Source: Escherichia coli O157:H7 (lineage in GTDB: Bacteria > Pseudomonadota > Gammaproteobacteria > Enterobacterales > Enterobacteriaceae). From it: a stretch of DNA of 64,000 nucleotides. The stretch lies in assembly GCF_013167455.1 (NCBI RefSeq), contig NZ_CP038328.1; one strand, given 5' to 3'. The notes under the pieces were generated by a model. The model had not been told where the DNA came from and did no database searches. It saw only the letters and a list, made by a program, of their open reading frames with translations. Shown piece after piece: positions 1 to 64,000 of this stretch. Made by a program: the position numbers and the translations under genes. The stretch's first letter is position 1. Each line of letters opens with the position of its first letter.

Positions 1-508
1 CCCACGCGCAGGTGGTACGCTGGTGTGCAATAAAACTGAAAATCCGCCGCTGTTCCGCGCGCTGGCGCTTCGTCGCAATCAGACTCTGCTCACTTTGCAC
101 AGCCTGAATATGCTGCATTCTCGCGGTTTCCTCGCGGAAGTTTTCGGCATCCTCGCGCGGCATAATATTTCGGTAGACTTAATCACCACGTCAGAAGTGA
201 GCGTGGCATTAACCCTTGATACCACCGGTTCAACCTCCACTGGCGATACGTTGCTGACGCAATCTCTGCTGATGGAGCTTTCCGCACTGTGCCGGGTGGA
301 GGTGGAAGAAGGTCTGGCGCTGGTCGCGTTGATTGGCAATGACCTGTCAAAAGCCTGCGGCGTTGGCAAAGAGGTATTCGGCGTACTGGAACCGTTCAAC
401 ATTCGCATGATTTGTTACGGCGCATCCAGCCATAACCTGTGCTTCCTGGTGCCCGGCGAAGATGCCGAGCAGGTGGTGCAAAAACTGCATAGTAATTTGT
501 TTGAGTAA
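1..508 (+). CDS. lysC: aspartokinase III (lysine-sensitive), C-terminal part; 5' end outside window
   Basis: Frame ending at 508 translates to the LysC C-terminus (...EQVVQKLHSNLFE stop); no start codon inside the window. Confidence 0.9.
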   Translation, partial: PRAGGTLVCNKTENPPLFRALALRRNQTLLTLHSLNMLHSRGFLAEVFGILARHNISVDLITTSEVSVALTLDTTGSTSTGDTLLTQSLLMELSALCRVEVEEGLALVALIGNDLSKACGVGKEVFGVLEPFNIRMICYGASSHNLCFLVPGEDAEQVVQKLHSNLFE

Positions 509-760
509 ATACTGTATGGCCTGGAAGCTATATTTCGGGCCGTATTGATTTTCTTGTCACTATGCTCATCAATAAACGAGCCTGTACTCTGTTAACCAGC
601 GTCTTTATCGGAGAATAATTGCCTTTAATTTTTTTATCTGCATCTCTAATTAATTATCGAAAGAGATAAATAGTTAAGAGAAGGCAAAATGAATATTATC
701 AGTTCTGCTCGCAAACGAATTCCCGTACACTGAACTCTCTGGCTCACTGAGGGCACCATC

Positions 761-1033
761 ATGGCACTCCCCCGTATTACCCAAAAAGAGATGACTGAAC
801 GCGAGCAGCGTGAACTTAAAACACTGCTGGATCGGGCGCGGATTGCGCATGGTCGCGTACTGACCAACTCCGAAACCAACAGCATTAAGAAAGAGTACAT
901 CGATAAATTAATGGTCGAGCGTGAGGCTGAAGCGAAAAAAGCCCGCCAGTTAAAGAAAAAGCAGGCTTATAAACCGGATCCTGAAGCGTCATTTAGCTGG
1001 TCAGCAAATACGTCGACGCGCGGCAGGCGCTGA
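761..1033 (+). CDS. yjbD: DUF3811-family small protein YjbD
   Basis: 90-aa ORF MALPRITQKEMTEREQRELK... matches remembered YjbD; conserved position between lysC and rluF. Confidence 0.85.
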   Translation: MALPRITQKEMTEREQRELKTLLDRARIAHGRVLTNSETNSIKKEYIDKLMVEREAEAKKARQLKKKQAYKPDPEASFSWSANTSTRGRR

Positions 1034-1906
1034 TTAGCGCCCCTTCTTTTTTCGCCCCGGCGAGGTAAAACGCTTACCGTTGGACGCCGGGCGACCGCCT
1101 TTTTCCGCCGTTTTTTCCATCTTAACGACTGGACGTTTGATGCCCGCTGTTTTCGGTTTGGCCTTCGCTTTAGGTTTTGCCTCGGAAGAGGAATTTTCGA
1201 TGAGCTTAAAGAGGTCGATTAACTCATCGTCGGTTAAATCGCGCCACTCCCCCAGCGGAATGCCGCTTAAGCTGACGTTCATAATGCGCGTACGTTCCAG
1301 CTTTTTCACTTCATAGCCGAAATGCTCGCACATGCGCCGGATCTGACGGTTCAGCCCCTGCACCAGGGTAATGCGGAAGACAAACGGCGCTTCTTTTTTG
1401 ACTTTGCACTTTTTAGTCACCGTCCCGAGGATCGGCACCCCCGCCCCCATACCACGAATAAATTCATCGGTAATCGGTTTATCGACCGTCACCAGATACT
1501 CTTTCTCATGATCGTTACCCGCACGGAGGATCTTATTCACCAGATCGCCGTGATTGGTGAGGAAAATCAGCCCCTGGGAGTCTTTATCCAGGCGGCCAAT
1601 CGGGAACACGCGTTTGCTGTGGTTAACGAAATCGACAATGTTATCGCGCTCGCCATCTTCGGTGGTGCTGACAATGCCTACGGGCTTGTTCAGGGCGATA
1701 AGTACCAAATCTTCGGCTTCCCGAGGCTCAATCAACTGACCGTTTACTTTCACAACGTCGCCGGGTTTCACCTGATCGCCAATGGTGGCTCGCTTGCCAT
1801 TAAGGAACACATTGCCTTGCTCGATATAGCGATCCGCTTCGCGGCGTGAGCAAATTCCGCTTTCGCTGATGTATTTATTTAAACGGACTGATGAGTCGGG
1901 CAGCAT
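1034..1906 (-). CDS. rluF: 23S rRNA pseudouridine synthase F
   Basis: 290-aa ORF with S4 domain and RluA-type core ([18 protein letters not shown]), lysine-rich C-tail; stop codon directly abuts yjbD stop. Confidence 0.92.
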
Positions 1907-2253
1907 AAATTCTCCTGTAAAACGCGGAATATACCGTACCTCTTAGCGGGGAAAAACAGGGTTATGCGGCAACGTCGAAATTAAATGTGATCTGCCACGC
2001 CTTTTATCACAAAAGTGTCTCCGGAAGTACAATGCAAATTTGCGTGGCAAAATAAGGATAATCAACATATTACGAATCGCTGCACACCTGTGCTGATAAC
2101 TACTGCGCAGAGAAACAAATGTGCAAGAGAAAGCGCTATTTCTCCCCATGCAAAGAGTGAAAAATCGCTTTGAAAGGCCATCATGATGGGGTTATATCAG
2201 ATCAAGCGGTGAGAAAGCGTATTTGCACAAATGTGCAGAACCAGGAGGCGGCA

Positions 2254-3201
2254 ATGGAAAACAGTGACGATATCCGTTTGATTGTGAAGATTGCCCAACT
2301 CTATTACGAACAGGATATGACGCAGGCGCAAATCGCGCGCGAACTGGGTATTTACCGCACCAACATCAGCCGCTTGCTTAAACGAGGCCGCGATCAGGGA
2401 ATTGTCACCATCGCCATCAACTATGACTACAACGAAAATCTCTGGCTGGAGCAGCAACTGAAGCAAAAGTTTGGCCTGAAAGACGTTGTGGTGGTGTCGG
2501 GAAATGATGAGGATGAAGAGACTCAACTGGCGATGATGGGGTTACACGGCGCGCAACTGCTGGATCGCTTGCTGGAGCCTGGCGATATTGTCGGTTTTTC
2601 CTGGGGTCGCGCGGTGAGCGCACTGGTTGAAAACTTGCCGCAGGCGGGGCAATCGCGGCAGTTAATCTGCGTACCAATTATTGGCGGACCGTCCGGTAAA
2701 CTCGAAAGCCGCTATCACGTAAACACATTAACCTACAGCGCGGCAGCGAAGCTGAAAGGGGAATCGCATCTCGCGGATTTTCCGGCTCTACTGGATAACC
2801 CATTAATTCGTAATGGGATCATGCAGTCTCAGCACTTTAAAACCATCTCTGCCTACTGGGATAATCTGGATGTCGCCCTGGTGGGAATTGGCTCACCGGC
2901 CATTCGCGACGGCGCTAACTGGCATGCGTTTTATGGTGGTGAAGAGAGTGACGACCTGAATGCCCGCCAGGTTGCTGGCGATATTTGCTCGCGCTTTTTT
3001 GATATTCACGGCGAAATGGTTGAAACGAATATGAGCGAAAAAACACTCTCTATCGAAATGAATAAATTAAAGCAGGCACGATATTCCATTGGCATTGCCA
3101 TGAGTGAAGAAAAATACAGCGGAATTATTGGTGCACTGCGTGGAAAATATATTAATTGTCTGGTAACGAATAGCAGCACAGCTGAACTATTACTGAAATA
3201 A
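2254..3201 (+). CDS. sorC: SorC-family transcriptional regulator of the L-sorbose operon
   Basis: Start chosen at internal ATG 2254 (MENSDDIRLIVKIAQLYYEQDMTQAQIARELGI...) preceded by AGGAGG at 2243-2248; N-terminal HTH plus sugar-phosphate-binding domain typical of SorC/DeoR. Confidence 0.85.
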   Translation: MENSDDIRLIVKIAQLYYEQDMTQAQIARELGIYRTNISRLLKRGRDQGIVTIAINYDYNENLWLEQQLKQKFGLKDVVVVSGNDEDEETQLAMMGLHGAQLLDRLLEPGDIVGFSWGRAVSALVENLPQAGQSRQLICVPIIGGPSGKLESRYHVNTLTYSAAAKLKGESHLADFPALLDNPLIRNGIMQSQHFKTISAYWDNLDVALVGIGSPAIRDGANWHAFYGGEESDDLNARQVAGDICSRFFDIHGEMVETNMSEKTLSIEMNKLKQARYSIGIAMSEEKYSGIIGALRGKYINCLVTNSSTAELLLK

Positions 3202-3270
3202 AAATCTTCCCGATGTTTATCGTAATAAAAATTACGGCGGGTCCCTATTATCTAAAATCAGGAGTCTGTT

Positions 3271-4077
3271 ATGCAAACGTGGTTAAATTTGCAGGATAAA
3301 ATCATTATCGTCACCGGCGGCGCATCCGGTATTGGTCTGGCGATTGTAGAGGAATTATTAGCACAAGGCGCAAACGTACAGATGGTAGATATTCACGGTG
3401 GCGATGGACAATATGAAGGTCATAAAGGCTATCAGTTTTGGCCGACCGATATTTCCAGCGCCAAAGAGGTAAATCATACGGTAGCGGAAATTATCCAGCG
3501 TTTTGGTCGCATCGACGGTCTGGTCAATAACGCCGGGGTCAATTTCCCGCGTCTGCTGGTCGATGAGAAAGCGCCTGCCGGGCAGTATGAACTCAACGAA
3601 GCTGCATTCGAAAAAATGGTCAATATCAACCAGAAAGGCGTTTTTCTGATGTCGCAGGCGGTGGCGCGACAGATGGTCAAACAACATGATGGCGTGATTG
3701 TGAATGTTTCCTCAGAAAGTGGGCTGGAAGGCTCAGAAGGCCAAAGCTGTTACGCCGCTACCAAAGCCGCGCTCAATAGCTTCACGCGCTCCTGGTCGAA
3801 AGAGCTGGGTAAACACGGTATCCGTGTGGTCGGTATCGCGCCGGGGATTCTGGAAAAAACCGGGCTACGCACGCCGGAATATGAAGAGGCGCTGGCGTGG
3901 ACGCGCAATATCACCGTCGAGCAGCTGCGTGAAGGCTATACCAAAAACGCCATTCCTATTGGGCGCGCCGGAAGATTAGCAGAAATCGCTGATTTTGTTT
4001 GTTATCTGCTGTCTGAACGCGCCAGCTATATCACCGGAGTAACCACTAACATTGCGGGCGGCAAAACGCGCGGCTAA
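3271..4077 (+). CDS. sorD: short-chain dehydrogenase, D-glucitol(sorbitol)-6-phosphate dehydrogenase of sor operon
   Basis: 268-aa ORF with SDR Rossmann motif TGGASGIG and catalytic YxxxK (SCYAATKAA); RBS AGGAG upstream. Confidence 0.85.
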   Translation: MQTWLNLQDKIIIVTGGASGIGLAIVEELLAQGANVQMVDIHGGDGQYEGHKGYQFWPTDISSAKEVNHTVAEIIQRFGRIDGLVNNAGVNFPRLLVDEKAPAGQYELNEAAFEKMVNINQKGVFLMSQAVARQMVKQHDGVIVNVSSESGLEGSEGQSCYAATKAALNSFTRSWSKELGKHGIRVVGIAPGILEKTGLRTPEYEEALAWTRNITVEQLREGYTKNAIPIGRAGRLAEIADFVCYLLSERASYITGVTTNIAGGKTRG

Positions 4078-4086
4078 GGAGGCTTT

Positions 4087-4494
4087 ATGGTCAACGCCAT
4101 TTTTTGTGCCCACGGCAAATTAGCTTGCGCCATGCTGGAATCGGTTCAGATGGTTTACGGCAACGCCAATGTTGAAGCCGTTGAATTTGTGCCCGGTGAA
4201 AACGCCGGAGACATCGTAGCAAAGCTGGAAAAATTAGTAAGCATTCACAATCAAAATGAGTGGCTGATTGCCGTGGATTTACAGTGCGGCAGCCCGTGGA
4301 ATGCGGCAGCGATGCTTGCGATGCGCAATCCTCGTCTGCGGGTAATCAGCGGACTTTCTCTGCCGCTGGCGCTCGAACTGGTTGATAACCAGGACAGCAT
4401 GAATGTTGATGAACTGTGTGAACACCTGACGCAAATCGCAAAGCAAACCTGCGTTGTCTGGAAACAACTGGCAACGACAGAGGAGGATTTCTGA
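4087..4494 (+). CDS. sorF: PTS mannose/sorbose-family EIIA component
   Basis: 135-aa ORF, EIIA-Man family size and context; RBS AAGGAGG at 4077-4083; stop overlaps sorB start by 1 nt. Confidence 0.82.
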   Translation: MVNAIFCAHGKLACAMLESVQMVYGNANVEAVEFVPGENAGDIVAKLEKLVSIHNQNEWLIAVDLQCGSPWNAAAMLAMRNPRLRVISGLSLPLALELVDNQDSMNVDELCEHLTQIAKQTCVVWKQLATTEEDF

Positions 4495-4988
4495 TGAACA
4501 TTACGCTCGCCCGCATTGATGACCGCCTGATCCACGGTCAGGTCACTACCGTCTGGTCGAAAGTGGCTAACGCCCAGCGCATTATTATCTGCAATGACGA
4601 AGTTTATAACGATGAAGTTCGCCGGACATTATTGCGTCAGGCTGCGCCACCGGGAATGAAGGTTAACGTGGTCAATATTGAAAAAGCCGTCGCGGTTTAT
4701 CACAACCCGCAATATCAGGACGAAACCGTTTTTTATCTTTTCACTCGCCCACAGGATGCCTTAGCGATGGTTCGCCAGGGGGTAAAAATAGGCACCCTGA
4801 ATATTGGCGGCATGGCCTGGCGGCCCGGTAAAAAACAGTTAACCAAAGCGGTTTCATTAGATGATGATGATATTAACGCATTTCATGAGTTAAATAATCT
4901 AGGCGTCATACTGGATTTACGCGTCGTAGCGTCAGATCCCTCAATCAATATTATCTACAAAATAAACGAACAGTTAATCGCAAATTAA
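4494..4988 (+). CDS. sorB: PTS mannose/sorbose-family EIIB component
   Basis: 164-aa ORF MNITLARIDDRLIHGQVTT... (EIIB-Man signature with phosphorylatable His in RLIHGQV); RBS AGGAGGA upstream. Confidence 0.88.
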   Translation: MNITLARIDDRLIHGQVTTVWSKVANAQRIIICNDEVYNDEVRRTLLRQAAPPGMKVNVVNIEKAVAVYHNPQYQDETVFYLFTRPQDALAMVRQGVKIGTLNIGGMAWRPGKKQLTKAVSLDDDDINAFHELNNLGVILDLRVVASDPSINIIYKINEQLIAN

Positions 4989-5053
4989 ATAATAGCGCCT
5001 GTGTACATATGCTTTAACAGGCAGGGATGACGACACTTAAAAGGTGACAAATC

Positions 5054-5851
5054 ATGGAAATAAGTACCCTACAAATCATTGCTATATTTCTTTTTTCCTG
5101 TATTGCCGGAATGGGCAGCGTGCTGGATGAATTTCAGACTCATCGCCCGTTAATTGCCTGTACGGTGATTGGTTTAATTCTCGGTGATTTAAAAACCGGA
5201 ATAATACTCGGTGGTACGCTGGAATTGATAGCTCTCGGCTGGATGAACGTCGGCGCGGCGCAATCTCCGGATTCTGCACTCGCCAGCATAATCTCCGCCA
5301 TTCTGGTTATCGTTGGTCAGCAAAGCATCGCCACCGGAATCGCCATCGCGTTGCCTGTGGCTGCGGCAGGCCAGGTGCTGACGGTGTTTGCCCGTACCAT
5401 CACCGTAGTGTTCCAGCACGCGGCGGATAAAGCAGCGGAAGAAGCACGGTTTCGCACTCTCGATATTCTGCATGTCTCCGCGCTTGGCGTGCAGGCGCTG
5501 CGCGTCGCCATTCCGGCACTGATTGTCTCGCTGTTCGTCAGCGCCGATATGGTGAGCAATATGTTAAACGCCATTCCCGAATTTGTGACCCGAGGTCTGC
5601 AAATTGCTGGCGGTTTTATCGTGGTAGTCGGTTACGCCATGGTGCTACGTATGATGGGCGTGAAATATTTGATGCCTTTCTTTTTCCTCGGTTTCCTCGC
5701 AGGTGGCTACCTCGATCTCAGTCTGCTGGCGTTCGGTGGCGTCGGCGTGATCATGGCCCTGGTCTACATCCAGCTAAATCCACAGTGGCGTAAAGCTGAA
5801 CCTCAACTCCTGGCCCCCGCTTCCACCGCCCTTGACCAACTTGACGATTAA
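5054..5851 (+). CDS. sorA: PTS mannose/sorbose-family EIIC membrane component
   Basis: 265-aa hydrophobic ORF, multiple TM segments, EIIC-Man family context. Confidence 0.85.
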   Translation: MEISTLQIIAIFLFSCIAGMGSVLDEFQTHRPLIACTVIGLILGDLKTGIILGGTLELIALGWMNVGAAQSPDSALASIISAILVIVGQQSIATGIAIALPVAAAGQVLTVFARTITVVFQHAADKAAEEARFRTLDILHVSALGVQALRVAIPALIVSLFVSADMVSNMLNAIPEFVTRGLQIAGGFIVVVGYAMVLRMMGVKYLMPFFFLGFLAGGYLDLSLLAFGGVGVIMALVYIQLNPQWRKAEPQLLAPASTALDQLDD

Positions 5852-5861
5852 CGGAGCCATC

Positions 5862-6686
5862 ATGGAACAGAGAAAAATTACACGCGGCGATCTGGTGAGC
5901 ATGTTTCTGCGCTCCAACCTGCAACAGGCGTCCTTTAACTTTGAACGTATTCACGGGCTGGGTTTTTGCTACGACATGATCCCCGCCATCAAGCGACTTT
6001 ACCCAGTAAAAGAGGATCAGGTTGCGGCGCTCAGGCGACACCTGGTGTTCTTTAATACCACGCCAGCCGTATGTGGCCCGGTCATCGGCGTCACTGCCGC
6101 CATGGAAGAGGCGCGGGCCAACGGCGCGGAAATTGATGACGGCACCATTAACGGCATCAAAGTCGGTCTGATGGGACCATTGGCAGGGGTTGGCGATCCA
6201 CTGGTCTGGGGAACGCTGCGCCCGATTACCGCCGCGCTCGGCGCATCGCTGGCGCTGTCTGGCAACATTCTCGGCCCGCTGCTGTTCTTCTTTATTTTCA
6301 ACGCGGTGCGTCTGGCGATGAAGTGGTATGGCCTACAGCTCGGCTTTCGCAAAGGGGTGAATATCGTCAGCGATATGGGCGGGAATGTGCTGCAAAAACT
6401 CACCGAAGGCGCGTCGATTCTCGGACTGTTTGTGATGGGCGTGCTGGTCACCAAATGGACGTCAATCAACGTACCGTTGGTGGTTTCACAAACGCATGCC
6501 GCCGATGGCTCCACCGTCACCATGACCGTGCAGAACATTCTCGATCAACTTTGCCCTGGTTTGCTGGCGCTCGGTCTGACGCTACTGATGGTTCGTCTGC
6601 TCAACAAAAAAATTAACCCGGTATGGCTGATTTTCGCCCTGTTTGGCTTAGGGATTATCGGCAATGCGCTGGGCTTCCTGTCCTGA
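5862..6686 (+). CDS. sorM: PTS mannose/sorbose-family EIID membrane component
   Basis: Start chosen at ATG 5862 (MEQRKITRGDL...) after GGAG; 274 aa, hydrophobic, EIID-Man family. Confidence 0.85.
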   Translation: MEQRKITRGDLVSMFLRSNLQQASFNFERIHGLGFCYDMIPAIKRLYPVKEDQVAALRRHLVFFNTTPAVCGPVIGVTAAMEEARANGAEIDDGTINGIKVGLMGPLAGVGDPLVWGTLRPITAALGASLALSGNILGPLLFFFIFNAVRLAMKWYGLQLGFRKGVNIVSDMGGNVLQKLTEGASILGLFVMGVLVTKWTSINVPLVVSQTHAADGSTVTMTVQNILDQLCPGLLALGLTLLMVRLLNKKINPVWLIFALFGLGIIGNALGFLS

Positions 6687-6737
6687 TTCTTCGCCCCGGC
6701 ACGACTGCCGGGGCCATCGTTCAACATGAGGTGGTTT

Positions 6738-7967
6738 ATGAAAACAACAGCTCTGCGTCTTTATGGTAAACGTGATTTACGCCTGGAAACCTTTGACCTT
6801 CCTGAAATGCAGGAGGATGAAATCCTCGCGACGGTGGTCACTGACAGCCTGTGCCTCTCTTCCTGGAAAGAGGCCAATCTGGGTGAAAACCATAAAAAAG
6901 TACCCGACGATGTGGCGACCAACCCAATCATCATCGGCCACGAGTTTTGCGGCGATATTCTGGCCGTGGGTAAAAAGTGGCAGCACAAATTCCAGCCGGG
7001 TCAGCGTTATGTGATTCAGGCCAACCTGCAACTCCCCGACCGCCCGGACTGCCCCGGCTACTCCTTCCCGTGGGTAGGCGGCGAGGCCACGCATGTGGTT
7101 ATTCCCAACGAGGTCATGGAACAAGATTGCCTGCTGGCATACGACGGCGAAACCTATTTTGAAGGCTCGCTGGTTGAACCGCTTTCCTGCGTGATTGGCG
7201 CGTTCAACGCCAACTATCATCTTCAGGAAGGTAGTTATAACCACACGATGGGGATTCGCCCGCAAGGGCGCATGCTGATCCTCGGCGGCACCGGACCAAT
7301 GGGACTGTTGGCGATTGATTATGCGCTACATGGACCCGTTAACCCGTCGCTGCTCGTCATTACCGATACCGACAACGATAAATTGAGTTATGCGCGCAAG
7401 CACTATCCATCAGAACCGCAAACACTGATTCATTATCTCAATGCCGCCGATGCAGCATTTGATACGCTAATGGCGCTGAGTGGCGGTCACGGCTTCGATG
7501 ATATTTTCGTCTTTGTGCCTAATGAAGGACTGGTGACTCTCGCCTCTTCCTTGCTGGCGACAGATGGTTGCCTGAATTTCTTCGCCGGACCGCAGGATAA
7601 ACATTTCAGCGCGCCAATTAATTTCTACGATGTGCATTATGCATTTACCCACTACGTGGGCACGTCAGGCGGCAATACCGACGACATGCGCGCAGCGGTC
7701 AAATTGATTGAAGAGAAAAAAGTGCAGGCCGCAAAAGTGGTAACACATATTCTTGGGCTGAATGCCGCGGGCGAAACCACGCTTGAATTGCCTGCCGTCG
7801 GCGGCGGCAAAAAGCTGGTGTATACCGGGAAATACCTGCCGCTGACGTCACTCACGCAGATTCAGGATCAAGCACTGGCGGCGATTCTGGCGCGTCATCA
7901 GGGGATCTGGTCCGGTGAGGCGGAGCAATATCTGCTCACTCATGCAGAGGCAATTTCCCATGATTAA
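6738..7967 (+). CDS. sorE: L-sorbose-1-phosphate reductase (zinc-type medium-chain dehydrogenase)
   Basis: Start chosen at ATG 6738 (MKTTALRLYGKRDLRLETF...) after GAGGTGG; 409 aa, MDR fold with GHEFCG motif. Confidence 0.83.
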   Translation: MKTTALRLYGKRDLRLETFDLPEMQEDEILATVVTDSLCLSSWKEANLGENHKKVPDDVATNPIIIGHEFCGDILAVGKKWQHKFQPGQRYVIQANLQLPDRPDCPGYSFPWVGGEATHVVIPNEVMEQDCLLAYDGETYFEGSLVEPLSCVIGAFNANYHLQEGSYNHTMGIRPQGRMLILGGTGPMGLLAIDYALHGPVNPSLLVITDTDNDKLSYARKHYPSEPQTLIHYLNAADAAFDTLMALSGGHGFDDIFVFVPNEGLVTLASSLLATDGCLNFFAGPQDKHFSAPINFYDVHYAFTHYVGTSGGNTDDMRAAVKLIEEKKVQAAKVVTHILGLNAAGETTLELPAVGGGKKLVYTGKYLPLTSLTQIQDQALAAILARHQGIWSGEAEQYLLTHAEAISHD

Positions 7968-8127
7968 TCGCGCTACTTAACTCTGCATGTCGCTGGCTGG
8001 TCACCGCGGCAACTTCGCGACCTGATGTGCGGCTGATTGCTGAAGCGGCCCAATGTGCACGAGAAGGATAAAAAAACATCAGCGCCTTAAGGGGCGCTCA
8101 AATTGGTGGCAAAGTACACATTGTTTA

Positions 8128-8226
8128 TGCCGGATGCGGAATAAAGCCTTATTCGGCCTACATAATCTCGAAAATTCAATATATTGCAGTTATCTGGTAG
8201 GCCTGGTAAGCGTAGCGCATCAGGCA
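8128..8226. repeat. pair of oppositely oriented REP-like palindromic units (BIME-like) downstream of sorE
   Basis: GCCGGATGCGGAATAAAGCCTTATTCGGCCTAC at 8128-8162 and GTAGGCCTGGTAAGCGTAGCGCATCAGGC at 8197-8226. Confidence 0.75.
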
Positions 8227-8349
8227 ATGCTGTGTTTGTCATCAGTCTCAGCGCCCGGTGCAATACGTGACATCGTGAGCCATGTCAGTAAGTGGTTAAA
8301 TTCGCAGTGGTAGCATGCCTTCCGTGATTTCTTACTAACCGGAGAAGTA

Positions 8350-9039
8350 ATGGAACTGCTTTTATTGAGTAACTCGACGCTGCCGGGTAAAGCCTGGCTG
8401 GAACATGCACTGCCGCTGATTGCTGAACAGTTGCAGGGTCGCCGCTCAGCGGTGTTTATCCCTTTCGCTGGCGTAACGCAGACCTGGGATGATTACACAG
8501 CGAAAACGGCTGCGGTTCTCGCTCCGCTGGGTGTTTCTGTCACCGGTATTCATAGCGTTGTCGATCCCGTTGCCGCGATTGAAAATGCGGAAATTGTGAT
8601 TGTCGGCGGCGGTAATACTTTCCAGTTGCTGAAACAGTGCCGCGAGCGCGGGCTGCTGGCTCCAATTACTGACGTGGTTAAACGTGGCGCGCTGTATATT
8701 GGCTGGAGCGCAGGCGCTAACCTTGCTTGCCCAACCATTCGTACCACCAACGATATGCCGATTGTCGATCCGCAAGGTTTCGATGCGCTAAATCTGTTCC
8801 CGTTGCAAATCAACCCGCACTTCACCAACGCGCTGCCGGAAGGCCATAAAGGTGAAACCCGTGAGCAGCGTATTCGCGAACTGCTGGTCGTCGCGCCAGA
8901 ACTGACGATTATTGGTCTACCGGAAGGTAACTGGATCACAGTGAGTAAAGGTCACGCAACGCTGGGTGGCCCGAATACCACCTATGTGTTTAAGGCCGGT
9001 GAAGAAGCGGTTCCGCTGGAAGCTGGTCACCGTTTTTAA
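8350..9039 (+). CDS. pepE: alpha-aspartyl dipeptidase (peptidase E)
   Basis: 229-aa [33 protein letters not shown]... matches PepE. Confidence 0.93.
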
Positions 9040-9046
9040 GTGAATT

Positions 9047-9116
9047 GCCGGATGCATGATCCGGCATCTTGTTCATAGTGCCTGATGCGACGCTTGACGC
9101 GTCTTATCAGGCCTAC
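9047..9116. repeat. hairpin plus REP element between convergent pepE and yjbB
   Basis: GCCGGATGCATGATCCGGC hairpin at 9047-9065, REP unit GCCTGATGCGACGCTTGACGCGTCTTATCAGGCCTAC at 9080-9116. Confidence 0.75.
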
Positions 9117-9129
9117 AGGATTCACAATA

Positions 9130-10761
9130 TTAATACTCGTCCCGTCCCTCATCTTCATCAGGCTGTTCCAGCACACTGTAAGCCACCGAACAAAACAGCG
9201 AGTTCAGACGCTGCATATCTCCCAGTAAGCCTAAATGTAGCGAACTGGTTTCAATGCTTTGCACGTTTTGCTGATGCAGGCGATCGACGTGGGCGTGGGA
9301 ATAGCGGCGATTAAGAATGCGAAAGCGATGCTTGCTGCGGCGCAAACGACGAGCGCTGGTGACATCGCCAGAGAAGAACACCGACATTGCCAGCTTTAAA
9401 TTACTGAGCAATTGCTCATAGAGCGCATCCAGTTCCTTCAAGCCATCAAGCGAAAATGCTCGCCTTGCAGCCAGCGATTTGTCGGCAATTTCACTACTCA
9501 TGCGCTCGACGATATCGGAGGCCTGTTCAAGGTTGAGCGACATTTCGATGATCTCCGCCCAGCGGCGCGACTCTTCTTCTGCCAGTTCCTCTTTTGGCAT
9601 CCGCGCCAGATACAGCTTAATGGCGGTATAGAGAACGTTGATATCATCTGCCAGCTTACGCAGCTCTTTCTCCTGCCTTGGCTCGCCGTGCATCACTTTA
9701 TTCAGCCCTTCCATCATCTGTTCCATGGCGTCGCCAATGCGCAGGGTTTCGCGCGCGGCGTTCGCCAGAGCAAGCGTGGGCGTATCCAGCGCGCTGACAT
9801 CCAGATGTTTAGGCCGTAGCTGGGTATCCAGTTCCGGTTCATCGCGAATAATCGTTTTGCAAAACCGTGCCATCGGGTCAACAAATGGCAGCATGGCCAG
9901 GCAACGTACAAGGTTGTAGAAGACGTGGAAATAGATCACCAGTTCCGCTTTTGGCAATGACAACTTCCCCATTGTCTCTGCCAGCAAATGGACAAACGGC
10001 AGGATAATCAGGCTACCCACCAGCTTAAACAGCAGACTACCCAGCGCGACACGGCGGGCTGCGGCATTGGCGGCACTGTTGTTGAGCATCGCCAGCAGGC
10101 CGGAACCGAGGTTAGCACCAATCACCAGACAGAGCGCCACGGGGAAGGAGATAATGCCTGCGGCGGTCAGAGTCGCGGTCAGCAGTACAGCAGCAAGGCT
10201 GGAGTAGCTGATAATGGCGAACATCGCGCCAATCAGCGCATCCAGCAGAATATCGCCGGTCAGCGAGGCAAAGATCACCTGAACGCCGTTTGCCTGGGTG
10301 ATCGGCGTTACGGCCTGCACAATCAACTCCAGCGCCAGCAAAATCAGCCCAAGACCAATACCGACGCGGCCCAGTTGCCCGGCGCGTGACTGTTTGCGTC
10401 CGAGGAAAAAAATCACGCCGATAAAAATAAGTAACGGTGACAGCCAGGATAAGTCGAAGGTGAGAATACGCGCCATTAGCGCCGTCCCGACATCTGCCCC
10501 CAGCACAATGACCAGAGCCGGTGCGAGGGCTACCAGATCCTGAGCGACGAACGAGGTCACCAGCATGGTGGTGGCATTACTGCTCTGTACCAGTGCGGTA
10601 ACGCCGATCCCCGCGCAAAAGGCGAGCGGCTTTTTTTCGACGCTCCGGCTAAGGACAGTACGCAAACGCGCGCCGAAGACGCGCATTACGCCGGTTCGAA
10701 CAATATGAGTCCCCCAGACCAGCAGGGCGACGGCAGAAAGCAGGTTAAGCAGCGTTAACAC
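9130..10761 (-). CDS. yjbB: Na/Pi-cotransporter-family membrane protein with PhoU-like domains
   Basis: 543-aa ORF, hydrophobic N-terminal half, PhoU-like C-terminal half; conserved position next to metH. Confidence 0.88.
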   Translation of the reverse strand: MLTLLNLLSAVALLVWGTHIVRTGVMRVFGARLRTVLSRSVEKKPLAFCAGIGVTALVQSSNATTMLVTSFVAQDLVALAPALVIVLGADVGTALMARILTFDLSWLSPLLIFIGVIFFLGRKQSRAGQLGRVGIGLGLILLALELIVQAVTPITQANGVQVIFASLTGDILLDALIGAMFAIISYSSLAAVLLTATLTAAGIISFPVALCLVIGANLGSGLLAMLNNSAANAAARRVALGSLLFKLVGSLIILPFVHLLAETMGKLSLPKAELVIYFHVFYNLVRCLAMLPFVDPMARFCKTIIRDEPELDTQLRPKHLDVSALDTPTLALANAARETLRIGDAMEQMMEGLNKVMHGEPRQEKELRKLADDINVLYTAIKLYLARMPKEELAEEESRRWAEIIEMSLNLEQASDIVERMSSEIADKSLAARRAFSLDGLKELDALYEQLLSNLKLAMSVFFSGDVTSARRLRRSKHRFRILNRRYSHAHVDRLHQQNVQSIETSSLHLGLLGDMQRLNSLFCSVAYSVLEQPDEDEGRDEY

Positions 10762-10980
10762 GAGTTCAGGTTCTCCTTATCGTTATATGTTCCTGAAGCA
10801 ATTGAATGACCAAAGGACCGGAAACACGCTGACTGGCATCTTTACTGTGCCTTTTGACATTCGTTTTTCCGGCTAAGATTATTCCAGCCTGTTTCCAGTA
10901 TAAGTGTTTCATATTAATAAAGAGACAGGGCACTCATTGAGCGCCCTGTTTGTTGTAAGGAAAAGTGACAGATTTGTGAA

Positions 10981-13900
10981 TCAGTCCGCGTCATACCCCA
11001 GATTCGGTGCCAGCCAGCGCTCAACATCGGAGACGCTCATACCTTTACGGCGGGCATAGTCTTCAACCTGATCGCGCTGAATTTGCGCCACCGCGTAGTA
11101 CTTGCTGTCCGGGTGGCTGAAATACCAACCCGAAACCGATGCACCGGGCCACATGGCGAAAGATTCTGTGAGTTTCATGCCGGTATGTTTTTCCACTTCC
11201 AGCAGCTCCCAGATGGTGGCTTTTTCCGTATGTTCCGGGCAGGCCGGGTAGCCCGGTGCCGGACGGATGCCCTGGTAGTTTTCGCGGATCAGTTCTTCGT
11301 TGCTGAGGTTCTCGTTCGGCGCATAGCCCCAGTAGACTTTACGCACACGCTCATGGAGATACTCCGCAAAGGCTTCGGCTAAACGGTCGGCAAGCGCTTT
11401 CACCATGATTTTGTTGTAATCATCGTGCTGCGCTTCAAAGGCATCAGCCAGTGCGTCCTCTTCCAGCCCGCCAGTCACGGCAAATGCGCCGATGTAATCT
11501 GCTTTACCAGAAAGCTTCGGCGCAACGAAGTCAGCGAGACAGTAGTTAGCGAATCCCGTTTTTTCGGTCTGTTGACGCAGATGGTGGCTGACGTTGATCA
11601 CATGGGTGCGCGTTTCGTCACGGTAGATTTCAATGTCATCGCCCACACGGTTTGCCGGGAACAGGCCCACCACGCCACGCGGATTCAGCGTTTTCTCGGC
11701 GCTTAATTTATCCAGCATGTCGTTGGCGTCTTTAAACAGCCGCTGCGCCTCAACGCCCACCACTTCATCTTCCAGAATGCGCGGATACTTCCCGGCCAGC
11801 GACCAGGTCATAAAGAACGGTGTCCAGTCGATGTAATTACGCAGAGTTTCGATGCTGGCTTCAACTTCCTGCACGCCGAGACGGTGCGCCACCGGCGGCG
11901 TGTAAGCCTGCCAGTCAAAAGCGAAGTCGTTATCGCGCGCCGCTTCCAGCGTGACCGGTGGTGTGCGTGGTTTCTTGCGCCCGTGCTGAATACGTACGGT
12001 TTCGTACTCCTTGCGGGTACGAGCGACAAAATCATCGCGCTGAGTATCGGAAAGCAGCGCCGCCACCACACCAACGGTGCGCGAGGCATTCTGCACATAC
12101 ACCGTCGGGCCGCTGTAGTTCTGCTCGATTTTCACCGCCGTGTGCGCTTTTGAGGTCGTCGCGCCACCGATCAGTAACGGAATGGTGAAGCCCTGACGCT
12201 CCATCTCTTTCGCCACGTTAACCATCTCGTCCAGCGACGGCGTGATAAGCCCCGAAAGTCCAATCAGATCAGCATTCACTTCTTTAGCGGTACGGAGAAT
12301 TTTTTCCGCAGGCACCATAACGCCGAGATCGACAATTTCGTAGTTGTTACATTGCAGCACCACACCAACGATATTTTTACCGATGTCGTGGACGTCGCCC
12401 TTCACGGTGGCGATCACCATCTTGCCGTTGGTTTTGCCCTGCTCTTTGCTGGCTTCAATAAACGGTTCGAGGTAGGCCACTGCCTGCTTCATCACACGCG
12501 CCGATTTGACCACCTGTGGCAGGAACATTTTCCCTTCGCCGAACAGATCGCCGACCACGTTCATGCCGTCCATTAGCGGGCCTTCAATCACTTCAATCGG
12601 GCGCGTAGCCTGCTGGCGGGCTTCTTCGGTATCCTGCTCGATAAACTCAGTAATGCCTTTGACCAGCGAGTATTCCAGACGTTTATTCACTTCCCACGAG
12701 CGCCACTCCGCCTGCTGGGCGTTAGCGGTGTCGTCGGTTTTGCTGCCGCGATATTTCTCGGCAAGCTCCAGTAAACGCTCAGTGCCATCATCGCGACGAT
12801 TAAGAATCACATCTTCCACCGCGTCGCGCAGTTCAGCGGGCAGGTCGTCGTAAATCGCCAGTTGCCCGGCGTTGACGATCCCCATATCCATGCCATTGCG
12901 AATAGCGTAGTAGAGGAACACCGCGTGAATGGCTTCGCGCACCGGATCGTTGCCACGGAATGAGAAAGAAACGTTAGATACGCCGCCGGAAATCAGCGCG
13001 TGCGGCAGTTCGCGTTTGATGTCTTCGCAGGCGCCGATAAAGTCCTGCGCATAGTTGTTGTGCTCTTCAATGCCGGTGGCGACCGCGAAGATGTTCGGGT
13101 CGAAGATGATATCTTCTGGCGGGAAGCCAACCTCTTCGGTGAGGATTTTGTACGCCCGACGGCAAATCTCAATTTTCCGTGCGCGGGTATCGGCCTGCCC
13201 CTGTTCGTCAAAGGCCATTACCACCACCGCTGCACCGTAACGACGCAACAGTTTCGCATGATGGATAAAGGCGTCGACGCCCTCTTTCATTGAGATAGAG
13301 TTAACAATGCCTTTGCCCTGAATACACTTCAGCCCCTTTTCGATGACCTCCCATTTTGAGGAGTCGATCATAATCGGCACGCGAGCGATATCCGGTTCAC
13401 CGGCAATCAGATTGAGAAAACGCACCATCGCCGCTTCGGCATCGAGCATCCCTTCATCCATGTTGATATCGATAATCTGCGCGCCGTTTTCCACCTGCTG
13501 ACGCGCTACATCCAGCGCCTCGCTGTATTTCTCTTCTTTGATCAGGCGCTTGAACTTAGCGGAACCGGTGACGTTGGTGCGTTCACCCACGTTCACAAAC
13601 AGGCTATCGTCGCCAATGTTCAGCGGCTCCAGGCCGGACAAACGGCAGGCTACGGGAATTTCAGGCAGTTTGCGCGGCGCTAATCCTTCTACTGCACGAC
13701 TCATCGCTGCAATATGTTGTGGCGTGGTGCCACAGCAGCCGCCGACGATATTGAGAAAACCCGCTTGCGCCCATTCACGTATCTGTTTTGCCATCGTGTC
13801 GGCGTCGAGATCGTACTCACCAAAGGCGTTGGGTAGCCCGGCGTTCGGGTGCGCGGTGACGTAGCATTCCGCAATCCGTGATAGTTCCTGCACGTACTGG

Positions 13901-14664
13901 CGCAGTTCATCTGGCCCCAGCGCGCAGTTGAGGCCAAAAGTCAGGGCTTCGGCATGGCGCAGGGAGTTGTAAAATGCTTCGGTGGTCTGTCCGGAGAGCG
14001 TGCGCCCGGAGGCGTCGGTGATGGTGCCGGAGATCATAATCGGCAGCTCAACGCCTAACGCTTCGAACTCCGTTTTCACCGCAAAGACCGCCGCTTTGGC
14101 GTTAAGGGTGTCGAAAACGGTTTCAATCAGAATCAGATCCGCACCGCCTTCCACTAATGCTTTGGTGGATTCGCGATAGGCCGCCACCAGCTGGTCAAAA
14201 GTGATGTTGCGGAATGCCGGATCGTTCACGTCCGGAGAAATGGACGCCGTGCGGTTGGTTGGGCCGAGAACGCCGGCAACGTAGCGCGGTTTCTCCGGCG
14301 TGCGCGCGGTCCACTCGTCAGCACAGGCGCGCGCCAGTTTCGCCGCCGCAAAGTTGATTTCCGCCGACAGGGATTCCATCTGGTAATCCGCCATCGCAAT
14401 GGTCGTGGAGTTGAAGGTGTTGGTTTCGATGATATCCGCGCCCGCTTCAAAGTAGGCGTTGTGGATAGCGGCGATCACTTCCGGTTTGCTTAGCACCAGC
14501 AGATCGTTATTGCCTTTGAGGTCGCATGGCCAGTCGGCAAAGCGTTCACCACGAAAATCGGCTTCGTTCAGTCGATAGCTCTGGATCATGGTGCCCATAC
14601 CGCCGTCCAGCACCAGAATACGTTCATTTAACTGCGCACGCAGTTGTTCCACTTTGCTGCTCAC
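10981..14664 (-). CDS. metH: cobalamin-dependent methionine synthase
   Basis: Translation matches MetH from [27 protein letters not shown] to ...[11 protein letters not shown]; start set at GTG codon (14662-14664) giving 1227 aa. Confidence 0.95.
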
Positions 14665-14758
14665 ACTTGCTCCCGACACGCTCAACCCAGATTTAATAAA
14701 AATTCAACAAACCATACTGGCATAAACGCATCTGTGGTAAAAGCGACCACCACGCAAC

Positions 14759-14771
14759 ATGAGATTTGTTC
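14759..14771. promoter_or_regulatory. candidate MetR-type operator in metH/iclR divergent region
   Basis: TGAGATTTGTTCA resembles the TGAA-N5-TTCA MetR half-site arrangement; assignment by motif only. Confidence 0.35.
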
Positions 14772-14825
14772 AACATTAACTCATCGGATCAGTTCAGCAA
14801 CTATTGCATTAGCTAACAATAAAAA

Positions 14826-14840
14826 TGAAAATGATTTCCA
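14826..14840 (+). promoter_or_regulatory. IclR autoregulatory operator candidate
   Basis: TGAAAATGATTTCCA, an imperfect inverted repeat of the GGAAA half-site, just upstream of the iclR RBS. Confidence 0.5.
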
Positions 14841-14863
14841 CGATACAGAAAAAGGAGACTGTC

Positions 14864-15688
14864 ATGGTCGCACCCATTCCCGCGAAACGCGGCAGAAAAC
14901 CCGCCGTTGCCACCGCACCAGCGACTGGACAGGTTCAGTCTTTAACGCGTGGCCTGAAATTACTGGAGTGGATTGCCGAATCCAATGGCAGTGTGGCACT
15001 CACGGAGCTGGCGCAACAAGCCGGGTTACCCAATTCCACGACCCACCGCCTGCTAACCACGATGCAACAGCAGGGTTTCGTGCGTCAGGTTGGCGAACTG
15101 GGACACTGGGCAATCGGCGCACATGCCTTTATGGTCGGCAGCAGCTTTCTCCAGAGCCGTAATTTGTTAGCAATTGTTCACCCTATCCTGCGCAATCTAA
15201 TGGAAGAGTCTGGCGAAACGGTCAATATGGCGGTGCTTGATCAAAGCGATCACGAAGCGATTATTATCGACCAGGTACAGTGTACGCATCTGATGCGAAT
15301 GTCCGCGCCTATCGGCGGTAAATTGCCGATGCACGCTTCCGGTGCGGGTAAAGCCTTTTTAGCCCAACTGAGCGAAGAACAGGTGACGAAGCTGCTGCAC
15401 CGCAAAGGGTTACATGCCTATACCCACGCAACGCTGGTGTCTCCTGTGCATTTAAAAGAAGATCTCGCCCAAACGCGCAAACGGGGTTATTCATTTGACG
15501 ATGAGGAACATGCGCTGGGGCTACGTTGCCTTGCAGCGTGTATTTTCGATGAGCACCGTGAACCGTTTGCCGCAATTTCTATTTCCGGACCGATTTCACG
15601 TATTACCGATGACCGCGTGACCGAGTTTGGCGCGATGGTGATTAAAGCGGCGAAGGAAGTGACGCTGGCGTACGGTGGAATGCGCTGA
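14864..15688 (+). CDS. iclR: glyoxylate-bypass operon repressor IclR
   Basis: Start at ATG 14864 after AAGGAG; 274 aa MVAPIPAKRGRKPAVATAPATGQVQSLTRG... matches IclR. Confidence 0.95.
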   Translation: MVAPIPAKRGRKPAVATAPATGQVQSLTRGLKLLEWIAESNGSVALTELAQQAGLPNSTTHRLLTTMQQQGFVRQVGELGHWAIGAHAFMVGSSFLQSRNLLAIVHPILRNLMEESGETVNMAVLDQSDHEAIIIDQVQCTHLMRMSAPIGGKLPMHASGAGKAFLAQLSEEQVTKLLHRKGLHAYTHATLVSPVHLKEDLAQTRKRGYSFDDEEHALGLRCLAACIFDEHREPFAAISISGPISRITDDRVTEFGAMVIKAAKEVTLAYGGMR

Positions 15689-16004
15689 CTTTTTCTGGCG
15701 GGCAGAGGCAATATTCTGCCCGTCATACCTGAGTGGTAATAGAATAAGGGTGTCTGTTAATCGCATTGACGTCAAAATAACTTATTGTCATACACTTCAT
15801 ACACTTTTATTAACTCAGCATTATTTTTAAACATCAAACCACTTAATTATTAACAAAATCGCAAGATCTCATTCCACCGAAACTTTTACGGCTGCATTAT
15901 GAGATTGAGCGATTTATGATATTTCTTTAGTTGTAATCATATTAAATTTTTTCACTGTTCTGATAGTTAAAATTCAAGACATCAATAAACAATGAGATAT
16001 TTAA

Positions 16005-19896
<3,892 letters not shown>

Positions 19897-19919
19897 TTAG
19901 CGCCCTCATCAGGAGCAGA

Positions 19920-20065
19920 GAATTGCCGGATGCGGCGTAAACGCCTTATCCAGCCTACGTTCGGCAACGGTTGTAGGCATGATAAGACGCGCAAGCGTCG
20001 CATCAGGCATCGTGCACCGATTGCCGGATGCGGCGTATATGCCTTATCCGGCCTACAGTCAGCAA
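19920..20065. repeat. cluster of three REP units (BIME) in aceK-aceA intergenic region
   Basis: GCCGGATGCGGCGTAAACGCCTTATCCAGCCTAC, inverted GTAGGCATGATAAGACGCGCAAGCGTCGCATCAGGC, and GCCGGATGCGGCGTATATGCCTTATCCGGCCTAC. Confidence 0.85.
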
Positions 20066-20079
20066 CGTTTGTAGGTTGC

Positions 20080-21384
20080 TTAGAACTGCGATTCTTCGGT
20101 GGAGCCAGTCAGCGCGGTAACCGACGACGTGCCGCCCTGAATAATGGTCGTCACTTTATCGAAGTAACCTGTACCCACTTCCTGCTGGTGAGATACGAAG
20201 GTGTAGCCATCTTTCGCGGCGGCGAATTCCGGCTGCTGCACTTTCTCAACATAGTGCTTCATACCCTCGCCCTGGGCATAGGCGTTTGCCAGATCAAACA
20301 TGTTGAACCACATGCTGTGGATACCTGCCAGGGTGATGAACTGGAACTTGTAGCCCATATCCGACAGCTGCTGCTGGAAGCTGGCAATAGTGTTGTCGTC
20401 GAGGTTTTTCTGCCAGTTGAACGACGGCGAGCAGTTATAAGCCAGCAGTTTGCCCGGATATTTCGCGTGGATAGCTTCCGCAAAGCGACGCGCCAGTTCC
20501 AGATCCGGCGTGGAGGTTTCACACCATACCAGGTCAGCATATGGCGCATACGCCAGGCCACGGCTGATCGCTTGCTCAATGCCCGCATGAGTACGGAAGA
20601 AGCCTTCACTGGTACGCTCGCCGGTAATAAATTCGCTGTCATACGGGTCGCAATCGGAGGTGATCAGATCCGCCGCATCAGCATCGGTACGTGCAACCAG
20701 CAGGGTTGGAACGCCCGTCACGTCAGCTGCCAGACGCGCCGCGACCAGTTTCTGAATAGCTTCCTGAGTTGGCACCAAAACTTTGCCGCCCATGTGACCG
20801 CATTTCTTCACTGACGCCAGCTGATCTTCGAAGTGAACTGCCGCTGCACCGGCTTCAATCATCGCTTTCATCAGTTCAAAGGCATTCAGGACACCGCCAA
20901 AACCGGCTTCCGCGTCGGCAACGATCGGCAGGAAGTAATCGACATAGCGCGGATCGCCCGGCTCAATGCCCGCGGACCATTGGATCTGATCCGCACGGCG
21001 GAAAGTGTTGTTGATCCGCTCCACCACAGCTGGCACCGAGTTTGCCGGATAGAGCGACTGATCCGGATACATGCTGGCCGCCAGGTTAGCGTCCGCCGCT
21101 ACCTGCCATCCCGACAGATAGACCGCTTCAATACCCGCTTTCGCCTGTTGCAGCGCCTGACCGCCAGTCAGTGCACCGAGGCTGTTGATGTAGCCTTTTT
21201 TCGACTCGCCATGCAGCAGACGCCACATTTTCGCCGCGCCCAGTTGCGCCAGCGTGCATTCAGGATTGACTGAACCGCGTAATTTCACCACATCTTCCGC
21301 GCTGTATGGGCGAGTAATTCCTTCCCAACGCGGTTGAGTCCACTCTTTCTGTAATTCTTCAATTTGTTGTGTACGGGTTTTCAT
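20080..21384 (-). CDS. aceA: isocitrate lyase
   Basis: Start at internal ATG giving [22 protein letters not shown]... (434 aa) matching AceA. Confidence 0.95.
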
Positions 21385-21413
21385 GTGCAGATGCTCCATA
21401 GTTATGTGGTGGT

Positions 21414-23015
21414 TTACGCTAACAGGCGGTAGCCTGGCAGGGTCAGGAAATCAATTAACTCATCGGAAGTGGTGATCTGTTCCATCAAGCGTGCGGCATC
21501 GTCAAAACGCCCCTGGGAGAAACGTTCTTCGCCCAGTTCGCTGGCAATGACTTTCATCTCTTCGCCCAGCATCTGGCGGAACAAGGCTTTAGTTACCGGT
21601 TTGCCATTGCTCAACGTTTTTTGATGATGGATCCACTGCCAGATTGAGGTACGGGAAATTTCAGCCGTCGCCGCATCTTCCATCAGGCCATAAATCGGCA
21701 CGCAGCCGTTGCCGGAGATCCATGCTTCGATGTACTGCACAGCCACGCGAATGTTGGCGCGCATACCTTCTTCGGTGCGTTCACCATCACAAGGTGCCAG
21801 CAGCTGATCGGCAGTAATCGGCGCGTCTTGTTCGCGCATCACTTCAAGCTGATTTTTACGGGAGCCGAGAATGTCGTTGAATACCGCCATTGCCGTGTCC
21901 GCAAGGCCTGGGTGAGCGATCCATGTGCCATCGTGACCGTTATTGGCTTCCAGCGATTTATCCGCTTTTACTTTGTTGAGCACCTGGTTATTGTGCTCTT
22001 CATCTTTGCTCGGAATAAACGCCGCCATGCCGCCCATCGCAAAAGCACCGCGTTTATGGCAGGTTTTAATCAACAGGCGTGAGTAAGCATTCAGGAATGG
22101 TTTATCCATCGTTACTGCCTGTCTGTCTGGCAGGACGCGATCGGGATAGTTTTTCAACGTTTTGATATAGCTGAAGATGTAATCCCAACGACCGCAGTTC
22201 AGACCAACAATATGGTCACGCAGCGCGTGAAGGATTTCATCCATCTGGAACACGGCGGGCAGCGTTTCAATCAGCAACGTCGCCTTGATGGTGCCGCGCG
22301 GCAGATTAAAGCGATCTTCTGCATAGCTGAAGACTTCGCTCCACCAGGCCGCTTCCTGCCAGGACTGGGTTTTCGGCAGATAGAAATAGGGACCACTGCC
22401 CTTTGCCAACAGTGCCTGATAGTTGTGGAAGAAATAGAGCGCAAAATCAAACAGGCTGCCGGGGATTGCCTCACCACGCCAGGTGACATGTTTTTCCGGC
22501 AAGTGCAGACCGCGTACCCGACAAATCAAAACCGCTGGATTGGGCTTGAGCTGGTAAATTTTGCCTGCTTCATTGGTGTAACTGATGGTGCCGTTAACCG
22601 CATCACGCAGGTTAATTTGCCCGTCGATCACTTTGTTCCAGTCTGGTGCCAGTGAATCTTCGAAATCGGCCATAAAGACTTTCACATTGGCGTTGAGCGC
22701 GTTGATCACCATCTTGCGCTCTACGGATCCGGTAATCTCTACGCGGCGATCTTCTAAGTCCGCAGGAATCCCGCGAATTTTCCAGTCAGCATCACGAATG
22801 GAAGCTGTTTCCGAAATAAAATCAGGCAACGTTCCGTTATCAATATCTTGCTGCTGCTGAATGCGCGCTGCCAGAAGTTTATTGCGTTGTGGCGTAAAAT
22901 GCGTCACCAGCTCAGTCAGAAATTCTACCGCTTCGGCAGTAAGAATTTGCTTCTCCTGCTCGCCATACGGCCTTATGAAAGCCAGTTCATCGGTTGTTGT
23001 TGCCTGTTCAGTCAT
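21414..23015 (-). CDS. aceB: malate synthase A
   Basis: Start at internal ATG giving [13 protein letters not shown]... (533 aa) matching AceB. Confidence 0.95.
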
Positions 23016-23119
23016 CGTGCAGCTCCTCGTCATGGATCCGAAAACTTCCCCACTGTGAACGAAGGATCGTTGTGCGCTTTTCGTTCAGCACAACTAAGAC
23101 TACTCATTTAAAAATCAAA

Positions 23120-23145
23120 ATCAAAAACAATTTCCATTTTAATTA
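23120..23145 (-). promoter_or_regulatory. aceBAK promoter region with IclR-box-like element
   Basis: Minus-strand reading AAATGGAAATTGTTTTTGATTTT upstream of aceB, containing a GGAAA half-site as in the iclR operator. Confidence 0.45.
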
Positions 23146-23213
23146 AAAATACTTGATAACTTATTGATAACAATATTAATAAAATTTATTCACCTACTGA
23201 GGTGTGTTTCGGA

Positions 23214-23250
23214 AATAAAAAAGGCACCCGAAGGTGCCTGAGGTAAGGTG
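23214..23250 (-). terminator. intrinsic terminator downstream of metA
   Basis: GGCACCCGAAGGTGCC hairpin followed on the minus strand by a U-run (plus strand ATAAAAAA to its left). Confidence 0.7.
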
Positions 23251-23283
23251 CTGAATCGCTTAACGATCGACTATCACAGAAGA

Positions 23284-24213
23284 TTAATCCAGCGTTGGAT
23301 TCATGTGCCGTAGATCGTATGGCGTGATCTGGTAGACGTAATAGTTGAGCCAGTTGGTAAACAGCAAATTACCGTGACTACGCCAGCTCGCTCGCGGTTT
23401 GTTTTGCGGATCATTGTGCGGGAAATAGTTATACGGTACTTCCGGGTCTAGTCCGGCTTCCACATCGCGGAAATATTCCTGCGCCAGCGTTTGCGCATCA
23501 TATTCGGGATGGCCCGTCACAAAGGCAATGCGCTTATCTTTACTGGCAAACAGATATGCATCCCCTTCTTCCGTCTCTGCCAGAATTTCCAGATCGGTGT
23601 AATCACGAATCAACGCTGCCGGAAAGTCAGCATAGCGCGAATGCGGTGCCAAGAATGAATCATCAAAGCCACGCGTCAGAAGCGCATGAGGATGGAGAAT
23701 ATGATGCTCGTAAACGCCAGAGAGTTTGTCGGTGCGAGTTTGCTTAGGAATGCCGTAGAGGATATTGAGCGCTGCCTGTACCGCCCAGCAGACAAACAGC
23801 GTCGAGGTGACGTGATCTTTCGACCACTCCAGCACCTGTTTGATCTGCGGCCAGTAAGCGACATCATTAAACTCCACCAGGCCCAGCGGCGCACCGGTTA
23901 CAATCAGACCGTCAAAGTTCTGTTCCTGAATATCTTCAAAGTTACAGTAGAAGTTGTTCAGATGCTCTGCGGGCGTGTTACGCGATTCACGGGAATCGAT
24001 GCGCAACAGCTGAATATCGACCTGCAAAGGTGAGTTTGAAAGCAGGCGCAGAAACTGATTTTCAGTTTCAATCTTCTTCGGCATCAGGTTAAGGATCAGA
24101 ACCTTAAGTGGACGAATTTCCTGACCAGACGCACGAGAAGTTGTCATCACAAAGACGTTTTCTTCACGCAAGAAATTGACGGCGGGTAGCTCGTCCGGCA
24201 CACGAATCGGCAT
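23284..24213 (-). CDS. metA: homoserine O-succinyltransferase
   Basis: 309-aa [48 protein letters not shown]... matches MetA. Confidence 0.95.
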
Positions 24214-24232
24214 AACCTGATTACCTCACTAC

Positions 24233-24256
24233 ATACGCTTATACGTTTAGACATCC
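24233..24256 (-). promoter_or_regulatory. candidate tandem MetJ boxes upstream of metA
   Basis: Minus-strand GGATGTCT AAACGTAT AAGCGTAT, three tandem 8-mers resembling the AGACGTCT met-box; motif-only call. Confidence 0.35.
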
Positions 24257-24369
24257 AGATAGCTGAAGATAACCAGAAAATTTGCCAATGTCGAGCCTGC
24301 ATGTTGAAGGTGAGAAAGTTTCAAGGAAAAGACTACGTTAGAATATAAGAATGACTAAAAGGAGAGAAA

Positions 24370-24813
24370 ATGGTTATTAGTATTCGCCGCTCACGGCATG
24401 AGGAAGGGGAGGAACTCGTTGCGATTTGGTGTCGATCTGTCGATGCCACCCACGATTTTTTATCAGCAGAGTATCGGGCCGAGCTGGAAGAGCTGGTTCG
24501 TTCCTTTCTGCCGGAAGCACCGTTGTGGGTCGCGGTTAATGAACGGGATCAGCCGGTTGGGTTTATGTTGTTAAGTGGGCAGCATATGGATGCGCTGTTT
24601 ATCGATCCTGATGTGCGCGGCTGCGGCGTGGGCCGGATGCTGGTGAAGCATGCGCTCTCAATGGCCCCGGAACTGACAACCAATGTTAATGAGCAAAATG
24701 AGCAGGCGGTTGGGTTCTATAAGAAGGTGGGTTTTAAGGTTACGGGACGCTCTGAGGTGGACGATTTGGGGAAACCGTATCCGTTGCTGGATCTGGCGTA
24801 TGTGGGGGAATAA
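24370..24813 (+). CDS. yjaB: GNAT-family N-acetyltransferase YjaB
   Basis: 147-aa ORF with GNAT acetyl-CoA motif (RGCGVGRMLV); RBS AAGGAGAG upstream; conserved position between metA and rrnE. Confidence 0.85.
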   Translation: MVISIRRSRHEEGEELVAIWCRSVDATHDFLSAEYRAELEELVRSFLPEAPLWVAVNERDQPVGFMLLSGQHMDALFIDPDVRGCGVGRMLVKHALSMAPELTTNVNEQNEQAVGFYKKVGFKVTGRSEVDDLGKPYPLLDLAYVGE

Positions 24814-24886
24814 GCTGCCCCCTATCGTGCCTGCGTAAGCTGGATAAAACGCGCCAGCGTCGCATCCGGCATTTTTTTGCACCAAC

Positions 24887-24920
24887 GCAAAAAGGCCATC
24901 CGTCAGGATGGCCTTTCGCT
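24887..24920 (-). terminator. rrnE operon terminator (T1-like)
   Basis: AGGCCATCCGTCAGGATGGCCT hairpin followed on the minus strand by a U-run, immediately 3' of 5S rRNA. Confidence 0.8.
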
Positions 24921-24927
24921 TTATTTG

Positions 24928-25047
24928 ATGCCTGGCAGTTCCCTACTCTCGCATGGGGAGACCCCACACTACCATCGGCGCTACGGCGTTTCACTTCTGA
25001 GTTCGGCATGGGGTCAGGTGGGACCACCGCGCTAAGGCCGCCAGGCA
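24928..25047 (-). rRNA. rrfE: 5S ribosomal RNA
   Basis: Reverse complement matches E. coli 5S rRNA (TGCCTGGCGGCC...GGGAACTGCCAGGCAT), 120 nt. Confidence 0.95.
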
Positions 25048-25139
25048 AATTCTGTTTTATCAGACCGCTTCTGCGTTCTGATTTAATCTGTATCAGGCCG
25101 AAAATCTTCTCTCATCCGCCAAAACACCTTCGGCGTTGT

Positions 25140-28044
<2,905 letters not shown>

Positions 28045-28237
28045 TCACAACCCGAAGATGTTTCTTTCGATTCATCATCGTGTTGCGAAAATTTGAGAGA
28101 CTCACGAACAACTTGCGTTGTTCAGTGTTTCAATTTTCAGCTTGATCCAGATTTTTAAAGAGCAAATATCTCAAACATCACCCGAAGATGAGTTTTGAGA
28201 TATTAAGGTCGGCGACTTTCACTCACAAACCAGCAAG

Positions 28238-28313
28238 TGGCGTCCCCTAGGGGATTCGAACCCCTGTTACCGCCGTGAAAGGGCGGTGTCCTGGGCCTCT
28301 AGACGAAGGGGAC
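28238..28313 (-). tRNA. gltV: tRNA-Glu (UUC) in 16S-23S spacer
   Basis: Reverse complement GTCCCCTTCGTCTAGAGGCCCAGGACACCGCCCTTTCACGGCGGTAACAGGGGTTCGAATCCCCTAGGGGACGCCA. Confidence 0.95.
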
Positions 28314-28398
28314 GTATCAGTCTGCTTCGCAAGACGCCTTGCTTTTCACTTTCTATCAGACAATCTGTGTGAGCACTGCAAAGTACGCTTCTTTAAGG

Positions 28399-29940
<1,542 letters not shown>

Positions 29941-30123
29941 AAAAGTTTGATGCTCAAAGAATTAAACTTCGTAATGAATTACGTGTTCACTCTTGAGACT
30001 TGGTATTCATTTTTCGTCTTGCGACGTTAAGAATCCGTATCTTCGAGTGCCCACACAGATTGTCTGATAAATTGTTAAAGAGCAGTTGCGACGCGGCTTT
30101 CAGCTCACTGTCGCGAGGTGGCG

Positions 30124-30152
30124 TATATTACGCTTTCCTCTTTCAGAGTCAA
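30124..30152 (-). promoter_or_regulatory. rrnE P2 promoter
   Basis: Minus strand TTGACTCTGAAAGAGGAAAGCGTAATATAC (-35 TTGACT, -10 TAATAT). Confidence 0.8.
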
Positions 30153-30234
30153 CCCTGAATTTCAGAATTTTTCTCTTCAACCGAACCGGCTGTTTGTGTG
30201 AAGTGATTCACATCCGCCGTGTCGATGGAGGCGC

Positions 30235-30262
30235 ATTATAGGGAGTTCTCCGCAGGCCGCAA
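30235..30262 (-). promoter_or_regulatory. rrnE P1 promoter with upstream AT-rich UP/Fis region
   Basis: Minus strand TTGCGGCCTGCGGAGAACTCCCTATAATGCGCC (-35 TTGCGG, -10 TATAAT, GC-rich discriminator); AT-rich sequence further upstream. Confidence 0.8.
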
Positions 30263-30433
30263 TAGAAAAATTGCAGAAAAATGACTGACTGCTGCATTCC
30301 CCAGCAAAACCCCGCTTTATACCTTTTTACGCACAGAGTTATCCACAATCATCAGCGTTATTTCTCTATTTCTCCCACGCTAATCGGGGGCAAAATCGTG
30401 ATCGCCATCGAATTAAAAAAATTCGCGAGCGTT

Positions 30434-30455
30434 GCGCAAACGTTTTCGTTACAAT
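30434..30455 (+). promoter_or_regulatory. PurR operator overlapping purHD promoter -10
   Basis: GCGCAAACGTTTTCGT resembles the PurR box, followed by TACAAT. Confidence 0.7.
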
Positions 30456-30556
30456 GCGGGCGAAAAATAAGGATGCCCCGTTAGGGGCGTTAGCTGAGTT
30501 TTTCGCGAAAAATTCAGCTAACGCTCTCTGTAATAGTCAAATCCAGGGGATTTACC

Positions 30557-32146
30557 ATGCAACAACGTCGTCCAGTCCGCCGCGCTCTGCTCAGTGTTTC
30601 TGACAAAGCCGGTATCGTCGAATTCGCCCAGGCACTTTCCGCACGCGGTGTGGAGCTGCTGTCTACAGGGGGCACTGCCCGTCTGTTAGCAGAAAAAGGT
30701 CTGCCGGTAACCGAAGTTTCCGATTACACCGGTTTCCCGGAGATGATGGATGGACGCGTGAAGACCCTGCATCCGAAAGTACATGGTGGCATTCTGGGCC
30801 GTCGCGGCCAGGACGATGCCATTATGGAAGAACATCAGATCCAGCCTATCGATATGGTGGTTGTTAACCTGTATCCGTTCGCCCAGACCGTGGCCCGTGA
30901 AGGTTGCTCGCTGGAAGATGCGGTTGAGAACATCGATATCGGCGGCCCAACGATGGTGCGCTCCGCCGCCAAGAACCATAAAGATGTCGCAATCGTGGTG
31001 AAGAGCAGCGACTACGACGCCATTATTAAAGAGATGGATGACAACGAAGGATCGCTGACGCTTGCAACCCGTTTCGACCTCGCCATCAAAGCCTTCGAAC
31101 ACACTGCCGCCTACGACAGCATGATTGCCAACTACTTCGGCAGCATGGTTCCGGCTTATCACGGTGAAAGCAAAGAAGCCGCCGGTCGCTTCCCACGCAC
31201 GCTGAACCTGAACTTCATTAAGAAGCAGGATATGCGTTACGGCGAGAACAGCCACCAGCAGGCTGCCTTCTATATAGAAGAGAATGTGAAAGAAGCCTCC
31301 GTTGCTACCGCAACCCAGGTTCAGGGTAAAGCCCTCTCTTATAACAACATCGCCGATACCGATGCGGCGCTGGAGTGCGTGAAAGAGTTCGCCGAGCCGG
31401 CATGTGTGATTGTGAAGCACGCCAACCCTTGCGGCGTGGCTATCGGCAATTCAATTCTTGATGCTTACGATCGCGCGTACAAAACCGACCCGACCTCCGC
31501 ATTCGGCGGCATCATTGCCTTTAACCGCGAGCTGGATGCGGAAACCGCACAGGCCATCATTTCTCGTCAGTTTGTTGAAGTGATTATTGCGCCGTCCGCC
31601 AGCGAAGAAGCCCTGAAAATCACCGCCGCCAAACAGAATGTACGCGTTCTGACCTGCGGTCAGTGGGGCGAGCGTGTTCCGGGTCTTGATTTCAAACGCG
31701 TGAACGGCGGTCTGCTGGTTCAGGATCGCGATCTGGGCATGGTCGGTGCGGAAGAACTGCGCGTCGTCACCAAACGTCAGCCGACCGAACAGGAACTGCG
31801 TGATGCGCTGTTCTGCTGGAAAGTGGCGAAGTTCGTGAAATCCAATGCTATCGTCTATGCCAAAAACAATATGACCATCGGTATTGGCGCGGGCCAGATG
31901 AGCCGCGTGTACTCCGCGAAAATCGCCGGTATTAAAGCTGCCGATGAAGGCCTGGAAGTGAAAGGTTCCTCGATGGCTTCTGACGCGTTCTTCCCGTTCC
32001 GCGACGGTATTGATGCCGCCGCCGCTGCGGGCGTGACCTGCGTAATCCAGCCTGGCGGTTCCATCCGTGATGACGAAGTGATTGCCGCCGCCGACGAGCA
32101 CGGTATTGCGATGCTCTTCACCGATATGCGCCACTTCCGCCATTAA
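30557..32146 (+). CDS. purH: bifunctional AICAR transformylase / IMP cyclohydrolase
   Basis: 529-aa [44 protein letters not shown]... matches PurH. Confidence 0.96.
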
Positions 32147-32157
32147 TGGAGCGACAG

Positions 32158-33447
32158 ATGAAAGTATTAGTGATTGGTAACGGCGGGCGCGAGCACGCGC
32201 TGGCCTGGAAAGCGGCCCAGTCGCCGCTGGTTGAGACTGTTTTTGTTGCTCCGGGTAACGCAGGCACAGCGCTGGAACCCACGCTGCAAAACGTCGCTAT
32301 CGGCGTGACCGATATCCCGGCGCTGCTGGATTTCGCGCAAAACGAAAAGGTAGATCTAACCATCGTCGGCCCGGAAGCGCCGCTGGTGAAAGGCGTGGTC
32401 GATACCTTCCGCGCCGCCGGGATGAAAATCTTCGGCCCAACCGCAGGCGCCGCACAGCTGGAAGGCTCGAAAGCGTTTACTAAAGATTTCCTGGCCCGCC
32501 ATAACATTCCTACGGCGGAATATCAGAACTTCACCGAGGTAGAACCTGCGCTGGCGTATCTGCGTGAGAAAGGCGCGCCAATCGTCATTAAAGCGGACGG
32601 TCTGGCTGCCGGGAAAGGCGTTATCGTGGCGATGACGCTGGAAGAAGCGGAAGCGGCTGTTCACGATATGCTGGCGGGCAACGCGTTTGGCGACGCGGGT
32701 CATCGCATCGTTATCGAAGAGTTCCTCGACGGCGAAGAAGCGAGCTTTATCGTGATGGTGGACGGCGAGCATGTGCTGCCGATGGCCACCAGCCAGGATC
32801 ACAAACGCGTAGGCGATAAAGATACCGGGCCGAACACGGGCGGAATGGGCGCTTACTCTCCTGCGCCGGTAGTGACAGATGACGTTCATCAGCGCACGAT
32901 GGAACGTATCATCTGGCCAACCGTGAAAGGCATGGCGTCGGAAGGCAACACCTACACCGGTTTTCTCTACGCGGGCCTGATGATCGACAAACAGGGCAAT
33001 CCGAAGGTTATCGAATTTAACTGCCGCTTTGGCGATCCAGAAACCCAGCCGATTATGCTGCGCATGAAGTCCGATCTTGTTGAACTCTGCCTGGCGGCCT
33101 GTGAAGGCAAACTAGACGAGAAAACGTCAGAGTGGGATGAACGTGCTTCTCTCGGCGTGGTGATGGCTGCGGGTGGATATCCGGGCGATTACCGCACCGG
33201 TGACGTGATCCACGGCCTGCCGCTGGAAGAAGTGGAAGACGGCAAAGTGTTCCACGCGGGCACAAAACTGGCGGATGACGAGCAGGTGGTAACCAGCTGC
33301 GGGCGCGTACTGTGCGTCACCGCGCTGGGTCATACCGTAGCAGAAGCACAGAAACGCGCCTATGCCTTAATGACCGATATCCACTGGGACGACTGCTTCT
33401 GCCGGAAAGATATCGGCTGGCGCGCTATCGAACGCGAGCAGAACTAA
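32158..33447 (+). CDS. purD: phosphoribosylamine-glycine ligase
   Basis: Start at ATG 32158 giving MKVLVIGNGGREHALAWK... (429 aa) matching PurD. Confidence 0.95.
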   Translation: MKVLVIGNGGREHALAWKAAQSPLVETVFVAPGNAGTALEPTLQNVAIGVTDIPALLDFAQNEKVDLTIVGPEAPLVKGVVDTFRAAGMKIFGPTAGAAQLEGSKAFTKDFLARHNIPTAEYQNFTEVEPALAYLREKGAPIVIKADGLAAGKGVIVAMTLEEAEAAVHDMLAGNAFGDAGHRIVIEEFLDGEEASFIVMVDGEHVLPMATSQDHKRVGDKDTGPNTGGMGAYSPAPVVTDDVHQRTMERIIWPTVKGMASEGNTYTGFLYAGLMIDKQGNPKVIEFNCRFGDPETQPIMLRMKSDLVELCLAACEGKLDEKTSEWDERASLGVVMAAGGYPGDYRTGDVIHGLPLEEVEDGKVFHAGTKLADDEQVVTSCGRVLCVTALGHTVAEAQKRAYALMTDIHWDDCFCRKDIGWRAIEREQN

Positions 33448-34769
33448 CGCGACAATTTTGCCAACAGCGTTTTGCGCGTGATCCCTAACTGACGGGCGGC
33501 TTCGGTTTTGTTGCCGCCCGTTTTCTCCAGTGCCGCCAGAATCACTTCTTTTTCGACTTCCACCAGCGGCTGAATATCCAGGCTTTGTGCCAGCGGGATC
33601 GGCGTACTGGCAATCGCCAGCGGCAGCTCGCGTTCGGAAATATATTCCCCAGTCAGCAGCACCACCGCCCGTTCCACCGCATTTTCCAGTTCACGAATAT
33701 TTCCCGGCCAGTCGTAATGAATCAACAGATCCATCGCCTGGGGCGTAAAGCCTTTTACCGCCTTGCGATTACGTTCAGCAAAGCGCTGCAGAAAATGGCC
33801 AGCCAGCAGAGGAATATCTTCCCGCCGTTGCCGCAGCGATGGTACTTCAATCGCCACCACGTTCAGGCGATAGTAGAGATCCTGGCGAAAACGCCCGGCA
33901 TTCACCTCTGCGGCAAGATCGCGATGGGTCGCGGCAATCAGCCGGACATCAACCGAAATAGTCTGGTTGCTACCGACACACTGAACTTCGCGCTCCTGAA
34001 TCGCACGCAGCAGACGCACCAGCATCATCGGCGAGATATCGCCAATTTCATCGAGAAACAACGTGCCGCCGTCCGCCTCAACAAAGCGCCCTTCCCGGCG
34101 TTTATCGGCTCCAGTAAACGCCCCTTTTTCGTGACCGAACAATTCAGATTCCAGCAAGGATTCGTTGAGTGCCGCACAGTTGAGCGTTACCAGCGGTTTT
34201 TCGCTACGTGCGCTACTGGCGTGAATCGCCCTGGCGACCAGCTCTTTACCGGTGCCGGAATCGCCGTGGATCAGCACCGTGGCTTCCGATGGCGCGACGA
34301 GGGCGATTTCACTGAGCAGGTGTTGCATCGCCGGGCTTTTACCGACCATACCGAACTGGCTGGCAGTCACCGCAGGCGTTTCAGCATCAATAATGTGCGT
34401 ATGCGCGAGCGCCTTTTCCAGCGTCGCCTGCAGGTTATCGAAATCCAGCGGCTTGATGAGATAATCCAGCGCCCCGGTTTTCAACGCCTCTACCGCCGTC
34501 TCGACGCTAGAGTATGCGGTCATAATCAGTACCGGAATCGCCGGATTTAACGCTTTGATCTCTTTTAGCGTGGCAATGCCGTCCATCTCCGCCATTCGCA
34601 CATCGCAAAGCACAAGATCAAAAACCCGCTCCCGCACCTGCTCCAGCGCCTGTCGCCCGCTGTTCGCCAGCGCGACGTTATAGCCCCAGCCGCGCAGCAA
34701 AGCCTGCAAAATAGTGCAGTGGCTAATGTCATCATCCACCACCAGAATATCGATATTATCGTGCGTCAT
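33444..34769 (-). CDS. zraR: sigma54-dependent response regulator ZraR
   Basis: 441-aa ORF with receiver domain, AAA+ sigma54-activator core (GESGTGKE-type Walker A, GAFTGA) and C-terminal HTH. Confidence 0.93.
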   Translation of the reverse strand: MTHDNIDILVVDDDISHCTILQALLRGWGYNVALANSGRQALEQVRERVFDLVLCDVRMAEMDGIATLKEIKALNPAIPVLIMTAYSSVETAVEALKTGALDYLIKPLDFDNLQATLEKALAHTHIIDAETPAVTASQFGMVGKSPAMQHLLSEIALVAPSEATVLIHGDSGTGKELVARAIHASSARSEKPLVTLNCAALNESLLESELFGHEKGAFTGADKRREGRFVEADGGTLFLDEIGDISPMMLVRLLRAIQEREVQCVGSNQTISVDVRLIAATHRDLAAEVNAGRFRQDLYYRLNVVAIEVPSLRQRREDIPLLAGHFLQRFAERNRKAVKGFTPQAMDLLIHYDWPGNIRELENAVERAVVLLTGEYISERELPLAIASTPIPLAQSLDIQPLVEVEKEVILAALEKTGGNKTEAARQLGITRKTLLAKLSR

Positions 34770-36142
34770 CCTTGTGGGTCCTTACGCGTAATATTGACCG
34801 GAAGCCAGAGGGTGAACCTTGCGCCTTTTCCCTCCAGGCTTGCGACCTGAATTGTACCACCGTGTTGTTCAACAATATTATGCACGACCGCCAGCCCCAG
34901 TCCGGTGCCTTCGGCTTTGGTGGTGAAGTACGGGGTGAAGATGGCTTCAAGCTGATCTGCCGCAATTCCCTTACCGCTGTCGGTAACGCTGATTTTCACG
35001 CCCGCGCCGCTTTCGCTGGCCGTCACGCTAATCACGCCATGCTGACCAATCGCCTGAATAGCATTGAGATAAAGATTCAACAGGACCTGAGTCAGCCTGT
35101 CCGGATCGGCCTGAATTTCCGGCAACGTGTCGTTGGCGGTAAAGCGTAACTGGATCTCCCGGCAGTTTGCATCCTGGCTTACCAGCTGTAATGAGTGGTT
35201 AATCAGCGTGTTGAGATCCACCGCCTGCAAAGCCAGATGCGTTGGCTTAACCAGTTCCAGCAGCTCGCTTACCACGCGGTTTAAACGGTCAGCTTCTTTC
35301 GCCATCACCTGCGCCAGTTGATGCGCTTCTCCCCCTGCTGGCGCGCGCTCGGCAAAGTATTTTGCCAGCCCTTTAATCGAGGAAAGCGGGTTACGAATTT
35401 CGTGGGCAACGCCTGCCGCAAGATGCCCCAGCGCCACCAGCTTCTCTTTGCGCTTCATTTCATCTTGTAGAAGCTGGCGCGAGCGCAGATAGCGGCGATA
35501 CCAGAAGAATGACAATACGCTTGCCAGCAAGACCGTCGCCAGGGCGAAGAGGATAATCAGGGTGTTTCTCTGCTCACGATCTTCGGCACTCACAATATTA
35601 CTGGCGTCGAAAGCGATGAAAATTGCTTGTGGTGTCGCGGCATACTGCTGCATATGGCGCATCCGGTGCATTCCAGCAGCAAACATCGGTTGAAACTGGC
35701 GATAAATTTCCAGAACAGGCTCGCCGTCTGCGCTATCGATCCGCCGCCACACTTCTTCATCTCCCGGATGTAACTGCTGCATTTCCTGCGGGGAATAAAG
35801 CTGTTTTCCCACCATGCCGGAGTTGCTATGCATCACGATTGTTCCTTGTTCATCCGTGACCGCAAACCAACGTACTCCAGGCTGCCCGGCCATTTCTTCC
35901 AGTAAGGCCTGCTGCTGCGCATGATGCATGCGCATCCCCATGCCGACGCGCGAGCCGGATTCGAGAGCACGAATAAGTACACTGCCTTTTTCCAGCAGCG
36001 TTTGTCTGGCGGCGGCAGTCTCGCGGCCATAATCGCGAATCACCGTCACCGCAAACAACCCTACCAGCCCAACAATGACCACGGGGAGGATCGCGCTTAA
36101 CCATTTAGCTAAGGAGTCTTTAGAACGTTGCATAAAACGCAT
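34766..36142 (-). CDS. zraS: sensor histidine kinase ZraS
   Basis: 458-aa ORF with two TM segments and HisKA/HATPase domains (LAAGVAHEIRNPL); 4-bp overlap with zraR. Confidence 0.92.
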   Translation of the reverse strand: MRFMQRSKDSLAKWLSAILPVVIVGLVGLFAVTVIRDYGRETAAARQTLLEKGSVLIRALESGSRVGMGMRMHHAQQQALLEEMAGQPGVRWFAVTDEQGTIVMHSNSGMVGKQLYSPQEMQQLHPGDEEVWRRIDSADGEPVLEIYRQFQPMFAAGMHRMRHMQQYAATPQAIFIAFDASNIVSAEDREQRNTLIILFALATVLLASVLSFFWYRRYLRSRQLLQDEMKRKEKLVALGHLAAGVAHEIRNPLSSIKGLAKYFAERAPAGGEAHQLAQVMAKEADRLNRVVSELLELVKPTHLALQAVDLNTLINHSLQLVSQDANCREIQLRFTANDTLPEIQADPDRLTQVLLNLYLNAIQAIGQHGVISVTASESGAGVKISVTDSGKGIAADQLEAIFTPYFTTKAEGTGLGLAVVHNIVEQHGGTIQVASLEGKGARFTLWLPVNITRKDPQG

Positions 36143-36173
36143 CTTCTTCTTTGCCTGCTCATCCCTTTCTGAC

Positions 36174-36189
36174 AGCAGAAATCATGCCA
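36174..36189 (-). promoter_or_regulatory. sigma54 promoter for zraSR
   Basis: Minus strand TGGCATGATTTCTGCT with consensus -24 GG / -12 GC spacing. Confidence 0.65.
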
Positions 36190-36240
36190 TCTTTTATCAG
36201 CGCTTACCCTGCGCTGTAACACAAAGGCTTAAGTTTCAAT

Positions 36241-36286
36241 GAGTAAAAATGACTCGCTACCCGCAGCAGGCGAGTCATTTTTACTC
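36241..36286. promoter_or_regulatory. ZraR enhancer: 17-bp inverted repeat between divergent sigma54 promoters
   Basis: GAGTAAAAATGACTCGC ... GCGAGTCATTTTTACTC, perfect arms separated by 12 bp. Confidence 0.75.
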
Positions 36287-36328
36287 GTTTATCATGCCAG
36301 ATTACCCGTCATATCAGCGTTTCATCGT

Positions 36329-36344
36329 TGGCACGGAAGATGCA
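36329..36344 (+). promoter_or_regulatory. sigma54 promoter for zraP
   Basis: TGGCACGGAAGATGCA, exact -24/-12 spacing. Confidence 0.75.
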
Positions 36345-36379
36345 ATACCCGAAGTAAGACAACCACTGGAGGATTAACC

Positions 36380-36805
36380 ATGAAACGGAACACGAAAATT
36401 GCCCTGGTAATGATGGCGCTTTCAGCAATGGCGATGGGATCGACATCTGCATTTGCTCACGGCGGACACGGTATGTGGCAGCAAAATGCCGCGCCTTTGA
36501 CCAGCGAACAACAGACAGCGTGGCAGAAAATCCATAATGACTTTTACGCTCAAAGCAGCGCACTGCAACAGCAACTGGTGACGAAGCGTTATGAATACAA
36601 TGCCCTGTTAGCCGCGAACCCACCGGATAGCAGCAAAATTAACGCGGTCGCCAAAGAGATGGAGAATTTGCGTCAGTCGTTAGATGAGTTACGGGTGAAA
36701 CGGGATATTGCGATGGCTGAAGCGGGTATTCCGCGCGGAGCCGGAATGGGCATGGGCTACGGCGGCTGCGGTGGTGGCGGTCATATGGGTATGGGCCACT
36801 GGTAA
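36380..36805 (+). CDS. zraP: zinc-resistance-associated periplasmic protein ZraP
   Basis: Start at ATG 36380 after GGAGG; MKRNTKIALVMMALSAMAMGSTSAFA signal peptide, Gly/Met/His-rich C-terminus; 141 aa. Confidence 0.9.
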   Translation: MKRNTKIALVMMALSAMAMGSTSAFAHGGHGMWQQNAAPLTSEQQTAWQKIHNDFYAQSSALQQQLVTKRYEYNALLAANPPDSSKINAVAKEMENLRQSLDELRVKRDIAMAEAGIPRGAGMGMGYGGCGGGGHMGMGHW

Positions 36806-36806
36806 A

Positions 36807-37508
36807 TCAGAACGTTTTCTCGTTGGGTTGCCAGCGACAGAAATCAGAGTTTGCCACTAACAGTAATTGCGAACCTTCGGGCGCTTCCAGCCATGCCACG
36901 CTGACATCAACAGAAGAGCGGCTCTGGCGGCGCTCGATATGCGCTATTGCCTGCGAATCTAAATCAGGTTTAATGGTTTGCCCTTCGCAGGTGGTCACGG
37001 TCTGTTCCATCGCATGCCAGCGCCCCTGGCGCAGCACGACTCTCCCCTGACGTAAGGCATCGCTAATCTGGCGGATCTGATCAGCCCGATAACGGTATAA
37101 ATCGATTTGGTCGTTAGAAAGCTGCTGCTTTTCCCCATCGGATTCACGTTGCATAAAGCTCAGATCACCGCGATCGTCAAAACGCGCGCGAATATTCACC
37201 GGGGGTTTGCTGTAAACATTGATATTGATGAGCGTGAGGTTATCGCCCTGCCAGCGATACTCTCGCGTCGTGGTATCGCCACTGCGCCACGGGCTAAACA
37301 CGGCAAGAAAATGCACATTATCGCCGCTGTCTTTTCGCCAGATGCGTACCGCGCCCTGGTCTTCAGCAAATCCACTGGCGGTAAAGGGAGGAAGTGAAGA
37401 GTTGTGACTACAAGCAGTGAGAAACAGAGCGCCAGCCAGCATCAATGATCGACGCCAGAAAGACAAAAGGGGTGAAACCACCCCTTCGTTAAAACTGTTC
37501 ACTGCCAC
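36807..37508 (-). CDS. yjaH: DUF1481-family putative lipoprotein YjaH
   Basis: 233-aa ORF with N-terminal signal/lipobox-like LTAC; conserved position between zraP and hupA. Confidence 0.8.
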   Translation of the reverse strand: MAVNSFNEGVVSPLLSFWRRSLMLAGALFLTACSHNSSLPPFTASGFAEDQGAVRIWRKDSGDNVHFLAVFSPWRSGDTTTREYRWQGDNLTLININVYSKPPVNIRARFDDRGDLSFMQRESDGEKQQLSNDQIDLYRYRADQIRQISDALRQGRVVLRQGRWHAMEQTVTTCEGQTIKPDLDSQAIAHIERRQSRSSVDVSVAWLEAPEGSQLLLVANSDFCRWQPNEKTF

Positions 37509-37514
37509 GCAATC

Positions 37515-37787
37515 TTACTTAACTGCGTCTTTCAGTGCCTTGCCAGAAACAAATGCCGGTACGTTAGCTGCGGCAATTTTGATTTCTTTACCGGTCTGCG
37601 GGTTGCGGCCAGTACGCTCAGCGCGGTGGTTCACTTTGAAGGTACCGAAACCAACCAGTTGTACAGCATCGCCTTCTTTCAGAGACTCAGTAATTGCAGC
37701 CAGAGTGGACTCCAGAGCAGCTTTAGCCTGGGTTTTGGACAGTTCTGCTTTCTCTGCAATTACATCAATCAGTTGAGTCTTGTTCAT
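37515..37787 (-). CDS. hupA: DNA-binding protein HU-alpha
   Basis: 90-aa [93 protein letters not shown]. Confidence 0.97.
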
Positions 37788-37973
37788 AAGTTATCCTTAC
37801 AATGTGTTTATCGCTTGCTAAGCATCGAGTGCGACGGAAATGCCAGAATAGCACTCTCCTGCATACACGCACCGATAGCCACTTTTTTTCGCCCCCCAAA
37901 TGTAGACCAGACGGGGGGCGAAAGGGAAGACTCCAGGTACGACAAATCAGGCGTTAAATCACGTTTTCTGGTC

Positions 37974-38564
37974 TTATTGCTGAAAAATTATACCAATATT
38001 GCTCTCATCCGCCTCACGCAGGTCTGCCCTAAGGCCTTTTATCAGCTCGATATCGCGTTCTTCGCACTCAGCTAAAAGTCGGAATATTTCCCACTGAATG
38101 TCCCATTCTTGCTCTACAGCTGGGTTTTCTTTGAGCTCTTCATCGCTCATTTCGCGACCAGCCTGAGTCATTTCCAGCATCGCAACGGTCGTGATGGAGG
38201 TCTTACTCACTTCCACCGCGTGTTCGAGCGTTTCACCACTCAAACGCGAATGGACCAGTTCACTTAACGCCACGCAGGCATCGATTGCCGGATAAACGCC
38301 GTACAGATCGAAATCGTCGGCTGAAGGAATCGCTTCTTCAAATTTCTCCAGTTGGCTGTCGAAATTTACTTTTGCATCTTTAACGGTCAGCGTTTCCCAG
38401 ATGAGATCGAGAATACGACGGTAAATTTGCCCATCACCAAAACCGGTTTGCTGGCAGAACATGGCGTAATTGGGGTACATGCGTTCGCATAAGCAAGCCA
38501 TGAAAGTGACATGCTGCCAGCTTTCCAGGCGTTCCAGACGCAGATGAATTGGGTTTTGTAACAT
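37974..38564 (-). CDS. yjaG: DUF416-family protein YjaG
   Basis: 196-aa ORF, conserved position between nfi and hupA. Confidence 0.85.
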   Translation of the reverse strand: MLQNPIHLRLERLESWQHVTFMACLCERMYPNYAMFCQQTGFGDGQIYRRILDLIWETLTVKDAKVNFDSQLEKFEEAIPSADDFDLYGVYPAIDACVALSELVHSRLSGETLEHAVEVSKTSITTVAMLEMTQAGREMSDEELKENPAVEQEWDIQWEIFRLLAECEERDIELIKGLRADLREADESNIGIIFQQ

Positions 38565-38606
38565 GTTGAGTTCTCAAATACGGAAATTATCCGCAGTTTA
38601 CCTGAA

Positions 38607-39278
38607 TTAGGGCTGATTTGCTGTATAGCGCACGAACGCCGGACGTTCCGAGGCCACCGCGTCCGCCCAGCGCGTTGGCTCCGGCAGACGATAGCCTTTC
38701 ATGCAGCGTTGTACCCACGCCAGCGCGCTGTCCACGCTGACCCGATGACCAGTAGCGATAAATAGCGGGTTACAGCGCGCTTTGCTGCGCCAGACCCAGG
38801 CCAGCTGCTCGCCTTTATCCATCAGTGGGGCCAGCGCGCCCGGTTCGCTGGAGAGCGGTTCGAATTTACCGCATAGTCGTTTTTTCGCTACGCCAATGGT
38901 CGGCACATCCACCAGCAAACCAAAATGGCTGGCGACGCCAAGACGGCGAGGATGCGAGATCCCATGACCATCGACAAACACTAAATCCGGCTTTTGTGAC
39001 AGCATCTCCCACGCTGCCAGCAGCGCAGGATATTCGCGGAAGGAAAGAAAACCTGGAATGTAAGGCATGGTGGTAGCGATGCGGGCCACTTTATACTCCA
39101 CCAGCTCAAGCGAGGGGTATTTCAGCAGCACCATCGCCGCTCGCGTCACTTCTCCGCCCTGCTCAAACCCGACATCGGCTCCGGCGATCAGATCCGGCGG
39201 ATCCTTATCGAGTCGATCCTCGCGGATCACAGAAGAAGCCAGTTCGATTTGTTGAGCGCGTAATGACGCGAGATCCAT
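38607..39278 (-). CDS. nfi: endonuclease V
   Basis: 223-aa [26 protein letters not shown]... matches endonuclease V. Confidence 0.93.
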
Positions 39279-39287
39279 AATCGCTCC

Positions 39288-52723: not shown

Positions 52724-55700
52724 TTACTCGTCTTCCAGTTCGATGTTGATACCCAGCGAACGAATCTCTTTCAACAATACGTTGAAGGATTCTGGCATGC
52801 CCGGCTCCATCTGATGGTTGCCGTCCACGATGTTTTTATACATCTTAGTACGACCGTTCACGTCATCAGACTTAACGGTGAGCATTTCCTGCAGGGTGTA
52901 TGCTGCGCCGTATGCTTCCAGCGCCCACACTTCCATCTCCCCGAAACGCTGACCACCGAACTGTGCCTTACCACCCAGCGGCTGCTGAGTAACCAGGCTG
53001 TAAGAACCGGTGGAACGCGCGTGCATCTTGTCGTCGACCAGGTGGTTCAGTTTCAGCATGTACATGTAACCAACGGTTACCGGACGTTCGAACTGTTCAC
53101 CAGTGCGGCCGTCGTACAGGCGGATCTGACCAGAAGTCGGCAGGTCGCCAAGTTTCAGCAGCTCTTTAATTTCTGCTTCTTTCGCACCGTCGAACACCGG
53201 CGTTGCGATTGGCATACCTTTGCGCAGGTTTTCAGCCAGACGCATAACTTCTTCATCGCTGAAGGTACTCAGGTCAACTTTCTGACGAACGTCAGCGCCC
53301 AGATCGTACGCACGCTGGATGAATTCACGCAGTTTCGCGACTTCCTGCTGCTGTTTCAGCATGGCGTTGATCTTGTCGCCGATACCTTTCGCAGCCATAC
53401 CCAAGTGGGTTTCGAGGATCTGACCGATGTTCATACGAGACGGTACGCCCAGCGGGTTCAGTACGATGTCTACCGGCGTACCGTTTTCATCGTAAGGCAT
53501 ATCTTCGATCGGGTTGATCTTAGAAATTACACCCTTGTTACCGTGACGACCTGCCATCTTGTCACCAGGCTGGATACGGCGTTTAACCGCCAGATATACC
53601 TTAACAATCTTCAGCACGCCCGGTGCCAGATCGTCGCCCTGGGTGATTTTGCGGCGTTTCGCTTCGAGTTTCTTCTCGAACTCGTGTTTCAGTTCGTCAT
53701 ACTGCTCAGCCAGCTGTTCCAGCTGATTTTGTTTCTCTTCGTCGGTCAGGCCCAGCTCCAGCCAGCGATCGCGCGGCAATTTGTCGAGCTTCTCAGCTTC
53801 AACGCCACCGGCTACCAGCACAGCACGGATACGGCTGAACAGACCCGCTTCGAGGATCTGCAGTTCTTCAGACAGGTCTTTCTTCGCCTGTTTGAGCTGC
53901 ATTTCTTCGATTTCCAGCGCACGTTTGTCTTTTTCTACGCCATCGCGAGTAAAGACCTGAACGTCGATAACCGTACCGGATACACCGTTTGGTACGCGCA
54001 GAGAAGAGTCTTTAACGTCAGACGCTTTCTCACCGAAGATCGCACGCAGCAGTTTTTCTTCTGGGGTCAGCTGAGTTTCACCTTTCGGCGTAACCTTACC
54101 AACCAGAATGTCGCCACCGGTCACTTCCGCACCAATATAAACGATACCGGATTCATCCAGTTTGGAGAGCGCAGCTTCACCCACGTTCGGGATGTCAGCG
54201 GTGATCTCTTCTGGCCCCAGCTTGGTGTCACGGGACACACACGCCAGTTCCTGAATGTGGATGGTGGTGAAACGGTCTTCCTGAACAACACGCTCGGATA
54301 CGAGGATGGAGTCTTCGAAGTTGTAACCATTCCACGGCATGAACGCTACGCGCATGTTCTGACCAAGCGCCAGTTCACCGAGGTCGGTGGACGGACCGTC
54401 TGCCAGCACGTCGCCACGTTCAACCGGTTCACCCAGAGACACACACGGCATCTGGTTAATACAGGTGTTCTGGTTAGAACGGGTGTATTTGGTCAGGTTG
54501 TAGATGTCGATACCTGCTTCACCCGGATACATCTCGTCTTCGTTAACTTTGATAACGATACGGGAAGCATCCACGTACTGAACGACACCACCACGTTTAG
54601 CAACCGCAGTTACACCGGAGTCAACGGCAACAGCACGTTCCATACCAGTACCAACCAGCGGCTTATCAGCACGCAGAGTCGGAACGGCCTGACGTTGCAT
54701 GTTCGCACCCATCAATGCACGGTTGGCGTCATCGTGTTCCAGGAACGGGATCAGGGACGCACCGACGGATACCACCTGCTGGGTGGATACGTCCATGTAG
54801 TCAACCTGGTCACGGCTGAACAAGCTGGATTCGCCTTTGCTACGGCAGGTTACCAGGTCTTCTACGAAGTGGCCTTCTTCATCCAGGTTGGAGTTCGCCT
54901 GGGCGATAACGTAGTTGCCTTCTTCGATAGCAGACAGGTAGTGAATTTCGTCAGTTACAACACCGTCAGTCACTTTACGATACGGAGTCTCAAGGAAGCC
55001 GTATTCGTTAGTCTGTGCGTACACGGACAGAGAGTTGATCAGACCGATGTTCGGACCTTCAGGGGTTTCGATTGGACATACGCGACCGTAGTGAGTCGGG
55101 TGTACGTCTCGAACTTCGAAGCCTGCACGTTCACGGGTCAGACCGCCTGGGCCGAGTGCGGAGATACGACGTTTGTGCGTAATCTCAGACAGCGGGTTGT
55201 TCTGGTCCATAAACTGAGACAGCTGGCTGGAACCGAAGAACTCTTTCACTGCTGCGGAAATCGGCTTGGCGTTGATCATATCCTGAGGCATCAGGGTATC
55301 CAGATCGCCCAGAGACAGACGCTCTTTCACCGCACGCTCTACACGTACCAGGCCAACGCGGAACTGGTTTTCCGCCATTTCGCCAACGGAACGGATACGA
55401 CGGTTGCCGAGGTGGTCGATATCATCGACTTCGCCTTTACCGTTACGGATATCGATGAGCTTTTTCATAACATCAATGATGTCGTCTTTGCTCAGGATAC
55501 CAGAACCTTCGATTTCTTCGCGCAGCAGAGAACGGTTGAACTTCATACGACCAACCGCAGACAGGTCATAACGGTCTTCGGAGAAGAACAGGTTCTCGAA
55601 CAGGCTTTCCGCTGCTTCACGAGTCGGCGGCTCGCCAGGGCGCATCATGCGGTAGATTTCTACCAGTGCGCTCAGACGGTCGTTAGTTGGGTCGACACGT

Positions 55701-56752
55701 AAGGTTTCAGAGATATACGGGCCGTGATCCAGATCATTGGTGAACAGCGTTTCGATACGCTTGTGACCAGACTGGCTCAGCTTAGCCAGCAGATCCAGGC
55801 TCAGCTCCATGTTCGCTGCGCAGATCAGCTCGCCGGTAGACTCATCAATATAGTCTTTAGCAACCACTTTACCTGCGATGTACTCAACCGGGACTTCGAT
55901 CAGTTTGACGTCGTCTTTTTCCAGCTGGCGAATGTGGCGCGCAGTGATACGGCGGCCTTTTTCTACGTACACTTTACCGTTAGCTTCGATGTCAAAGGAT
56001 GCGGTTTCACCACGCAGGCGTTCCGGCACCAGTTCCATCTGCAGCTTGTTATCACGGATTTCAAAGATAACTTTTTCAAAGAACAGGTCGAGGATCTGCT
56101 CTGTGGTGTAGTTCAGGGCACGCAGAATGATGGTCGCAGGCAGTTTACGGCGACGGTCGATACGTACGAACAGGTTGTCCTTCGGATCGAATTCGAAGTC
56201 CAGCCAGGAACCACGGTAAGGGATGATGCGCGCGTTATACAGCACTTTACCCGAAGAGTGGGTTTTACCTTTGTCGGAGTCAAAGAAGACGCCCGGACTA
56301 CGGTGCAGCTGGGAAACGATAACACGCTCAGTACCGTTGATAACAAAGGTACCGTTGTCTGTCATGAGCGGAATTTCGCCCATGTAGACTTCTTGTTCTT
56401 TAATGTCTTTTACGGTGCCTTCCGGCGCTTCGCGCTCATAGATCACCAGACGCAGTTTAACGCGCAGCGGTGCGGAATAGGTCACGCCACGGATTTGACA
56501 TTCCTGGACGTCAAACACCGGTTCGCCAAGGCGGTAGCTGACGTATTGCAGCTCGGAATTACCGCTGTAGCTCTGAATCGGGAATACGGAACGGAAAGCA
56601 GCTTCCAGACCATACTGCCCTTCAGGATCTTGCTCGATAAATTTCTGAAACGAGTCAAGCTGGATAGAAAGGAGATAAGGTACATCCAGAACTTGTGGAC
56701 GTTTACCAAAATCCTTACGAATACGTTTTTTCTCGGTATAGGAGTAAACCAT
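52724..56752 (-). CDS. rpoB: RNA polymerase beta subunit
   Basis: Start at ATG giving [20 protein letters not shown]... (1342 aa); rifampicin-resistance cluster I reads wild type. Confidence 0.98.
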
Positions 56753-56999
56753 AGGGTTCCTCAGCTCGCTGACAAGTCGACCCATCTGTCCATTGAGCGG
56801 ACAGTTTGTGCAACACTATTTTGTTGACCGGAAAATGGAACACTTTCCGCAATGCCTGTTGCTATCACGCTTAAACCATTTCATTGCGATTTACACAGAA
56901 CGGACGTCCTGTCGCAGTATATTAAGTCGTCGATAGAAACAAGCATTGAAAGGCACAGCAGTAGTCAAACAGTGTGAAACGCTACTGGTGCCTTACAGC

Positions 57000-57055
57000 G
57001 CAAAAAGGCTGGTGACTAAAAAGTCACCAGCCATCAGCCTGATTTCTCAGGCTGC
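57000..57055 (-). terminator. rplL-rpoB intercistronic attenuator hairpins
   Basis: Minus strand after rplL stop: CAGCCTGAGAAATCAGGCTG then GCTGGTGACTTTTTAGTCACCAGCC followed by TTTTTGCGC. Confidence 0.75.
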
Positions 57056-57071
57056 AACCGGAAGGGTTGGC

Positions 57072-57437
<366 letters not shown>

Positions 57438-57503
57438 TTAAATTGTTCCTGAATATCAGAATAAGTTTATACGTAAGCGAATGCGTTAAAAAGATAACTG
57501 CGA

Positions 57504-58001
57504 TTAAGCAGCTTCTTTCGCATCGCGTACAGCAGCCAGAGTACGAACCAGTTTGCCAGCCGAAGCTTCTTTCATGGTTGCCATCAGGCGTGCAATTGCT
57601 TCTTCGTAGGTCGGCAGAGTTGCCAGGCGGTCGATCTGAGACGCCGGGATCAGCTCACCTTCAAAGGCAGCGGCTTTGACCTCAAATTTTGCATTCGCTT
57701 TCGCGAACTCTTTGAACAGACGAGCAGCAGCGCCCGGGTGTTCCATAGAGTATGCAATCAGGGTCGGACCAACAAACGCGTCTTTCAGGCACTCGAACGG
57801 AGTACCTTCAACAGCACGGCGCAGCAGGGTGTTACGAACAACACGCATGTATACGCCAGCTTCGCGACCTGCTTTACGCAGTTCAGTCATTTTATCTACA
57901 GTTACGCCACGGGAATCCGCAACTACTGCAGACAGCGCGCCTTTGGCTACTTCGCTGACTTCAGCAACAATCGCTTGTTTGTCTTGAAGATTTAAAGCCA
58001 T
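57504..58001 (-). CDS. rplJ: 50S ribosomal protein L10
   Basis: 165-aa [69 protein letters not shown]... Confidence 0.98.
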
Positions 58002-58292
58002 TAGCTTTGCTCCTGGATGTTTGCCAGAGAAAATCTCTGGAACTCACTTCACTCCTCCAAACGGAGAGAGCGTCTTAATTACGGTGAGCAGAAACAAGCC
58101 AGAATATAAAAGAATAATCTTAGCGTTCTGTCACCGTCTACGCAGGGGATTAAGTTTCTTGCGAAACTCCTGCGGTCTTCGACGGAGGCCTGGATAGGCC
58201 AGGCTCCAACGAACAAATCTTTTTAGCTGCTAACTTTCGTTAGCATACGTGGGGGTAAGATTGTAGACAAAATCACCGCCCACGTAAAGGCA
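58002..58292 (-). promoter_or_regulatory. rplJ leader region (L10 promoter and L10-L12 autoregulatory RNA site expected here)
   Basis: 291-nt untranslated interval between rplA and rplJ; candidate promoter TTACGT-N16-TACAAT on minus strand near 58240-58270; functional assignment from knowledge of the operon. Confidence 0.5.
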
Positions 58293-59492
<1,200 letters not shown>

Positions 59493-59527
59493 TTACGGGC
59501 AAGACCCATAAAAACAAAAGGCGCGAA

Positions 59528-59556
59528 ATTGTATTCCAATCTCGCGCCTTGTGCAA
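59528..59556 (-). promoter_or_regulatory. rplKA promoter (L11 promoter) in nusG-rplK spacer
   Basis: Minus strand TTGCAC-N17-TACAAT; leader downstream is where the L1 translational operator is expected. Confidence 0.6.
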
Positions 59557-59587
59557 CGATTAAATCGCCGCTTTTTTGATCGCTGGG

Positions 59588-60133
59588 TTAGGCTTTTTCA
59601 ACCTGGCTGAAGTCCAGCTCTACCGGGGTCGCACGACCGAAGATAGAAACAGACACTTTCAGACGAGATTTCTCGTAATCCACTTCTTCAACAACACCGT
59701 TGAAGTCAGCGAACGGACCATCATTAACACGGACCATTTCACCCGGTTCAAACAGCGTTTTCGGACGCGGCTTATCACCAACCTGCTGCAGGCGGTTCAT
59801 AATCGCATCGACTTCTTTATCGCTGATTGGCGCAGGACGATCGGAAGTACCGCCGATGAAGCCCATCACACGCGGTACGCTGCGCACCAGGTGCCAGCTC
59901 GCGTCGTTCATCACCATCTGAACGAGGACGTAGCCAGGGAAGAATTTACGTTCGCTTTTGCGACGCTGACCGCCACGGATTTCAACCACTTCTTCGGTTG
60001 GTACCATGACTTCACCAAACAAATCTTCCATGTTGTGTAATTTGATATGCTCACGCAGCGACGTTGCTACGCGGCCTTCAAAACCGGAAAACGCCTGAAC
60101 GACGTACCAGCGCTTTTTAGGAGCTTCAGACAT
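59588..60133 (-). CDS. nusG: transcription termination/antitermination factor NusG
   Basis: 181-aa [76 protein letters not shown]... Confidence 0.98.
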
Positions 60134-60134
60134 C

Positions 60135-60518
60135 TCAGAACCTCAGGCCAGTGATAAAGGATACCAGGCGAACCAGAATACCATCCAGTCCCCACAGGAT
60201 CAGTGACATTACTGCGGTAACCGCAGCCACAATCAGCGTGGTGTGCAATGTTTCCTGGCGAGTCGGCCAAATGACCTTACGGACTTCGGTACGCGCTTCA
60301 CGGGCAAAAGCAACGGTAGCTTTACCTTTTGTCGTTAACAGCGCGACACCACCCGCTGCAGCAATCAGAATTACTACGGCCAGCGCACGCAGCGGCAGCA
60401 TAATGTCGCGATAAAGATAGTTGCCGACAATCGCCACCAAGAGCAATGCCACCACAACGACCCACTTCATCGCTTCCAGGCCGCGCCCGCTTCCTTGAGC
60501 TTCGGTATTCGCACTCAT
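60135..60518 (-). CDS. secE: preprotein translocase subunit SecE
   Basis: 127-aa [130 protein letters not shown]. Confidence 0.97.
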
Positions 60519-60689
60519 AAACCAACCTGTCAGAAGTTTTCTACAAACATTTTCACCCCGCGATCGCGAGGCAAACCAAATCGAAACGCGTATTAGCTTT
60601 TCGGATTATACGCCCTCAACAGAGCCTGTCTCAGCAATGATTATGACAAAGAAAATCACTGATGAGCCAGGTTCTGGTACGAAAGCGTG

Positions 60690-60716
60690 CAAAAAGGGCA
60701 TCAAATGATGCCCTTT
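60690..60716 (-). terminator. tufB terminator
   Basis: GGGCATCAAATGATGCCC hairpin followed on the minus strand by U-run. Confidence 0.75.
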
Positions 60717-60747
60717 TAGTGCGCATTGCGTCAAATGTTATCGGCAA

Positions 60748-61968
<1,221 letters not shown>

Positions 61969-62046
61969 TCACCACATCAACCAGGCAACATGCCCGACTT
62001 GTTGAATGCAATAAACAGAAGGAAAAAACAGGGAGGAGAAAAGAAG

Positions 62047-62122
62047 TGGTGCTGATAGGCAGATTCGAACTGCCGACCTCACCCTTACCAAGGGTGCGCT
62101 CTACCAACTGAGCTATATCAGC
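62047..62122 (-). tRNA. thrT: tRNA-Thr (GGU)
   Basis: Reverse complement GCTGATATAGCTCAGTTGGTAGAGCGCACCCTTGGTAAGGGTGAGGTCGGCAGTTCGAATCTGCCTATCAGCACCA. Confidence 0.95.
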
Positions 62123-62128
62123 ACATCT

Positions 62129-62203
<75 letters not shown>

Positions 62204-62319
62204 ATCCTGGAACTCGGCTACCTGATTTTCATTCTGCACTGAATATCGAGAGAAGCTCTCTTTATTCGAGCCGGTAAGCGAACTTATCGTCTCGGGCTAC
62301 GCCATCGCGTGGCCGAAAT

Positions 62320-62404
<85 letters not shown>

Positions 62405-62412
62405 GGACTTGA

Positions 62413-62488
<76 letters not shown>

Positions 62489-62502
62489 ATCAAGTAGCGC
62501 GC

Positions 62503-62531
62503 ATTCTATGGAGACATGCGAGTTCATGCAA
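62503..62531 (-). promoter_or_regulatory. thrU-tyrU-glyT-thrT-tufB operon promoter
   Basis: Minus strand TTGCAT-N17-TAGAAT followed by GCGCGC discriminator; AT-rich UP-like sequence upstream. Confidence 0.75.
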
Positions 62532-62849
62532 CTAAAAAATTGCATAATTTGTTTTATTGGTCACATTTTATGCGACACGATGAAGAAACAGCCGAATGGA
62601 GGGCAGATTAGCACACTTTTTCAACATCATTGTGCTCAACAATGCGCTCCTGCTAAACCATAATTCTTTTTATCAGATGGAATATCTGTCACATTGCTTT
62701 TCAACGATAGCTTCCTGGGAGAGATTTTTTCTTATTATTCCTCCCCATCTGGTGTTACCCTCCTGCCCATTAACCCATTCAACAGAACTGTGACGCGCCA
62801 TGGCAAATATCGCTTTGCCGATAGAGCTATGACCGCCAGAAACATGCTT

Positions 62850-63800
62850 ATGAGTATAAAAGAGCAAACGTTAATGACGCCTTACCTACAGTTTGACCGC
62901 AACCAGTGGGCAGCTCTGCGTGATTCCGTACCTATGACGTTATCGGAAGATGAGATCGCCCGTCTCAAAGGTATTAATGAAGATCTCTCGTTAGAAGAAG
63001 TTGCCGAGATCTATTTACCTCTGTCACGTTTGCTGAACTTCTATATAAGCTCGAATCTGCGCCGTCAGGCAGTTCTGGAACAGTTTCTTGGTACCAACGG
63101 GCAACGCATTCCTTACATTATCAGTATTGCTGGTAGTGTCGCGGTGGGGAAAAGTACAACCGCCCGTGTATTGCAGGCACTATTAAGCCGTTGGCCGGAA
63201 CATCGTCGTGTTGAACTGATCACTACAGATGGCTTCCTTCACCCTAATCAGGTTCTGAAAGAACGTGGTCTGATGAAGAAGAAAGGCTTCCCGGAATCGT
63301 ATGATATGCATCGCCTGGTGAAGTTTGTTTCCGATCTCAAGTCCGGCGTGCCAAACGTTACAGCCCCTGTTTACTCGCATCTTATTTATGATGTGATCCC
63401 GGATGGAGATAAAACTGTTGTTCAGCCTGATATTTTAATTCTTGAAGGGTTAAATGTCTTACAGAGCGGGATGGATTATCCACACGATCCACATCATGTA
63501 TTTGTTTCTGATTTTGTCGATTTTTCGATATATGTTGATGCACCGGAAGACTTACTTCAGACATGGTATATCAACCGTTTTCTGAAATTCCGCGAAGGGG
63601 CTTTTACAGACCCGGATTCCTATTTTCATAACTACGCGAAATTAACTAAAGAAGAAGCTATTAAGACTGCCATGACGTTGTGGAAAGAGATCAACTGGCT
63701 GAACTTAAAGCAAAATATTCTACCTACTCGCGAGCGCGCCAGTTTAATCCTGACGAAAAGTGCTAATCATGCGGTAGAAGAGGTCAGACTACGCAAATAA
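62850..63800 (+). CDS. coaA: pantothenate kinase
   Basis: Start at ATG 62850 giving [27 protein letters not shown]... (316 aa) with Walker [13 protein letters not shown]. Confidence 0.95.
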
Positions 63801-63804
63801 TTTG

Positions 63805-63838
63805 CAGGGGAGCTAATGCTCCCCTTTCTTATTTTTCT
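63805..63838. terminator. bidirectional terminator between convergent coaA and birA
   Basis: AGGGGAGCTAATGCTCCCCT hairpin followed by TTTCTTATTTTT. Confidence 0.7.
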
Positions 63839-64000
63839 GCACTACGCAGGGATATTTCACCGCCCATCCAGGGTTTTATTATTCCATCCTGCTCAAGCAA
63901 TAAAGCGCCTTGTTTGTCTATTCCGCGTGAAATGCCAAATATTTCTTTATCACCAATGATAAGTTTCACTGGGCGATTAATAAAATTATCCAGCTTTTCC
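63829..64000 (-). CDS. birA: biotin-protein ligase / bio repressor BirA, C-terminal part; 5' end outside window
   Basis: Minus-strand frame translates to ...GALLLEQDGIIKPWMGGEISLRSAEK stop, the BirA C-terminus. Confidence 0.85.
   Translation of the reverse strand, partial: EKLDNFINRPVKLIIGDKEIFGISRGIDKQGALLLEQDGIIKPWMGGEISLRSAEK

Follow-up and report, generated by a model that had tools for sequence, protein, structure and literature searches.

The L-sorbose operon sorCDFBAME of Klebsiella pneumoniae was reportedly described by Sprenger, Wehmeier and Lengeler. Its seven genes are those of the locus presented here and follow one another in the same order; the overall nucleotide identity is about 78% (PMC2831201). 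In Escherichia coli, sor operons with the same genes at the same locus were described in CFT073 (c4981-c4987; PMC2831201), in EAEC 042 (Ec042-4384-4390; PMC2808357) and in ST131 and ST648 strains (PMC12817954). The cloned CFT073 fragment enabled strain DH5-alpha to grow on L-sorbose, although slowly (PMC2831201). The knockout of sorE in ST131 and the knock-in of the operon in ST10 both shifted sorbose use as expected, the knock-in strain growing on sorbose only after 48 h (PMC12817954). In EAEC 042 the operon adjoins rluF and sorbose is used, whereas MG1655 has neither the operon nor the phenotype (PMC2808357). The operon occurs in more than 86% of the genomes of each phylogroup except A (9.6%) and B1 (12.1%) (PMC12817954). 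That the sor operon lies next to rluF and is missing from MG1655 is already published, and the present finding is correct but ordinary.

The window analysed is a stretch of 64,000 nucleotides from E. coli O157:H7 (contig NZ_CP038328.1). Seven sor genes, all on the plus strand, span positions 2254-7967 between rluF, the conserved left flank whose transcription diverges from that of sorC, and pepE, on the plus strand (Table 1). The order is regulator, SDR, EIIA, EIIB, EIIC, EIID and MDR-type reductase. The first-pass annotation, made from the sequence alone, had reported seven co-oriented genes with these family labels and recognized the content and order of sorCDFBAME; the open reading frames, the NCBIfam and Pfam scans and the RefSeq annotation of E. 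coli 2017C-4109, a 100% identical record with the same gene set, bear this out. In the window, metH stands at 10981-14685, in a part that aligns colinearly with K-12, and in the syntenic loci of ECONIH1 and CFT073 it is iclR that comes after metH; a location near these two genes is the map position expected of an E. coli sor operon. The segment 1942-8268 is very probably the chromosomal L-sorbose operon sorCDFBAME, followed by a dead sdhL remnant, a hairpin and a REP pair. The operon itself has very probably been established at this locus for a long time and is common to many Enterobacteriaceae. About half of the sequenced E. coli, including K-12, carry instead a 211-bp allele, which would be the product of a deletion, and most strains that kept the operon, this one included, would have lost sdhL through a shared 701-bp deletion.

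Table 1. Features of the sor locus and its flanks (window coordinates)
Feature	Position	Strand	Evidence
rluF, 23S rRNA pseudouridine 2604 synthase	1034-1906	-	NCBIfam NF007784, 608 bits; RefSeq annotation
rluF-sorC intergenic control region	1907-2253	+	Alignment of 13 loci
sorC, SorC/DeoR-family regulator	2254-3201	+	Pfam PF04198; PDB 2W48 match
sorD, SDR-type D-glucitol-6-phosphate dehydrogenase	3271-4077	+	NCBIfam NF004817
sorF, mannose-family PTS EIIA	4087-4494	+	TIGR00824
sorB, PTS EIIB-Sor	4494-4988	+	TIGR00854; PDB 1NRZ match
sorA, PTS EIIC-Sor	5054-5851	+	TIGR00822
sorM, PTS EIID-Sor	5862-6686	+	TIGR00828
sorE, L-sorbose-1-phosphate reductase, zinc-type medium-chain dehydrogenase fold	6738-7967	+	Pfam; RefSeq name
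sdhL remnant	7960-8073	+	Alignments to intact gene
G+C-rich hairpin	8081-8098	.	Terminator scan
Two REP units, opposite orientation (BIME-like pair)	8128-8226	.	REP consensus search
pepE-proximal segment common to the K-12 empty allele	8253-8349	+	BLAST of empty allele; megablast against K-12
pepE, dipeptidase E, conserved right flank	8350-9039	+	NCBIfam NF003642, 357 bits

The 347-bp region between rluF and sorC is homologous end to end in an alignment of 13 loci from about eight genera. Four blocks are invariant, TGTGATC (1986-1992), ACAAAAGTG (2009-2017), CAAATGTGCAA (2116-2126) and GGTTATATCAGAT (2190-2202), as are two palindromes, GCACACCTGTGC at 2082-2093 and TGCACAAATGTGCA at 2224-2237, the latter immediately 5' of the sorC start codon. 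These conserved elements are candidate SorC operators and promoter elements.

The GC hairpin noticed in the first-pass annotation was recovered by a terminator scan. Its 6-bp stem (AGCGCC, loop TTAAGG, GGCGCT) contains five G-C pairs, with a T-run on the minus strand only. It begins 8 nt past the sdhL stop codon, a position whose equivalent is conserved in other Escherichia alleles, and probably forms the stem-loop at the 3' end of the transcript of the operon. The two REP-like units, also noticed at first pass, contain consensus cores on both strands: CTTATCMGGCCTAC matches at 8148-8161 (plus) and 8197-8210 (minus), among six matches in the whole window for 0.33 expected. Compared with shuffled sequences, this region has a more stable fold (z = -4.2). 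As in other E. coli REP/BIME elements, two inverted cores lie in a 3' intergenic region, and nothing about the pair is unusual. Neither of its units reached E <= 1 with the Rfam naRNA4 model; another pair at 9046-9113 does match this model. The REP pair is found in E. whittamii and CFT073. It is an independently variable element, since it is missing from ECONIH1, which carries both the operon and an intact sdhL.

In MG1655, rluF and pepE are adjacent and divergent, as stated in the first-pass annotation, and lie 211 bp apart. The sor segment is the sole block larger than 300 bp in the window that is missing from K-12 by megablast, in agreement with its description as the only clearly strain-variable cargo. 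BLAST of the empty allele against the window and megablast against K-12 placed the right breakpoint at about 8253-8268, with clear identity from 8269 and partial identity from about 8253, which includes the pepE upstream region; on the left, the empty allele shares only 1907-1941 of the control region, and no sor gene stands at the K-12 site. The expected strain variability was also found at a larger scale: among 5426 complete E. coli genomes, 2865 carry the operon (2688 with the sdhL deletion and 177 with sdhL intact) and 2557 the empty allele.

The first-pass annotation had interpreted the operon as an accessory islet, with the hairpin and the REP units as possible marks of the junction. An islet acquired in the lineage of this strain by insertion in a K-12-like rluF/pepE site is, however, quite unlikely. 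The arrangement yjbD-rluF/sorCDFBAME is found in the same orientation in E. whittamii, two further Escherichia genomospecies, Pseudocitrobacter, Citrobacter, Klebsiella, Raoultella, Enterobacter and Cedecea, and pepE-yjbB-metH lies downstream in most of the loci compared. In E. albertii the sorA-to-metH side is seen, the contig ending inside sorA. At least eight enterobacterial genera thus share the operon at this site, Salmonella being an exception with a DUF2058 gene in this place. Escherichia outgroups carry the operon as well, as do all basal E. coli phylogroups. For Citrobacter, Klebsiella and Raoultella, sor genes and flanks have similar nucleotide identities (74-86% and 79-86%, respectively). 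The composition of the segment is ordinary (51.2% GC versus 52.1% in the remainder of the window), its trinucleotide signature ranking 16th of 50, inside the spread of other 6.3-kb stretches. All its seven long open reading frames match sor gene families; no mobility gene, integrase, transposase or tRNA was detected among its open reading frames and features, and no direct repeats were found flanking it. The shared site, the flank-like identity, the ordinary composition and the lack of mobility genes together argue that the K-12 state is derived by deletion. In addition, the empty allele shows almost no variation, 2545 of its 2557 copies reaching at least 99% identity, which suggests that it is young. 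As for the supposed junction marks, the hairpin follows the sdhL remnant, and the REP pair, missing from another sor+ allele, lies 27-42 bp inside the K-12 breakpoint, so that a role of either in marking an insertion junction is not supported.

Insertion is nevertheless favored by the dimorphism of the site within E. coli and by the rluF-proximal 30 nt of the empty allele, which look more ancestral than those of the sor+ allele: nucleotides 36-65 are closer to the corresponding sequence of Citrobacter and Klebsiella than to the E. coli sor+ version. The following 46 nt or so (66-111) had no match among the sequences compared. Judging from these alignments, a simple deletion in an allele of the window type does not fully account for the empty allele. 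A further point for insertion is that Escherichia and Pseudocitrobacter are more alike in their sor genes (86-93% nucleotide identity) than in their pepE/yjbB flanks (81-82%). Because of this difference, some gene flow at the locus is indicated, pure vertical descent followed by one deletion appears too simple, and allele replacement through homologous recombination probably occurred at some point.

Concerning the substrate, a PTS and dehydrogenases serving mannose, fructose, fructoselysine or glucitol instead of L-sorbose are highly improbable. SorF, SorB, SorA and SorM are mannose-family EIIA, EIIB, EIIC and EIID and all exceed curated cut-offs (SorF, 148 bits for a cut-off of 98; SorB, 223 bits; SorA, 421 bits for 340; SorM, 471 bits for 293). 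These models are generic for the 'mannose/fructose/sorbose' subfamily and SorE, whose domains are ADH_N and ADH_zinc_N, scored above the cut-off of no model in the curated HMM scan, which would leave room for another sugar. However, the best PDB match of SorB, along nearly the whole protein, is the K. pneumoniae IIB-Sor (1NRZ, 301 bits), IIB-Man scoring only 168 bits. SorC, an N-terminal HTH with a sugar-binding domain (1.6e-80), aligns along its entire length with the SorC of K. pneumoniae (609 bits), the best score among solved structures. The sorbose-type PTS proposed at first pass is thereby upheld. The K. pneumoniae comparison covers these two PDB chains and published figures; the other five proteins were compared with other Klebsiella species only. 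In Klebsiella, Raoultella and Citrobacter, where the operon likewise lies beside rluF, protein identity is 73-98% per gene. SorD passes the sorbitol-6-phosphate dehydrogenase model (501 bits, cut-off 304). The E. coli manXYZ system belongs to the same PTS family and has the same four-domain IIA/IIB/IIC/IID architecture, but IIA and IIB are separate proteins in the window, unlike in manXYZ, which also has no linked reductase or dehydrogenase. Functional data point the same way, as deletion of sorE in ST131 removes the growth benefit of sorbose and the CFT073 fragment conferring growth on L-sorbose is orthologous: both primers used for its cloning match the window exactly (1911-1935 and 7968-7997, one searched minus its first three bases), and the 6091 bp at 1907-7997 are 96.9% identical to it without gaps.

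As in the characterized Klebsiella and E. coli operons, from which the steps are transferred by orthology, SorF, SorB, SorA and SorM would form a permease for the uptake and phosphorylation of L-sorbose to L-sorbose-1-phosphate. SorE would reduce this product to D-glucitol-6-phosphate, which SorD would oxidize to D-fructose-6-phosphate for glycolysis, and SorC, encoded first, would govern the operon from the control region common with the divergent rluF. It is unlikely, if somewhat less so than the other alternatives, that the operon is intact but silent or impaired in this strain, for example through a regulatory change or a temperature-sensitive SorD. The slow growth of the CFT073 clone and the delay of the ST10 knock-in are in line with such a defect. 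On the other hand, the control region retains its conserved blocks, the seven genes are full length and equal in length to those of CFT073, and other sequenced isolates have a 100% identical sequence, with a pseudogene flag on none of the seven. The proteins are 94.8-99.4% identical to their CFT073 counterparts (SorC, 98.1% to c4987; SorD, 98.5%; SorE, 99.0% to c4981), i.e. allelic differences of 1-10 amino acids each; SorF is the most divergent of the operon (94.8%, and 73-87% versus other genera). The CFT073 locus also has the sdhL remnant and the REP pair.

This remnant of an eighth gene, absent from the first-pass and RefSeq annotations, was identified by alignment to the intact gene of E. 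whittamii, other Escherichia and E. coli ECONIH1. It opens with an ATG at 7960, so that its beginning overlaps the stop codon of sorE. At codon 7, the CAA of intact genes is replaced by a stop (TAA, 7978-7980), and a 701-bp internal deletion falls between 8017 and 8018. What is left of the gene is 58 nt from its 5' end and 56 nt from its 3' end, the latter running to the original stop (TAA, 8071-8073). The 114-nt sequence does not encode the frame of about 270 residues with SDH N-terminal and NAD(P)-binding domains of an intact SdhL and, as read from its codons, is a pseudogene. CFT073 has the same remnant, including the stop at codon 7, and the same deletion junction is found in 2688 of the 2865 sor+ E. 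coli genomes (94%). ST648-type alleles such as that of ECONIH1 are the reverse of the window, with sdhL intact and no REP pair. The intact Escherichia SdhL matches the shikimate dehydrogenase-like protein HI0607 of Haemophilus influenzae (PDB 1NPY) over residues 1-268 with 380 bits and passes NCBIfam NF009202. We know of no physiological role established for HI0607-type shikimate dehydrogenase-like genes; some other enzymes of the shikimate dehydrogenase family reduce 5-keto-D-fructose or its phosphate.

In the literature, sdhL is viewed as an ST648-specific insertion, and L-sorbose reportedly co-induces it in ST648. An intact sdhL stands after sorE in the examined species of Klebsiella, and an 8-nt overlap of sdhL with the end of sorE, stop codon included, recurs in about 26 loci ranging from Escherichia to Raoultella. 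This overlap and the reported co-induction tentatively suggest that SdhL may convert a derivative of a ketohexose or hexitol, for instance by reducing 5-keto-D-fructose or its phosphate, and that the ancestral enterobacterial sor operon possibly consisted of eight genes including sdhL. If so, the view of sdhL as an ST648 insertion would be reversed, and 94% of sor+ E. coli would have lost the gene by one shared 701-bp deletion.

An ORF scan of the window found seven long ORFs between rluF and pepE, every one on the + strand. The complete genome of E. coli 2017C-4109 is 100% identical across window 1000-9100, where seven matching genes are annotated, the last of them as sorE, L-sorbose 1-phosphate reductase. 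The ORFs, the family scans and this annotation agree with one another and confirm the gene identification made in the first-pass annotation, which had also placed rluF and pepE next to each other and divergent in K-12; in MG1655 they adjoin in that arrangement, with 211 bp between them. In the alignment to K-12, shared sequence covers 1907-1941 on the left and is clear over 8269-8349 on the right. This leaves ~1942-8268 as specific to sor, with breakpoints at about these two positions, and the sor genes are absent from the site in K-12.

Features of the rluF-pepE interval and its flanks (window coordinates)
Feature	Position	Strand	Remark
rluF	1034-1906	-	left flank
sorC	2254-3201	+	HTH and Sugar-bind domain (family scan)
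sorD	3271-4077	+	sorbitol-6-phosphate dehydrogenase SDR model passed, 501 bits
sorF, sorB, sorA, sorM	4087-6686	+	mannose/fructose/sorbose EIIA, IIB, IIC and IID models passed
sorE	6738-7967	+	two domains of zinc-type medium-chain dehydrogenases
sdhL remnant (no annotation)	7960-8073	+	alignment to intact genes
hairpin	8081-8098		starts 8 nt past the sdhL stop codon
REP core, BIME-like pair	8148-8161	+	consensus search
REP core, BIME-like pair	8197-8210	-	consensus search
pepE	8350-9039	+	right flank

Curated HMMs do not discriminate between sugars and the proteins were therefore compared with solved structures. Among these, the best match of SorC is its K. pneumoniae counterpart (2W48), with 609 bits over all 315 residues, followed by 3EFB, deposited as 'probable sor-operon regulator' (588 bits). 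SorB scores 301 bits against the sorbose-specific IIB domain of K. pneumoniae (1NRZ) versus 168 bits against the E. coli mannose IIB, which speaks for sorbose rather than another PTS sugar. DH5-alpha carrying the PCR-amplified and cloned genes c4981-c4987 of CFT073 was shown to grow on L-sorbose (PMC2831201). One primer of that study has an exact match at window 7968-7997; the other, searched minus its first three bases, has one at 1911-1935. The enclosed 6091 bp are 96.9% identical to CFT073 with zero gaps, and the seven Sor proteins are of equal length in both strains (94.8-99.4% identity). In 2025, sor induction was found to be sorbose-dependent, a sorE deletion mutant lost its growth benefit and an ST10 knock-in gained sorbose use (PMC12817954). 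The genome paper of EAEC 042 had described a sor operon adjoining rluF and missing in MG1655 (PMC2808357). Given the structure matches, the orthology with CFT073 and the last two reports, the genes are identified by homology as an L-sorbose system; the core identification was right and is already published.

From the pathway established for the orthologues, we infer for the window genes that SorF, SorB, SorA and SorM would take up and phosphorylate L-sorbose to L-sorbose-1-phosphate, which SorE would reduce to D-glucitol-6-phosphate. SorD would then oxidise the latter to D-fructose-6-phosphate, and SorC would regulate the operon. The 347-bp rluF-sorC region can be aligned end to end among 13 loci from about eight genera. 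This alignment contains invariant islands including the palindrome GCACACCTGTGC (2082-2093); a second invariant palindrome, TGCACAAATGTGCA (2224-2237), lies immediately 5' of the sorC start codon. Both are plausible candidate operators. A promoter scan found 5 sites versus 7.1 expected. The best of them, 2004-2033, was dropped as a promoter since its -10 hexamer varies between genera, and no promoter is therefore named.

The operon had been proposed to be an accessory islet. A search with SorE, using one genome per species, gave 80 loci onto which the window proteins were mapped. The order yjbD, rluF (-), sorC-D-F-B-A-M-E (+) was found in E. whittamii and two more Escherichia genomospecies. 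It recurs in Pseudocitrobacter, several Citrobacter, Raoultella, Enterobacter-like genomes and Cedecea, as well as in Klebsiella grimontii, K. michiganensis, K. oxytoca, K. spallanzanii and K. indica. In E. albertii the sorA-to-metH side is seen, the contig stopping within sorA. Downstream of sor, most mapped loci carry pepE, yjbB and metH. Nucleotide identity between the window and Citrobacter, Klebsiella and Raoultella is 74-86% for the sor genes and 79-86% for the flanking genes, a similarity as expected under vertical descent. The GC content (0.512) and trinucleotide signature of the sor segment are within the range of the remaining window, and ORF and repeat scans found neither mobility genes nor flanking repeats at the segment. 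The frequency of the operon is above 86% in every phylogroup except A (9.6%) and B1 (12.1%) (PMC12817954). Taken together, synteny, identity, composition, the absence of mobility genes and the phylogroup frequencies show that the operon already occupied this locus before the divergence of these genera. They also show that the K-12 state is derived and that the operon is variable through loss at an ancestral site rather than through gain of an islet. The gene identities of the first-pass annotation thus stand; its accessory islet does not, in view of the synteny, the composition and the lack of mobility genes.

The K-12-type intergenic region without the operon, hereafter the empty allele, was counted over 5426 complete E. 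coli genomes. The sor operon is at this site in 2865 of them. The 95 nt that mark the empty allele are found in 2557, always in single copy, with at least 99% identity in 2545, and in E. coli genomes at this site only. No genome has both alleles, which jointly cover all but about four genomes. The empty allele differs from what a clean excision would leave, and its specific sequence (nt 36-130) cannot be derived from the sor+ allele of E. coli. In K-12, nt 36-65 are closer to the rluF-proximal sequence of Citrobacter and Klebsiella than to E. coli sor+. Nucleotides 112-130 are similar to the pepE-proximal sequence in Citrobacter and, over a shorter length, to that of the sor+ strain ECONIH1. 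Other genera are matched in nt 1-65 and 112-211 only; the ~46 nt at 66-111 (CTATTTGTTATTTCCATTGGCTTGAATTCGTTACCTGCTCAAATCA) had no match among the loci compared. The ~95-nt specific sequence was found neither elsewhere in the window nor in the Salmonella locus. In Salmonella enterica (L088-L090, 8240-8779) the sor operon is absent and a DUF2058 gene stands between rluF and pepE, for which reason Salmonella was rejected as the donor of the empty allele. In K-12 the genes on either side are alleles of the usual E. coli kind, and two different rluF backgrounds carry the empty allele. Pseudocitrobacter and the window share 86-93% nucleotide identity in the sor genes versus 81-82% in pepE and yjbB, which hints that the Escherichia and Pseudocitrobacter lineages have exchanged the sor segment. 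Inter-lineage recombination has probably occurred at this locus.

The gap between sorE and pepE is 382 bp in the window versus ~1.09 kb in other Escherichia species. The extra DNA consists of a gene of 270 codons, and its ATG overlaps the stop codon of sorE (ATGATTAA). The product of this gene passes NCBIfam NF009202 and matches the shikimate dehydrogenase-like protein SdhL of H. influenzae (HI0607, PDB 1NPY) with 380 bits over residues 1-268. This sdhL gene lies 3' of sorE in ~27 enterobacterial loci and the 8-nt overlap is almost always kept. The window holds a remnant made of 58 nt of the 5' end and, after a 701-bp deletion, the final 56 nt to the original TAA (8071-8073); its codon 7 is changed from CAA to TAA (7978-7980). 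Of the E. coli genomes, 2688 share this exact deletion junction and 177 retain full-length sdhL, which adds up to exactly the sor+ total of 2865. The identical remnant is found in CFT073, and sdhL is dispensable for sorbose use, because the cloned CFT073 fragment without it supported growth. In ST648, where it is co-induced with the sor genes, sdhL was taken as a lineage-specific insertion (PMC12817954). In contrast, the comparative data indicate that sdhL is ancestral and was removed by a single deletion in the lineage ancestral to most sor+ E. coli. Some enzymes of the shikimate dehydrogenase family reduce 5-ketofructose (PMC7954740; cf. PDB 7COK). The conserved sorE-sdhL coupling and the existence of such family members suggest, from genomic context, a role of SdhL in ketohexose metabolism, the window copy being dead. 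A close relationship to the 5-ketofructose reductase 7COK was not supported by sequence, SdhL scoring 63 bits against it and 118 bits against an archaeal AroE. In the E. albertii type strain (L042, 1517-2767), the SorE match covers only the first ~250 residues and sdhL follows after ~500 bp; sorE may be disrupted there.

The hairpin and two REP-like units noticed at the right edge do exist, as found by the terminator scan and the consensus search. They had been suggested as possible marks of the junction, which was not borne out: the hairpin trails the sdhL stop codon and the REP pair varies independently. Other Escherichia alleles conserve the position equivalent to the hairpin. E. whittamii and CFT073 also have the REP pair, while ECONIH1, with intact sdhL, is devoid of it and of the right arm of the hairpin. 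On these grounds both elements are ordinary 3' operon features plus an independent indel, not insertion scars. The terminator scan gave the hairpin a T-run on the - strand only, which we take to be incidental. A terminator on that strand was rejected, no transcription approaching from the right. The + strand A-run is in part the sdhL stop codon and weaker in other alleles. For these reasons the hairpin is read as the 3' stem-loop of the sor operon. An Rfam scan of window 1-12000 (E <= 1) gave no match inside 1907-8349; the sole credible match is a REP-derived naRNA4-like element in the pepE-yjbB gap (9046-9113), with 47 bits, under the gathering score of 59.5. The space ahead of pepE is a hot spot for varied cargo. 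In loci L009-L033, from Citrobacter and Klebsiella, 1-9 kb of additional DNA occupy this space, and in an enterobacterial metagenome contig (L091, 3319-8909) a TetR regulator and a three-component efflux system separate sdhL from pepE.

Several further differences from K-12 were observed in the window. The convergent yjbD and rluF abut at 1033/1034, and K-12 and strain B have ~125-132 bp extra between them. ZraS (zraS, 34769-36142) is 85% identical to the K-12 protein versus ~98% for its neighbours, and a 287-bp stretch (35564-35850) has no megablast alignment to K-12, suggesting a divergent or recombinant zraS allele. At 24809-24922, 114 bp replace 520 bp of K-12 including yjaA, so that the window lacks this gene, a marker in the Clermont phylogroup PCR; arpA is present (16005-18188, -). 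Under that scheme, arpA+ and yjaA-, together with sor operon+, would be consistent with a phylogroup D/E-type background. Over the sorE-sdhL junction stretch (7930-8120) an O157:H7 strain matches the window with 100% identity.

The sor operon is textbook material and the subject of several recent papers; as a finding it is known and ordinary. It is a fitness-linked, pathogen-enriched marker that divides phylogroups A and B1 from other E. coli. What is added here is that its presence or absence reflects loss from an ancestral locus, and that an sdhL remnant lies without annotation in most sor+ E. coli. These additions are modest and the verdict of an ordinary finding stands. The sole lead with some novelty is the conserved sorE-sdhL coupling in other genera, which provides a concrete context for the function of SdhL.

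What the first reader, a model, noticed from the sequence alone, without database searches (positions are those of the whole stretch)
1985..2240. Candidate SorC operators: repeated CAAATGTGCA motif and palindromes upstream of sorC
The sorC upstream region contains a perfect palindrome TGCACAAATGTGCA at 2224-2237 (overlapping the region just 5' of the sorC RBS), a second copy of the half-site ACAAATGTGCAAG at 2115-2127, a perfect palindrome GCAAATTTGC at 2034-2043, and an inverted repeat CTGCCACGC (1992-2000) / GCGTGGCAA (2042-2050). This arrangement suggests autoregulatory binding sites for the SorC regulator and possibly a promoter shared with or insulating from divergent rluF.
Basis: seen in the sequence. 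Interest (0 to 1): 0.3.

Follow-up and report, generated by a model that had tools for sequence, protein, structure and literature searches.

The report
SorC operator sites before sor operon
The repeated TGCACA..TGTGCA words upstream of the E. coli O157 sorbose operon are very probably the binding sites of its own regulator SorC, an ordinary kind of feature, but they sit in a conserved multi-site control region with fixed spacing that has not been mapped by experiment in any paper I could read.

Summary
The window is E. coli O157:H7. The region is the 347-bp gap between rluF (-) and sorC, the first gene of sorCDFBAME.

**Observation.** All four words are at the stated coordinates. In one sequence only the 11-nt repeat beats chance (P~0.02).

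**What conservation shows (40 enterobacterial species).**
- TTGCACAAATGTGCAG (O1, 2223-2238) is essentially invariant.
- CAAATGTGCAA (O3, 2116-2126) is nearly invariant.
- GCAC-N4-GTGC occurs 76 times in 11.7 kb of sorC upstream DNA and once in 251 kb elsewhere.

**Link to SorC.**
- Firmicute SorC homologues with the identical recognition helix carry the same core.
- The motif has the geometry of the B. subtilis DeoR half-operator.

**Other conserved blocks.** These are a CRP-like site, an IHF-consensus site, a weak fourth SorC-like site and a weak sigma-70 promoter that would put O1 at about +20 to +33.

**Verdict.** The SorC operator reading is supported. The looping and activation mechanism is inferred. 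This is a new member of a known kind, of modest interest.

The parts
1034..1906 (-). rluF coding sequence (23S rRNA pseudouridine 2604 synthase), the divergent neighbour
   Evidence: NCBIfam equivalog NF007784, E 2e-183. RefSeq annotation of the identical O157 locus.
1928..1933 (-). Candidate rluF -10 hexamer (TATATT on the minus strand), conserved across genera. It is not part of the sor module.
   Evidence: GGTATATT is conserved at a fixed distance from the rluF ATG in the species without an insertion. Promoter function is inferred.
1983..2004 (.). CRP-like site AAATGTGATCTGCCACGCCTTT. It marks the left edge of the conserved sor regulatory module.
   Evidence: It matches 16 of 22 positions of the CRP consensus, the only match of 16 or more in the 64-kb window. 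TGTGATC sits at a fixed offset in 37 of 40 species, and C1998, C2000 and TTT 2002-2004 are conserved. The right half is weak, with 3 core mismatches. CRP binding is inferred.
2005..2020 (.). O0: weak SorC-like pseudo-palindrome TATCACAAAAGTGTCT (core CAC-N4-GTG; most species have ACACAAAAGTGT)
   Evidence: CACAAAAGTG is conserved. It is the fourth-best position for a weight matrix trained on O1 and O2, with a median score above the 99.9th percentile of background. The assignment to SorC is tentative.
2032..2042 (.). Conserved block xTGCAAyTTTG. Its function is unexplained.
   Evidence: The block is conserved, but it is a perfect palindrome in only 5 of 37 species.
2049..2072 (+). IHF-consensus site: A-tract 2049-2052 followed by AATCAA-CATA-TTA (WATCAR-N4-TTR) at 2060-2072
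   Evidence: The pattern sits at the same offset in 36 of 40 species. The four N positions have information content near 0, while the flanks are near the maximum. The window holds 7 matches where 3.6 are expected, so about 0.02 would be expected in this region. IHF binding is inferred.
2080..2095 (.). O2: SorC operator CTGCACACCTGTGCTG (GCAC-N4-GTGC).
   Evidence: GCAC-N4-GTGC lies at a fixed 143 bp (one species 144 bp) from O1 in 35 of the 37 species that have this part of the region. It is the second-best weight-matrix hit in the window.
2111..2126 (.). O3: SorC half-operator AGAAACAAATGTGCAA. The right arm CAAATGTGCAA is nearly invariant and the left arm is not conserved.
   Evidence: In Kluyvera the equivalent site is a full palindrome, TTGCACAAACGTGCAA.
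2170..2198 (+). Candidate sor promoter: -35 TTGAAA (2170-2175), 17-nt spacer, -10 TATATC (2193-2198). The predicted start is near 2205. The -10 lies inside the invariant block GTTATATCAGATC (2191-2203).
   Evidence: It is the only sigma-70-like arrangement conserved across species, with a median score of 5.6 against a 99th-percentile background of 4.2. The hexamers are weak, the consensus scan did not call this promoter, and no experimental start site was found.
2223..2238 (.). O1: principal SorC operator TTGCACAAATGTGCAG. It lies between the predicted promoter and the ribosome-binding site.
   Evidence: GCACA[A/T]ATGTGCA is present in all 40 species 29-33 bp before the aligned start of sorC. 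It is the best weight-matrix hit in the window, at 25.0 bits.
2243..2256 (+). sorC Shine-Dalgarno AGGAGG (2243-2248) and ATG (2254-2256)
   Evidence: Read from the sequence. The coding sequence is annotated at this ATG in RefSeq.
2254..3201 (+). sorC, a SorC/DeoR-subfamily regulator and first gene of sorCDFBAME
   Evidence: E 1.5e-182 to PDB 2w48, K. pneumoniae SorC, over the full length. The downstream genes are a sorbitol-6-P dehydrogenase subunit family SDR, sorbose/mannose PTS IIA-IID, and a gene that RefSeq annotates as L-sorbose-1-P reductase sorE (NCBIfam gave it only weak hits).

Best explanation
The TGCACA-N2-TGTGCA words are the operators of SorC, the regulator encoded by the first gene of the L-sorbose operon sorCDFBAME. 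The full 16-bp form is TTGCACA-AA-TGTGCAA.

**The sites.**
- O1 (2223-2238) is a near-perfect palindrome.
- O2 (2080-2095) is a full site that keeps GCAC-N4-GTGC.
- O3 (2111-2126) is a strong half-site.
- O0 (2005-2020) is probably a weak fourth site.

**Binding (inferred).** Each site would bind a SorC dimer through its helix-turn-helix domains, as the B. subtilis DeoR dimer binds TTGAA-N6-TTCAA.

**Repression (inferred).** O1 lies between the likely promoter (-35 at 2170, -10 at 2193, start near 2205) and the sorC ribosome-binding site. SorC bound there, probably held cooperatively to O3 or O2 by the SorC tetramer through a 112- or 143-bp DNA loop that encloses the promoter, represses the operon. 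That includes repression of its own gene when L-sorbose is absent.

**Activation (inferred).** With inducer the tetramer contact is loosened or rearranged. SorC at the upstream sites, helped by a CRP-like site and an IHF-type bend, would then assist a promoter with weak hexamers. That would account for the reported double role as repressor and activator.

**Status of the steps.**
- Shown: the motif family, its conservation, its specificity, its fixed spacing, and its link to the recognition helix.
- Inferred: SorC binding, the promoter position, looping, and the CRP and IHF roles.
For: **Context.**
- The layout is rluF | sorC-sorD-sorF-sorB-sorA-sorM-sorE.
- The SorC protein matches the solved K. 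pneumoniae SorC over its full length at E 1.5e-182.

**Conservation.**
- The intergenic DNA is only about 50-65% identical outside Escherichia and its closest relatives (Pseudocitrobacter). Even so, O1 is invariant in 40 of 40 species, O2 keeps GCAC-N4-GTGC, and O3 keeps CAAATGTGCAA.

**Specificity.**
- GCAC-N4-GTGC occurs 76 times in 11.7 kb of sorC upstream DNA and once in 251 kb of flanking DNA.
- A matrix built from the other species ranks O1 and O2 first and second in the 64-kb window.

**Spacing.**
- O2-O1 = 143 bp and O3-O1 = 112 bp, with essentially no insertions or deletions across genera.
- Kluyvera has only two full sites, 101 bp apart, exactly 11 bp less.

**Link to the DNA-binding domain.**
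- Four Firmicute homologues (43-48% identical) regulate different genes but share the identical helix GIYRTTISR. They carry GCACAATTGTGC-type sites, paired 19-20 bp apart.
- Of 19 distant homologues with other helices, 17 lack the motif.

**Family precedent.**
- The DeoR left half-operator is TTGAACAAAATTTCAA, and DeoR binds as a tetramer to two half-operators. Its base-contacting Arg residues align with SorC R35 and R40. CggR's operator lies at +32 to +77 (PMC11229326).
- SorC is reported as a repressor without L-sorbose and an activator with it (PMC12817954, citing Wohrl 1990).

**Promoter.** The only conserved sigma-70-like arrangement is at 2170-2198.
Against: - No binding or start-site data exist here. 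The two key papers (Wohrl 1990; de Sanctis 2009) are not held.
- The predicted -10 (TATATC) lacks the usual final T, and the tool's own scan did not call this promoter. O1 at +20 to +33 is therefore a model.
- The SorC crystal tetramer places its DNA-binding pairs about 70 A, or two turns, apart (PMC2943609). No enteric site pair has that spacing (31, 112 and 143 bp). A simple DeoR-like tandem operator does not fit, and bending or looping has to be invoked.
- 112 and 101 bp are integral numbers of turns only at about 11.2 bp per turn, not at 10.5.
- O1 is the strongest site, so it is unclear how an inducer would clear it.
- O0 scores weakly and could belong to another protein.
- The CRP-like site would be about 211 bp upstream of the predicted start, which is not a classical CRP position.
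Confidence: 0.78

Rival explanations
1. The palindrome at 2223-2238 acts as an RNA hairpin in the sorC 5' leader, stabilising the mRNA or controlling translation next to the ribosome-binding site, rather than as a DNA operator.
For: - The leader can fold a 7-bp stem with a 4-nt loop directly before the Shine-Dalgarno sequence.
- In most species the palindrome abuts the SD (TGTGCAGGAG).
- The same adjacency is seen in two Firmicute homologues.
Against: - The fold is not better than shuffles (z = -1.4), and there is no Rfam match.
- The stem never varies, so there is no covariation.
- The same word recurs 112 and 143 bp upstream of the predicted promoter. One copy is a half-site that cannot form a hairpin (O3).
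- Sequence identity rather than pairing is what is conserved.
Confidence: 0.05
2. The sites are bound by a different transcription factor that is not SorC, for example a global sugar regulator or an unknown protein. SorC would act elsewhere, for instance at the GCAAyTTTG or AAAAT-NN-CTTT blocks.
For: - No direct binding evidence exists.
- Several other conserved blocks in the region have no assigned protein.
- TGCAA-type words are also used by unrelated regulators such as CytR (general knowledge).
Against: - The motif travels with the SorC recognition helix into Firmicutes, where the regulated genes are different.
- It is absent upstream of most homologues with other helices.
- It differs by one base per arm from the operator of the structurally solved paralogue DeoR.
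- It is essentially absent elsewhere in 251 kb of enterobacterial flanks.
Confidence: 0.1
3. The repeats and palindromes are chance features of an AT-rich intergenic region and have no function.
For: Taken singly, 6-bp-arm inverted repeats, 10-bp palindromes and 8-bp distant inverted repeats are common in shuffles (29%, 76% and 20%).
Against: For the TGTGCA family:
- A match to the motif occurs in 0.4% of shuffles.
- It is invariant across 40 species in otherwise diverged DNA.
- It is enriched 76 to 1.
Confidence: 0.02

Closest known systems
Bacillus subtilis DeoR operator of the dra-nupC-pdp operon (SorC/DeoR subfamily; PDB 8r7y, 7bhy; PMC11229326)
   Same: - The regulator has the same domain make-up: an HTH DNA-binding domain plus a NagB-like sugar-phosphate domain.
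- The base-contacting arginines align.
- The half-operator is 16 bp with 5-7-bp arms: TTGAACAAAATTTCAA against TTGCACAAATGTGCAA, with 11 of 16 identical positions against O1.
- A full palindrome is combined with degenerate or half sites.
- The family binds DNA as a tetramer.
   Different: - DeoR has one 39-bp operator with two halves about 22 bp apart that overlaps the -35. It is a pure repressor, and its gene lies upstream of the operon it controls.
- Here there are three or four sites spread over 230 bp at 31, 112 and 143 bp.
- The best site lies downstream of the predicted promoter.
- The regulator is the first gene of its own operon and is reported to activate as well.
Bacillus subtilis CggR operator of the gapA operon (SorC/CggR subfamily; PMC2943609, PMC11229326)
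   Same: - The regulator is the first gene of the operon and is autoregulated.
- The operator lies downstream of the transcription start (+32 to +77).
- Repression depends on an inducer-sensitive dimer-dimer bridge.
   Different: - CggR has a different, winged-helix DNA-binding domain and a different motif.
- Its two halves are directly adjacent.
- No distant sites, CRP-like element or IHF-like element are described.
AraC at araBAD (O2-I1 loop; textbook knowledge)
   Same: This is a functional analogy only. One protein is both repressor and activator. A distal site is looped to a promoter-proximal site. CRP is involved. Site spacing is phase-sensitive.
   Different: The protein family is unrelated. 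Looping at sor is inferred from fixed spacing alone and has not been shown.

Membership tests
SorC/DeoR-subfamily operator | A cognate regulator with a SorC/DeoR-type N-terminal HTH and a NagB-like sugar-binding domain is encoded at the locus | tested here: met
   Full-length match to K. pneumoniae SorC (2w48, E 1.5e-182), and matches to DeoR 8r7y and LsrR. The DNA-binding domain aligns with the DeoR domain, with conserved R35 and R40.
SorC/DeoR-subfamily operator | A palindromic half-operator of about 16 bp with 5-7-bp arms resembling TTGAA-N6-TTCAA | tested here: met
   O1 is TTGCACAAATGTGCAG and O2 is CTGCACACCTGTGCTG. The DeoR sequence comes from PMC11229326.
SorC/DeoR-subfamily operator | Two half-operators about two helical turns apart, matched to one tetramer | tested here: not met
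   Enteric centre-to-centre distances are 31, 112 and 143 bp. The feature is met only in the Firmicute homologues, at 19-20 bp. The SorC tetramer's domain spacing is about 70 A (PMC2943609).
SorC/DeoR-subfamily operator | The motif co-varies with the recognition helix across homologues | tested here: met
   All 4 Firmicute homologues with the helix GIYRTTISR have the motif. Of 19 homologues with other helices, 17 lack it.
SorC/DeoR-subfamily operator | The operator overlaps or adjoins the promoter of the regulated operon | tested here: inconclusive
   The promoter is only predicted (TTGAAA-17-TATATC). No start-site data were found.
SorC/DeoR-subfamily operator | Direct, inducer-sensitive binding by the purified regulator | not testable with these tools
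   This needs EMSA or footprinting.
CRP (cAMP receptor protein) site | Match to the 22-bp consensus AAATGTGATCTAGATCACATTT with both TGTGA/TCACA halves | tested here: inconclusive
   The match is 16 of 22, the best in the window. The left half is perfect and conserved. The right half has 3 of 5 core mismatches in E. coli, with only the two C positions conserved.
CRP (cAMP receptor protein) site | Centred at a class I or class II position relative to a start site | tested here: not met
   The centre at 1993.5 is about 211 bp upstream of the predicted sor start. It is about 72 bp from a predicted rluF start. Both start sites are only predicted.
IHF site | A WATCAR-N4-TTR core with an upstream A/T-rich tract | tested here: met
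   AATCAACATATTA at 2060-2072 with AAAA at 2049-2052. It sits at the same offset in 36 of 40 species, with variable N4 positions. Binding was not tested.
Known structured RNA (Rfam) | A match to a covariance model, or covariation in the stem | tested here: not met
   There is no meaningful Rfam match in 1850-2350. The stem is invariant, and the fold z-score is -1.4.

The most novel reading that the evidence does not exclude
The 255-bp module (1983-2238) is a fixed-geometry nucleoprotein switch. SorC tetramers would choose between alternative site pairs: O1-O3 or O1-O2 loops that enclose the promoter, against upstream pairs brought together by an IHF bend next to a CRP site. L-sorbose would flip the protein from repressing loop to activating complex. 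This would be an AraC-like light switch built from a SorC-family tetramer. It would explain the long-known double role of SorC, which the tandem-operator model from DeoR and CggR does not.
Probability: 0.2. Interest if true: 0.5.

Novelty: new member of a known kind. Interest (0 to 1): 0.33.

Why it matters
SorC gave its name to a large family of sugar and quorum-sensing regulators. In the papers I could read, however, operators are described only for DeoR and CggR (PMC2943609), and LsrR binding-site work is cited in a reference list (Xue et al. 2009). No operator for SorC itself is described.

A defined 16-bp motif, four candidate sites and a predicted promoter turn the old question of how one SorC protein both represses and activates the sor operon into a small set of direct experiments.

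The sor operon is also a marker enriched in high-risk E. coli lineages (PMC12817954), so its control region has some practical interest. As a genomic feature it remains an ordinary case of a regulator with binding sites in front of its own operon.

Tried and rejected
**Readings considered and dropped**
- An upstream sigma-70 promoter with -10 GATAAT/CAGAAT at 2057-2062. No acceptable -35 exists at 16-19 bp, and the conservation pattern (AATCAR, four free positions, TTA) fits the IHF consensus better.
- The promoter-like hit TTATCA-18-TACAAT. Its -10 is not conserved.
- A sigma-54 reading of TTGCA in O1. There is no GG element 12 bp upstream, and that stretch is not conserved.
- My idea that O0 and O3 lie symmetrically about the IHF core. 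The expected bend centre (about 2057) does not give matched distances.
- A degenerate GTGCAA-like half-site about 23 bp upstream of O1's right arm, and the xTGCAA block 17 bp from O0 as partner half-sites. The scores are too low and the spacing is inconsistent.
- Weight-matrix hits at 34704, 9857 and 26501. The first two lie inside long ORFs; 26501 was not checked. All were treated as chance.

**Searches that led nowhere**
- The literature search for LsrR site sequences was unproductive.
- Wohrl 1990 and de Sanctis 2009 are not held.
- No start-site paper was found.
- The exact K. pneumoniae 2w48 protein is not in the contig index. The closest locus used is K. oxytoca, at 92% identity.
- RegPrecise could not be consulted. 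Its 2009 paper mentions 'Sorci', an author, not SorC.

Full report
**1. Where we are.**
- The 347-bp query region is 100% identical to E. coli O157:H7 chromosomes. It is present in 2863 of 5426 complete E. coli genomes.
- The local order is lysC, yjbD, rluF (minus strand, 1034-1906), then on the plus strand sorC (2254-3201), sorD, sorF, sorB, sorA, sorM and sorE.
- NCBIfam matches confirm rluF, sorD and the four PTS subunits. The last gene had only weak family matches and is called sorE from the RefSeq annotation of the identical locus.
- The SorC protein matches the crystallised K. pneumoniae SorC (PDB 2w48) over all 315 residues at E 1.5e-182. More distant matches are B. subtilis DeoR and E. 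coli LsrR.
- The finding therefore lies in the rluF-sorC intergenic region, 1907-2253.

**2. The observation.**
- All four words are at the stated coordinates.
- TGCACAAATGTGCA is 6-bp arms around a non-symmetric AA, not a strictly perfect palindrome.
- The distant inverted repeat is 8 of 9.
- In 1000 dinucleotide shuffles of the region:

| Feature | Share of shuffles with it |
|---|---|
| Exact direct repeat of 11 nt | 2.4% |
| Match to TGCACANNTGTGCA with at most 1 mismatch (two observed) | 0.4% |
| Inverted repeat with 6-bp arms | 29% |
| 5+5 palindrome | 76% |
| 8-bp inverted repeat within 60 nt | 20% |

- Window-wide pattern counts are not enriched on their own.

**3. Comparative test.**
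- One scan of species-representative genomes returned 62 loci encoding relatives of SorC. Of these, 39 are enterobacterial orthologues at 70-99% protein identity, from Escherichia, Pseudocitrobacter, Citrobacter, Klebsiella, Raoultella, Enterobacter, Kluyvera, Cedecea, Mangrovibacter, Pantoea, Erwinia, Serratia and others.
- Outside Escherichia and Pseudocitrobacter the upstream DNA is only about 50-65% identical to the window.
- GCACA[A/T]ATGTGCA is nonetheless present about 30 bp before sorC in all 40 sequences. GCAC-N4-GTGC sits 143 bp upstream of it in nearly all. CAAATGTGCAA sits 112 bp upstream.
- GCAC-N4-GTGC occurs 76 times in 11.7 kb of upstream DNA and once in the other 251 kb of these loci.
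- A weight matrix built from the other species' O1 and O2 ranks the window's O1 (25.0 bits) and O2 (17.1 bits) first and second in all 64 kb. O3 ranks seventh.
- Across species the third- and fourth-best positions in the region are O3 and a weaker site O0 (CACAAAAGTG, 2008-2017). Both score above the 99.9th percentile of background.
- GCAAATTTGC is a perfect palindrome in only 5 of 37 species. The 1993-2000/2042-2049 pairing survives only in the window and its nearest relative. Those two items are chance symmetry, although the block GCAAyTTTG itself is conserved for an unknown reason.

**4. Link to SorC.**
- The same scan brought in four Firmicute homologues (43-48% identical). They sit next to GFO/IDH/MocA oxidoreductase and RpiA-like genes, not a sorbose PTS.
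- Their recognition helix, GIYRTTISR, is identical to that of enteric SorC.
- All four carry GCACAATTGTGC-type sites upstream, each with a second full or half site 19-20 bp away. In two of them the second site abuts the ribosome-binding site, as O1 does.
- Of 19 more distant homologues with other helices, 17 have no such word within 300 bp upstream.
- The motif has the layout of the solved DeoR half-operator. That sequence is TTGAACAAAATTTCAA, with base contacts in TTGAACA, against TTGCACAAATGTGCAA here.
- The DeoR arginines said to contact bases align with SorC R35 and R40 (PMC11229326).
- In the papers I could read, family operators are described only for DeoR and CggR (PMC2943609; PMC11229326). 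LsrR binding-site work is cited in a reference list only (Xue et al. 2009). None of these papers describes an operator for SorC.
- The 2025 study of the E. coli sor system does not treat the promoter or the operator.

**5. The rest of the module.** The information-content profile shows further conserved blocks at fixed offsets, with essentially no insertions or deletions over 240 bp.
- AAATGTGATCTGCCACGCCTTT (1983-2004) is the best match to the 22-bp CRP consensus in the window, at 16 of 22. Its right half is weak.
- AATCAA-CATA-TTA (2060-2072), preceded by an A-tract, fits the IHF consensus WATCAR-N4-TTR in 36 of 40 species. The four free positions are fully variable.
- AAAAT-NN-CTTT lies at 2161-2171.
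- The invariant GTTATATCAGATC lies at 2191-2203.
- My scan with textbook hexamer frequencies finds one conserved sigma-70-like arrangement: TTGAAA (2170-2175), 17 nt, TATATC (2193-2198). Its median score is above the 99th percentile of background. The hexamers are weak, as expected for an activator-dependent promoter.
- That promoter would start transcription near 2205. The resulting positions are:

| Element | Position relative to a start at 2205 |
|---|---|
| O1 | +20 to +33 |
| O3 | -86.5 |
| O2 | -117.5 |
| O0 | -192.5 |

- Kluyvera has a shorter region with only two full sites, 101 bp apart. That is exactly 11 bp less than the 112 bp elsewhere.
- rluF is the divergent neighbour in 34 of 39 loci. 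It has its own conserved -10, TATATT on the minus strand at 1928-1933, outside the sor module.
- In the five loci without rluF, conservation still begins at TGTGATC. That block therefore belongs to the sor module.

**6. Mechanism.**
- Shown: a family of three to four related sites that is specific, conserved, fixed in spacing and tied to the SorC helix.
- Inferred: SorC dimers bind each site. The tetramer (PDB 2w48; the family behaviour is described in PMC11229326 and PMC2943609) bridges O1 to O3 or O2, enclosing the promoter. This represses the operon and sorC itself without L-sorbose.
- Also inferred: inducer weakens or rearranges the bridge. Upstream-bound SorC, with CRP and an IHF bend, then assists the weak promoter.
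- This would fit the reported repressor-plus-activator behaviour and induction at entry into stationary phase.
- Weak points:
  - There are no start-site data.
  - The -10 is atypical.
  - No enteric site pair has the roughly two-turn spacing that the crystal tetramer suggests.
  - The phase argument needs about 11.2 bp per turn.

**7. Rivals.**
- An RNA hairpin at O1 is possible. However, it is not better than shuffles, has no Rfam match and shows no covariation. It also cannot explain the upstream copies or the half-site.
- A different protein cannot be excluded without binding data. That reading is disfavoured by the helix-motif link and the likeness to the DeoR operator.
- Chance is excluded for O1-O3.

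**8. Verdict.** Two of its four items are discarded. This is a new, computationally defined member of a known kind of regulatory element. Interest is modest.

Noticed in passing
L007, L009, L014, L015, L018, L019, L022, L023, L026, L044: about 110 bp directly upstream of the rluF ATG: In about ten species a repeat of roughly 125 bp is inserted between the conserved rluF -10 (GGTATATT) and the rluF ribosome-binding site. It reads ...AGGCGGCAAGGGAGCGAATCCC..GGAGCATAG..CTATGTGAC..GGGTGAGTGAG..GCCAAC..CAGAGACA.CTTGAAGGATGA.GTG. From memory it resembles an ERIC/IRU enterobacterial intergenic repeat. It lengthens the rluF-sorC gap to 470-560 bp without disturbing the sor module.
   Followed up: partly
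window 1989-1992 and 2200-2203: Two GATC (Dam) sites lie inside blocks that are nearly invariant across genera. One is in the CRP-like half-site TGTGATC. The other is in GTTATATCAGATC, between the predicted -10 and the predicted start. The first is explained by the CRP consensus. The second, like the 13-nt invariant block as a whole, is longer than a -10 needs and is unexplained.
   Followed up: no
L033-L035 (Kluyvera), about 230 bp upstream of sorC: Kluyvera sor loci (SorC 70% identical) have a short regulatory region with only two full palindromes, TTGCACAAACGTGCAA and O1, 101 bp apart. They have no CRP-like, O0, IHF-like or O2 blocks. This is a natural minimal version of the module.
   Followed up: partly
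L039-L042 (Terrilactibacillus, Pseudalkalibacillus, Bacillus sp., Paenibacillus): SorC homologues with the same recognition helix and the same operator core sit beside GFO/IDH/MocA oxidoreductase and ribose-5-phosphate-isomerase-like genes rather than a sorbose PTS. This is an uncharacterised sugar pathway apparently under a SorC-type regulator. In L040 and L041 the two sites appear to carry the -35 (TTGCAC) and -10 (TACATT) of the promoter.
   Followed up: partly
L053 at -31 and L056 at -55 relative to the regulator gene (Anaerolineae MAGs): Two distant homologues with a different helix (GISRVKVYRLLR) have GCACAGTTGTGT just upstream. This may be a related operator variant, or it may be chance.
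   Followed up: no
window 2032-2042 and 2161-2171: Two conserved blocks have no assigned function. The second is AAAAT-NN-CTTT, just upstream of and overlapping the predicted -35; it may be an UP-like element.
   Followed up: partly
window 1983-2004 relative to 1921: The CRP-like site is centred about 72 bp upstream of the start predicted from the rluF -10, which is a classical class I distance. It could therefore serve rluF, or both divergent units, rather than sor alone. Both start sites are only predicted.
   Followed up: no

What the first reader, a model, noticed from the sequence alone, without database searches (positions are those of the whole stretch)
19897..20079. REP/BIME cluster in the aceK-aceA spacer and further REP units at 8128-8226, 9080-9116 and 24851-24880
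Three REP units in alternating orientation fill the aceK-aceA gap, and similar units sit after sorE, between pepE and yjbB, and after yjaB. They explain several spurious small ORFs and likely stabilise upstream mRNA. They are ordinary for E. coli but are the substrates of RAYT (TnpA-REP) transposases and mark where intergenic rearrangement is most likely.
Basis: partly seen in the sequence, partly recalled or inferred. Interest (0 to 1): 0.15.

Follow-up and report, generated by a model that had tools for sequence, protein, structure and literature searches.

The report
Ordinary REP/BIME repeats between E. coli genes
The flagged sequences are textbook E. coli REP/BIME palindromic repeats, and the aceA-aceK cluster is a well-known, copy-number-variable BIME-2 and DNA gyrase site, so the finding is correct but ordinary.

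Summary
Confirmed and already known. The window is E. coli O157:H7-type DNA. It holds exactly seven REP units at four intergenic sites.

1. aceA-aceK spacer: Y (19924-19958), Z2 (19973-20009) and Y (20022-20056) in alternating orientation, with S and l linkers. This is a BIME-2, 98% identical to the K-12 copy. It scores above threshold for Rfam naRNA4, whose model is a Y-l-Z2 unit.
2. sorE-pepE: a 99-bp BIME-1 (Y, L linker with an IHF-like site, Z1) at 8128-8226.
4. yjaB-rrf: one REP at 24835-24871, not 24851-24880. Its GTAG is mutated to GTAA and a T7 run follows it.

Only the BIME-2 varies among 5,426 E. coli genomes. Its spacer is 48 bp with no REP in 714 genomes, and 85, 124, 183, 215 or 280 bp (five REPs) in others. 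E. albertii has 11 units.

Published Topo-seq lists the K-12 aceA-aceK BIME-2 with 8 gyrase cleavage sites. The REPs lack U-tracts. A terminator-like hairpin inside aceK (the AceK-int 3' end) more likely explains the aceA-to-aceK drop in expression. mRNA stabilisation by these REPs is inferred, not shown.

The parts
20022..20056 (-). REP3, Y type. The strand given is the one carrying 5'-GTAG. It is the first unit transcribed after the aceA stop codon (20080-20082).
   Evidence: E 4.5e-10; Rfam Y half. RNA hairpin -19.1 kcal/mol, z -3.6.
20010..20021 (.). Head-to-head 'l'-type linker between the Y and Z2 units.
   Evidence: Aligned to the linker of the naRNA4 (Y-l-Z2) consensus. Coordinates.
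19973..20009 (+). REP2, Z2 type, inverted relative to its two neighbours.
   Evidence: (E 3.9e-9). Hairpin -14.8 kcal/mol.
19959..19972 (.). Tail-to-tail short 'S' linker (GTTCGGCAACGGTT).
   Evidence: It is part of the 56-nt direct repeat with 98-bp spacing.
19924..19958 (-). REP1, Y type, the last unit before the aceK ribosome-binding site.
   Evidence: E 4.7e-10. Hairpin -18.7 kcal/mol, z -4.0.
20057..20075 (.). S-like linker (20057-20070) plus a GTAGG stub (20071-20075). This is the remnant of a further Z2 unit, truncated against the aceA stop codon.
   Evidence: Second copy of the 56-nt direct repeat: 20020-20075 versus 19922-19977, 88% identical. Coordinates.
8128..8161 (-). Y-type REP of the BIME-1 downstream of sorE.
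   Evidence: E 6.7e-8. Hairpin -12.4 kcal/mol.
8162..8196 (.). Long 'L' linker of the BIME-1, with an IHF-like site ATTCAATATATTG at 8174-8186.
   Evidence: 12 of 13 matches to WATCAANNNNTTR. The whole 111-nt composite recurs at 40 or more places per genome.
8197..8226 (+). Z1-type REP (short form) of the BIME-1.
   Evidence: E 4.9e-5. Hairpin -12.3 kcal/mol.
9079..9116 (-). Z2-type REP between the convergent genes pepE and yjbB.
   Evidence: E 1.6e-9. Hairpin -21.3 kcal/mol, z -6.6. Identical in K-12.
9046..9066 (.). Mini-hairpin TGCCGGATGCATGATCCGGCA. This is an internally deleted Y unit without GTAG. Together with the Z2 unit it forms a decayed BIME-2 unit.
   Evidence: The Rfam naRNA4 model aligns 9046-9113 at 47.1 bits, E 7e-7. 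Hairpin -14.1 kcal/mol. A 69-bp BIME-2 sits at the offset-matched position in Sutormin et al. table DS3; the correspondence is inferred from the coordinate offset, as that row carries no gene label.
24835..24871 (+). Single hybrid REP after yjaB, with a Z2-like centre and a Y-like stem. GTAG is mutated to GTAA. A T7 run follows at 24872-24878.
   Evidence: E 6.2e-8. Hairpin -16.5 kcal/mol. It occupies the place of yjaA in K-12.
19529..19613 (-). Context, not a REP. This is the AceK-int sRNA region inside aceK, with a terminator-like hairpin (19558-19537) followed by a T run.
   Evidence: 85 of 85 identical to K-12 b4830. Terminator scan. Premature termination in aceK is reported in PMC5435950 and PMC10687069.

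Best explanation
These are members of the E. coli REP (palindromic unit) repeat family, arranged in its standard composites. The aceA-aceK spacer carries a BIME-2 with units Y, Z2 and Y, joined by S and l linkers, plus a truncated fourth unit. It amounts to about 1.6 copies of a 98-bp unit and is orthologous to the K-12 element.

Shown here: sequence identity to the family; hairpin-forming potential; extragenic position; dispersal through the genome; and strong copy-number polymorphism at this one locus.

Shown by others for the K-12 orthologue: it is a DNA gyrase cleavage hot spot in vivo.

Inferred: on the aceBAK mRNA, which is the minus strand here, the three hairpins (about -15 to -19 kcal/mol each, -80 kcal/mol for the whole spacer) have no U-tract. 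They therefore act as barriers to 3'-to-5' exonucleases and possibly as Rho-dependent attenuators, not as intrinsic terminators. This would protect the aceBA part of the message. The roughly 300-fold lower AceK level would come mainly from the terminator inside aceK and from a weak, partly paired aceK ribosome-binding site.

Copy number changes by recombination or slippage between the repeated units, possibly helped by the RAYT TnpA-REP.

The other sites are a BIME-1 (a candidate IHF site) at the edge of the sor island, a decayed BIME-2 unit between pepE and yjbB, and a single decaying REP plus T-run that probably ends yjaB transcription.
For: Family identity.
Orthology with K-12 (98%).
Gene context.
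Hairpins and whole-spacer fold (z = -4.7).
98-bp direct repeat.
Genomic dispersal: median 19 megablast places per genome and 40 or more for the BIME-1.
Polymorphism: spacers of 48, 85, 124, 182/183, 215 and 280 bp. The no-REP allele is in 714 of 5,426 genomes. There are 11 units in E. albertii and 6 in E. whittamii.
Stability of the other sites.
Gyrase: table DS3 of PMC6379681 lists the BIME-2 'aceA>-aceK>' at 131 bp, with 8 cleavage sites under ciprofloxacin, 2 with rifampicin plus ciprofloxacin, and 2 with oxolinic acid.
BIME definitions and strain-variable BIME-2 copy number: PMC3333891.
No U-tract terminator in the spacer, but one inside aceK.
Product ratio aceB:aceA:aceK of about 0.3:1:0.003 and premature termination in aceK: PMC5435950.
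RBS pairing.
Against: No experiment retrieved here tests mRNA stabilisation or attenuation by the REPs in aceBAK. The literature searches found none.

About 13% of E. coli genomes lack any REP in this spacer, so the REPs are dispensable.

Gyrase data exist for K-12, not for this strain.

The role of TnpA-REP in vivo is unproven. Strains with and without the gene have similar REP numbers (PMC3333891).
Confidence: 0.93

Rival explanations
1. The aceA-aceK element is a gene for an naRNA4-like nucleoid-associated non-coding RNA. Processed out of aceBAK mRNA, it would bind HU and bridge cruciform DNA.
For: Rfam RF02564 scores 79.7 bits against a gathering score of 59.5, on the transcribed (minus) strand. 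naRNA4 is itself a Y-l-Z2 unit of the REP325 BIME-2 (PMC4550694).
Against: The match follows automatically from shared Y-l-Z2 composition. A decayed unit at pepE-yjbB also scores 47 bits. The naRNA4 function was shown only for REP325. This locus is absent in 13% of strains. No data show that an RNA is processed from this spacer.
Confidence: 0.05
2. The hairpins are ordinary locus-specific intrinsic terminators or attenuators that evolved in place. They would not be members of a dispersed repeat family.
For: Many other Enterobacteriaceae, and the E. coli 48-bp allele, have one simple G+C-rich hairpin in this spacer. That suggests some hairpin is favoured here.
Against: The units match REP models and recur 19 to 40 or more times per genome. 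No U-tract follows the aceA-aceK hairpins. The units are arranged in the canonical BIME-2 order.
Confidence: 0.01
3. The small ORFs overlapping the spacer (for example 19872-20003, 19909-20010, 19979-20074) encode real micro-proteins.
For: Seven ORFs of at least 20 aa overlap the spacer.
Against: The ORFs lie inside copy-number-variable repeats that are missing altogether in 714 genomes. The longest is an antisense shadow of aceA. No SD-plus-start context was seen.
Confidence: 0.01

Closest known systems
E. coli K-12 aceA-aceK BIME-2, listed as BIME-2 'aceA>-aceK>' in Sutormin et al. 2019 table DS3
   Same: Orthologous locus at 98% identity, with the same Y-Z2-Y order and linkers. Spacer is 182 bp against 183 bp here. 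It is a gyrase cleavage hot spot with 8 sites.
   Different: A few substitutions. The apical stem of REP3 reads GGCATATACGCC here and GGCGTTCACGCC in K-12. The stub next to aceA is CCTAC here and CAAC in K-12.
REP325 / naRNA4 (Rfam RF02564; Qian et al. 2015, PMC4550694)
   Same: A BIME-2 built of Y-l-Z2 units. The unit at 20053-19976 aligns end to end with the 77-nt model.
   Different: REP325 has six tandem units between yjdM and yjdN and has experimental HU and nucleoid data. This locus has 1.6 units inside the aceBAK operon and no such data.
BIME-1 / RIP-RIB elements (Y, L linker with IHF site, Z1)
   Same: The element at 8128-8226 is 99 bp, with Y and Z1 units tail to tail around a 35-bp linker carrying a 12/13 IHF consensus. 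The BIME-1 entries visible in the retrieved excerpt of table DS3 are mostly about 96-98 bp. Its length is constant among strains.
   Different: This copy lies in the sor-operon island, which K-12 lacks. Both REPs are somewhat diverged from consensus.
malE-malF and other intra-operon REP mRNA stabilisers (Newbury, Higgins and co-workers, 1987; from my own knowledge)
   Same: REP hairpins between a highly expressed upstream gene and a poorly expressed downstream gene of one operon.
   Different: For aceBAK, the retrieved literature attributes the downshift to premature termination within aceK; an additional contribution from weak aceK translation is from my own recollection of Chung et al. 1993. 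A REP contribution has not been shown.

Membership tests
REP / palindromic unit (PU) | 30-40-nt imperfect palindrome with an internal mismatch or bulge in the stem | tested here: met
   All seven units are 30-38 nt and fold into hairpins with an interior loop, at -12 to -21 kcal/mol.
REP / palindromic unit (PU) | Conserved GTAG tetranucleotide 5' to the foot of the palindrome | tested here: met
   Present in six of seven units. The yjaB unit has GTAA and the 9046-9066 mini-hairpin has none, so both are decayed copies.
REP / palindromic unit (PU) | Extragenic location and high copy number dispersed over the genome | tested here: met
   All units lie between annotated genes. A query holding the BIME-2 hits a median of 19 places per genome. 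The BIME-1 query hits 40 or more, which is the cap.
REP / palindromic unit (PU) | Match to the Y, Z1 or Z2 consensus | tested here: met
   The Y and Z2 units align to the Rfam naRNA4 consensus, which is Y-l-Z2. The Z1 assignment of 8197-8226 rests on its short form, my recollection of the consensus and its BIME-1 context.
BIME-2 | Alternating Y and Z2 units with a short S linker (tail to tail) and an s, l or r linker (head to head), in tandem | tested here: met
   Order is Y, l, Z2, S, Y, S-like linker, stub. Definition from PMC3333891.
BIME-2 | Copy number varies at a given locus among strains | tested here: met
   0, 1, 2, 3, 4 and 5 units in E. coli. 2 to 11 units in other Escherichia species.
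BIME-2 | Strong DNA gyrase binding and cleavage | not testable with these tools
   Literature for the K-12 orthologue gives 8 ciprofloxacin-induced cleavage sites (PMC6379681, table DS3).
BIME-1 (RIP/RIB) | One Y and one Z1 unit separated by a long conserved L linker carrying an IHF site, always a single pair | tested here: met
   Y at 8128-8161, L at 8162-8196 with ATTCAATATATTG (12/13), Z1 at 8197-8226. Length is constant in 2,681 genomes. IHF binding itself is not testable here.
naRNA4 (Rfam RF02564) | Score above the family gathering threshold | tested here: met
   79.7 bits against 59.5 at 19976-20053 on the minus strand.
naRNA4 (Rfam RF02564) | Discrete HU-binding RNA that condenses the nucleoid, as defined for the REP325 locus | not testable with these tools
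   This is a different locus (aceA-aceK, not yjdM-yjdN). No RNA or HU data were retrieved.
Intrinsic (Rho-independent) terminator | G+C-rich hairpin immediately followed by a U-tract | tested here: not met
   No such site lies in 19897-20079 on either strand. By direct reading, the yjaB REP is followed by T7 at 24872-24878, so that one unit could act as a terminator.
RAYT (TnpA-REP) substrate | REP with 5' GTAG and a stem mismatch, next to an inverted REP, cleaved as single-stranded DNA | not testable with these tools
   The sequence requirements are met for the BIME-2 and the BIME-1. Activity is known only in vitro for K-12 substrates (PMC3333891).

The most novel reading that the evidence does not exclude
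The aceA-aceK spacer may act as a natural dosage dial. Alleles range from a 48-bp ancestral-type spacer (simple hairpin, canonical AAGGAG Shine-Dalgarno, RBS mostly unpaired) to BIME-2 arrays of 1 to 5 units, and 11 in E. albertii, with a weak and partly paired RBS. These alleles could set different AceK:AceA ratios, and hence a different isocitrate branch point, and could differ in local gyrase loading between lineages. A minor variant is that the transcribed Y-l-Z2 unit supplies naRNA4-like RNA when the glyoxylate shunt is induced.
Probability: 0.12. Interest if true: 0.4.

Novelty: already known. Interest (0 to 1): 0.08.

Why it matters
It matters little for discovery. REP and BIME elements have been catalogued in E. 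coli since the 1980s and 1990s, and this very BIME-2 is listed and mapped as a gyrase site in K-12.

It is useful for annotation in three ways:
- It explains the spurious ORFs in the spacer.
- It warns that an Rfam naRNA4 hit here reflects BIME-2 composition rather than a distinct gene.
- It flags the aceA-aceK spacer as a hypervariable locus (48-280 bp in E. coli). That could serve as a typing marker, or as a natural allele series for testing what intra-operon REPs do to AceK dosage.

Tried and rejected
- Tandem Repeats Finder found nothing in the window spacer, because there are only 1.6 copies of the 98-bp unit. The repeat finder did recover the 56-nt direct repeat.
- Rfam gave no hit on the BIME-1. 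I used a distant BLAST instead.
An extended pattern worked.
- Literature searches for direct experiments on the aceBAK REPs found none. Searches for the REP/trans-translation and malE-malF papers were unproductive. Statements on mRNA stabilisation therefore rest on general knowledge.
- I considered that the length variants of the yjaB-rrf spacer (349-360 bp against 517-529 bp) were REP copy-number changes. I rejected this: the extra 170 bp is an rrn T1 / 5S-remnant / T2 terminator block.
- I considered more REPs elsewhere in the 64 kb. There are none above noise.
- I considered the REPs as intrinsic terminators of aceBA. I rejected this because there is no U-tract.
- I did not make an exact census of each allele class. 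Only the no-REP allele was counted exactly (714). The other frequencies come from a 39-genome systematic sample.

Full report
**Context.** The window is E. coli DNA of the O157:H7 type. The queried stretches are 100% identical to strain 2017C-4109 and to several O157:H7 chromosomes. RefSeq annotation transferred from that strain (window coordinate = locus coordinate - 401) gives:
- sorE 6738-7967 (+)
- pepE 8350-9039 (+)
- yjbB 9130-10761 (-)
- aceK 18160-19896 (-)
- aceA 20080-21384 (-)
- yjaB 24370-24813 (+)
- 5S rRNA 24930-25045 (-)

The flagged interval 19897-20079 is exactly the 183-bp aceA-aceK spacer. It is transcribed on the minus strand as part of aceBAK.

**Anatomy of the aceA-aceK cluster.** Read in the direction of transcription, the order is:

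| Element | Coordinates |
|---|---|
| aceA stop codon | 20082-20080 |
| GTAGG/CCTAC stub | 20075-20071 |
| S-like linker | 20070-20057 |
| Y unit (REP3) | 20056-20022 |
| l linker | 20021-20010 |
| Z2 unit (REP2, inverted) | 20009-19973 |
| S linker | 19972-19959 |
| Y unit (REP1) | 19958-19924 |
| 27 nt holding the aceK ribosome-binding site | 19923-19897 |
| aceK ATG | starts at 19896 |

A 56-nt direct repeat, 19922-19977 against 20020-20075, is 88% identical with 98-bp spacing. The cluster is therefore about 1.6 copies of a 98-bp Y-S-Z2-l unit, truncated against aceA. This meets the definition of BIME-2 given in PMC3333891. K-12 has the same three units at 98% identity.

**The other three sites.**
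- 8128-8226 is not just 'similar units'. It is one 99-bp BIME-1: Y (8128-8161), a 35-bp L linker with an IHF-like site ATTCAATATATTG (12 of 13 to WATCAANNNNTTR), and Z1 (8197-8226). The whole composite recurs at 40 or more places per genome, and every genome has a copy covering at least 80% of it.
- 9079-9116 is a Z2 unit. Rfam aligns 9046-9113 at 47 bits. A 69-bp BIME-2 entry in Sutormin's table sits at the coordinate-offset-matched position; that row has no gene label, so the match is inferred. The site is identical in K-12.
- The yjaB unit lies at 24835-24871, not 24851-24880. It has a Z2-like centre with Y-like arms. Its GTAG has mutated to GTAA, and a T7 run follows directly (read from the sequence). 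It plausibly serves as the yjaB terminator.

Only the BIME-2 varies. In 5,426 complete E. coli genomes the aceA-aceK spacer takes these forms:

| Spacer length | REP content |
|---|---|
| 48 bp | none |
| 85 bp | one Y |
| 124 bp | Y plus a Z2/Y chimera |
| 182/183 bp | three units (K-12 and this window) |
| 215 bp | four units |
| 280 bp | five units |

The 48-bp allele was counted exactly and is present in 714 genomes, or 13%. In a systematic sample of 39 spanning loci, the classes numbered 19 (five units), 8 (three), 2 (four), 4 (two), 1 (one) and 5 (none).

The other sites behave differently:
- The BIME-1 has constant length in the 2,681 genomes that carry the sor operon.
- The pepE-yjbB spacer is constant in 5,311 genomes.
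- The yjaB-rrf length variants come from an extra rrn terminator block, not from REP number.

Two of these stable elements sit at presence/absence junctions. The BIME-1 lies 33 nt inside the edge of the sor island, which K-12 lacks. The yjaB REP lies where K-12 has yjaA.

**Outside E. coli.** A scan of one genome per species, using a degenerate pattern for the aceA C-terminus, gave 62 usable aceA-aceK spacers from Enterobacteriaceae.
- Enterobacter, Phytobacter, Lelliottia, Atlantibacter, Intestinirhabdus and others have 48-55-bp spacers with one simple G+C-rich hairpin and a good Shine-Dalgarno sequence. The E. coli 48-bp allele (…TAAGGAGAGGCG-ATG) resembles these.
- Citrobacter, Salmonella, Klebsiella and Kluyvera have spacers of about 100 bp with a tail-to-tail pair of their own REP types.
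- Escherichia species have Y/Z2 arrays: 2 units in MOD1-EC7003, 4 in E1V33, 6 in E. whittamii and 11 in E. albertii. The E. albertii spacer is 542 bp, with a 91-bp period repeated 5.6 times.

Some hairpin is therefore always present in this spacer, and different repeat families have colonised it. Within E. coli, the no-REP allele (L008) and a four-unit allele (L005) share a 99.8% identical aceK flank. They differ at 7 positions in the last 58 nt of aceA. This points to a local recombination patch rather than ancient divergence.

**How it most likely works.**

*Shown by others for the K-12 orthologue.* Table DS3 of Sutormin et al. lists the BIME-2 'aceA>-aceK>' at 131 bp. It records 8 gyrase cleavage sites with ciprofloxacin, 2 with rifampicin plus ciprofloxacin and 2 with oxolinic acid. 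This places it among the 13 BIME-2s with at least 3 sites. Most BIME-1 entries visible in the retrieved excerpt have none (PMC6379681). At the DNA level the element is therefore a transcription-independent strong gyrase site.

*Inferred at the RNA level.* No hairpin in the spacer is followed by a U-tract, so the REPs are not intrinsic terminators. A terminator-like hairpin plus T-run lies inside aceK at 19558-19537. It coincides with the 3' end of the AceK-int sRNA, which is 85 of 85 identical to K-12 b4830 at 19529-19613. Transcriptome papers report premature termination within aceK and product ratios of about 0.3:1:0.003 for aceB:aceA:aceK (PMC5435950; PMC10687069).

The most likely division of labour is as follows. 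The intragenic terminator and a weak aceK RBS set the low AceK level. That RBS has GAGGG as its Shine-Dalgarno sequence, with an unpaired probability of 0.28-0.39 in REP alleles against 0.62 with AAGGAG in the 48-bp allele. The REP hairpins then act as barriers to 3'-to-5' exonucleases, preserving the aceBA part of the message. They may also add Rho-dependent attenuation, as reviewed in PMC2817692. The exonuclease-barrier step comes from general REP knowledge (Newbury, Higgins and co-workers, 1987; my own knowledge). It has not been tested for aceBAK in anything I could retrieve.

*Origin and dynamics.* TnpA-REP binds and cleaves single-stranded REP/BIME in vitro, needs GTAG and the stem mismatch, and can recombine BIMEs. 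O157:H7 carries a REPtron (PMC3333891). Its role in vivo is unproven.

**The naRNA4 hit.** The score is above Rfam's threshold, but this follows from shared Y-l-Z2 composition. Even the decayed pepE-yjbB unit scores 47 bits. The HU and nucleoid function was shown only for REP325 (PMC4550694). I treat the hit as a composition match, not as evidence of a distinct gene.

**Verdict.** The element is already known in kind, and this particular locus is already catalogued. The corrections are the coordinates of the yjaB unit, the BIME-1 nature of 8128-8226, the overlooked decayed Y unit at 9046-9066, the finding that only the BIME-2 varies in copy number, and the likelihood that the terminator inside aceK, rather than the REPs, accounts for most of the aceA-to-aceK downshift. 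Interest is low. The only mildly new angle is the natural allele series from 0 to 5 units (11 in E. albertii), which could be used to test what intra-operon REPs do to AceK dosage.

Noticed in passing
window 24814-24929 (yjaB-rrf spacer); L001 5161-5680: yjaA, the Clermont phylotyping marker that lies between rrfE and yjaB in K-12, is absent here. A 116-bp spacer takes its place, with one REP, a T7 run and an rrnB-T2-like terminator hairpin (24891-24916). 2,814 of 5,426 genomes share the yjaA-less layout. Some of them carry an extra block of about 170 bp (T1 / 5S remnant / T2).
   Followed up: partly
window ~2254-8260: The sorbose (sor) operon is an island of about 6 kb between rluF and pepE that K-12 lacks. 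Homology to K-12 resumes at about 8260-8269, 33 nt beyond the BIME-1. About half of the complete genomes (2,681) carry it.
   Followed up: partly
window 19529-19613 (-): The AceK-int sRNA region inside aceK is 85 of 85 identical to K-12 b4830. It ends at a terminator-like hairpin (19558-19537) followed by a T run, and probably accounts for the reported premature termination in aceK.
   Followed up: partly
window 8081-8098: A G+C-rich hairpin downstream of sorE has its T-run on the minus strand (AGCGCCCCTTAAGGCGCT GATGTTTTTTT), yet no minus-strand gene lies upstream. On the plus strand it has only an upstream A-run.
   Followed up: no
L008 498-545 (E. coli DS566-2) and 713 other genomes: A 48-bp REP-free aceA-aceK spacer has a unique hairpin and a canonical AAGGAG Shine-Dalgarno sequence. 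It resembles the spacers of Phytobacter and Intestinirhabdus. Differences clustered in the last 58 nt of aceA suggest a local recombination patch.
   Followed up: partly
L010 4752-5293 (E. albertii); L070 (E. whittamii): The aceA-aceK BIME-2 has expanded to 11 units (542 bp, 91-bp period repeated 5.6 times) in E. albertii and to 6 units (308 bp) in E. whittamii.
   Followed up: partly
L012, L020, L032, L035, L037, L060 and others (aceA-aceK spacers of other genera): Several genera carry hairpins of the form CCCTCTCCC…GGGAGAGGG(TTAGGGTGAGGG) in this spacer. This looks like another dispersed enterobacterial repeat family occupying the same position.
   Followed up: no
window 16005-18191 (+): RefSeq annotates the arpA orthologue between iclR and aceK as the type III effector EspL4 in this strain. 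K-12 calls it an ankyrin-like regulator.
   Followed up: no
window 28052-28160, 41788-41888, 47581-47741, 57006-57067, 62050-62488: There are other Rfam hits above threshold: StyR-44 in the rRNA spacer, a TPP riboswitch, sroH, P26 and a cluster of four tRNAs. All are expected for this chromosomal region.
   Followed up: no

Follow-up and report, generated by a model that had tools for sequence, protein, structure and literature searches.

Organization of the purHD leader

The window analyzed here is the whole stretch of Escherichia coli O157:H7 DNA under study, 64,000 nucleotides in length (contig NZ_CP038328.1). On its plus strand it carries purH (30557..32146), a 529-amino-acid coding sequence identified as an ORF and annotated by RefSeq at the identical loci of O157:H7 and K-12. 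It is followed directly by purD (32146-33447, plus strand), and the rrnE 16S gene diverges upstream of purH. The sequence from 30250 to 30620 is 100% identical to NZ_AP018488. The untranslated leader of purHD would be approximately 95 nucleotides long.

The PurR operator (PUR box), gcgcaaacgttttcgt, is located on the plus strand at 30436-30451, where it overlaps the promoter, and is present in all Enterobacterales leaders examined. Its opposite-strand reading, ACGAAAACGTTTGCGC, is the purH-purD PurR site mapped by ChIP-chip (PMC3159470). The -10 hexamer TACAAT (30450-30455, plus strand) is followed by a GC-rich discriminator, GCGGGCG (30456-30462). Every leader read shows the same arrangement, (C/T)TA(C/A)AAT and then GC-rich bases. 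An earlier sequence-only reading of this DNA had placed the PUR box, the -10 hexamer, and the purH ATG (30557) correctly. Based on the spacing from the -10 hexamer, purHD transcription would start at approximately 30462-30463, and this promoter geometry would place the palindrome described below inside the transcript. The transcription start site tables of PMC3415461 contain no purH entry.

Downstream of the promoter, and on the same strand, the leader can be divided into four elements. The P1 hairpin (GCCCC-GUUA-GGGGC, 30475-30488) adjoins the P2 stem-loop, and its last 2 nucleotides are common to both. P2 (30487-30524) coincides with the palindrome and consists of a left arm (30487-30503), a CGCG loop (30504-30507), and a right arm (30508-30524). 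Around the loop, 17 pairs form, and pairing of the palindromic center would bring the total to 19; G30498·U30513 is among them. A pyrimidine-rich tract, CGCUCUCUGUAA (30523-30534), lies directly 3’ of P2, and its GCUCU is approximately 20 nucleotides ahead of the Shine-Dalgarno sequence. The last element is a hairpin, AAAUCC-AGG-GGAUUU (30539-30553), that partly covers the Shine-Dalgarno sequence AGGGGA (30545-30550) with pair probabilities of approximately 0.55-0.58. This last hairpin is limited to leaders of the Escherichia/Citrobacter/Enterobacter type.

Sequence and folding of the palindrome

The palindrome, GCGTTAGCTGAGTTTTTCGCGAAAAATTCAGCTAACGC, is 38 bp in length (30487-30524) and lies between the PurR box/-10 region and the purH ATG. 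Its arms are 19 nucleotides long with a spacer of 0 and are 95% complementary. It can also be read as 16-bp arms around a TCGCGA center. The near-perfect 38-bp palindrome described in the sequence-only reading is real and contains a single mismatch. The coordinates given at that time, 30487-30527, have the correct start, but the end includes three extra bases (TCT). In RNA of the purH sense, the lone mismatch, G30498/T30513, is a G·U wobble; on the opposite strand it is an A·C.

When the close inverted repeats of the 64-kb window are compared, the palindrome is the best and the only one with arms of at least 19 nucleotides and complementarity of at least 95%. By our own estimate, the chance expectation of such a palindrome is approximately 1e-4 per 64 kb. 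Folded as RNA, it has a free energy of −22.5 kcal/mol and a z-score of −8.7 against shuffled sequences. The core pairs of P2 have ensemble probabilities of 0.99-1.0.

No further copy of the palindrome arm was found in the 64-kb window. The element occupies a single locus per E. coli genome (5419 genomes), in agreement with the earlier statement that it is not a REP unit; the two BLAST places returned per genome arise because the palindrome matches itself on either strand. A REP/ERIC-type repeat or a MITE was rejected because the element is single-copy and purH-specific.

Conservation of the leader in Enterobacterales

The comparison was based on 80 purH loci from species-representative genomes, whose leaders were read. 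Of the 44 Enterobacterales leaders compared, 34 retain P2. The families concerned are Enterobacteriaceae, Erwiniaceae, and Yersiniaceae, and the single Pectobacteriaceae leader (Brenneria) has P2 in a divergent form. Conservation across enterobacterial purH leaders had been suggested as a check on the palindrome, and the retention of P2 in 34 leaders answers it positively.

These leaders share the same order of elements. The PUR box/-10 region is followed by a discriminator rich in GC, then by a short single-stranded 5’ end rich in A, and then by P1, P2, and the GCUCU tract. Nearly all of the 34 leaders have a P1-type hairpin of 4-6 bp, with a C-rich and a G-rich strand and a variable loop. 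Compensatory variants of P1 occur as CCUCU/AGAGG in leader L012 and as UCCCG/CGGGA in leader L037. The GCUCU sequence adjoins P2 and is invariant (34 of 34 leaders).

P2 has a conserved base and a hypervariable apex. At the base, (G)CGUUA-N-C-UGA pairs with UCA-NN-UAACG(C). The total length ranges from 38 nucleotides in Escherichia, Citrobacter, and Enterobacter to 102 nucleotides in Rahnella. A single long hairpin nevertheless folds from the conserved base in all 34 leaders, with z-scores from −1.9 to −8.7. In most species other than E. coli, 1x1 mismatches break the P2 stem every 5-8 bp.

Of 5419 complete E. coli genomes, 5381 carry the 66-nucleotide P1-P2 segment with an identity of at least 99%. 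A segment located 70 bp upstream (30355-30420) shows approximately 25% divergence between O157 and K-12. On metagenome contigs, a degenerate pattern for the stem base gave 31 matches, all of which (31 of 31) are directly upstream of purH. The loops of these matches vary freely (CGCG, CACG, AGAG, UACG, CGGU, and AGCC), which indicates that the palindromic TCGCGA center in E. coli is incidental.

Evidence for structure at the RNA level

Covariation was scored on an apex-trimmed alignment (A2), and the 3’ partner slid by 1-3 columns served as the control. Standard pairs fill 90.6% of the alignment cells, versus 31-49% for the slid registers. Compensatory changes are found at eight P2 pairs, the clearest being column 11-28 (GC 16, CG 10, UA 2, and UG 1). 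Across the predicted P2 helices of the 34 leaders, G·U pairs number 64 and A·C 1x1 mismatches number 5; in 28 of the 34, folding is more stable for the sense strand than for the antisense strand. The excess of G·U over A·C, together with the greater stability of the sense strand, points to selection on the sense-strand RNA and not on the duplex DNA.

Based on these comparisons, the palindrome is the DNA template of a predicted RNA stem-loop, P2, that is conserved in the purHD leader across many enteric bacteria. Compensatory changes on the transcribed strand are the mark of a generic conserved structured cis-acting RNA, and of the known kinds of element compared here, this is the only one whose definition P2 fits in full. 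A long RNA stem within the leader was one of the possibilities raised by the sequence-only reading. The compensatory changes, the hypervariable apex, and the sense-strand G·U bias all speak for it.

DNA-level explanations

The palindrome could instead act as DNA, as the operator of a dimeric regulator, as a cruciform, or as an insulator from the divergent rrnE promoters. In E. coli it is near-perfect with an AT-rich center, and the rrnE promoters are located approximately 250-350 bp away. The divergent rrn-purH arrangement is also widespread in Enterobacterales: many contigs stop just upstream of purH, and a 16S gene was detected at loci L026, L033, and L043.

Comparison with other leaders goes against each of these roles. 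The spacing between the half sequences ranges from 0 to more than 60 nucleotides, and the center is neither conserved nor palindromic in close relatives (examples of non-palindromic centers in other leaders are TTTTTCACGAAAAA and TTTTTAGCCAAGAA). Since neither the arm spacing nor the loop sequence is conserved, the dimeric DNA-binding site put forward earlier is unsupported. The mismatches that occur are of a type tolerated in RNA but not in DNA, and the ratio of 64 G·U to 5 A·C and the sense-strand bias would be unexpected for a DNA structure or site.

Worth noting for the insulator is where ribosomal genes are found. A divergent 16S gene lies within 600 nucleotides of purH in Pantoea, which has P2, and also in Tatumella and Xenorhabdus, which are without the consensus P2. 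In Vibrionaceae, a leader hairpin is present with no 16S gene within 1.2 kb. The presence of a hairpin does not track rrn adjacency, so the proposal that the palindrome insulates purHD from rrnE is also unsupported. The comparative data largely refute a DNA-level role, and we regard it as very unlikely.

The palindrome resembles a PurR operator in being palindromic DNA in the control region of a pur-regulon operon, and its arm matches the operator half-site at 6 of 7 positions (GCTAACG versus GCAAACG). It differs in that the real PUR box is 36 bp upstream (30436-30451), the palindrome has no second half-site at the required spacing, and the spacing of its arms is not conserved.

Relationship to the ribosome binding site, CsrA, and known RNA families

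Masking of the ribosome binding site (RBS) by P2, directly or as a switch, was rejected. The mean energy calculated for opening the RBS in 29 leaders is 5.89 kcal/mol with P2 and 5.84 kcal/mol with P2 deleted. When one arm of P2 is scrambled, the energy for opening the region from the Shine-Dalgarno sequence to the AUG rises by only approximately 0.3 kcal/mol. In these folding models, P2 is an autonomous module that is independent of the RBS.

The hairpins could also repress purH translation by joining two CsrA sites, the GGA at 30471-30473 (AAGGAUG) and the GGA of the Shine-Dalgarno sequence. The sequence AUAAGGAUG resembles the CsrA SELEX consensus, and a GGA directly 5’ of P1 recurs in many leaders. 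It is missing in leaders L017, L019, and L020. Published csrA data for purH show no CLIP-seq peak and no co-purification, and in the csrA mutant the log2 fold change in translation efficiency is 0.04, which is not significant (PMC5694010, Supplementary Data 2). The same data show just the general, approximately two-fold loss of stability for purH in the mutant. Bridging of two GGA sites by CsrA was rejected based on the CLIP and translation efficiency data, and we give it almost no credence.

A scan of 29800-30900 against Rfam 15 with E-values up to 10 identified no family, the ZTP riboswitch and the purD motif included. The only overlapping match, the microRNA hairpin mir-725, is spurious, with 23.8 bits where the gathering score is 76. 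At 12 further purH loci of gammaproteobacteria, the leaders contained nothing at the gathering score. The purH leader and the ZTP riboswitch (pfl motif) are alike in their position ahead of purH and in the idea of RNA-level control of AICAR transformylase. They share no similarity in sequence or structure, and P2 has neither a pseudoknot nor a conserved pocket.

Four other resemblances were dropped, either for want of conservation between genera or because the positions concerned are perfectly paired in E. coli. These are a K-turn or box C/D motif (CUGA/UGAUG, Erwiniaceae), a tRNA D-arm in the leader, a 9-nucleotide identity to 16S rRNA (AGCUAACGC), and a weak similarity of the right arm to a PUR box. 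An upstream ORF of 3 codons in the leader (AUG CCC CGU UAG) was dropped on the same conservation and pairing grounds. The purH motif in PMC11109978 belongs to Thioalkalivibrio and is unrelated.

Possible roles of P2 as a processing site, an insertion, or an RNA operator

P2 contains the approximately 20 bp or more of largely unbroken double-stranded RNA expected of an RNase III site. It could be an RNase III entry site, or a similar processing or stability site, in which a duplex of 19-22 bp is cut or bound and the 5’ end of purHD is reset, and with it the half-life or translation of the mRNA. E. coli RNase III prefers two helical turns. The P2 duplex of 19 bp, with one G·U, can be extended by 3 pairs (G·U, G-C, and G·U) or stacked on P1, which brings it to this length. 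Like the sites in the rnc and pnp leaders (rncO, pnp), it is a long near-perfect duplex of approximately two turns in the 5’ UTR and is separate from the RBS. The half-life of purH mRNA in wild type is also long, at approximately 10 min (PMC5694010, Supplementary Data 2).

Against this, the orthologous stems of most other species are rich in 1x1 mismatches, which break them every 5-8 bp, and the invariant GCUCU tract is left unexplained. Unlike rnc and pnp, purH is a metabolic gene and not a ribonuclease gene. Among the sites listed in an RNA-seq survey of RNase III (PMC5371410), there is no cleavage in P2, and the sole site in the purH-rrsE intergenic region is 4207874, which corresponds to approximately 30215 in the window and falls in the rrnE leader. 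This negative is weak because it covers only the sites listed and purH is repressed in rich medium. Overall, we consider an RNase III or similar processing site rather unlikely.

P2 may alternatively have no trans-acting partner and be an insertion, either tolerated or structural, that was acquired between P1 and the tract in the ancestor of four families. Its folding would be kept only to hold the flanking elements together and to prevent the arms from misfolding with the RBS. In the outgroups Aeromonas and Photorhabdus, a P1-like hairpin lies directly before a C/U tract and there is no P2. The apex is almost unconstrained in length and sequence, and P2 is thermodynamically independent of the RBS. 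Against this, bacterial deletion bias should have purged a functionless insert of 38-102 nucleotides, which instead persists in 34 of 44 Enterobacterales leaders. The segment is near-invariant in more than 5000 E. coli genomes beside one that is approximately 25% divergent, and conservation of the stem base extends beyond the pairing to the sequence itself. An insertion of this kind is judged to be improbable, to about the same degree as the processing site.

The conserved stem base also raises the possibility that a protein, a small RNA, or a metabolite recognizes P2, or the junction of P1 and P2, as an RNA operator. Such an operator would act on translation or stability and might be autoregulatory, or it would be a riboswitch-like sensor. 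The six pairs of the stem base (GCGUUA/UAACGC) and a 5’-side C in alignment column 12 are invariant or nearly so. This C is kept while its partner varies (G, C, or U), which suggests base-specific recognition. PurH is among the RNA-associated proteins of an OOPS screen (bioRxiv 10.64898/2026.07.23.740326). In addition, two nearly isoenergetic folds are available in E. coli, P1 with a 15-bp P2 and an extended P2 into which the 3’ half of P1 is drawn (−29.7 versus −28.4 kcal/mol).

The extended P2 (GGG:UCU) was rejected as a conserved alternative, because it shows no covariation and is broken where P1 is compensated. The leaders in which it is broken are L011, L012, L037, L038, and L039, and the comparative data favor P1 over it as the predicted fold. 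No candidate ligand or protein is known for an RNA operator, and the conserved unpaired nucleotides that could form a pocket are very few. The absence of any Rfam match, the ZTP riboswitch included, and the lack of an effect on the RBS in silico also count against it. An RNA operator is accordingly seen as unlikely.

Hairpin plus pyrimidine tract

The leaders without a consensus P2 (Aeromonas, Photorhabdus, Mangrovibacter, and Tatumella) still have a hairpin followed by a C/U-rich tract. The Aeromonas leader contains a UCCCCCA...UGGGGA hairpin followed by CUCUCUGUGU, and the Photorhabdus leader contains a CCCA...UGGG hairpin followed by UUCUUUCC. In Vibrionaceae, a U-rich tract comes after an unrelated hairpin, also long, whose base is conserved and whose apex varies. 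Since a hairpin and C/U tract are found even where the consensus P2 is not, the recurring unit is the hairpin plus pyrimidine tract. Judged by analogy, this is the anatomy of signals that act on elongating polymerase, such as those for pausing, attenuation, or nut-type control.

The leading but still tentative reading is that P2 together with the tract may be an elongation-control element, that is, a pause, a leaky attenuator, or a nut-like site. The stable nascent hairpin or hairpins and the pyrimidine/U-rich tract would act on the transcribing RNA polymerase before the RBS emerges. The element would be a pause or leaky attenuator, and in some lineages it might be nut-like (boxB/boxA-type). 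It would set the share of transcription from the PurR-controlled promoter that continues into purHD.

The tails that follow P2 are enriched in T, falling in the 1st to 8th percentile of the background. Some other genera have 5-6 T in 8 bases and tail scores down to −4.16. The E. coli tail (UCUCUGUAAU / UCUCUGUA) makes a poor U-tract, at the 7.6th percentile. The earlier remark that the palindrome is not followed by a U-run applies to E. coli, where 4 of the first 8 bases of the tail TCTCTGTA are T and the tail score is −3.03.

A canonical intrinsic terminator was rejected for E. coli, given this weak tail and the absence of a call in the terminator scan. The 5 or more U in 8 nucleotides after a GC-rich stem that define such a terminator are not present in E. 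coli, and a promoter/terminator scan of the sense strand called no terminator at P2. The sole call was weak, on the antisense strand at P1, and is not conserved in other genera. No competing anti-terminator fold is evident, the overlap between P1 and P2 being only 2 nucleotides. The supplementary tables of a 3’-end mapping study (PMC7815308), which may be incomplete, do not include purH, a gene that is repressed in rich medium.

Compared with enterobacterial leader attenuators for which no signal is known (Rfam rnk_leader and the greA leader, for example) and intrinsic terminators, the purH leader is similar in having a stable 5’-UTR hairpin and a T-enriched tract ahead of the RBS. It differs in its weak E. 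coli U-tract (4 T in 8) and in its P2 stem of 17-36 bp, which is far longer. It also differs in that no 3’ end is reported at P2 and no anti-terminator is evident.

Similarity of the tract to boxA

The tract in Erwiniaceae is CGCUCUUA, which we take to be the boxA of lambda nut. The boxA consensus is GYTCTTTAANA, with a critical C at position 4 (PMC5725501). The tract of Serratia and Rahnella, GCUCUUUA, has 2 mismatches to this consensus, and that of Brenneria, GUUCUUUAAUG, has 1. The E. coli tract contains C4 and matches at 7 of 11 positions, or at 9 of 11 in a register shifted by 2 nucleotides. Matches to boxA with up to 2 mismatches are near chance in the window (116 observed versus 87 expected). 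Elongation control is held only tentatively on the strength of the hairpin-plus-tract anatomy and the boxA-like tracts elsewhere, taken together with an E. coli match that is near chance.

The purH leader can be compared with the nut signals of rrn operons (boxB-boxA-boxC) and of lambda (nutL/nutR), which are bound by NusB/NusE(S10). In each, one or more hairpins are followed by a single-stranded GCUCU tract, and the order of hairpin then boxA is that of rrn. P1 (GCCCC-GNNA-GGGGC) is superficially like the lambda boxB. The true rrnE boxA, GCTCTTTAACA, is located at 30073-30083 on the other strand, 450 bp away. The differences are that the long extra hairpin P2 intervenes and that the E. coli tract (GCUCUCUGUAA, or UCUCUGUAAUA in the shifted register) deviates from GYTCTTTAANA at 2-4 positions, among them position 6, which was mutated jointly with position 4 in the suhB study. 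Among the published boxA-associated genes, purH does not appear.

The more specific form of the elongation-control reading is that P1-P2-GCUCU is a candidate nut-like loading site, which would recruit NusB/NusE and the Nus complex to the purHD polymerase beside rrnE. We regard this as quite improbable. If it were so, the E. coli site would be a degenerate or weakened form, with forms nearer to the consensus in Erwiniaceae, Yersiniaceae, and Pectobacteriaceae. Through a nut-like site, the synthesis of purine nucleotides would be linked to the machinery that transcribes rRNA, by way of Rho-resistant elongation or of suhB-type Nus-dependent repression of the nearby RBS.

Significance of the purHD leader structure

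The 1989-1990 papers on the purHD sequence reportedly note dyad symmetry in this leader. The definition of the motif (P1, a P2 with a variable apex, and GCUCU), its restriction to purH, and the evidence at the RNA level appear to be undescribed in searchable sources. The stakes are modest, as a single operon is concerned, no phenotype is known, and the function of P2 is a proposal. Even as a mere stability or structural element, it would be a well-defined conserved RNA motif that is absent from Rfam.

To our knowledge, repression by PurR is the only characterized control of purHD in E. coli, and we know of no ZTP riboswitch, the RNA that controls purH in many other phyla, in enteric bacteria. 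Kept in at least three families, this leader structure specific to purH is a candidate for a second, post-initiation control of the last steps of IMP synthesis, and so may be the additional regulatory layer suggested in the sequence-only reading.

Matches to the boxA consensus and the rrnE leader

The window matches the boxA consensus GYTCTTTAANA perfectly at three places. The match at 30073-30083 on the minus strand is the boxA of the leader of rrnE, the rRNA operon divergent from purH, and is followed by a boxC-like tctgtgtggg. The match at 28153-28163 (minus strand) probably represents the boxA of the 16S-23S spacer. A third match, at 6047-6057 on the plus strand, lies within a 284-aa ORF (5832-6686) and is probably due to chance. 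The rrnE leader (30062-30295, minus strand) also aligns with the Rfam family Ysr197, a Yersinia sRNA, at 117 bits, short of the 167 bits set as its gathering score; the family itself appears to be modelled on rRNA leader sequence.

Region between rrnE and the purH promoter

A divergence of approximately 25% separates the O157 window from K-12, AH25, or EP91B at 30355-30420, the segment flanked by the rrnE upstream region and the purH -35. The adjoining purH promoter and leader (30421-30620) are identical in all four. Across the species, 317 genomes reach at least 99% identity over 30250-30620, another 2954 fall at 95-99%, and 2148 at 90-95%. The local divergence, together with these identity bands, suggests two or more old haplotypes of the rrnE upstream activating region, or recombination within it. 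In strain EP91B (L003, NZ_CP149810.1), an IS3-family transposase insertion at 236-1449 replaces the rrnE-proximal side and ends approximately 100 bp before the purH promoter, leaving intact the promoter, the small GC hairpin (P1), and the long stem-loop (P2) of the leader.

purH promoter and leader

The segment linking the purH -10 to the inferred transcription start, 30456-30462, is a GC-rich discriminator, GCGGGCG. All Enterobacterales purH promoters examined are GC-rich at this place, and the first transcribed bases are A-rich; judged by sequence, this combination would mark the promoters as ppGpp/DksA-sensitive (stringent).

A three-codon upstream ORF, AUG CCC CGU UAG (30472-30483), overlaps P1, and an AAGGA abuts its AUG with zero spacing. 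This ORF is probably not meaningful, since other genera do not conserve its AUG. Farther downstream, a local hairpin, AAAUCC-AGG-GGAUUU (30539-30553), partly covers the purH Shine-Dalgarno. Its conservation is limited to leaders of the Escherichia/Citrobacter/Enterobacter type, where the predicted cost of opening the ribosome-binding site is approximately 7-8 kcal/mol, compared with 3.5-5 kcal/mol in Erwiniaceae and Yersiniaceae.

The long versions of P2 in Erwiniaceae and Yersiniaceae (L029, L030, L031, L032, L035, L037, L038, and L039) share the apical motif CUCU-(U)UAUAUA-GAGA, which is duplicated in some and has been lost from the short Escherichia-type hairpin.

Leader insertions in Photorhabdus and Vibrionaceae

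The purH leader of Photorhabdus caribbeanensis (L040) is 277 nucleotides long, versus 156 in P. namnaonensis. The difference is accounted for by an inserted imperfect palindrome (…CCCTGGGAGCATAGCGAACTATGTGACCAGGGTGAGTG…), approximately 120 nucleotides inside the leader, which looks ERIC-like.

Vibrionaceae purH leaders (L049, L053, L055, L057, L062, L063, L064, L066, L073, and L077) contain a long hairpin unrelated to P2, approximately 30-130 nucleotides upstream of purH (at 1201 in these loci). The base of this hairpin, GGUCUUUACCAAAA.../...UUUUGGCAAAUAUCUUU, is conserved and repeatedly shows an A·C mismatch; the apex varies. Because a hairpin of this type is missing from the purH leaders of V. 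hannami, V. salinus, and V. albus, the Vibrionaceae element behaves like P2, as an insertion that is either present or absent.

What the first reader, a model, noticed from the sequence alone, without database searches (positions are those of the whole stretch)
36143..36379. zraP/zraSR divergent sigma54 promoters around a 17-bp inverted-repeat enhancer
Exact-spacing sigma54 elements are readable on both strands (TGGCACGGAAGATGCA toward zraP at 36329-36344; TGGCATGATTTCTGCT toward zraS at 36174-36189) on either side of a perfect inverted repeat (36241-36286). This matches the established ZraR-activated architecture and is internally consistent with the gene calls. It is well described, so interest is low.
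Basis: partly seen in the sequence, partly recalled or inferred. Interest (0 to 1): 0.2.

Follow-up and report, generated by a model that had tools for sequence, protein, structure and literature searches.

The report
Known zraP/zraSR divergent sigma54 control region
This is the well-studied E. coli zraP–zraSR intergenic region, where two back-to-back sigma54 promoters share one ZraR enhancer made of two inverted 15-bp boxes; it is real, conserved across enteric genera, and already known.

Summary
TGGCACGGAAGATGCA lies at 36329-36344 (+). TGGCATGATTTCTGCT lies at 36189-36174 (-). A perfect 17-bp inverted repeat (36241-57 / 36270-86) fills the middle of the 237-bp gap between zraS (ATG 36142, -) and zraP (ATG 36380, +).

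The window is E. coli. Published sigma54 ChIP-seq lists these exact 17-mers for zraP and zraS. Published ZraR gSELEX and ChIP-exo place ZraR in this spacer.

In 16 loci from five genera, four blocks stay 92-97% identical: the two sigma54 cores and the two boxes, consensus (Y)GRGTCATTTTTACYC(R). The rest of the spacer has drifted to 32-51%. Box spacing is 31 bp in 16 of 16 loci.

I refine the reading in three ways:
- The conserved unit is a 15-16-bp box with its own GRGT-N7-ACYC dyad, so most likely one ZraR dimer binds per box.
- The arms are conserved as sequence, not as a hairpin.
- Escherichia lacks 11 bp, one helical turn, between box 2 and the zraP promoter.

No IHF consensus, sigma70 promoter or Rfam family is present. 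A conserved island at 36204-36225 is unexplained.

Verdict: interpretation supported, already known, low interest.

The parts
36329..36344 (+). zraP sigma54 promoter core TGGCACGGAAGATGCA (-24 GG at 36330-31, -12 GC at 36342-43). The predicted transcription start is about 36355, which gives a 25-nt leader.
   Evidence: Sequence and pattern scan. The motif is identical to the one under sigma54 ChIP-seq peak OS38 in K-12 (PMC4591121). Mean pairwise identity is 0.97 among 8 genus-level representatives, and the element is present in 16 of 16 loci.
36174..36189 (-). zraSR sigma54 promoter core TGGCATGATTTCTGCT (GG at 36188-87, GC at 36176-75). The predicted transcription start is about 36163, which gives a 21-nt leader.
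   Evidence: Sequence and pattern scan. The motif is identical to the one under ChIP-seq peak OS39. Mean pairwise identity is 0.97 across genera, and the element is present in 16 of 16 loci.
36241..36257 (.). ZraR box 1, the left arm of the inverted repeat. The conserved core is 36241-36255, GAGTAAAAATGACTC, with an internal dyad GAGT-N7-ACTC. Its centre at 36248 is at -85 relative to the predicted zraS start and -107 relative to zraP.
   Evidence: repeat. (consensus GRGTAAAAATGACYC, 16 of 16 loci). (identity 0.92, against 0.32 for the flank).
36258..36269 (.). Spacer between the arms: 12 nt between the 17-bp arms, or 16 nt (36256-36271) between the conserved 15-bp cores. Its length is fixed and its sequence is free.
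   Evidence: the spacer differs in almost every locus and is always 16 nt between cores. (identity 0.48).
36270..36286 (.). ZraR box 2, the right arm. The conserved core is 36272-36286, GAGTCATTTTTACTC. In most genera it extends to GCGAGT-N7-ACTCGC, with a conserved CTT flank. Its centre at 36279 is at -76 relative to the predicted zraP start and -116 relative to zraS.
   Evidence: (identity 0.96, flank 0.73).
36355..36379 (+). Predicted zraP 5' leader, with the Shine-Dalgarno sequence GGAGGA at 36368-36373.
   Evidence: Sequence. The start is predicted from the -12 element and was not mapped here. The 25-nt distance agrees with PMC4591121 Table 1.
36380..36805 (+). zraP coding sequence (141 aa, periplasmic Metal_resist family protein).
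34766..36142 (-). zraS coding sequence (458 aa sensor histidine kinase).
33444..34769 (-). zraR coding sequence (441 aa sigma54 activator: receiver, AAA+ domain with GAFTGA, and Fis-type HTH).
   Evidence: (1OJL ZraR, E = 5e-176).
36204..36225 (.). Conserved island TTACCCTG (36204-11) ... ACACAAA (36219-25), between the zraS promoter and box 1. It lies at -41 to -62 relative to the predicted zraS start. Its role is unknown.
   Evidence: Alignments A1 and A2. Identity is 0.84 and 0.67, against 0.32-0.51 for neighbouring spacer. It matches neither the IHF consensus nor a sigma70 promoter.

Best explanation
The 237-bp gap between zraS and zraP is a shared control region for two divergent sigma54-dependent promoters driven by one enhancer.

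Sigma54 RNA polymerase sits in a closed complex on each -24/-12 element: 36329-44 facing zraP and 36189-74 facing zraSR. The enhancer consists of two 15-bp ZraR boxes in inverted orientation, with centres at 36248 and 36279. These are 31 bp apart, about three helical turns, so they lie on the same face of the DNA. Relative to the predicted starts they sit at -76/-107 for zraP and -85/-116 for zraS.

When ZraS senses periplasmic Zn/Pb or envelope stress, it phosphorylates ZraR. ZraR dimers bound to the two boxes nucleate the active AAA+ oligomer. DNA looping brings it to either closed complex, and ATP hydrolysis via the GAFTGA loop opens the promoter. The result is ZraP production and positive autoregulation of zraSR.

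Shown by sequence or published data:
- promoter motifs and their sigma54 occupancy;
- ZraR binding to this spacer;
- Zn- and ZraR-dependent expression;
- conservation of boxes and spacing.

Inferred:
- one dimer per box;
- oligomer nucleation and looping, by analogy with NtrC;
- the exact transcription start sites;
- independence from IHF.
For: - Exact motifs and repeat.
- Gene identities and the ZraR domain set, including GAFTGA.
- Sigma54 ChIP-seq peaks on these exact 17-mers: PMC4591121.
- Salmonella sigma54 ChIP-chip plus sigma54-dependent transcripts, 16x for zraP and 3.7x for hydHG: PMC3844500.
- RpoN holoenzyme gSELEX peak in the spacer: PMC8743547.
- ZraR gSELEX, with 81 of 86 clones from this spacer: PMC8249747.
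- ZraR ChIP-exo peaks, and zraS down 3.18 log2 in the zraR knockout under Zn: PMC7657598.
- HydG binds the intergenic region when a phosphoryl donor is present: PMC5391612 citing Leonhartsberger 2001.
- Phylogenetic footprint in 16 loci from Escherichia, Salmonella, Citrobacter, Pluralibacter and Kosakonia. Promoter cores are 0.97 identical and boxes 0.92/0.96, against 0.32-0.51 for other spacer. Box spacing is 31 bp in 16 of 16 loci.
- Each box has an internal dyad GRGT-N7-ACYC, which suits a Fis-type HTH dimer.
- The only large indel between enhancer and promoter is 11 bp, which preserves helical phase.
Against: - No base-level footprint could be read here, because the primary paper is not held.
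- A review lists the ZraR enhancer sequence as 'NK', not known (PMC4987338).
- EcoCyc rated both promoters only 'predicted' as of PMC4591121.
- Transcription starts were not mapped here.
- One modelling paper counts a single ZraR site at its own promoter (PMC3219618). That fits one dimer on the whole repeat as well as it fits my two-dimer reading.
Confidence: 0.93

Rival explanations
1. The whole 46-bp inverted repeat is one binding site for a single ZraR dimer, with each 17-bp arm acting as a half-site. On this reading there are not two dimer sites.
For: The two arms are perfect reverse complements. PMC3219618 tabulates one ZraR binding site at its own promoter.
Against: The arm centres are 31 bp apart. 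By general knowledge of NtrC/Fis-type sites, that is too far for the two HTH_8 domains of one Fis-type dimer, which read half-sites about 11 bp apart. Each box has its own dyad GRGT-N7-ACYC, extended to GCGAGT-N7-ACTCGC in box 2. The 16 nt between the boxes are not conserved.
Confidence: 0.12
2. The inverted repeat works as a nucleic-acid hairpin, for example a terminator, RNA element or cruciform, and not as a protein-binding site.
For: It is a strong predicted hairpin: -18.8 kcal/mol, z = -9.1.
Against: - It lies upstream of both predicted transcription starts, between divergent genes, so it is not expected to be transcribed.
- No T-run follows it, and the terminator scan found none.
- Of 20 pairs, 12 never vary and the variable ones show no significant covariation: 26 of 500 shuffles reach the covariation score, and 143 of 500 reach the count of double changes.
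- No Rfam family reaches threshold.
Confidence: 0.03
3. The region 36249-36377 encodes the 42-aa 'hypothetical protein' that RefSeq/PGAP annotates there (WP_001297563.1).
For: It is annotated in some E. coli RefSeq genomes. The ORF is open in the window.
Against: - The start codon lies inside ZraR box 1 and is ACG in E. albertii, which also has an early stop.
- Outside Escherichia the frame is broken by the 11-bp indel and by stops.
- The only 'conserved' peptide stretches (MTR, ASHFYSL, LARKMQ) are translations of box 1, box 2 and the sigma54 core.
- It has no Pfam match.
Confidence: 0.02

Closest known systems
E. coli / Salmonella zraP-zraSR (hydHG) regulatory region itself (Leonhartsberger et al. 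2001; sigma54 ChIP-seq of Bonocora et al. 2015; Samuels et al. 2013)
   Same: The promoter 17-mers and the 154-bp distance between motif centres are identical to those of K-12. The gene order purD-zraR-zraS / zraP-yjaH-hupA is the same. This is the same locus in another E. coli strain.
   Different: Nothing of substance differs. The held literature does not spell out the box consensus, and one review lists it as not known. The cross-genus consensus and spacing given here are therefore a small refinement, not a discovery.
NtrC enhancer at glnAp2 (general knowledge: two strong dyad sites about three helical turns apart, roughly 100-140 bp upstream of a sigma54 promoter)
   Same: Both have two dyad-symmetric sites for a response-regulator-type activator with a Fis-type HTH, spaced about three turns apart (31 bp here). 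Both sit about 75-120 bp upstream of a GG-N10-GC promoter.
   Different: The box sequence is different, GRGTCATTTTTACYC with an invariant A5/T5 centre. Here one enhancer serves two divergent sigma54 promoters, whereas the glnAp2 enhancer serves one.
NorR enhancer in the norR-norVW divergent region (PMC2831303)
   Same: The activator gene and its target are divergently arranged, with the enhancer sites in the shared spacer.
   Different: NorR needs three enhancer sites (PMC2831303 abstract). Here only two boxes are conserved, and both divergent promoters are sigma54-dependent.

Membership tests
sigma54 (RpoN)-dependent promoter | -24 GG and -12 GC elements with exactly 10 nt between the GG and GC dinucleotides, matching TGGCAC-N5-TTGCW | tested here: met
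   Both elements match TGGCAYN6TGCW with GG-N10-GC spacing. Published PSSM scores are 12.3 and 11.4 for the identical 17-mers (PMC4591121).
sigma54 (RpoN)-dependent promoter | Placed upstream of, and oriented toward, a gene start | tested here: met
   The predicted starts at 36355 and 36163 lie 25 and 21 nt from the zraP and zraS ATGs.
sigma54 (RpoN)-dependent promoter | Occupied by sigma54 holoenzyme, and transcription depends on rpoN | not testable with these tools
   This is known from the literature on the identical sequence: ChIP-seq (PMC4591121), in vitro gSELEX (PMC8743547), and Salmonella ChIP-chip with sigma54-dependent transcripts (PMC3844500).
sigma54 (RpoN)-dependent promoter | Transcription start mapped about 12 nt downstream of the GC element | not tested
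   No start-site data could be read here. EcoCyc status was 'predicted' according to PMC4591121.
Bacterial enhancer (UAS) for an NtrC-family activator | A cognate activator with an AAA+ sigma54-interaction domain (GAFTGA) and a C-terminal HTH is encoded at the locus | tested here: met
   ZraR has Response_reg, Sigma54_activat (6e-71), AAA_lid_14 and HTH_8 domains. GAFTGA is visible in the translation. The match to 1OJL ZraR has E = 5e-176.
Bacterial enhancer (UAS) for an NtrC-family activator | Dyad-symmetric sites about 70-150 bp upstream of the promoter, spaced by whole helical turns | tested here: met
   The box centres are at -76/-107 (zraP) and -85/-116 (zraS) and are 31 bp apart in 16 of 16 loci. 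Each box has the dyad GRGT-N7-ACYC.
Bacterial enhancer (UAS) for an NtrC-family activator | Sites under purifying selection while the surrounding spacer drifts | tested here: met
   Boxes are 0.92/0.96 identical, the inter-box spacer 0.48, and flanks 0.32-0.35.
Bacterial enhancer (UAS) for an NtrC-family activator | Direct binding of the activator to the boxes at base resolution | not testable with these tools
   Only region-level binding is documented in the held papers: gSELEX, ChIP-exo, and HydG binding to the intergenic region. The footprinting paper is not held.
IHF-assisted sigma54 promoter | A WATCARNNNNTTR site between enhancer and promoter, conserved in position | tested here: not met
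   Allowing up to 1 mismatch, there are only scattered hits that are not conserved in position, and none in 10 of 16 loci. The region is therefore not filed as IHF-dependent. The consensus scan is crude.
ZraPSR envelope-stress / zinc-responsive system | Orthologous zraP, zraS and zraR in conserved synteny | tested here: met
   The region is 100% identical to an annotated E. coli locus and is present in 5420 of 5426 complete genomes. The same neighbours (DUF1481/yjaH, hupA, yjaG) flank it in five genera.

The most novel reading that the evidence does not exclude
The conserved island TTACCCTG-N7-ACACAAA (36204-36225) lies only on the zraS side of the enhancer. It may be a binding site for an undescribed additional factor or architectural element that tunes zraSR autoregulation separately from zraP. 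In parallel, the Escherichia-specific loss of exactly 11 bp on the zraP side would re-tune the enhancer-promoter distance while keeping helical phase.
Probability: 0.15. Interest if true: 0.3.

Novelty: already known. Interest (0 to 1): 0.1.

Why it matters
This is a textbook-style example of one enhancer serving two divergent sigma54 promoters, and the zraP promoter is widely used in zinc and lead biosensors. Confirming it adds no new biology. The cross-genus box consensus, the fixed 31-bp spacing and the phase-preserving 11-bp indel are modest, practical refinements for promoter engineering. They also help correct a spurious 42-aa ORF annotation that sits on the enhancer.

Tried and rejected
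- My first sigma54 pattern had one N too many and found nothing. The corrected pattern found both sites.
- The first related-locus call used the wrong frame, ATG at 36381 instead of 36380, and failed.
- Leonhartsberger 2001 is not in the held library. My recollection that its abstract describes 'two inverted repeats separated by a 14-bp spacer' is from memory only and is not used as evidence.
- Full-text searches for the box sequence returned only unrelated primer matches. Searches for descriptions of the site gave nothing at base level.
- The sigma70 promoter and terminator scan of 36000-36900 found none.
- The Rfam E-value scan found only sub-threshold chance hairpin hits.
- The IHF consensus scan found no positionally conserved site.
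- The covariation test gave no support for a hairpin reading.
- A second ATCATGCCA at 36291-99 reads as a -24-like TGGCATGAT on the - strand. I rejected it because it has no -12 GC at the right spacing and is not conserved even within Escherichia.
- I looked by eye for sigma70, sigmaE, CpxR or ZraR-box resemblance in the 36204-25 island and found nothing convincing.

Full report
**1. What is in the sequence**

The stretch 36143-36379 is exactly the gap between two divergent genes. zraS starts at 36142 on the minus strand, with zraR behind it at 34769-33444. zraP starts at 36380 on the plus strand.

The window is E. coli. A 438-bp query across the gap is 100% identical to O157:H7 strain PV15-279 and other strains. 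It is present in 5420 of 5426 complete E. coli genomes. RefSeq annotates purD, zraR, zraS, zraP, yjaH and hupA around it.

Pfam confirms the protein identities:
- ZraR has a receiver domain, a sigma54-interaction AAA+ domain (E = 6e-71), an AAA lid and a Fis-type HTH_8.
- ZraS has HisKA and HATPase_c domains.
- ZraP belongs to the Metal_resist family.

The ZraR translation shows the GAFTGA motif. It matches the solved ZraR structure 1OJL at E = 5e-176.

**2. Checking the observation**

All three features sit at the stated coordinates.
- TGGCACGGAAGATGCA is at 36329-36344 (+).
- TGGCATGATTTCTGCT is at 36189-36174 (-).
- Both have the canonical GG-N10-GC spacing.
- The inverted repeat is 17/17 complementary, 36241-57 and 36270-86, with a 12-nt spacer. 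It extends to 20 nt per arm at 95%.

Chance does not explain them.
- The degenerate sigma54 pattern occurs three times in 64 kb, against 0.86 expected. Two of the three fall in this 237-bp gap, each facing the adjacent gene.
- The 17-mer with up to three mismatches occurs only as these two arms.
- The hairpin energy is 9 standard deviations below shuffles.

The third pattern match, 53613-28 (-), lies inside the 1353-aa ORF at 52724-56785 (-), which by size and position I take to be rpoB. It is not in the published sigma54 site tables.

**3. Published evidence on the same sequence**

Sigma54 binding:
- Bonocora et al. list sigma54 ChIP-seq peaks OS38 (TTGGCACGGAAGATGCA, zraP, 25 nt from predicted start to gene) and OS39 (ATGGCATGATTTCTGCT, zraS, 21 nt). 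These are the window's sequences, with the same 154-bp distance between motif centres. EcoCyc status at that time was 'predicted' (PMC4591121).
- In Salmonella, Samuels et al. found sigma54 ChIP-chip enrichment at TGGCACGGAAGATGCAAG (zraP) and TGGCATGATCTCTGCTTA (hydH). They also found sigma54-dependent transcripts, 16-fold and 3.7-fold (PMC3844500). These match what I read in the Salmonella locus L012.
- Reconstituted RpoN holoenzyme selects this spacer in vitro (PMC8743547).

ZraR binding:
- Purified ZraR selects the zraP/zraSR spacer as its single strong target, with 81 of 86 clones (PMC8249747).
- ChIP-exo finds ZraR upstream of zraP and zraSR. zraS falls 3.18 log2 in a zraR knockout under zinc (PMC7657598).
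- A review notes that HydG binds the intergenic region when a phosphoryl donor is present, citing Leonhartsberger 2001 (PMC5391612).

That primary paper is not held. None of the held papers gives the box sequence, and one review lists the ZraR enhancer as 'NK' (PMC4987338).

**4. Phylogenetic footprinting**

I collected 15 further loci:
- Ten came from a genome-collection scan with ZraP: Escherichia coli, E. whittamii, E. albertii, an Escherichia sp. and several Citrobacter.
- Five came from exact-protein look-ups: Salmonella, Pluralibacter (listed as [Enterobacter] lignolyticus), Kosakonia, C. rodentium and C. freundii.

All 16 loci, including the window, carry both sigma54 cores and both boxes.

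| Region | Mean pairwise identity, 8 genus-level representatives |
|---|---|
| zraP and zraS sigma54 cores | 0.97 and 0.97 |
| Box 1 and box 2 | 0.92 and 0.96 |
| 16 nt between the box cores | 0.48 |
| Remaining spacer | 0.32-0.51 |

The box consensus is (Y)GRGTCATTTTTACYC(R). Start-to-start spacing is 31 bp in 16 of 16 loci.

The perfect 17-bp extent is therefore an E. coli detail, and the selected unit is 15-16 bp. Each box has its own dyad, GRGT-N7-ACYC. In box 2 of most genera this extends to GCGAGT-N7-ACTCGC. Its half-site centres are about 11 bp apart, around an invariant A5/T5 tract.

**5. Hairpin or protein site**

A pair-by-pair count over the 20 potential pairs shows 12 invariant pairs. 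The variable pairs show no significant covariation: the covariation score is reached by 26 of 500 shuffles, and the count of double changes by 143 of 500. Several mismatches are tolerated.

The repeat lies upstream of both predicted starts. It has no T-run and no Rfam match. The arms are conserved as primary sequence, as expected of protein-binding sites.

**6. Geometry**

Transcription starts are predicted 12 nt downstream of the -12 C, the same convention as PMC4591121.

| Lineage | Box centres relative to zraS start | Box centres relative to zraP start |
|---|---|---|
| E. coli (window) | -85 / -116 | -76 / -107 |
| Other four genera | -84 or -85 / -115 or -116 | -87 / -118 |

In the other genera the layout is nearly mirror-symmetric. 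Escherichia lacks 11 bp between box 2 and the zraP -24 element. That is one helical turn, so rotational phase is kept. The zraS side has essentially no length variation.

No positionally conserved IHF consensus exists on either side. No sigma70-like promoter was found.

**7. Mechanism**

The best-supported reading is the standard activator mechanism for sigma54 promoters.
1. ZraS phosphorylates ZraR.
2. ZraR dimers bound at the two same-face boxes nucleate the AAA+ oligomer.
3. Looping delivers the oligomer to a sigma54 closed complex on either side.
4. ATP hydrolysis opens the promoter.
5. The outputs are ZraP and positive autoregulation of zraSR.

Promoter identity, sigma54 occupancy, ZraR binding to the spacer and ZraR/Zn dependence are shown by published data on identical sequence. 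Box-level contact, one dimer per box, looping, IHF independence and the exact starts are inferences.

The main live alternative concerns detail: one dimer spanning the whole repeat. I rate it about 0.12, because 31 bp is too far for one Fis-type dimer and each box has its own dyad.

**8. Comparison and verdict**

This is the known zraP-zraSR control region, not merely something like it. Its layout resembles the two-site NtrC enhancer at glnAp2 (general knowledge) and the divergent NorR region (PMC2831303). It differs in box sequence and in serving two sigma54 promoters from one enhancer.

Novelty: already known. Interest is low, at 0.1.

The only unexplained item is the conserved island TTACCCTG...ACACAAA at 36204-36225 on the zraS side, with identities of 0.84 and 0.67.

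Noticed in passing
window 36249-36377 (+): RefSeq/PGAP annotates a 42-aa 'hypothetical protein' (WP_001297563.1) here in some E. coli genomes. It starts at the ATG inside ZraR box 1 and runs over box 2 and the zraP sigma54 core. The start is ACG in E. albertii, and the frame is broken in all other genera. Only the peptide stretches that translate the regulatory elements are 'conserved', so it is almost certainly a spurious gene call.
   Followed up: yes
window 36204-36225: A conserved island, TTACCCTG-N7-ACACAAA, lies between the zraS promoter and box 1, at -41 to -62 relative to the predicted zraS start. Its identity is 0.84 and 0.67, against about 0.35-0.5 for neighbouring spacer. It matches no IHF, sigma70 or ZraR-box pattern, and there is no counterpart on the zraP side.
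   Followed up: partly
window 36287-36328, compared with L007-L016 at about 1396-1448: All six Escherichia loci lack 11 bp between box 2 and the zraP -24 element, relative to Salmonella, Citrobacter, Pluralibacter and Kosakonia. The distance from box 2 start to the GG is 58 nt against 69 nt, one helical turn. The zraS side shows no comparable length change.
   Followed up: yes
window 53613-53628 (-): A third match to the sigma54 pattern, TGGCACCGGGCGTGCT, lies in sense orientation inside the 1353-aa ORF 52724-56785, which by size and position I take to be rpoB. It is not among the published E. coli sigma54 ChIP-seq sites I could search and is probably a chance match.
   Followed up: partly
window 36291-36299: A second copy of ATCATGCCA reads as a -24-like TGGCATGAT on the minus strand, just right of box 2. 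Nearby are weak direct repeats of TATCAGCGYTT (36195-205 and 36312-22). There is no -12 GC at the right spacing, and the copy is not conserved in E. whittamii or E. albertii, so it is probably chance.
   Followed up: yes
L012 1-1436 (-), Salmonella: The public gene call for Salmonella zraS in this record is 528 aa and reaches position 1436. It therefore runs across the whole intergenic region, including both ZraR boxes (1350-1395). The start codon was probably called too far upstream.
   Followed up: no
window 24930-29940, 41788-41888, 47581-47741, 62050-62488: Context features found by Rfam: an rRNA operon on the minus strand with a spacer tRNA, a TPP riboswitch ahead of the ORF that starts at 41969, sroH sRNA, and a cluster of four tRNAs near 62 kb. 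All are ordinary for this part of the E. coli chromosome.
   Followed up: no

What the first reader, a model, noticed from the sequence alone, without database searches (positions are those of the whole stretch)
37883..37920. G/C-clamp hairpin with the U-run on the wrong side, between yjaG and hupA
TTTTTTT followed by CGCCCCCC-(15 nt)-GGGGGGCG is a perfect 8-bp G/C stem. The T-run precedes the stem on the plus strand, so it is not a canonical intrinsic terminator for either the minus-strand yjaG transcript or a plus-strand RNA. It lies in the hupA upstream region and could be a structured element of a hupA leader, a protein-binding palindrome or a Rho-dependent pause site.
Basis: seen in the sequence. 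Interest (0 to 1): 0.2.

Follow-up and report, generated by a model that had tools for sequence, protein, structure and literature searches.

The report
Core promoter of the hupA gene
The G/C "hairpin" between yjaG and hupA is the already known main promoter of hupA: its loop holds the -10 box and transcription starts inside its second arm, so it is neither a terminator nor part of the hupA leader RNA.

Summary
The sequence is exactly as described. T7 lies at 37883-37889, CGCCCCCC at 37890-97, a 15-nt loop follows, and GGGGGGCG lies at 37913-20. The stem extends to 11 bp with TTT/AAA.

The window is E. coli, and yjaG and hupA are both on the minus strand. Two independent 5'-end datasets put the main hupA transcription start (RegulonDB hupAp1) at K-12 4200175/6, which is window 37893/37892. 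That is inside the G-run arm.
- The loop contains the -10 hexamer TACATT, at exactly -12..-7.
- The C-run arm is part of the 18-bp spacer.
- The -35 is TTCCCT (TTCACA in many relatives).
- The "T-run" is A7 at +4..+10 of the hupA mRNA.

Term-seq shows no 3' end at the stem, and full-length reads run from nudC through yjaG into hupA, so it does not terminate.

Across 88 loci from five Enterobacterales families the -10 is invariant. Only 18 keep a perfect 8-bp core, 57 carry uncompensated mismatches, and covariation equals the shuffled controls.

Verdict: a known sigma-70 promoter whose G/C-rich spacer and discriminator happen to be complementary. Low interest. A cruciform or HU-autoregulation reading is not excluded but is unlikely.

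The parts
37923..37928 (-). -35 hexamer of hupAp1 (TTCCCT, -36..-31)
   Evidence: It lies 18 bp upstream of TACATT. Mendoza-Vargas 2009 assigns the -35 box GTCTTCCCT to the -105 TSS. The orthologous hexamer is TTCACA in 24 of 88 loci. In Kluyvera L032, TTCACA-18-TACATT is the only promoter-like hit of the scan.
37905..37922 (-). 18-bp promoter spacer. It contains the first hairpin arm on the gene strand, CGCCCCCC (37920-37913), plus TTT (37923-37921, overlapping the -35).
   Evidence: Position is relative to the mapped TSS. Mean column identity is 92% in 67 distinct sequences. Arm variants include TGCCCCCC, CGCCCCCG and CGCACCCT.
37899..37904 (-). -10 hexamer TACATT (-12..-7), inside the 15-nt hairpin loop (37912-37898)
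   Evidence: It is invariant in all 88 loci carrying the anchor. Mendoza-Vargas 2009 lists the PWM -10 box TCTACATTTG, score 5.58. It is retained as TTCTACATTT in the AT-rich genome L091, where both G/C arms are lost.
37890..37898 (-). Discriminator T+GGGGG (37898-37893) and start site. The second hairpin arm GGGGGGCG (37897-37890) contains +1, at 37892 by 5'RACE/RegulonDB or 37893 by SMRT-Cappable-seq.
   Evidence: SMRT-Cappable-seq gives a TSS at NC_000913.3 4200175 and a TTS at 4200605 covering b4000, in M9 (52 reads) and rich medium (45 reads). Directed 5'RACE gives a TSS at -105 from the ATG, listed as 'Known, hupAp1, distance 0'. Coordinates were mapped through.
37883..37889 (-).
   Evidence: Sequence and TSS position. 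Mean column identity is 97%.
37788..37892 (-). About 105-nt hupA 5' leader, from +1 to the ATG at 37787
   Evidence: TSS, ORF. The leader is nearly invariant in Enterobacteriaceae. Its predicted fold is not more stable than shuffles (z -0.83).
37466..37487 (-). hupA intrinsic terminator, where transcripts that cross the hairpin actually end
   Evidence: Terminator scan. A strong Term-seq 3' end at 4200605 and the SMRT-Cappable TTS at 4200605, a known terminator of b4000. This maps to window 37463.

Best explanation
The inverted repeat is the core of the known sigma-70 promoter hupAp1 of hupA (HU-alpha).

Reading the gene (minus) strand, the elements are: -35 TTCCCT; an 18-bp spacer whose 3' two-thirds include the C-run arm; the -10 TACATT in the 'loop'; the discriminator TGGGGG; +1 G inside the G-run arm; and A7 at +4..+10.

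RNA polymerase holoenzyme binds this DNA and melts it from about -11 to +2, which covers the 3' part of the loop and the G-run. It then starts the ~105-nt hupA leader with 5'-G(G)CGAAAAAAAGUGG. This positional assignment is shown.

The hupA mRNA therefore lacks the 5' arm and cannot form the hairpin. Only read-through RNAs from nudC-hemE-nfi-yjaG contain both arms, and they pass through to the hupA terminator. This is also shown.

The following is inferred. The complementarity of the two arms is a by-product of a G/C-rich spacer and a G-rich discriminator and start region. Each is conserved as sequence for promoter function. Possible roles are a discriminator contact with sigma region 1.2, start-site choice, a G/C-rich melting barrier that could underlie growth-phase or supercoiling sensitivity, and activation by Fis (cited); CRP regulation is from memory only.
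For: Start site.
- Two independent 5'-end methods place the primary start in the G-run: SMRT-Cappable-seq at 4200175 and directed 5'RACE at -105, matching RegulonDB hupAp1.
- With +1 at 4200176, TACATT sits exactly at -12..-7.

Promoter elements.
- The -10 is invariant in 88 loci from Enterobacteriaceae, Erwiniaceae, Pectobacteriaceae, Yersiniaceae and a Hafnia-labelled locus.
- Orthologues carry a near-consensus -35, TTCACA, at 18 bp. The promoter scan picks exactly that site in Kluyvera.
- The intergenic fragment drives lacZ (PMC6047807).

No termination.
- No Term-seq 3' end lies between yjaG and 4200253.
- Full-length reads span b3996-b4000.

No selected pairing.
- 76.0% of cells are paired against 75.8% in shuffles, and the covariation score is reached by 66 of 500 shuffles.
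- 57 of 88 loci have at least one uncompensated mismatch in the 8-bp core.
- There is no Rfam match.
- The AT-rich genome L091 keeps the -10 but has lost both arms.
Against: - The E. coli -35 (TTCCCT, 3 of 6) and -10 (4 of 6) are weak, and the consensus scan does not call the promoter in the window.
- The C-run in the spacer is more conserved (88-92%) than promoter spacers usually are. This leaves room for a function of the C-run, or of its pairing with the G-run, that I did not identify.
- One double change keeps pairing: CGCACCCT/GGGGTGCG in Rahnella and the Hafnia-labelled locus.
- The regulatory roles assigned to the G-run (sigma 1.2 contact, supercoiling or ppGpp sensitivity) are inference and were not tested here.
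- The original promoter paper (Kohno et al. 1990) could not be read.
Confidence: 0.87

Rival explanations
1. The hairpin functions as RNA in read-through transcripts (nudC-hemE-nfi-yjaG-hupA). It would be an intercistronic stem-loop that pauses polymerase, blocks 3'-to-5' exonucleases to stabilise upstream yjaG RNA after cleavage, or marks a processing site.
For: Both arms are transcribed in read-through RNAs. The RNA stem is very stable, at -27 kcal/mol. Some pairing potential persists in all 88 loci.
Against: No 3' end was mapped at or just after the stem in Term-seq. Covariation is no higher than in shuffles, and mismatches are frequent and uncompensated. Conservation is fully explained by promoter elements. 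The arms are lost in L091.
Confidence: 0.07
2. The repeat acts as a DNA-level switch. Under high negative supercoiling it would extrude as a cruciform that hides the -10 box and recruits HU, which prefers cruciform DNA. This would give supercoiling-sensitive autoregulation of hupA.
For: The repeat brackets the -10 and the start site. The DNA hairpins are predicted at -14 kcal/mol per strand. hupA is reported to be up-regulated on DNA relaxation (PMC8301835). From memory only: HU binds cruciforms and hupA is autoregulated (Kohno 1990).
Against: From general knowledge, a 15-nt spacer with an 8-11 bp stem is unfavourable for extrusion. The stem has central C.A or A.G mismatches in Klebsiella, Salmonella, Kluyvera, Dickeya and Serratia, 57 of 88 loci in all. 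There is no covariation. No paper linking hupA and a cruciform at its promoter was found.
Confidence: 0.04
3. It is a terminator or Rho-dependent pause or termination site for yjaG.
For: A G/C-rich stem lies 53 nt after the yjaG stop codon, and the upstream arm is C-rich.
Against: There is no U-tract on either strand. No 3' end was mapped there. Transcripts from upstream genes extend through hupA, and the number of transcript contexts rises gene by gene (1, 2, 3, 4, 6) up to hupA.
Confidence: 0.02

Closest known systems
hupAp1, the sigma-70 promoter of E. coli hupA (RegulonDB; originally mapped by Kohno et al. 1990, cited from memory)
   Same: It is the same locus and the same start site. The 5'RACE TSS at -105 is listed as 'Known, hupAp1, distance 0', and the SMRT-Cappable TSS is 1 nt away.
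   Different: Nothing differs. The only addition here is that the spacer and the discriminator/start region are mutually complementary, and that this complementarity is not conserved.
Intrinsic (Rho-independent) terminators
   Same: A G/C-rich stem-loop of similar size and stability lies downstream of a stop codon.
   Different: There is no 3' U-tract on either strand, no mapped 3' end, and transcripts read through it.
Promoters with G/C-rich discriminators (for example rRNA and fis-type growth-rate and stringently controlled promoters; general knowledge)
   Same: A G/C-rich segment lies between the -10 and +1, transcription starts with a purine, and the gene encodes a growth-phase-regulated nucleoid protein reported to be activated by Fis.
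   Different: The non-template strand here is G-rich (TGGGGG) rather than the C-containing GCGC type. The spacer is 18 bp rather than 16 bp. ppGpp/DksA control of hupAp1 was not established here.

Membership tests
sigma-70 promoter (hupAp1) | Experimentally mapped primary (5'-triphosphate) transcript start | tested here: met
   SMRT-Cappable-seq gives a TSS at 4200175 in two media. Directed 5'RACE gives -105, matching the known hupAp1.
sigma-70 promoter (hupAp1) | -10 hexamer with A at position 2 and T at position 6, ending about 7 nt before +1 | tested here: met
   TACATT lies at -12..-7 relative to 4200176 and is invariant in 88 loci.
sigma-70 promoter (hupAp1) | -35 hexamer 16-18 bp upstream of the -10 | tested here: inconclusive
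   The E. coli hexamer TTCCCT matches only 3 of 6 at 18 bp and fails the consensus scan. The orthologous TTCACA (5 of 6) occurs in 24 of 88 loci and passes the scan.
sigma-70 promoter (hupAp1) | The fragment drives expression of a reporter | tested here: met
   From the literature: an intergenic fragment from CGTGATTTAACG... to ...GGATAAC fused to lacZ is active (PMC6047807).
Intrinsic terminator | G/C-rich stem immediately followed by a U-tract on the transcribed strand | tested here: not met
   On the gene strand A7 follows the stem. On the + strand AAAGGGAAG follows it. The scan finds none here.
Intrinsic terminator | RNA 3' ends at the site and a loss of downstream transcription | tested here: not met
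   There is no Term-seq 3' end at 4200148-4200190. Full-length reads span b3996-b4000.
Conserved structured RNA element (leader or cis-regulatory) | Both arms present in the mature transcript it is meant to regulate | tested here: not met
   The hupA TSS lies inside the 3' arm.
Conserved structured RNA element (leader or cis-regulatory) | Base pairing maintained by compensatory change | tested here: not met
   76.0% of cells are paired against 75.8% in shuffles, and the covariation score is reached by 66 of 500 shuffles. 57 of 88 loci carry uncompensated mismatches. There is no Rfam hit.
REP/BIME-type repeated palindromes | Many dispersed copies of the same palindrome | tested here: inconclusive
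   There is only one copy in the 64-kb window. This was not searched genome-wide.
Cruciform-forming inverted repeat | Extrusion at physiological superhelicity | not testable with these tools
   Only indirect evidence is available: a 15-nt spacer, DNA hairpins of -14 kcal/mol, and a repeat that is imperfect in most species.

The most novel reading that the evidence does not exclude
The complementarity between the spacer C-run and the discriminator G-run is functional. The hupA promoter would toggle between duplex (active) and cruciform or slipped (inactive, HU-bound) DNA. That would make HU-alpha synthesis a direct read-out of superhelicity and of free HU. In this reading the perfect 11-bp version found in Escherichia is a lineage-specific strengthening of the switch.
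Probability: 0.04. Interest if true: 0.5.

Novelty: already known. Interest (0 to 1): 0.08.

Why it matters
It matters little beyond correct annotation. The result shows that a striking G/C stem next to a homopolymer run can simply be a promoter. Here the -10 sits in the 'loop' and the start site sits in one arm. It also shows that yjaG has no terminator of its own, so upstream transcripts run into hupA. If the unlikely cruciform/HU feedback reading were true, it would be a neat example of a nucleoid protein sensing DNA topology at its own promoter.

Tried and rejected
- Terminator reading: rejected. There is no U-tract, no 3' ends, and transcripts read through.
- Rfam scan of 37300-38300 at E up to 10: only noise (mir-4716, HOTAIR, SMAD5-AS1).
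- My first guess was that the main promoter was the extended -10 TGcTATTCT at 37853-37845, with A7 acting as an UP element or Fis site. It was demoted. That site matches only a minor TSS at -52 with 3 reads. Its -10 region is not conserved outside Enterobacteriaceae.
- Stringent-control and ppGpp literature for hupA: nothing specific was found, and Sanchez-Vazquez 2019 is not held.
- TSS tables of Thomason 2015, Conway 2014, Kim 2012 and Cappable-seq 2016 were not held or had no hit.
- A search for hupA plus cruciform or autoregulation at its promoter found nothing relevant.
- Deep relatives. L092 has a 20% G+C intergenic region with no recognisable homology. In L093 yjaG is not next to hupA. 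Both are uninformative.
- hupA leader structure: not more stable than shuffles.

Full report
**Observation**

On the + strand:
- T7 at 37883-37889
- CGCCCCCC at 37890-37897
- a 15-nt spacer at 37898-37912
- GGGGGGCG at 37913-37920

Three flanking T/A pairs extend the stem to 11 bp. The exact pattern occurs once in the window and in none of 100 shuffles.

Predicted stability exceeds the shuffled controls:
- As RNA: -27.4 kcal/mol on the gene strand and -25.6 kcal/mol on the + strand (z -2.7 and -3.4).
- As DNA: -14.0 and -13.3 kcal/mol (z -4.8 and -4.6).

The window holds 49 imperfect inverted repeats of at least 11 nt, so only the perfect G/C core is unusual.

**Context**

The window is E. coli, in reverse orientation relative to K-12. 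hemE, nfi, yjaG (38564-37974), hupA (37787-37515) and yjaH all lie on the minus strand.

The conversion is: K-12 coordinate = 4200094 + (37974 - window position).

On the gene strand the element reads CGCCCCCC-N15-GGGGGGCG-AAAAAAA. Neither strand has a stem followed by a U-tract, and the terminator scan finds only the hupA terminator at 37487-37466. Rfam gives nothing. The 501-bp region around the element (37500-38000) is at least 99% identical in 5419 of 5426 complete E. coli genomes.

**What it is**

Two independent 5'-end datasets place the main hupA transcription start inside the G-run arm.
- SMRT-Cappable-seq captures 5'-triphosphate ends. It lists a TSS at 4200175 and a TTS at 4200605 covering b4000, in both M9 (52 reads) and rich medium (45 reads) (Yan et al. 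2018, PMC6131387).
- Directed 5'RACE lists a hupA TSS at -105 from the ATG, annotated 'Known, hupAp1, distance 0'. It assigns the -35 box GTCTTCCCT, and the PWM -10 box is TCTACATTTG (Mendoza-Vargas et al. 2009, PMC2760140).

These starts map to window 37893 and 37892.

With +1 at 37892, the promoter elements on the minus strand are:

| Element | Window position | Relative position |
|---|---|---|
| -35 TTCCCT | 37928-37923 | -36..-31 |
| 18-bp spacer (contains the C-run arm) | 37922-37905 | -30..-13 |
| -10 TACATT (in the loop) | 37904-37899 | -12..-7 |
| Discriminator TGGGGG | 37898-37893 | -6..-1 |
| A7 | 37889-37883 | +4..+10 |

The hupA mRNA therefore starts with 5'-G(G)CGAAAAAAAGUGG, lacks the 5' arm, and cannot form the hairpin. 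An intergenic fragment that includes this site drives lacZ (PMC6047807).

**It is not a terminator or pause site with detectable ends**

Term-seq tables list no 3' end at the stem (Adams et al. 2021, PMC7815308). The nearest 3' ends are at 4200253 (weak), 4200389, and the strong hupA terminator end at 4200605.

SMRT-Cappable-seq Supplementary Data 3 extends the RegulonDB operons b4000 and b3996|b3997|b3998 to full-length transcripts b3996|b3997|b3998|b3999|b4000. The number of transcript contexts rises along the cluster: 1, 2, 3, 4 and 6 for b3996 to b4000.

So upstream transcripts cross the stem and end at the hupA terminator. The hairpin exists as RNA only in these read-through molecules.

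**Comparative evidence**

I collected 80 Enterobacteriaceae loci. I added Dickeya, Erwinia, Pantoea, Atlantibacter, Cronobacter, Pectobacterium, Rahnella, Serratia and a Hafnia-labelled locus.

Main findings:
- The yjaG-hupA spacing is fixed at about 186 bp within Enterobacteriaceae.
- CTGGTCTACATTTG is invariant in all 88 loci.

Mean column identity by element:

| Element | Mean identity |
|---|---|
| -10 | 100% |
| +1..+3 | 99% |
| A-run | 97% |
| Spacer | 92% |
| Discriminator | 91% |
| -35 | 83% |

- The orthologous -35 is TTCACA in 24 loci. The promoter scan picks TTCACA-18-TACATT as the only promoter-like site in Kluyvera.

Pairing between the arms is not maintained:
- The G-run is GGAGGG in 28 loci, GGGAGG in 4, GGAAGG in 3, GGTAGG in 2 and GTGGGG in 3, usually opposite an unchanged C-run.
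- Only 18 of 88 loci keep a perfect 8-bp Watson-Crick core, and 57 have at least one non-pairing position.
- On 36 distinct sequences, 76.0% of cells pair, against 75.8% in column shuffles (197 of 500 shuffles are as high). The covariation score of 0.075, against 0.066, is reached by 66 of 500 shuffles.
- The single attractive double change is CGCACCCT/GGGGTGCG in Rahnella and the near-identical 'Hafnia' locus. It sits next to Dickeya, Pectobacterium and Serratia, which carry A.G at the same pair.
- The three outer A-U pairs occur in 12 of the 36 distinct sequences: Escherichia and a scattering of other Enterobacteriaceae.
- In an AT-rich 2.39-Mb genome (L091) the -10 survives as TTCTACATTT, but both G/C arms are gone.

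**Mechanism**

Shown:
- The position of the start site and the -10.
- Read-through of upstream transcripts.
- The absence of 3' ends at the stem.
- The absence of covariation.

Inferred:
- The two arms are conserved as promoter sequence.
- From general knowledge of sigma-70 promoters, the G-rich non-template discriminator probably contacts sigma region 1.2 and helps fix the start site. This could compensate for a weak -35 and an 18-bp spacer.
- The G/C-rich region that must be melted may contribute to the reported sensitivity of hupA to DNA topology (activated on relaxation, PMC8301835) and to Fis activation (cited in PMC9221221).
- I could not establish ppGpp control.

**Rivals**

- RNA role in read-through transcripts, as a stabiliser or processing barrier: about 0.07.
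- DNA cruciform or HU feedback switch: about 0.04. It is attractive because HU binds cruciforms (from memory) and hupA responds to relaxation. It is disfavoured by the 15-nt spacer and by the imperfect stems in most species.
- Terminator or Rho site: about 0.02.

**Comparison with known elements and verdict**

This is the known hupAp1 promoter, so the finding is not novel. The leader-structure and Rho-pause ideas fail because transcription starts within the second arm and no RNA ends map there. Interest is low.

Noticed in passing
window 37487-37463 (minus strand): The hupA intrinsic terminator and its mapped 3' end (K-12 4200605) lie inside the annotated yjaH coding sequence. Term-seq labels the end 'internal yjaH'. 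Either yjaH is expressed only by read-through (13 of 52 reads pass the TTS in M9), or its annotated start is too far upstream.
   Followed up: partly
window 37892-37788; L082 2092-2401; L087 1792-1995: The ~105-nt hupA leader has two almost invariant blocks, +1..+48 and the last ~50 nt. They flank a variable segment that carries a ~124-bp insertion in Dickeya and ~18 extra bp in Pectobacterium. A weak Term-seq 3' end lies in the leader at K-12 4200253, which is window 37815. The E. coli leader fold is not more stable than shuffles.
   Followed up: partly
window 37853-37839 (minus strand): An extended -10-like site, TGcTATTCT, matches a minor TSS at -52 (3 reads by 454 sequencing). Further minor 5' ends are listed at -45 and -4. 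The site reads TATTTT in most Enterobacteriaceae and is not conserved in Erwinia, Pantoea or Dickeya.
   Followed up: partly
window ~37963-37949 (minus strand; about -71..-57 of hupAp1): The block AAAACGTGATTTAAC just after the yjaG stop codon is highly conserved across families. It resembles a CRP half-site centred near -62. CRP and Fis regulation of hupA is known to me only from memory (Claret and Rouviere-Yaniv 1996).
   Followed up: no
window 37904-37896 (minus strand): TACATTTGG equals the first nine positions of the RstA box TACATnTnGTTACA (consensus from memory). PMC6047807 reports lower hupAp-lacZ activity in an rstA mutant but names no site.
   Followed up: no
L038; P0080: A contig labelled Chryseobacterium sp. 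18061 carries an Enterobacteriaceae yjaG-hupA locus whose aligned yjaG-hupA intergenic sequence is identical to that of Citrobacter sp. 18056 (L036). A YjaG protein is also labelled Vagococcus sp. WN89Y. Both are probably contaminated or mislabelled assemblies.
   Followed up: no
window 36238-36289: A 20-nt inverted repeat, 95% complementary with a 12-nt gap, lies at the 5' end of the zraP region (I2). It probably contains regulator-binding sites of the divergent zraP/zraSR control region.
   Followed up: no
window 37923-37928 versus L032 3137-3142: The E. coli -35 of hupAp1 is degenerate (TTCCCT). Kluyvera, Dickeya, Erwinia, Pantoea, Serratia and Rahnella have TTCACA. The E. coli-specific T's that weaken the -35 are the same bases that add the three extra A-U pairs to the stem.
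   Followed up: partly

Follow-up and report, generated by a model that had tools for sequence, protein, structure and literature searches.

Does the rpoB gene of this Escherichia coli O157:H7 chromosome encode the standard rifampicin-sensitive target, and do its resistance-determining codons read as wild type throughout? The question arises from a stretch of 64,000 nucleotides on contig NZ_CP038328.1, hereafter the window, in which a sequence-only reading had reported a 33-residue RpoB peptide carrying the canonical residues D516, H526 and S531. The passage of PMC3975073 that cites Campbell et al. [quoted passage not shown] The limits of the resistance clusters used here were taken from PMC11084559, in which cluster I comprises residues 507-533, cluster II residues 563-572 and cluster III residue 687; in that work, the sensitive wild type of the rifampicin fluctuation assays is MG1655.

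[quoted passage not shown] At its full extent, the minus-strand open reading frame (ORF) runs over 52724..56785 (4062 nt), reaching an in-frame ATG 11 codons 5′ of 56752. This upstream ATG at 56785 was dropped as a candidate start, since the K-12 annotation uses the equivalent of 56752 and a Shine-Dalgarno-like GAGGA (56758..56762, minus strand) lies 5 nt upstream of that codon. The choice between 56785 and 56752 has no effect on the RpoB residue numbers used here and, because the coding sequence from 56752 has 1342 codons as in K-12, E. coli numbering is directly applicable.

The identity of the product as a beta subunit follows from its domain set, its full-length match to the characterised E. 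coli beta subunit and its position in rplKAJL-rpoBC. All six Pfam beta-subunit domains (RNA_pol_Rpb2_1, _2, _3, _45, _6 and _7) were detected in the translation above their curated cut-offs, with E-values ranging from 9e-136 to 6e-26. The best match in the Protein Data Bank (PDB) is the full-length E. coli beta chain, represented by 353 entries and aligned over residues 1-1342 on both sides, and the annotation of O157:H7 strain PV15-279 names the same gene rpoB, with protein WP_000263098.1.

The gene was compared position by position with its counterpart in K-12 MG1655 (NC_000913.3; rpoB b3987, protein NP_418414.1). Pairwise alignment of the whole proteins returned 1342 identical residues out of 1342 at equal length, and neither a non-synonymous change nor an in-frame indel relative to MG1655 was found across all RpoB residues. 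At the nucleotide level the two genes are 99.2% identical, differing at 31 positions that are all synonymous; none of the 31 falls within codons 490-594, and the difference closest to codon 687 is a synonymous one at codon 694. The K-12 gene shares with that of the window its protein, start codon, length, placing between rplL and rpoC and resistance-site codons, whereas the 31 synonymous differences, none of them in clusters I or II, are typical of the divergence between O157:H7 and K-12.

The 33-residue peptide corresponds to RpoB residues 506-538 and, as read from the translation of 55130..55240, is encoded at 55139..55237 on the minus strand. It was found letter for letter, with D516, H526 and S531 specified by the same codons as in K-12. 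The interval originally given for it, 55150-55240, was approximate, as its authors had said, with ends lying 11 nt and 3 nt off the true ones; the locus was correctly set inside rpoB, but the strand had been left out, the gene being on the minus strand. Cluster I, the 81-bp RRDR encoding residues 507-533 (55154..55234, minus strand), is the same as in K-12 in both amino acids and nucleotides, and codon comparison with K-12 within it yields the wild-type codons GAC for D516 (55205..55207), CAC for H526 (55175..55177) and TCC for S531 (55160..55162), all on the minus strand. Cluster II (residues 563-572; 55037..55066, minus strand) is likewise wild type, identical to K-12 in amino acids and nucleotides. 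On the same strand, the cluster III codon for R687 (CGT, 54692..54694) and the codon of the N-terminal rifampicin-resistance site V146 (GTT, 56315..56317) are wild type by codon comparison with K-12. The RpoB alignment with K-12 that had been proposed as a check thus turned up no substitution in cluster I, II or III (0 differences). Since the protein is identical to that of K-12 throughout, all published rifampicin-resistance positions are wild type, whichever list is consulted. A chance origin of the peptide would not be plausible, lying as it does inside an ORF whose predicted product matches K-12 RpoB at every one of its 1342 residues and carries the six Pfam domains.

The same allele is widespread in closely related strains. 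We recovered rpoB at an identity of at least 95% in 5420 of 5426 complete E. coli genomes, the top matches (100%) being O157:H7 strains. In O157:H7 genomes such as PV15-279, the gene is 100% nucleotide-identical over the 4062-nt ORF, without a single difference; the 64-kb window, taken as its reverse complement, aligns collinearly with PV15-279 over its whole length at approximately 99.9% identity, and a 23-kb sub-segment of the window is matched at 100.0% identity in O157:H7 FRIK1989 and others. The 99-nt segment encoding the peptide has the same nucleotides in 3728 of the 5420 genomes; the other 1692 carry one or more changed bases. Three of these 1692 variants were sampled: two are annotated as WP_000263098.1, the protein of the window allele, and the third translates to an identical peptide. 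The natural variation so sampled (3 of 1692) is synonymous and does not reflect resistance alleles, in keeping with the strong constraint expected on a drug pocket. In complete E. coli assemblies, two of the approximately 5420 rpoB matches come from plasmid-labelled records, some genomes show two or three rpoB places, and six genomes have no match; these plasmid-labelled, multiple and absent matches may be assembly or labelling oddities.

Sequence identity, gene context and domain content were established directly on the window, and published work supplies the account of where rifampicin binds and how it inhibits. According to that work, the residues of clusters I and II, together with R687 and V146, line the rifampicin pocket in the beta subunit, and bound rifampicin stands in the way of the growing RNA. 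Resistance usually results from substitutions of pocket residues that lower drug binding, of which the window allele carries none. Structures of resistant enzymes offer a point of comparison. The PDB search placed 5UAL, 5UAQ and 5UAH in separate near-identical groups, and also returned a Thermus aquaticus chain, 1I6V; the passage of PMC11364244 that draws on Molodtsov et al. (2017) assigns 5UAC to the wild-type E. coli enzyme, 5UAH to D516V, 5UAQ to H526Y and 5UAL to S531L. These resistant mutants share with the RpoB of the window the same protein and pocket, in chains of 1342 residues, but in the window residues 516, 526 and 531 are D, H and S. Because it equals K-12 RpoB at the pocket sites, the encoded polymerase should respond to rifampicin like the K-12 enzyme. 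Judged from its sequence, the gene almost certainly is a wild-type rpoB encoding the same protein as sensitive K-12 MG1655, and its polymerase should bind rifampicin and be inhibited normally. The earlier prediction that the chromosome is rifampicin-sensitive at rpoB is supported, given the identity with the K-12 protein throughout, and its wording was rightly confined to that gene.

This confinement matters, because a wild-type target alone is not proof of whole-cell susceptibility, to which modifying enzymes, permeability and efflux also contribute. With a wild-type rpoB, the strain might still be resistant through a determinant elsewhere, such as an arr ADP-ribosyltransferase gene on a plasmid or integron, another rifamycin-modifying enzyme, for instance a phosphotransferase or a monooxygenase, or a change in envelope or efflux. 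The window shows 64 kb of a genome of roughly 5.5 Mb, and resistant isolates lacking mutations in the sequenced clusters may, according to PMC11084559, use a mechanism outside rpoB. Against this, the annotation of the collinear O157:H7 region contains no rifamycin-modifying enzyme, with neither arr, rph, rox nor any other rifamycin-resistance gene besides rpoB annotated within the 64-kb window, and the claim under scrutiny was expressly restricted to rpoB. Non-rpoB determinants of rifamycin resistance are uncommon in O157:H7, and wild-type E. coli is itself only moderately susceptible to rifampicin owing to its outer membrane. Resistance by such a route is on balance very unlikely. Even smaller, to the point of being negligible, is the probability that the peptide was misread or stems from a second, diverged or plasmid-borne copy instead of the functional chromosomal gene. 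Extra copies do occasionally exist, as the 2 of approximately 5420 places on plasmids and the genomes with 2-3 places attest, but the rpoB of the window is full length and intact and sits in the canonical rplKAJL-rpoBC operon, flanked by tufB-secE-nusG on one side and the thi operon on the other, and the ORF list shows no other ORF of that size in this portion of the window. Both the misreading and the second copy are refuted for the window, whose rpoB is the single canonical chromosomal copy in its normal operon.

A different kind of alternative concerns the opposite strand, on which several long ORFs run antisense to rpoB and rpoC. Over rpoB, the ORF list contains plus-strand frames of 1062 amino acids (52514..55702) and 367 amino acids (55724..56827), and over rpoC two more plus-strand frames, at 48550..50961 and 51013..52554. 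The 1062-codon frame might conceivably be a real translated overlapping gene, adding a second coding layer over the resistance region, yet the antisense ORFs sit in the codon-aligned frame, in which stops occur only opposite sense TTA, CTA or TCA codons. In rpoB there is one such codon only (TTA, codon 351, window position 55702), and it marks the exact end of the 1062-amino-acid ORF; rpoC has four, two of which (window positions 52554 and 50961) coincide with ends of antisense ORFs. The 1062-amino-acid antisense product has no Pfam match, and none of the 31 nucleotide differences from K-12 changes an amino acid in the frame of rpoB, as constraint on rpoB alone would give. Avoidance of TTA, CTA and TCA codons in rpoB explains all features of the antisense ORFs that were checked. 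A genuine overlapping gene is accordingly extremely unlikely, and the antisense ORFs were rejected as genes and regarded as codon-bias shadow ORFs of highly expressed genes.

The wild-type rpoB is embedded in a conserved setting. From upstream to downstream, the context reads coaA-tRNAs-tufB-secE-nusG-rplKAJL-rpoBC, and all proteins from CoaA to RpoC equal their K-12 counterparts. Directly 3′ of rpoB in the operon lies rpoC (48424..52647, minus strand), encoding the beta′ subunit, whose direct translation is identical to K-12 at 1407 of 1407 residues, with 22 synonymous differences and no amino-acid changes. RpoC is a place where compensatory changes can occur. The intergenic region between rplL and rpoB (56753..57071, minus strand; 319 nt) shows one mismatch to K-12.

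Read off the collinear O157:H7 annotation, the gene order along the minus strand begins with birA (partial), coaA, thrU-tyrU-glyT-thrT, tufB, secE, nusG, rplK, rplA, rplJ, rplL, rpoB and rpoC, and continues after rpoC with a yjaZ-like ORF, thiHGSFEC, rsd, nudC, hemE, nfi, yjaG, hupA, yjaH, zraPSR and purDH. Beyond purDH lie an rrn operon, yjaB, metA, aceBAK, espL4, iclR, metH, yjbB and pepE, followed by a sorbose PTS operon, rluF, yjbD and lysC.

The window holds several other features. In the spacer between rplA and rplJ, at approximately 58224..58244 on the minus strand, about 142 bp of the K-12 MG1655 sequence are missing and about 21 unrelated bases stand in their place, the spacer measuring 291 nt in the window versus 412 nt in K-12. 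The yjaZ homologue 3′ of rpoC (47768..48211, minus strand) is diverged and shorter than K-12 YjaZ (179 aa), of which only residues 1-136 align to it, at 94% identity; the O157:H7 annotation describes the ORF as a 444-nt hypothetical protein, and position 47823 within it is one of the few mismatches between the window and PV15-279. Farther along, the spacer between aceA and aceK (19897..20079) spans 183 nt versus 85 nt in O157:H7 PV15-279 and includes several copies of a palindromic unit, GCCGGATAAGGCR...CGCCGCATCCGGCA, that resemble REP elements; on the sequences compared, the difference in length appears to reflect varying numbers of repeat copies among O157:H7 strains. Between aceK and iclR, a plus-strand ORF of 728 amino acids (16005..18191) carries, in O157:H7, the annotation of a type III secretion effector, EspL4; it converges on the aceK ORF (18160..19896, minus strand), and the 3′ ends of the two overlap by about 30 nt. 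For the regions at approximately 34254..41800 and 4250..10000, known from the collinear O157:H7 annotation only, the features listed are a TPP riboswitch 5′ of thiC, the zinc-response system zraPSR, a complete rrn operon that includes tRNA-Glu and, flanked by pepE and rluF, an L-sorbose PTS/sorE operon of seven genes.

The feature examined here, the wild-type rifampicin-resistance-determining region of E. coli rpoB, was already known; it is correctly recognized and ordinary, with nothing novel about it, and its worth is that of a clean negative for annotation and resistance prediction, not of a discovery. Spontaneous rifampicin-resistant rpoB derivatives often serve as marked strains, and the present genotype indicates that this strain is not one of them. 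It is also free of any pleiotropic polymerase mutation in rpoB or rpoC with possible effects on transcription. The genotype call is a routine one, with the target of rifampicin in this O157:H7 chromosome represented by the standard sensitive allele.

What the first reader, a model, noticed from the sequence alone, without database searches (positions are those of the whole stretch)
62204..62319. 116-nt spacer between glyT and tyrU inside the tRNA-tufB operon
thrU and tyrU are separated by 8 nt and glyT and thrT by 6 nt, but tyrU and glyT are separated by 116 nt of moderately structured sequence with no ORF. Long intra-operon tRNA spacers can yield stable processed fragments. Worth checking for a stable RNA species, although it is probably conserved spacer.
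Basis: inference. Interest (0 to 1): 0.15.

Follow-up and report, generated by a model that had tools for sequence, protein, structure and literature searches.

The report
Structured spacer inside the tRNA-tufB operon
The 116-base gap between two tRNA genes upstream of E. coli tufB is a weakened copy of a folded RNA spacer kept across enteric bacteria, with three hairpins and an unchanging 12-base motif just before the glycine tRNA, and it is probably a processing element of the tRNA precursor rather than a gene of its own.

Summary
thrU, tyrU, glyT and thrT lie on the minus strand with gaps of 8, 116 and 6 nt, and the 116-nt gap (window 62204-62319) has no ORF, promoter-like site, Rfam match or RefSeq annotation.

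The E. coli sequence alone folds no better than shuffles (z -0.64). Comparison across about 100 Enterobacterales species changes the picture:
- The tyrU-glyT gap is always long (87-321 nt).
- Three hairpins covary (86.7% of cells paired against 36-52% in slid controls; 24 of 40 pairs with compensatory changes).
- Most genera fold it into a stable four-way junction (median z -4.6).
- GGUAGCCGAGUU sits unchanged 7-8 nt before glyT in 75 of 87 distinct spacers.

Vibrio and Aeromonas have only 35-38 nt here but keep the U-rich start and a GAGUU. The ends are therefore old, and the structured middle is an Enterobacterales insertion. Both ends match the RNase E consensus.

My best reading is a cis-acting structured transcribed spacer that is cut out during precursor processing. 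A stable trans-acting product is possible but untested. It is a single-locus element, and it is not RtT, a tRNA or a terminator. The E. coli copy is structurally eroded. Interest is modest.

The parts
62204..62319 (-). The whole tyrU-glyT internal transcribed spacer, 116 nt. The RNA sense is the minus strand, and spacer nt p corresponds to window position 62320-p.
   Evidence: The covariance model R1 hits exactly this interval (64 bits, E 2.7e-12) and nothing else in the 64-kb window.
62315..62319 (-). U-rich start (AUUUC) directly after the tyrU CCA. It reads as an RNase E-like site, CCAA|UUUC.
   Evidence: 70 of 87 distinct spacers begin with N0-2 followed by UUU. In 62 of 87, an RN|WUU match places a cut 0-3 nt after CCA. 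The consensus comes from PMC5222698. Cleavage itself is inferred.
62295..62314 (-). Hairpin H1 (spacer nt 6-25): GGCCACGC GAUG GCGUAGCC, with one C.A mismatch.
   Evidence: Five of the six modelled pairs have compensatory changes in the CM alignment (four of six in the plain MAFFT alignment), and about 94% of cells are paired. In E. coli the upper stem has pair probability 0.92-0.98.
62268..62293 (-). Hairpin H2 (spacer nt 27-52): GAGACGAUAAG UUCG CUUACCGGCUC, with two mismatches in E. coli.
   Evidence: Seven of 10 pairs have compensatory changes and 90.5% of cells are paired. In E. coli itself the probability is only about 0.13, so this hairpin is eroded here.
62248..62260 (-). Hairpin H3 (spacer nt 60-72): GAGAG CUU CUCUC.
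   Evidence: All 8 inner pairs of the family H3 have compensatory changes. In E. coli the probability is about 0.9. In 38 of 77 distinct spacers H3 is flanked by an A-tract and at least 5 U, which E. coli lacks. The reverse complement is flagged as terminator-like on the + strand.
62223..62236 (-). Conserved CAG followed by an A-rich stretch (spacer nt 84-97). In most genera this is the 3' strand of the junction-closing helix P1 (CAGAAAG).
   Evidence: A85 and G86 are invariant and C84 is at least 90% conserved. P1 is predicted in most genera but has weak covariation and a probability near 0 in E. coli.
62211..62222 (-). Invariant motif GGUAGCCGAGUU (spacer nt 98-109). It includes GCCGAG, which can pair with the 5' UUCGGC, and an RNase E-like GAG|UU.
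   Evidence: Eleven of its 12 columns are invariant and the twelfth is at least 90% conserved. The exact motif is present in 77 of 87 distinct spacers. It ends 7-8 nt before glyT +1 in 75 of them and 3 nt before it in the two Xenorhabdus spacers. It occurs once in the window and once per E. coli genome. GAGUU is also present in the 35-38-nt spacers of Vibrio and Aeromonas.
62204..62210 (-). The last 7 nt of the glyT 5' leader (CCAGGAU), up to the RNase P site.
   Evidence: This stretch is less conserved than the motif.
62312..62317 (-). 5' strand (UUCGGC, spacer nt 3-8) of the possible end-to-end closing helix with GCCGAG (window 62213-62218).
   Evidence: It forms part of the E. coli MFE (probability about 0.25). 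RNAalifold picks it. It is compatible in 95.8% of cells, but all changes are one-sided and wobble-preserving, with no compensatory change.

Best explanation
The 116 nt are a transcribed spacer with a conserved fold. It acts in cis while the thrU-tyrU-glyT-thrT-tufB precursor is cut up.

The two ends are old processing signals. One is a U-rich stretch right after the tyrU CCA. The other is a GAG|UU about 8-9 nt before glyT. Both fit the RNase E cleavage consensus, and both are also found in the 35-38-nt spacers of Vibrio and Aeromonas.

In Enterobacterales about 80 nt were inserted between these ends. That insert is kept folded as three hairpins. In most genera a closing helix turns it into a compact four-way junction. 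The folding keeps the insert from interfering with folding of the neighbouring tRNAs. It also hides a long untranslated stretch from nucleases and from Rho, and it brings the tyrU 3' end and the glyT 5' end close together.

RNase E cuts at both ends and RNase P cuts at glyT +1. Together these would release tyrU with a 1-3-nt trailer, glyT with a short leader, and a spacer RNA of about 105 nt whose ends pair (UUCGGC/GCCGAG in E. coli).

Shown here: the layout, the covarying hairpins, the invariant motif and its fixed distance from glyT, the single-locus distribution, and the phylogenetic pattern. Inferred: the cleavage sites, the purpose of the folding, and the fate of the excised piece. The E. 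coli copy keeps H1, H3 and the end motifs but has lost much of H2 and the closing helix.
For: - Gaps of 8, 116 and 6 nt. The tyrU-glyT gap is long in all 95 related loci, while the neighbouring gaps stay at 3-26 and 3-6 nt.
- Per-sequence folds of 77 distinct spacers give a median z of -4.55, with 93% below -2. Most adopt the same four-way junction.
- On a plain MAFFT alignment, 86.7% of cells are paired against 36-52% when partners are slid. 24 of 40 pairs carry compensatory changes, the covariation score is 0.26 against at most 0.10, and 0 of 500 shuffles reach it. The CM alignment gives the same picture.
- G.U pairs favour the transcribed strand: 90.5% against 75.9% paired in H2.
- The 12-nt motif is invariant at a fixed 7-8 nt from glyT.
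- RNase E-type RN|WUU matches lie at both ends (consensus from PMC5222698). RNase E cutting 1-3 nt after CCA is the textbook first step of tRNA operon processing (abstract of PMC2190699).
- Vibrio and Aeromonas have 35-38-nt spacers with the same U-rich start and a GAGUU.
- The end-to-end helix is compatible in 95.8% of cells.
- There is no promoter-like site and no sense-strand terminator in the spacer, so it is not a separate transcription unit.
- There is exactly one copy per locus in 693 kb searched and one per E. coli genome.
Against: - No cleavage or expression data were available, so the RNase E sites rest on a degenerate 5-nt consensus. Only 62 of 87 spacers (5' end) and 58 of 87 (3' end) match it fully.
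- A processing signal does not obviously need 12 invariant bases. tRNA-level invariance of GGUAGCCGAGUU points to a specific partner (protein or RNA) that this model does not name.
- The closing helices (P1 and the end-to-end helix) lack compensatory changes.
- The other two junctions of the operon work with 6-8 nt and no hairpins, so the model does not explain why the insert is retained rather than deleted.
- E. coli has let H2 and P1 erode, which argues that the fold is not critical.
Confidence: 0.45

Rival explanations
1. The excised spacer is a stable trans-acting RNA, a sponge or decoy in the manner of 3'ETS-leuZ or RtT. The hairpins are a nuclease-resistant scaffold. The invariant GGUAGCCGAGUU is the seed or binding site for a conserved sRNA or protein. 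Output of the tRNA/EF-Tu operon would thereby be linked to another regulatory circuit.
For: - The pattern is a variable, covarying scaffold plus an invariant 12-nt stretch.
- The small hairpin predicted around the motif shows no covariation. Changes on its 5' side are not compensated, so the motif is conserved as sequence.
- Paired termini would protect an excised RNA.
- In half of the spacers H3 is followed by at least 5 U, and an (ARN)3-like AGAAAGAAC follows. My own knowledge marks both as Hfq-binding features.
- Precedents exist for tRNA-spacer RNAs with trans roles.
Against: - No expression, Hfq/ProQ or interaction data were found for this spacer.
- The motif lies at the extreme 3' end of the would-be product, without a terminator hairpin or U-tail behind it.
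- No partner could be searched genome-wide.
- The motif shows no special complementarity to the tufB leader.
- The fixed 7-8-nt distance from glyT fits a cis role better.
- E. coli lacks the U-tract.
Confidence: 0.2
2. It is an internal transcription attenuator or pause site. H3 with its U-tract partly terminates or pauses RNA polymerase after thrU-tyrU, setting the ratio of the first two tRNAs to glyT-thrT-tufB.
For: 38 of 77 distinct spacers have the pattern A-tract, GAGA, loop, UCUC, then at least 5 U. The hairpin sits between two halves of the operon.
Against: - The G+C core of H3 is worth only about -2.5 kcal/mol, and -7 to -8 with the A:U extension.
- The consensus terminator scan does not flag it in Citrobacter.
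- E. coli, Kosakonia, Buttiauxella and others have no U-tract.
- Superficieibacter lacks H3 altogether.
- glyT is considered essential and has no promoter of its own here (PMC6134099).
Confidence: 0.08
3. It is a decayed remnant of an inserted element, either an RtT-type repeat or a tRNA pseudogene. The insertion used the tRNA-Tyr 3' end as a hotspot, and the remnant now has no function beyond being tolerated.
For: - RtT units have inserted at exactly this point in Intestinirhabdus, Cedecea and a Buttiauxella MAG (117.7, 107.5 and 29.7 bits).
- All three E. coli tRNA-Tyr genes are followed by long transcribed spacers.
- The outgroups have only 35-38 nt, so the middle was inserted.
- The topology is cloverleaf-like.
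- Short shared strings exist (CGGCUCGA, CGAAUAA), by inspection.
Against: - The RtT CM does not hit the spacer at E up to 10.
- The spacer HMM against RtT and the RtT HMM against spacers give nothing significant (E about 0.4; no canonical spacer hit below E 0.8).
- The tRNA CM and ARAGORN find no tRNA-like signal.
- Compensatory changes and tight length conservation (106-120 nt at 65% identity) show ongoing selection, not neutral decay.
Confidence: 0.12
4. It is a tRNA-like 'punctuation' substrate. The four-way junction starts at the first or second base after the tyrU CCA, so RNase P would cut at its 5' edge and make the tyrU 3' end directly. RNase P does this at the tightly packed tRNA junctions.
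For: P1 begins at spacer nt 1-2 in most genera and the fold is a four-way junction. RNase P alone separates several polycistronic tRNA transcripts (abstracts of PMC2190699 and PMC4176162).
Against: - Helix and loop sizes are unlike a tRNA.
- There is no tRNA CM signal.
- No RCCA follows the P1 3' strand.
- P1 has weak covariation and is essentially absent in E. coli.
Confidence: 0.05

Closest known systems
RtT RNA / rttR (Rfam RF00391), the repeat unit transcribed downstream of tyrT-tyrV
   Same: Both are non-coding stretches of more than 100 nt, co-transcribed with a tRNA-Tyr gene and starting immediately 3' of it. Both are released only by processing and both are structured. In some species an RtT unit sits in this very gap, between tyrU and the canonical spacer.
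   Different: There is no detectable sequence or profile similarity. The spacer does not end in a copy of the tRNA-Tyr 3' end. It is single-copy rather than a tandem repeat. It lies between two tRNAs rather than at an operon end.
tRNA-operon spacer RNAs that act as sRNA sponges (3'ETS-leuZ of glyW-cysT-leuZ; the ITS of metZ-metW-metV)
   Same: Both are by-products of polycistronic tRNA processing that are conserved among enterobacteria. RNase E generates the known example (PMC5222698; PMC7914890). Both combine conserved short sequence with structure.
   Different: No Hfq binding, sRNA partner or accumulation is known for the tyrU-glyT spacer. 3'ETS-leuZ ends in the operon's intrinsic terminator, which this spacer lacks. 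This spacer is larger and more elaborately folded.
Processing stems and transcribed spacers of rRNA operons
   Same: Both are spacers whose primary sequence drifts while helices are kept by compensatory change. In both, the ends pair to present cleavage sites and bring flanking mature RNAs together.
   Different: Different nucleases are expected: RNase III acts on long rRNA stems, and the helices here are too short for that. The context is a tRNA-mRNA operon. No boxA-type antitermination sequence was recognisable (by inspection).

Membership tests
RtT RNA (RF00391) | Match to the Rfam covariance model at or above the gathering score of 45 bits | tested here: not met
   No RtT match in window 61800-62800 even at E up to 10. 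The same model scores 117.7 and 107.5 bits on true RtT units in L044 and L026. Profile HMM searches in both directions are negative.
RtT RNA (RF00391) | Located directly downstream of a tRNA-Tyr gene and co-transcribed with it | tested here: met
   The spacer starts at the base after the tyrU CCA.
RtT RNA (RF00391) | The unit ends with a copy of the tRNA-Tyr 3' end (TCCTTCCCCCACCACCA) and is tandemly repeated | tested here: not met
   The spacer ends ...GAGTTCCAGGAT. It has a single copy per genome. The RtT units of the tyrT locus and of L044 and L026 do end that way.
tRNA-spacer-derived sRNA sponge (3'ETS-leuZ type) | A discrete processed RNA accumulates in vivo | not testable with these tools
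   No transcriptome data were available, and no report was found.
tRNA-spacer-derived sRNA sponge (3'ETS-leuZ type) | Binds Hfq and base-pairs with defined sRNAs through a conserved accessible stretch | tested here: inconclusive
   An invariant 12-nt stretch without covariation support for pairing exists. No partner could be searched genome-wide, and there are no binding data.
tRNA or tRNA-like gene (RF00005 / ARAGORN) | Cloverleaf with tRNA-sized arms recognised by tRNA models | tested here: not met
   ARAGORN finds only the four known tRNAs. The Rfam tRNA model gives no hit in the spacer at E up to 10 in E. coli, or at E up to 1 in 7 other genera. A four-way junction is present, but its arms are 7-13 bp with 4-nt loops.
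Intrinsic terminator / attenuator | G+C-rich hairpin followed by a U-run on the transcribed strand | tested here: not met
   There is no sense-strand site in the window spacer. The only hit is the reverse complement of H3 on the + strand. The Citrobacter H3 is not flagged. Its core stem is worth -2.5 kcal/mol.
Independent sRNA gene | Own promoter and own terminator | tested here: not met
   No sigma-70-like promoter or sense terminator lies within 62204-62319. The spacer is flanked on both sides by co-transcribed tRNA genes.
Any curated RNA family (Rfam 15) | Match to one of the 4227 covariance models | tested here: not met
   Only the flanking tRNAs, RtT in the insertion-bearing species, and sub-threshold noise were found (for example sX4 at 26.9 bits against a gathering score of 70, overlapping tyrU in L025).

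The most novel reading that the evidence does not exclude
The spacer is excised as a stable RNA of about 105 nt with paired ends. Its invariant GGUAGCCGAGUU would be the docking site for a conserved sRNA or RNA-binding protein. This would be an Enterobacterales-wide regulatory by-product, made in proportion to tRNA/EF-Tu operon transcription, that couples growth-rate-controlled synthesis of the translation machinery to a post-transcriptional network. It would be a second, structurally distinct class of tRNA-spacer regulator beside 3'ETS-leuZ and RtT.
Probability: 0.15. Interest if true: 0.6.

Novelty: new variant of a known kind. Interest (0 to 1): 0.35.

Why it matters
The tRNA-tufB operon is among the most strongly expressed and longest-studied transcription units in E. 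coli. The 116-nt gap has appeared in sequence records for decades without annotation.

Showing that it belongs to a covarying RNA fold with a tRNA-grade invariant motif, absent from Rfam, gives a concrete and testable element. It could inform three things:
- how mixed tRNA-mRNA precursors are dismantled;
- why all tRNA-Tyr genes in E. coli carry long transcribed trailers;
- whether abundant spacer by-products are used as regulators.

If it is only a processing scaffold, it is a tidy but ordinary example of spacer evolution by compensatory change.

Tried and rejected
- **Known RNA family.** Rfam at permissive thresholds on the window and on 11 related loci found nothing in the spacer.
- **RtT homology.** The CM and two HMM directions, with a shuffled control, were all negative. 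Shared 7-8-mers are not significant.
- **tRNA pseudogene.** The tRNA models give no signal.
- **Small ORF.** None was found. Only 2- and 4-codon AUG frames without a Shine-Dalgarno sequence are present (by inspection).
- **Internal promoter (sigma-70, sigma-54, sigma-E).** The scan finds no sigma-70-like site. The others were rejected by inspection.
- **Repeat or mobile element.** The CM finds one copy per locus in 693 kb, and blastn finds one per E. coli genome.
- **Pairing of the 3' module with the tufB leader.** Duplex energies are no better than shuffles (-19.3 against -19.0 kcal/mol).
- **CsrA site.** CAGGAUG spans the glyT junction in E. coli but is lost in Buttiauxella, Mangrovibacter, Cedecea and Xenorhabdus.
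- **rrn-type boxA.** There is only a GCUC...AACA resemblance, by inspection.
- **Literature.** Eight full-text searches and nine papers turned up no statement about this spacer. The RIL-seq supplements are not held, and the TIER-seq supplements contain none of the four gene names searched.
- **CM re-alignment.** It did not fix the register of H3 in the Escherichia, Kosakonia and Buttiauxella types, so the H3 counts are underestimates.

Full report
**1. Observation**

ARAGORN finds four tRNA genes on the minus strand: thrT(ggt) at 62047-62122, glyT(tcc) at 62129-62203, tyrU(gta) at 62320-62404 and thrU(tgt) at 62413-62488. tufB starts at about 61932 and coaA lies divergently upstream. Read along the RNA, the gaps are 8, 116 and 6 nt, so the reported interval 62204-62319 is exactly the tyrU-glyT gap. 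The K-12 record has the same layout and annotates nothing in the gap.

No ORF of 20 aa or more lies inside the gap. No promoter-like site or sense-strand terminator lies there either. The spacer is present in 5420 of 5426 complete E. coli genomes, at 99% identity or more in 5415, once per genome and unannotated.

**2. The E. coli sequence alone is unremarkable**

Its MFE is -31.8 kcal/mol against -29.45 +/- 3.67 for dinucleotide shuffles, z = -0.64. No Rfam family matches it even at E up to 10.

**3. Comparative picture**

- **Loci collected.** A scan of species-representative genomes, anchored on the thrU 3' end and the tyrU 5' end, returned 100 loci. They include many Enterobacteriaceae genera, Rosenbergiella, Xenorhabdus and Serratia symbiotica.
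- **Gap lengths.** In every locus with the full operon the tyrU-glyT gap is long. It is 106-120 nt in most, 87 nt in Superficieibacter, 99-106 nt in Xenorhabdus, 177-183 nt in Rosenbergiella and 238-321 nt in five loci. The other two gaps stay at 3-26 and 3-6 nt.
- **Sequence conservation.** Overall identity is modest, at 65% mean pairwise. E. coli against the others has a median of 53%. This is similar to the DNA upstream of the promoter (66%) and below the thrT-tufB leader (81%). The tRNAs are at 99%.
- **Per-sequence folds.** Of 77 distinct spacers, 93% fold better than shuffles by more than 2 sd, with a median z of -4.55.
- **The common fold.** In Citrobacter, Enterobacter, Klebsiella, Kluyvera, Raoultella and others the MFE is the same four-way junction. 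A closing helix P1 (CUUUCUG/CAGAAAG) starts at the first base after the tyrU CCA. It encloses hairpins H1, H2 and H3. A 3' tail follows, holding GGUAGCCGAGUU.

**4. Covariation**

On the plain MAFFT alignment (A1) I tested a structure that I named from these folds:
- 86.7% of cells are paired, against 36-52% when partners are slid by 1-3 columns.
- 24 of 40 pairs carry compensatory changes.
- The covariation score is 0.26, against at most 0.10 in the slid controls.
- 0 of 500 shuffles reach any of the measures.

H1 (4 of 6 pairs), H2 (7 of 10) and inner H3 (8 of 8) carry the compensatory signal. P1 has little. The small hairpin around the motif has none, because its 3' side never changes.

A covariance model built from this gives the same picture on its own alignment. 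It finds exactly one hit per locus in 693 kb, including one hit in the 64-kb window at 62204-62319. The element is therefore a single-locus feature, not a repeat. G.U pairs favour the transcribed strand.

An alternative end-to-end helix pairs YGGC near the 5' end with the GCCG of the motif. RNAalifold chose it. It is compatible in 95.8% of cells, but only through one-sided, wobble-preserving changes. It competes with the base of H1, which does have true compensatory changes (column 9 with column 24).

**5. The invariant motif**

GGUAGCCGAGUU is essentially invariant across the 77 aligned sequences: eleven of its 12 columns never change and the twelfth is at least 90% conserved. The exact motif is present in 77 of 87 distinct spacers. 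It ends 7-8 nt before glyT +1 in 75 of them and 3 nt before it in the two Xenorhabdus spacers. Rosenbergiella and one Klebsiella-like/Cedecea group differ by one base. It occurs once in the window and once per E. coli genome.

**6. Phylogenetic depth**

I used EF-Tu to pull tufB loci from other lineages.
- Erwinia (158-160 nt), another Enterobacterales genome (192 nt) and Photorhabdus (101 nt) keep the 3' module UACAG...CAGGUAGCCGAGUUC. The upstream hairpins differ.
- Aeromonas (38 nt) and Vibrio parahaemolyticus (35 nt) have short spacers without the hairpins. They still begin with a U-rich stretch after CCA and still contain GAGUU 9-17 nt before glyT.

The ends of the spacer are therefore older than the roughly 80-nt structured middle, which looks like an insertion in the Enterobacterales lineage.

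**7. Relation to RtT**

In Intestinirhabdus, Cedecea and a Buttiauxella MAG the extra length is an RtT unit (RF00391; 117.7, 107.5 and 29.7 bits). Each unit ends in a copy of the tRNA-Tyr 3' end. The canonical spacer of about 116 nt then follows.

The E. coli tyrT-tyrV locus shows the same RtT architecture. All three E. coli tRNA-Tyr genes thus carry long transcribed trailers, and this site is an insertion hotspot. The spacer itself, however, is not detectably related to RtT. The RtT CM does not hit it. Profile HMMs in both directions find nothing significant.

**8. E. coli is an eroded member**

Pair probabilities in the E. coli sequence are 0.92-0.98 for the top of H1 and about 0.9 for H3. 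They are about 0.13 for the family-type H2, about 0 for P1 and about 0.25 for the end-to-end helix. Intestinirhabdus has a near-identical sequence type with perfect H1 and H2 helices, which shows what E. coli has lost. E. coli also lacks the A-tract/U-tract that flanks H3 in 38 of 77 spacers.

**9. Mechanism**

Both conserved ends fit the RNase E consensus RN|WUU (PMC5222698).
- At the 5' end, E. coli reads CCAA|UUUC. A full match that places a cut 0-3 nt after CCA occurs in 62 of 87 spacers.
- At the 3' end, GAG|UU(U/C) is present, and GAGUU is found in 86 of 87 spacers.

RNase E cutting 1-3 nt after CCA is the standard first step for tRNA operons (PMC2190699 abstract). Cuts at both sites would release spacer nt 2-107 in E. 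coli. The ends of that piece form a 6-bp helix, UUCGGC/GCCGAG.

I therefore favour a cis-acting structured spacer. Its old processing signals sit at the ends, and its insert is kept compact by selection. Compactness would avoid interference with tRNA folding, limit exposure to nucleases and Rho, and keep the two cleavage sites together. This part is inference.

The model does not explain why 12 bases are as invariant as a tRNA. That keeps the trans-acting (sponge or decoy) reading alive at about 0.2.

The remaining alternatives are weaker:
- **Attenuator.** The H3 core is only -2.5 kcal/mol. There is no U-tract in several genera, and H3 is absent in Superficieibacter.
- **RNase P pseudo-substrate.** The arms are unlike a tRNA, and P1 is weak.
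- **Neutral relic.** Covariation and length conservation contradict it.

**10. Novelty and verdict**

The gap itself has been in sequence records for decades (from my own knowledge of the early 1980s operon sequences, not checked here). I found no description of its conserved fold or motif in Rfam 15, in RefSeq annotation or in the searchable literature (literature calls listed above).

It is best filed as a new variant of a known kind, a structured transcribed spacer of a tRNA operon. It resembles RtT and the ETS/ITS RNAs in how it arises but is a member of neither.

For the window in hand the element is real but degenerate. The interest lies mainly in the family and in the unexplained invariant motif.

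Noticed in passing
L044:4168-4299, L026:632-756 (minus strand), L035:4436-4599: RtT (RF00391) units are inserted between tyrU and the canonical spacer in Intestinirhabdus alba, Cedecea sulfonylureivorans and a Buttiauxella MAG. In Intestinirhabdus and Cedecea the unit ends in a copy of the tRNA-Tyr 3' end; no such end was found in the Buttiauxella MAG. The tRNA-Tyr 3' end therefore looks like a recurrent insertion or recombination point for RtT.
   Followed up: partly
window 62248-62260 (+ strand): The reverse complement of hairpin H3 (GAGAGAAGCTCTC followed by TTTATTCGAG) is flagged as terminator-like on the strand antisense to the operon. No gene reads into it from that side.
   Followed up: no
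L003:3906-3992, L086:685-771: The two 87-nt spacers (L003 is Superficieibacter electus; the species of L086 was not shown) lack hairpin H3 entirely while keeping P1, H1, H2 and the 3' motif. This is a natural deletion variant that would be useful for testing what H3 does.
   Followed up: no
L115:2333-2500 (also L118, L121): In Aeromonas, and in a MAG labelled Plesiomonas, ARAGORN reports only tRNA-Tyr and tRNA-Gly upstream of tufB. The sequence after glyT looks like a degenerate tRNA-Thr (GCTGATATGGCTCAGG...CCATCAGTACC), and no thrU is called upstream.
   Followed up: no
L051 (contig UREK01000005.1, labelled uncultured Clostridiales): This contig matches the enterobacterial thrU-3'/tyrU-5' pattern exactly but continues Thr(tgt)-Tyr(gta)-Leu(cag) with gaps of 7 and 6 nt. 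It is either a different tRNA cluster or a mislabelled or chimeric MAG contig.
   Followed up: no
L014:4225-4286 (minus strand): There is a full-length match to Rfam P26 (RF00630, 68.7 bits against a gathering score of 36) in the Shimwellia locus, several kb from the tRNA operon. The equivalent place in the window was not examined.
   Followed up: no
L123:2052-2228: The Sodalis sp. MAG has no recognisable tyrU. There are 177 AT-rich nt between thrU and glyT, with a degraded version of the motif (AGTAGCTGATTT) just before glyT.
   Followed up: no
L011:4228-4257 (+ strand): A sigma-70-like promoter match (TTTAAA, 18-nt spacer, TATATT) lies in the thrT-tufB leader of Citrobacter youngae, downstream of the tRNAs. 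The window scan does not flag the equivalent place in E. coli.
   Followed up: no
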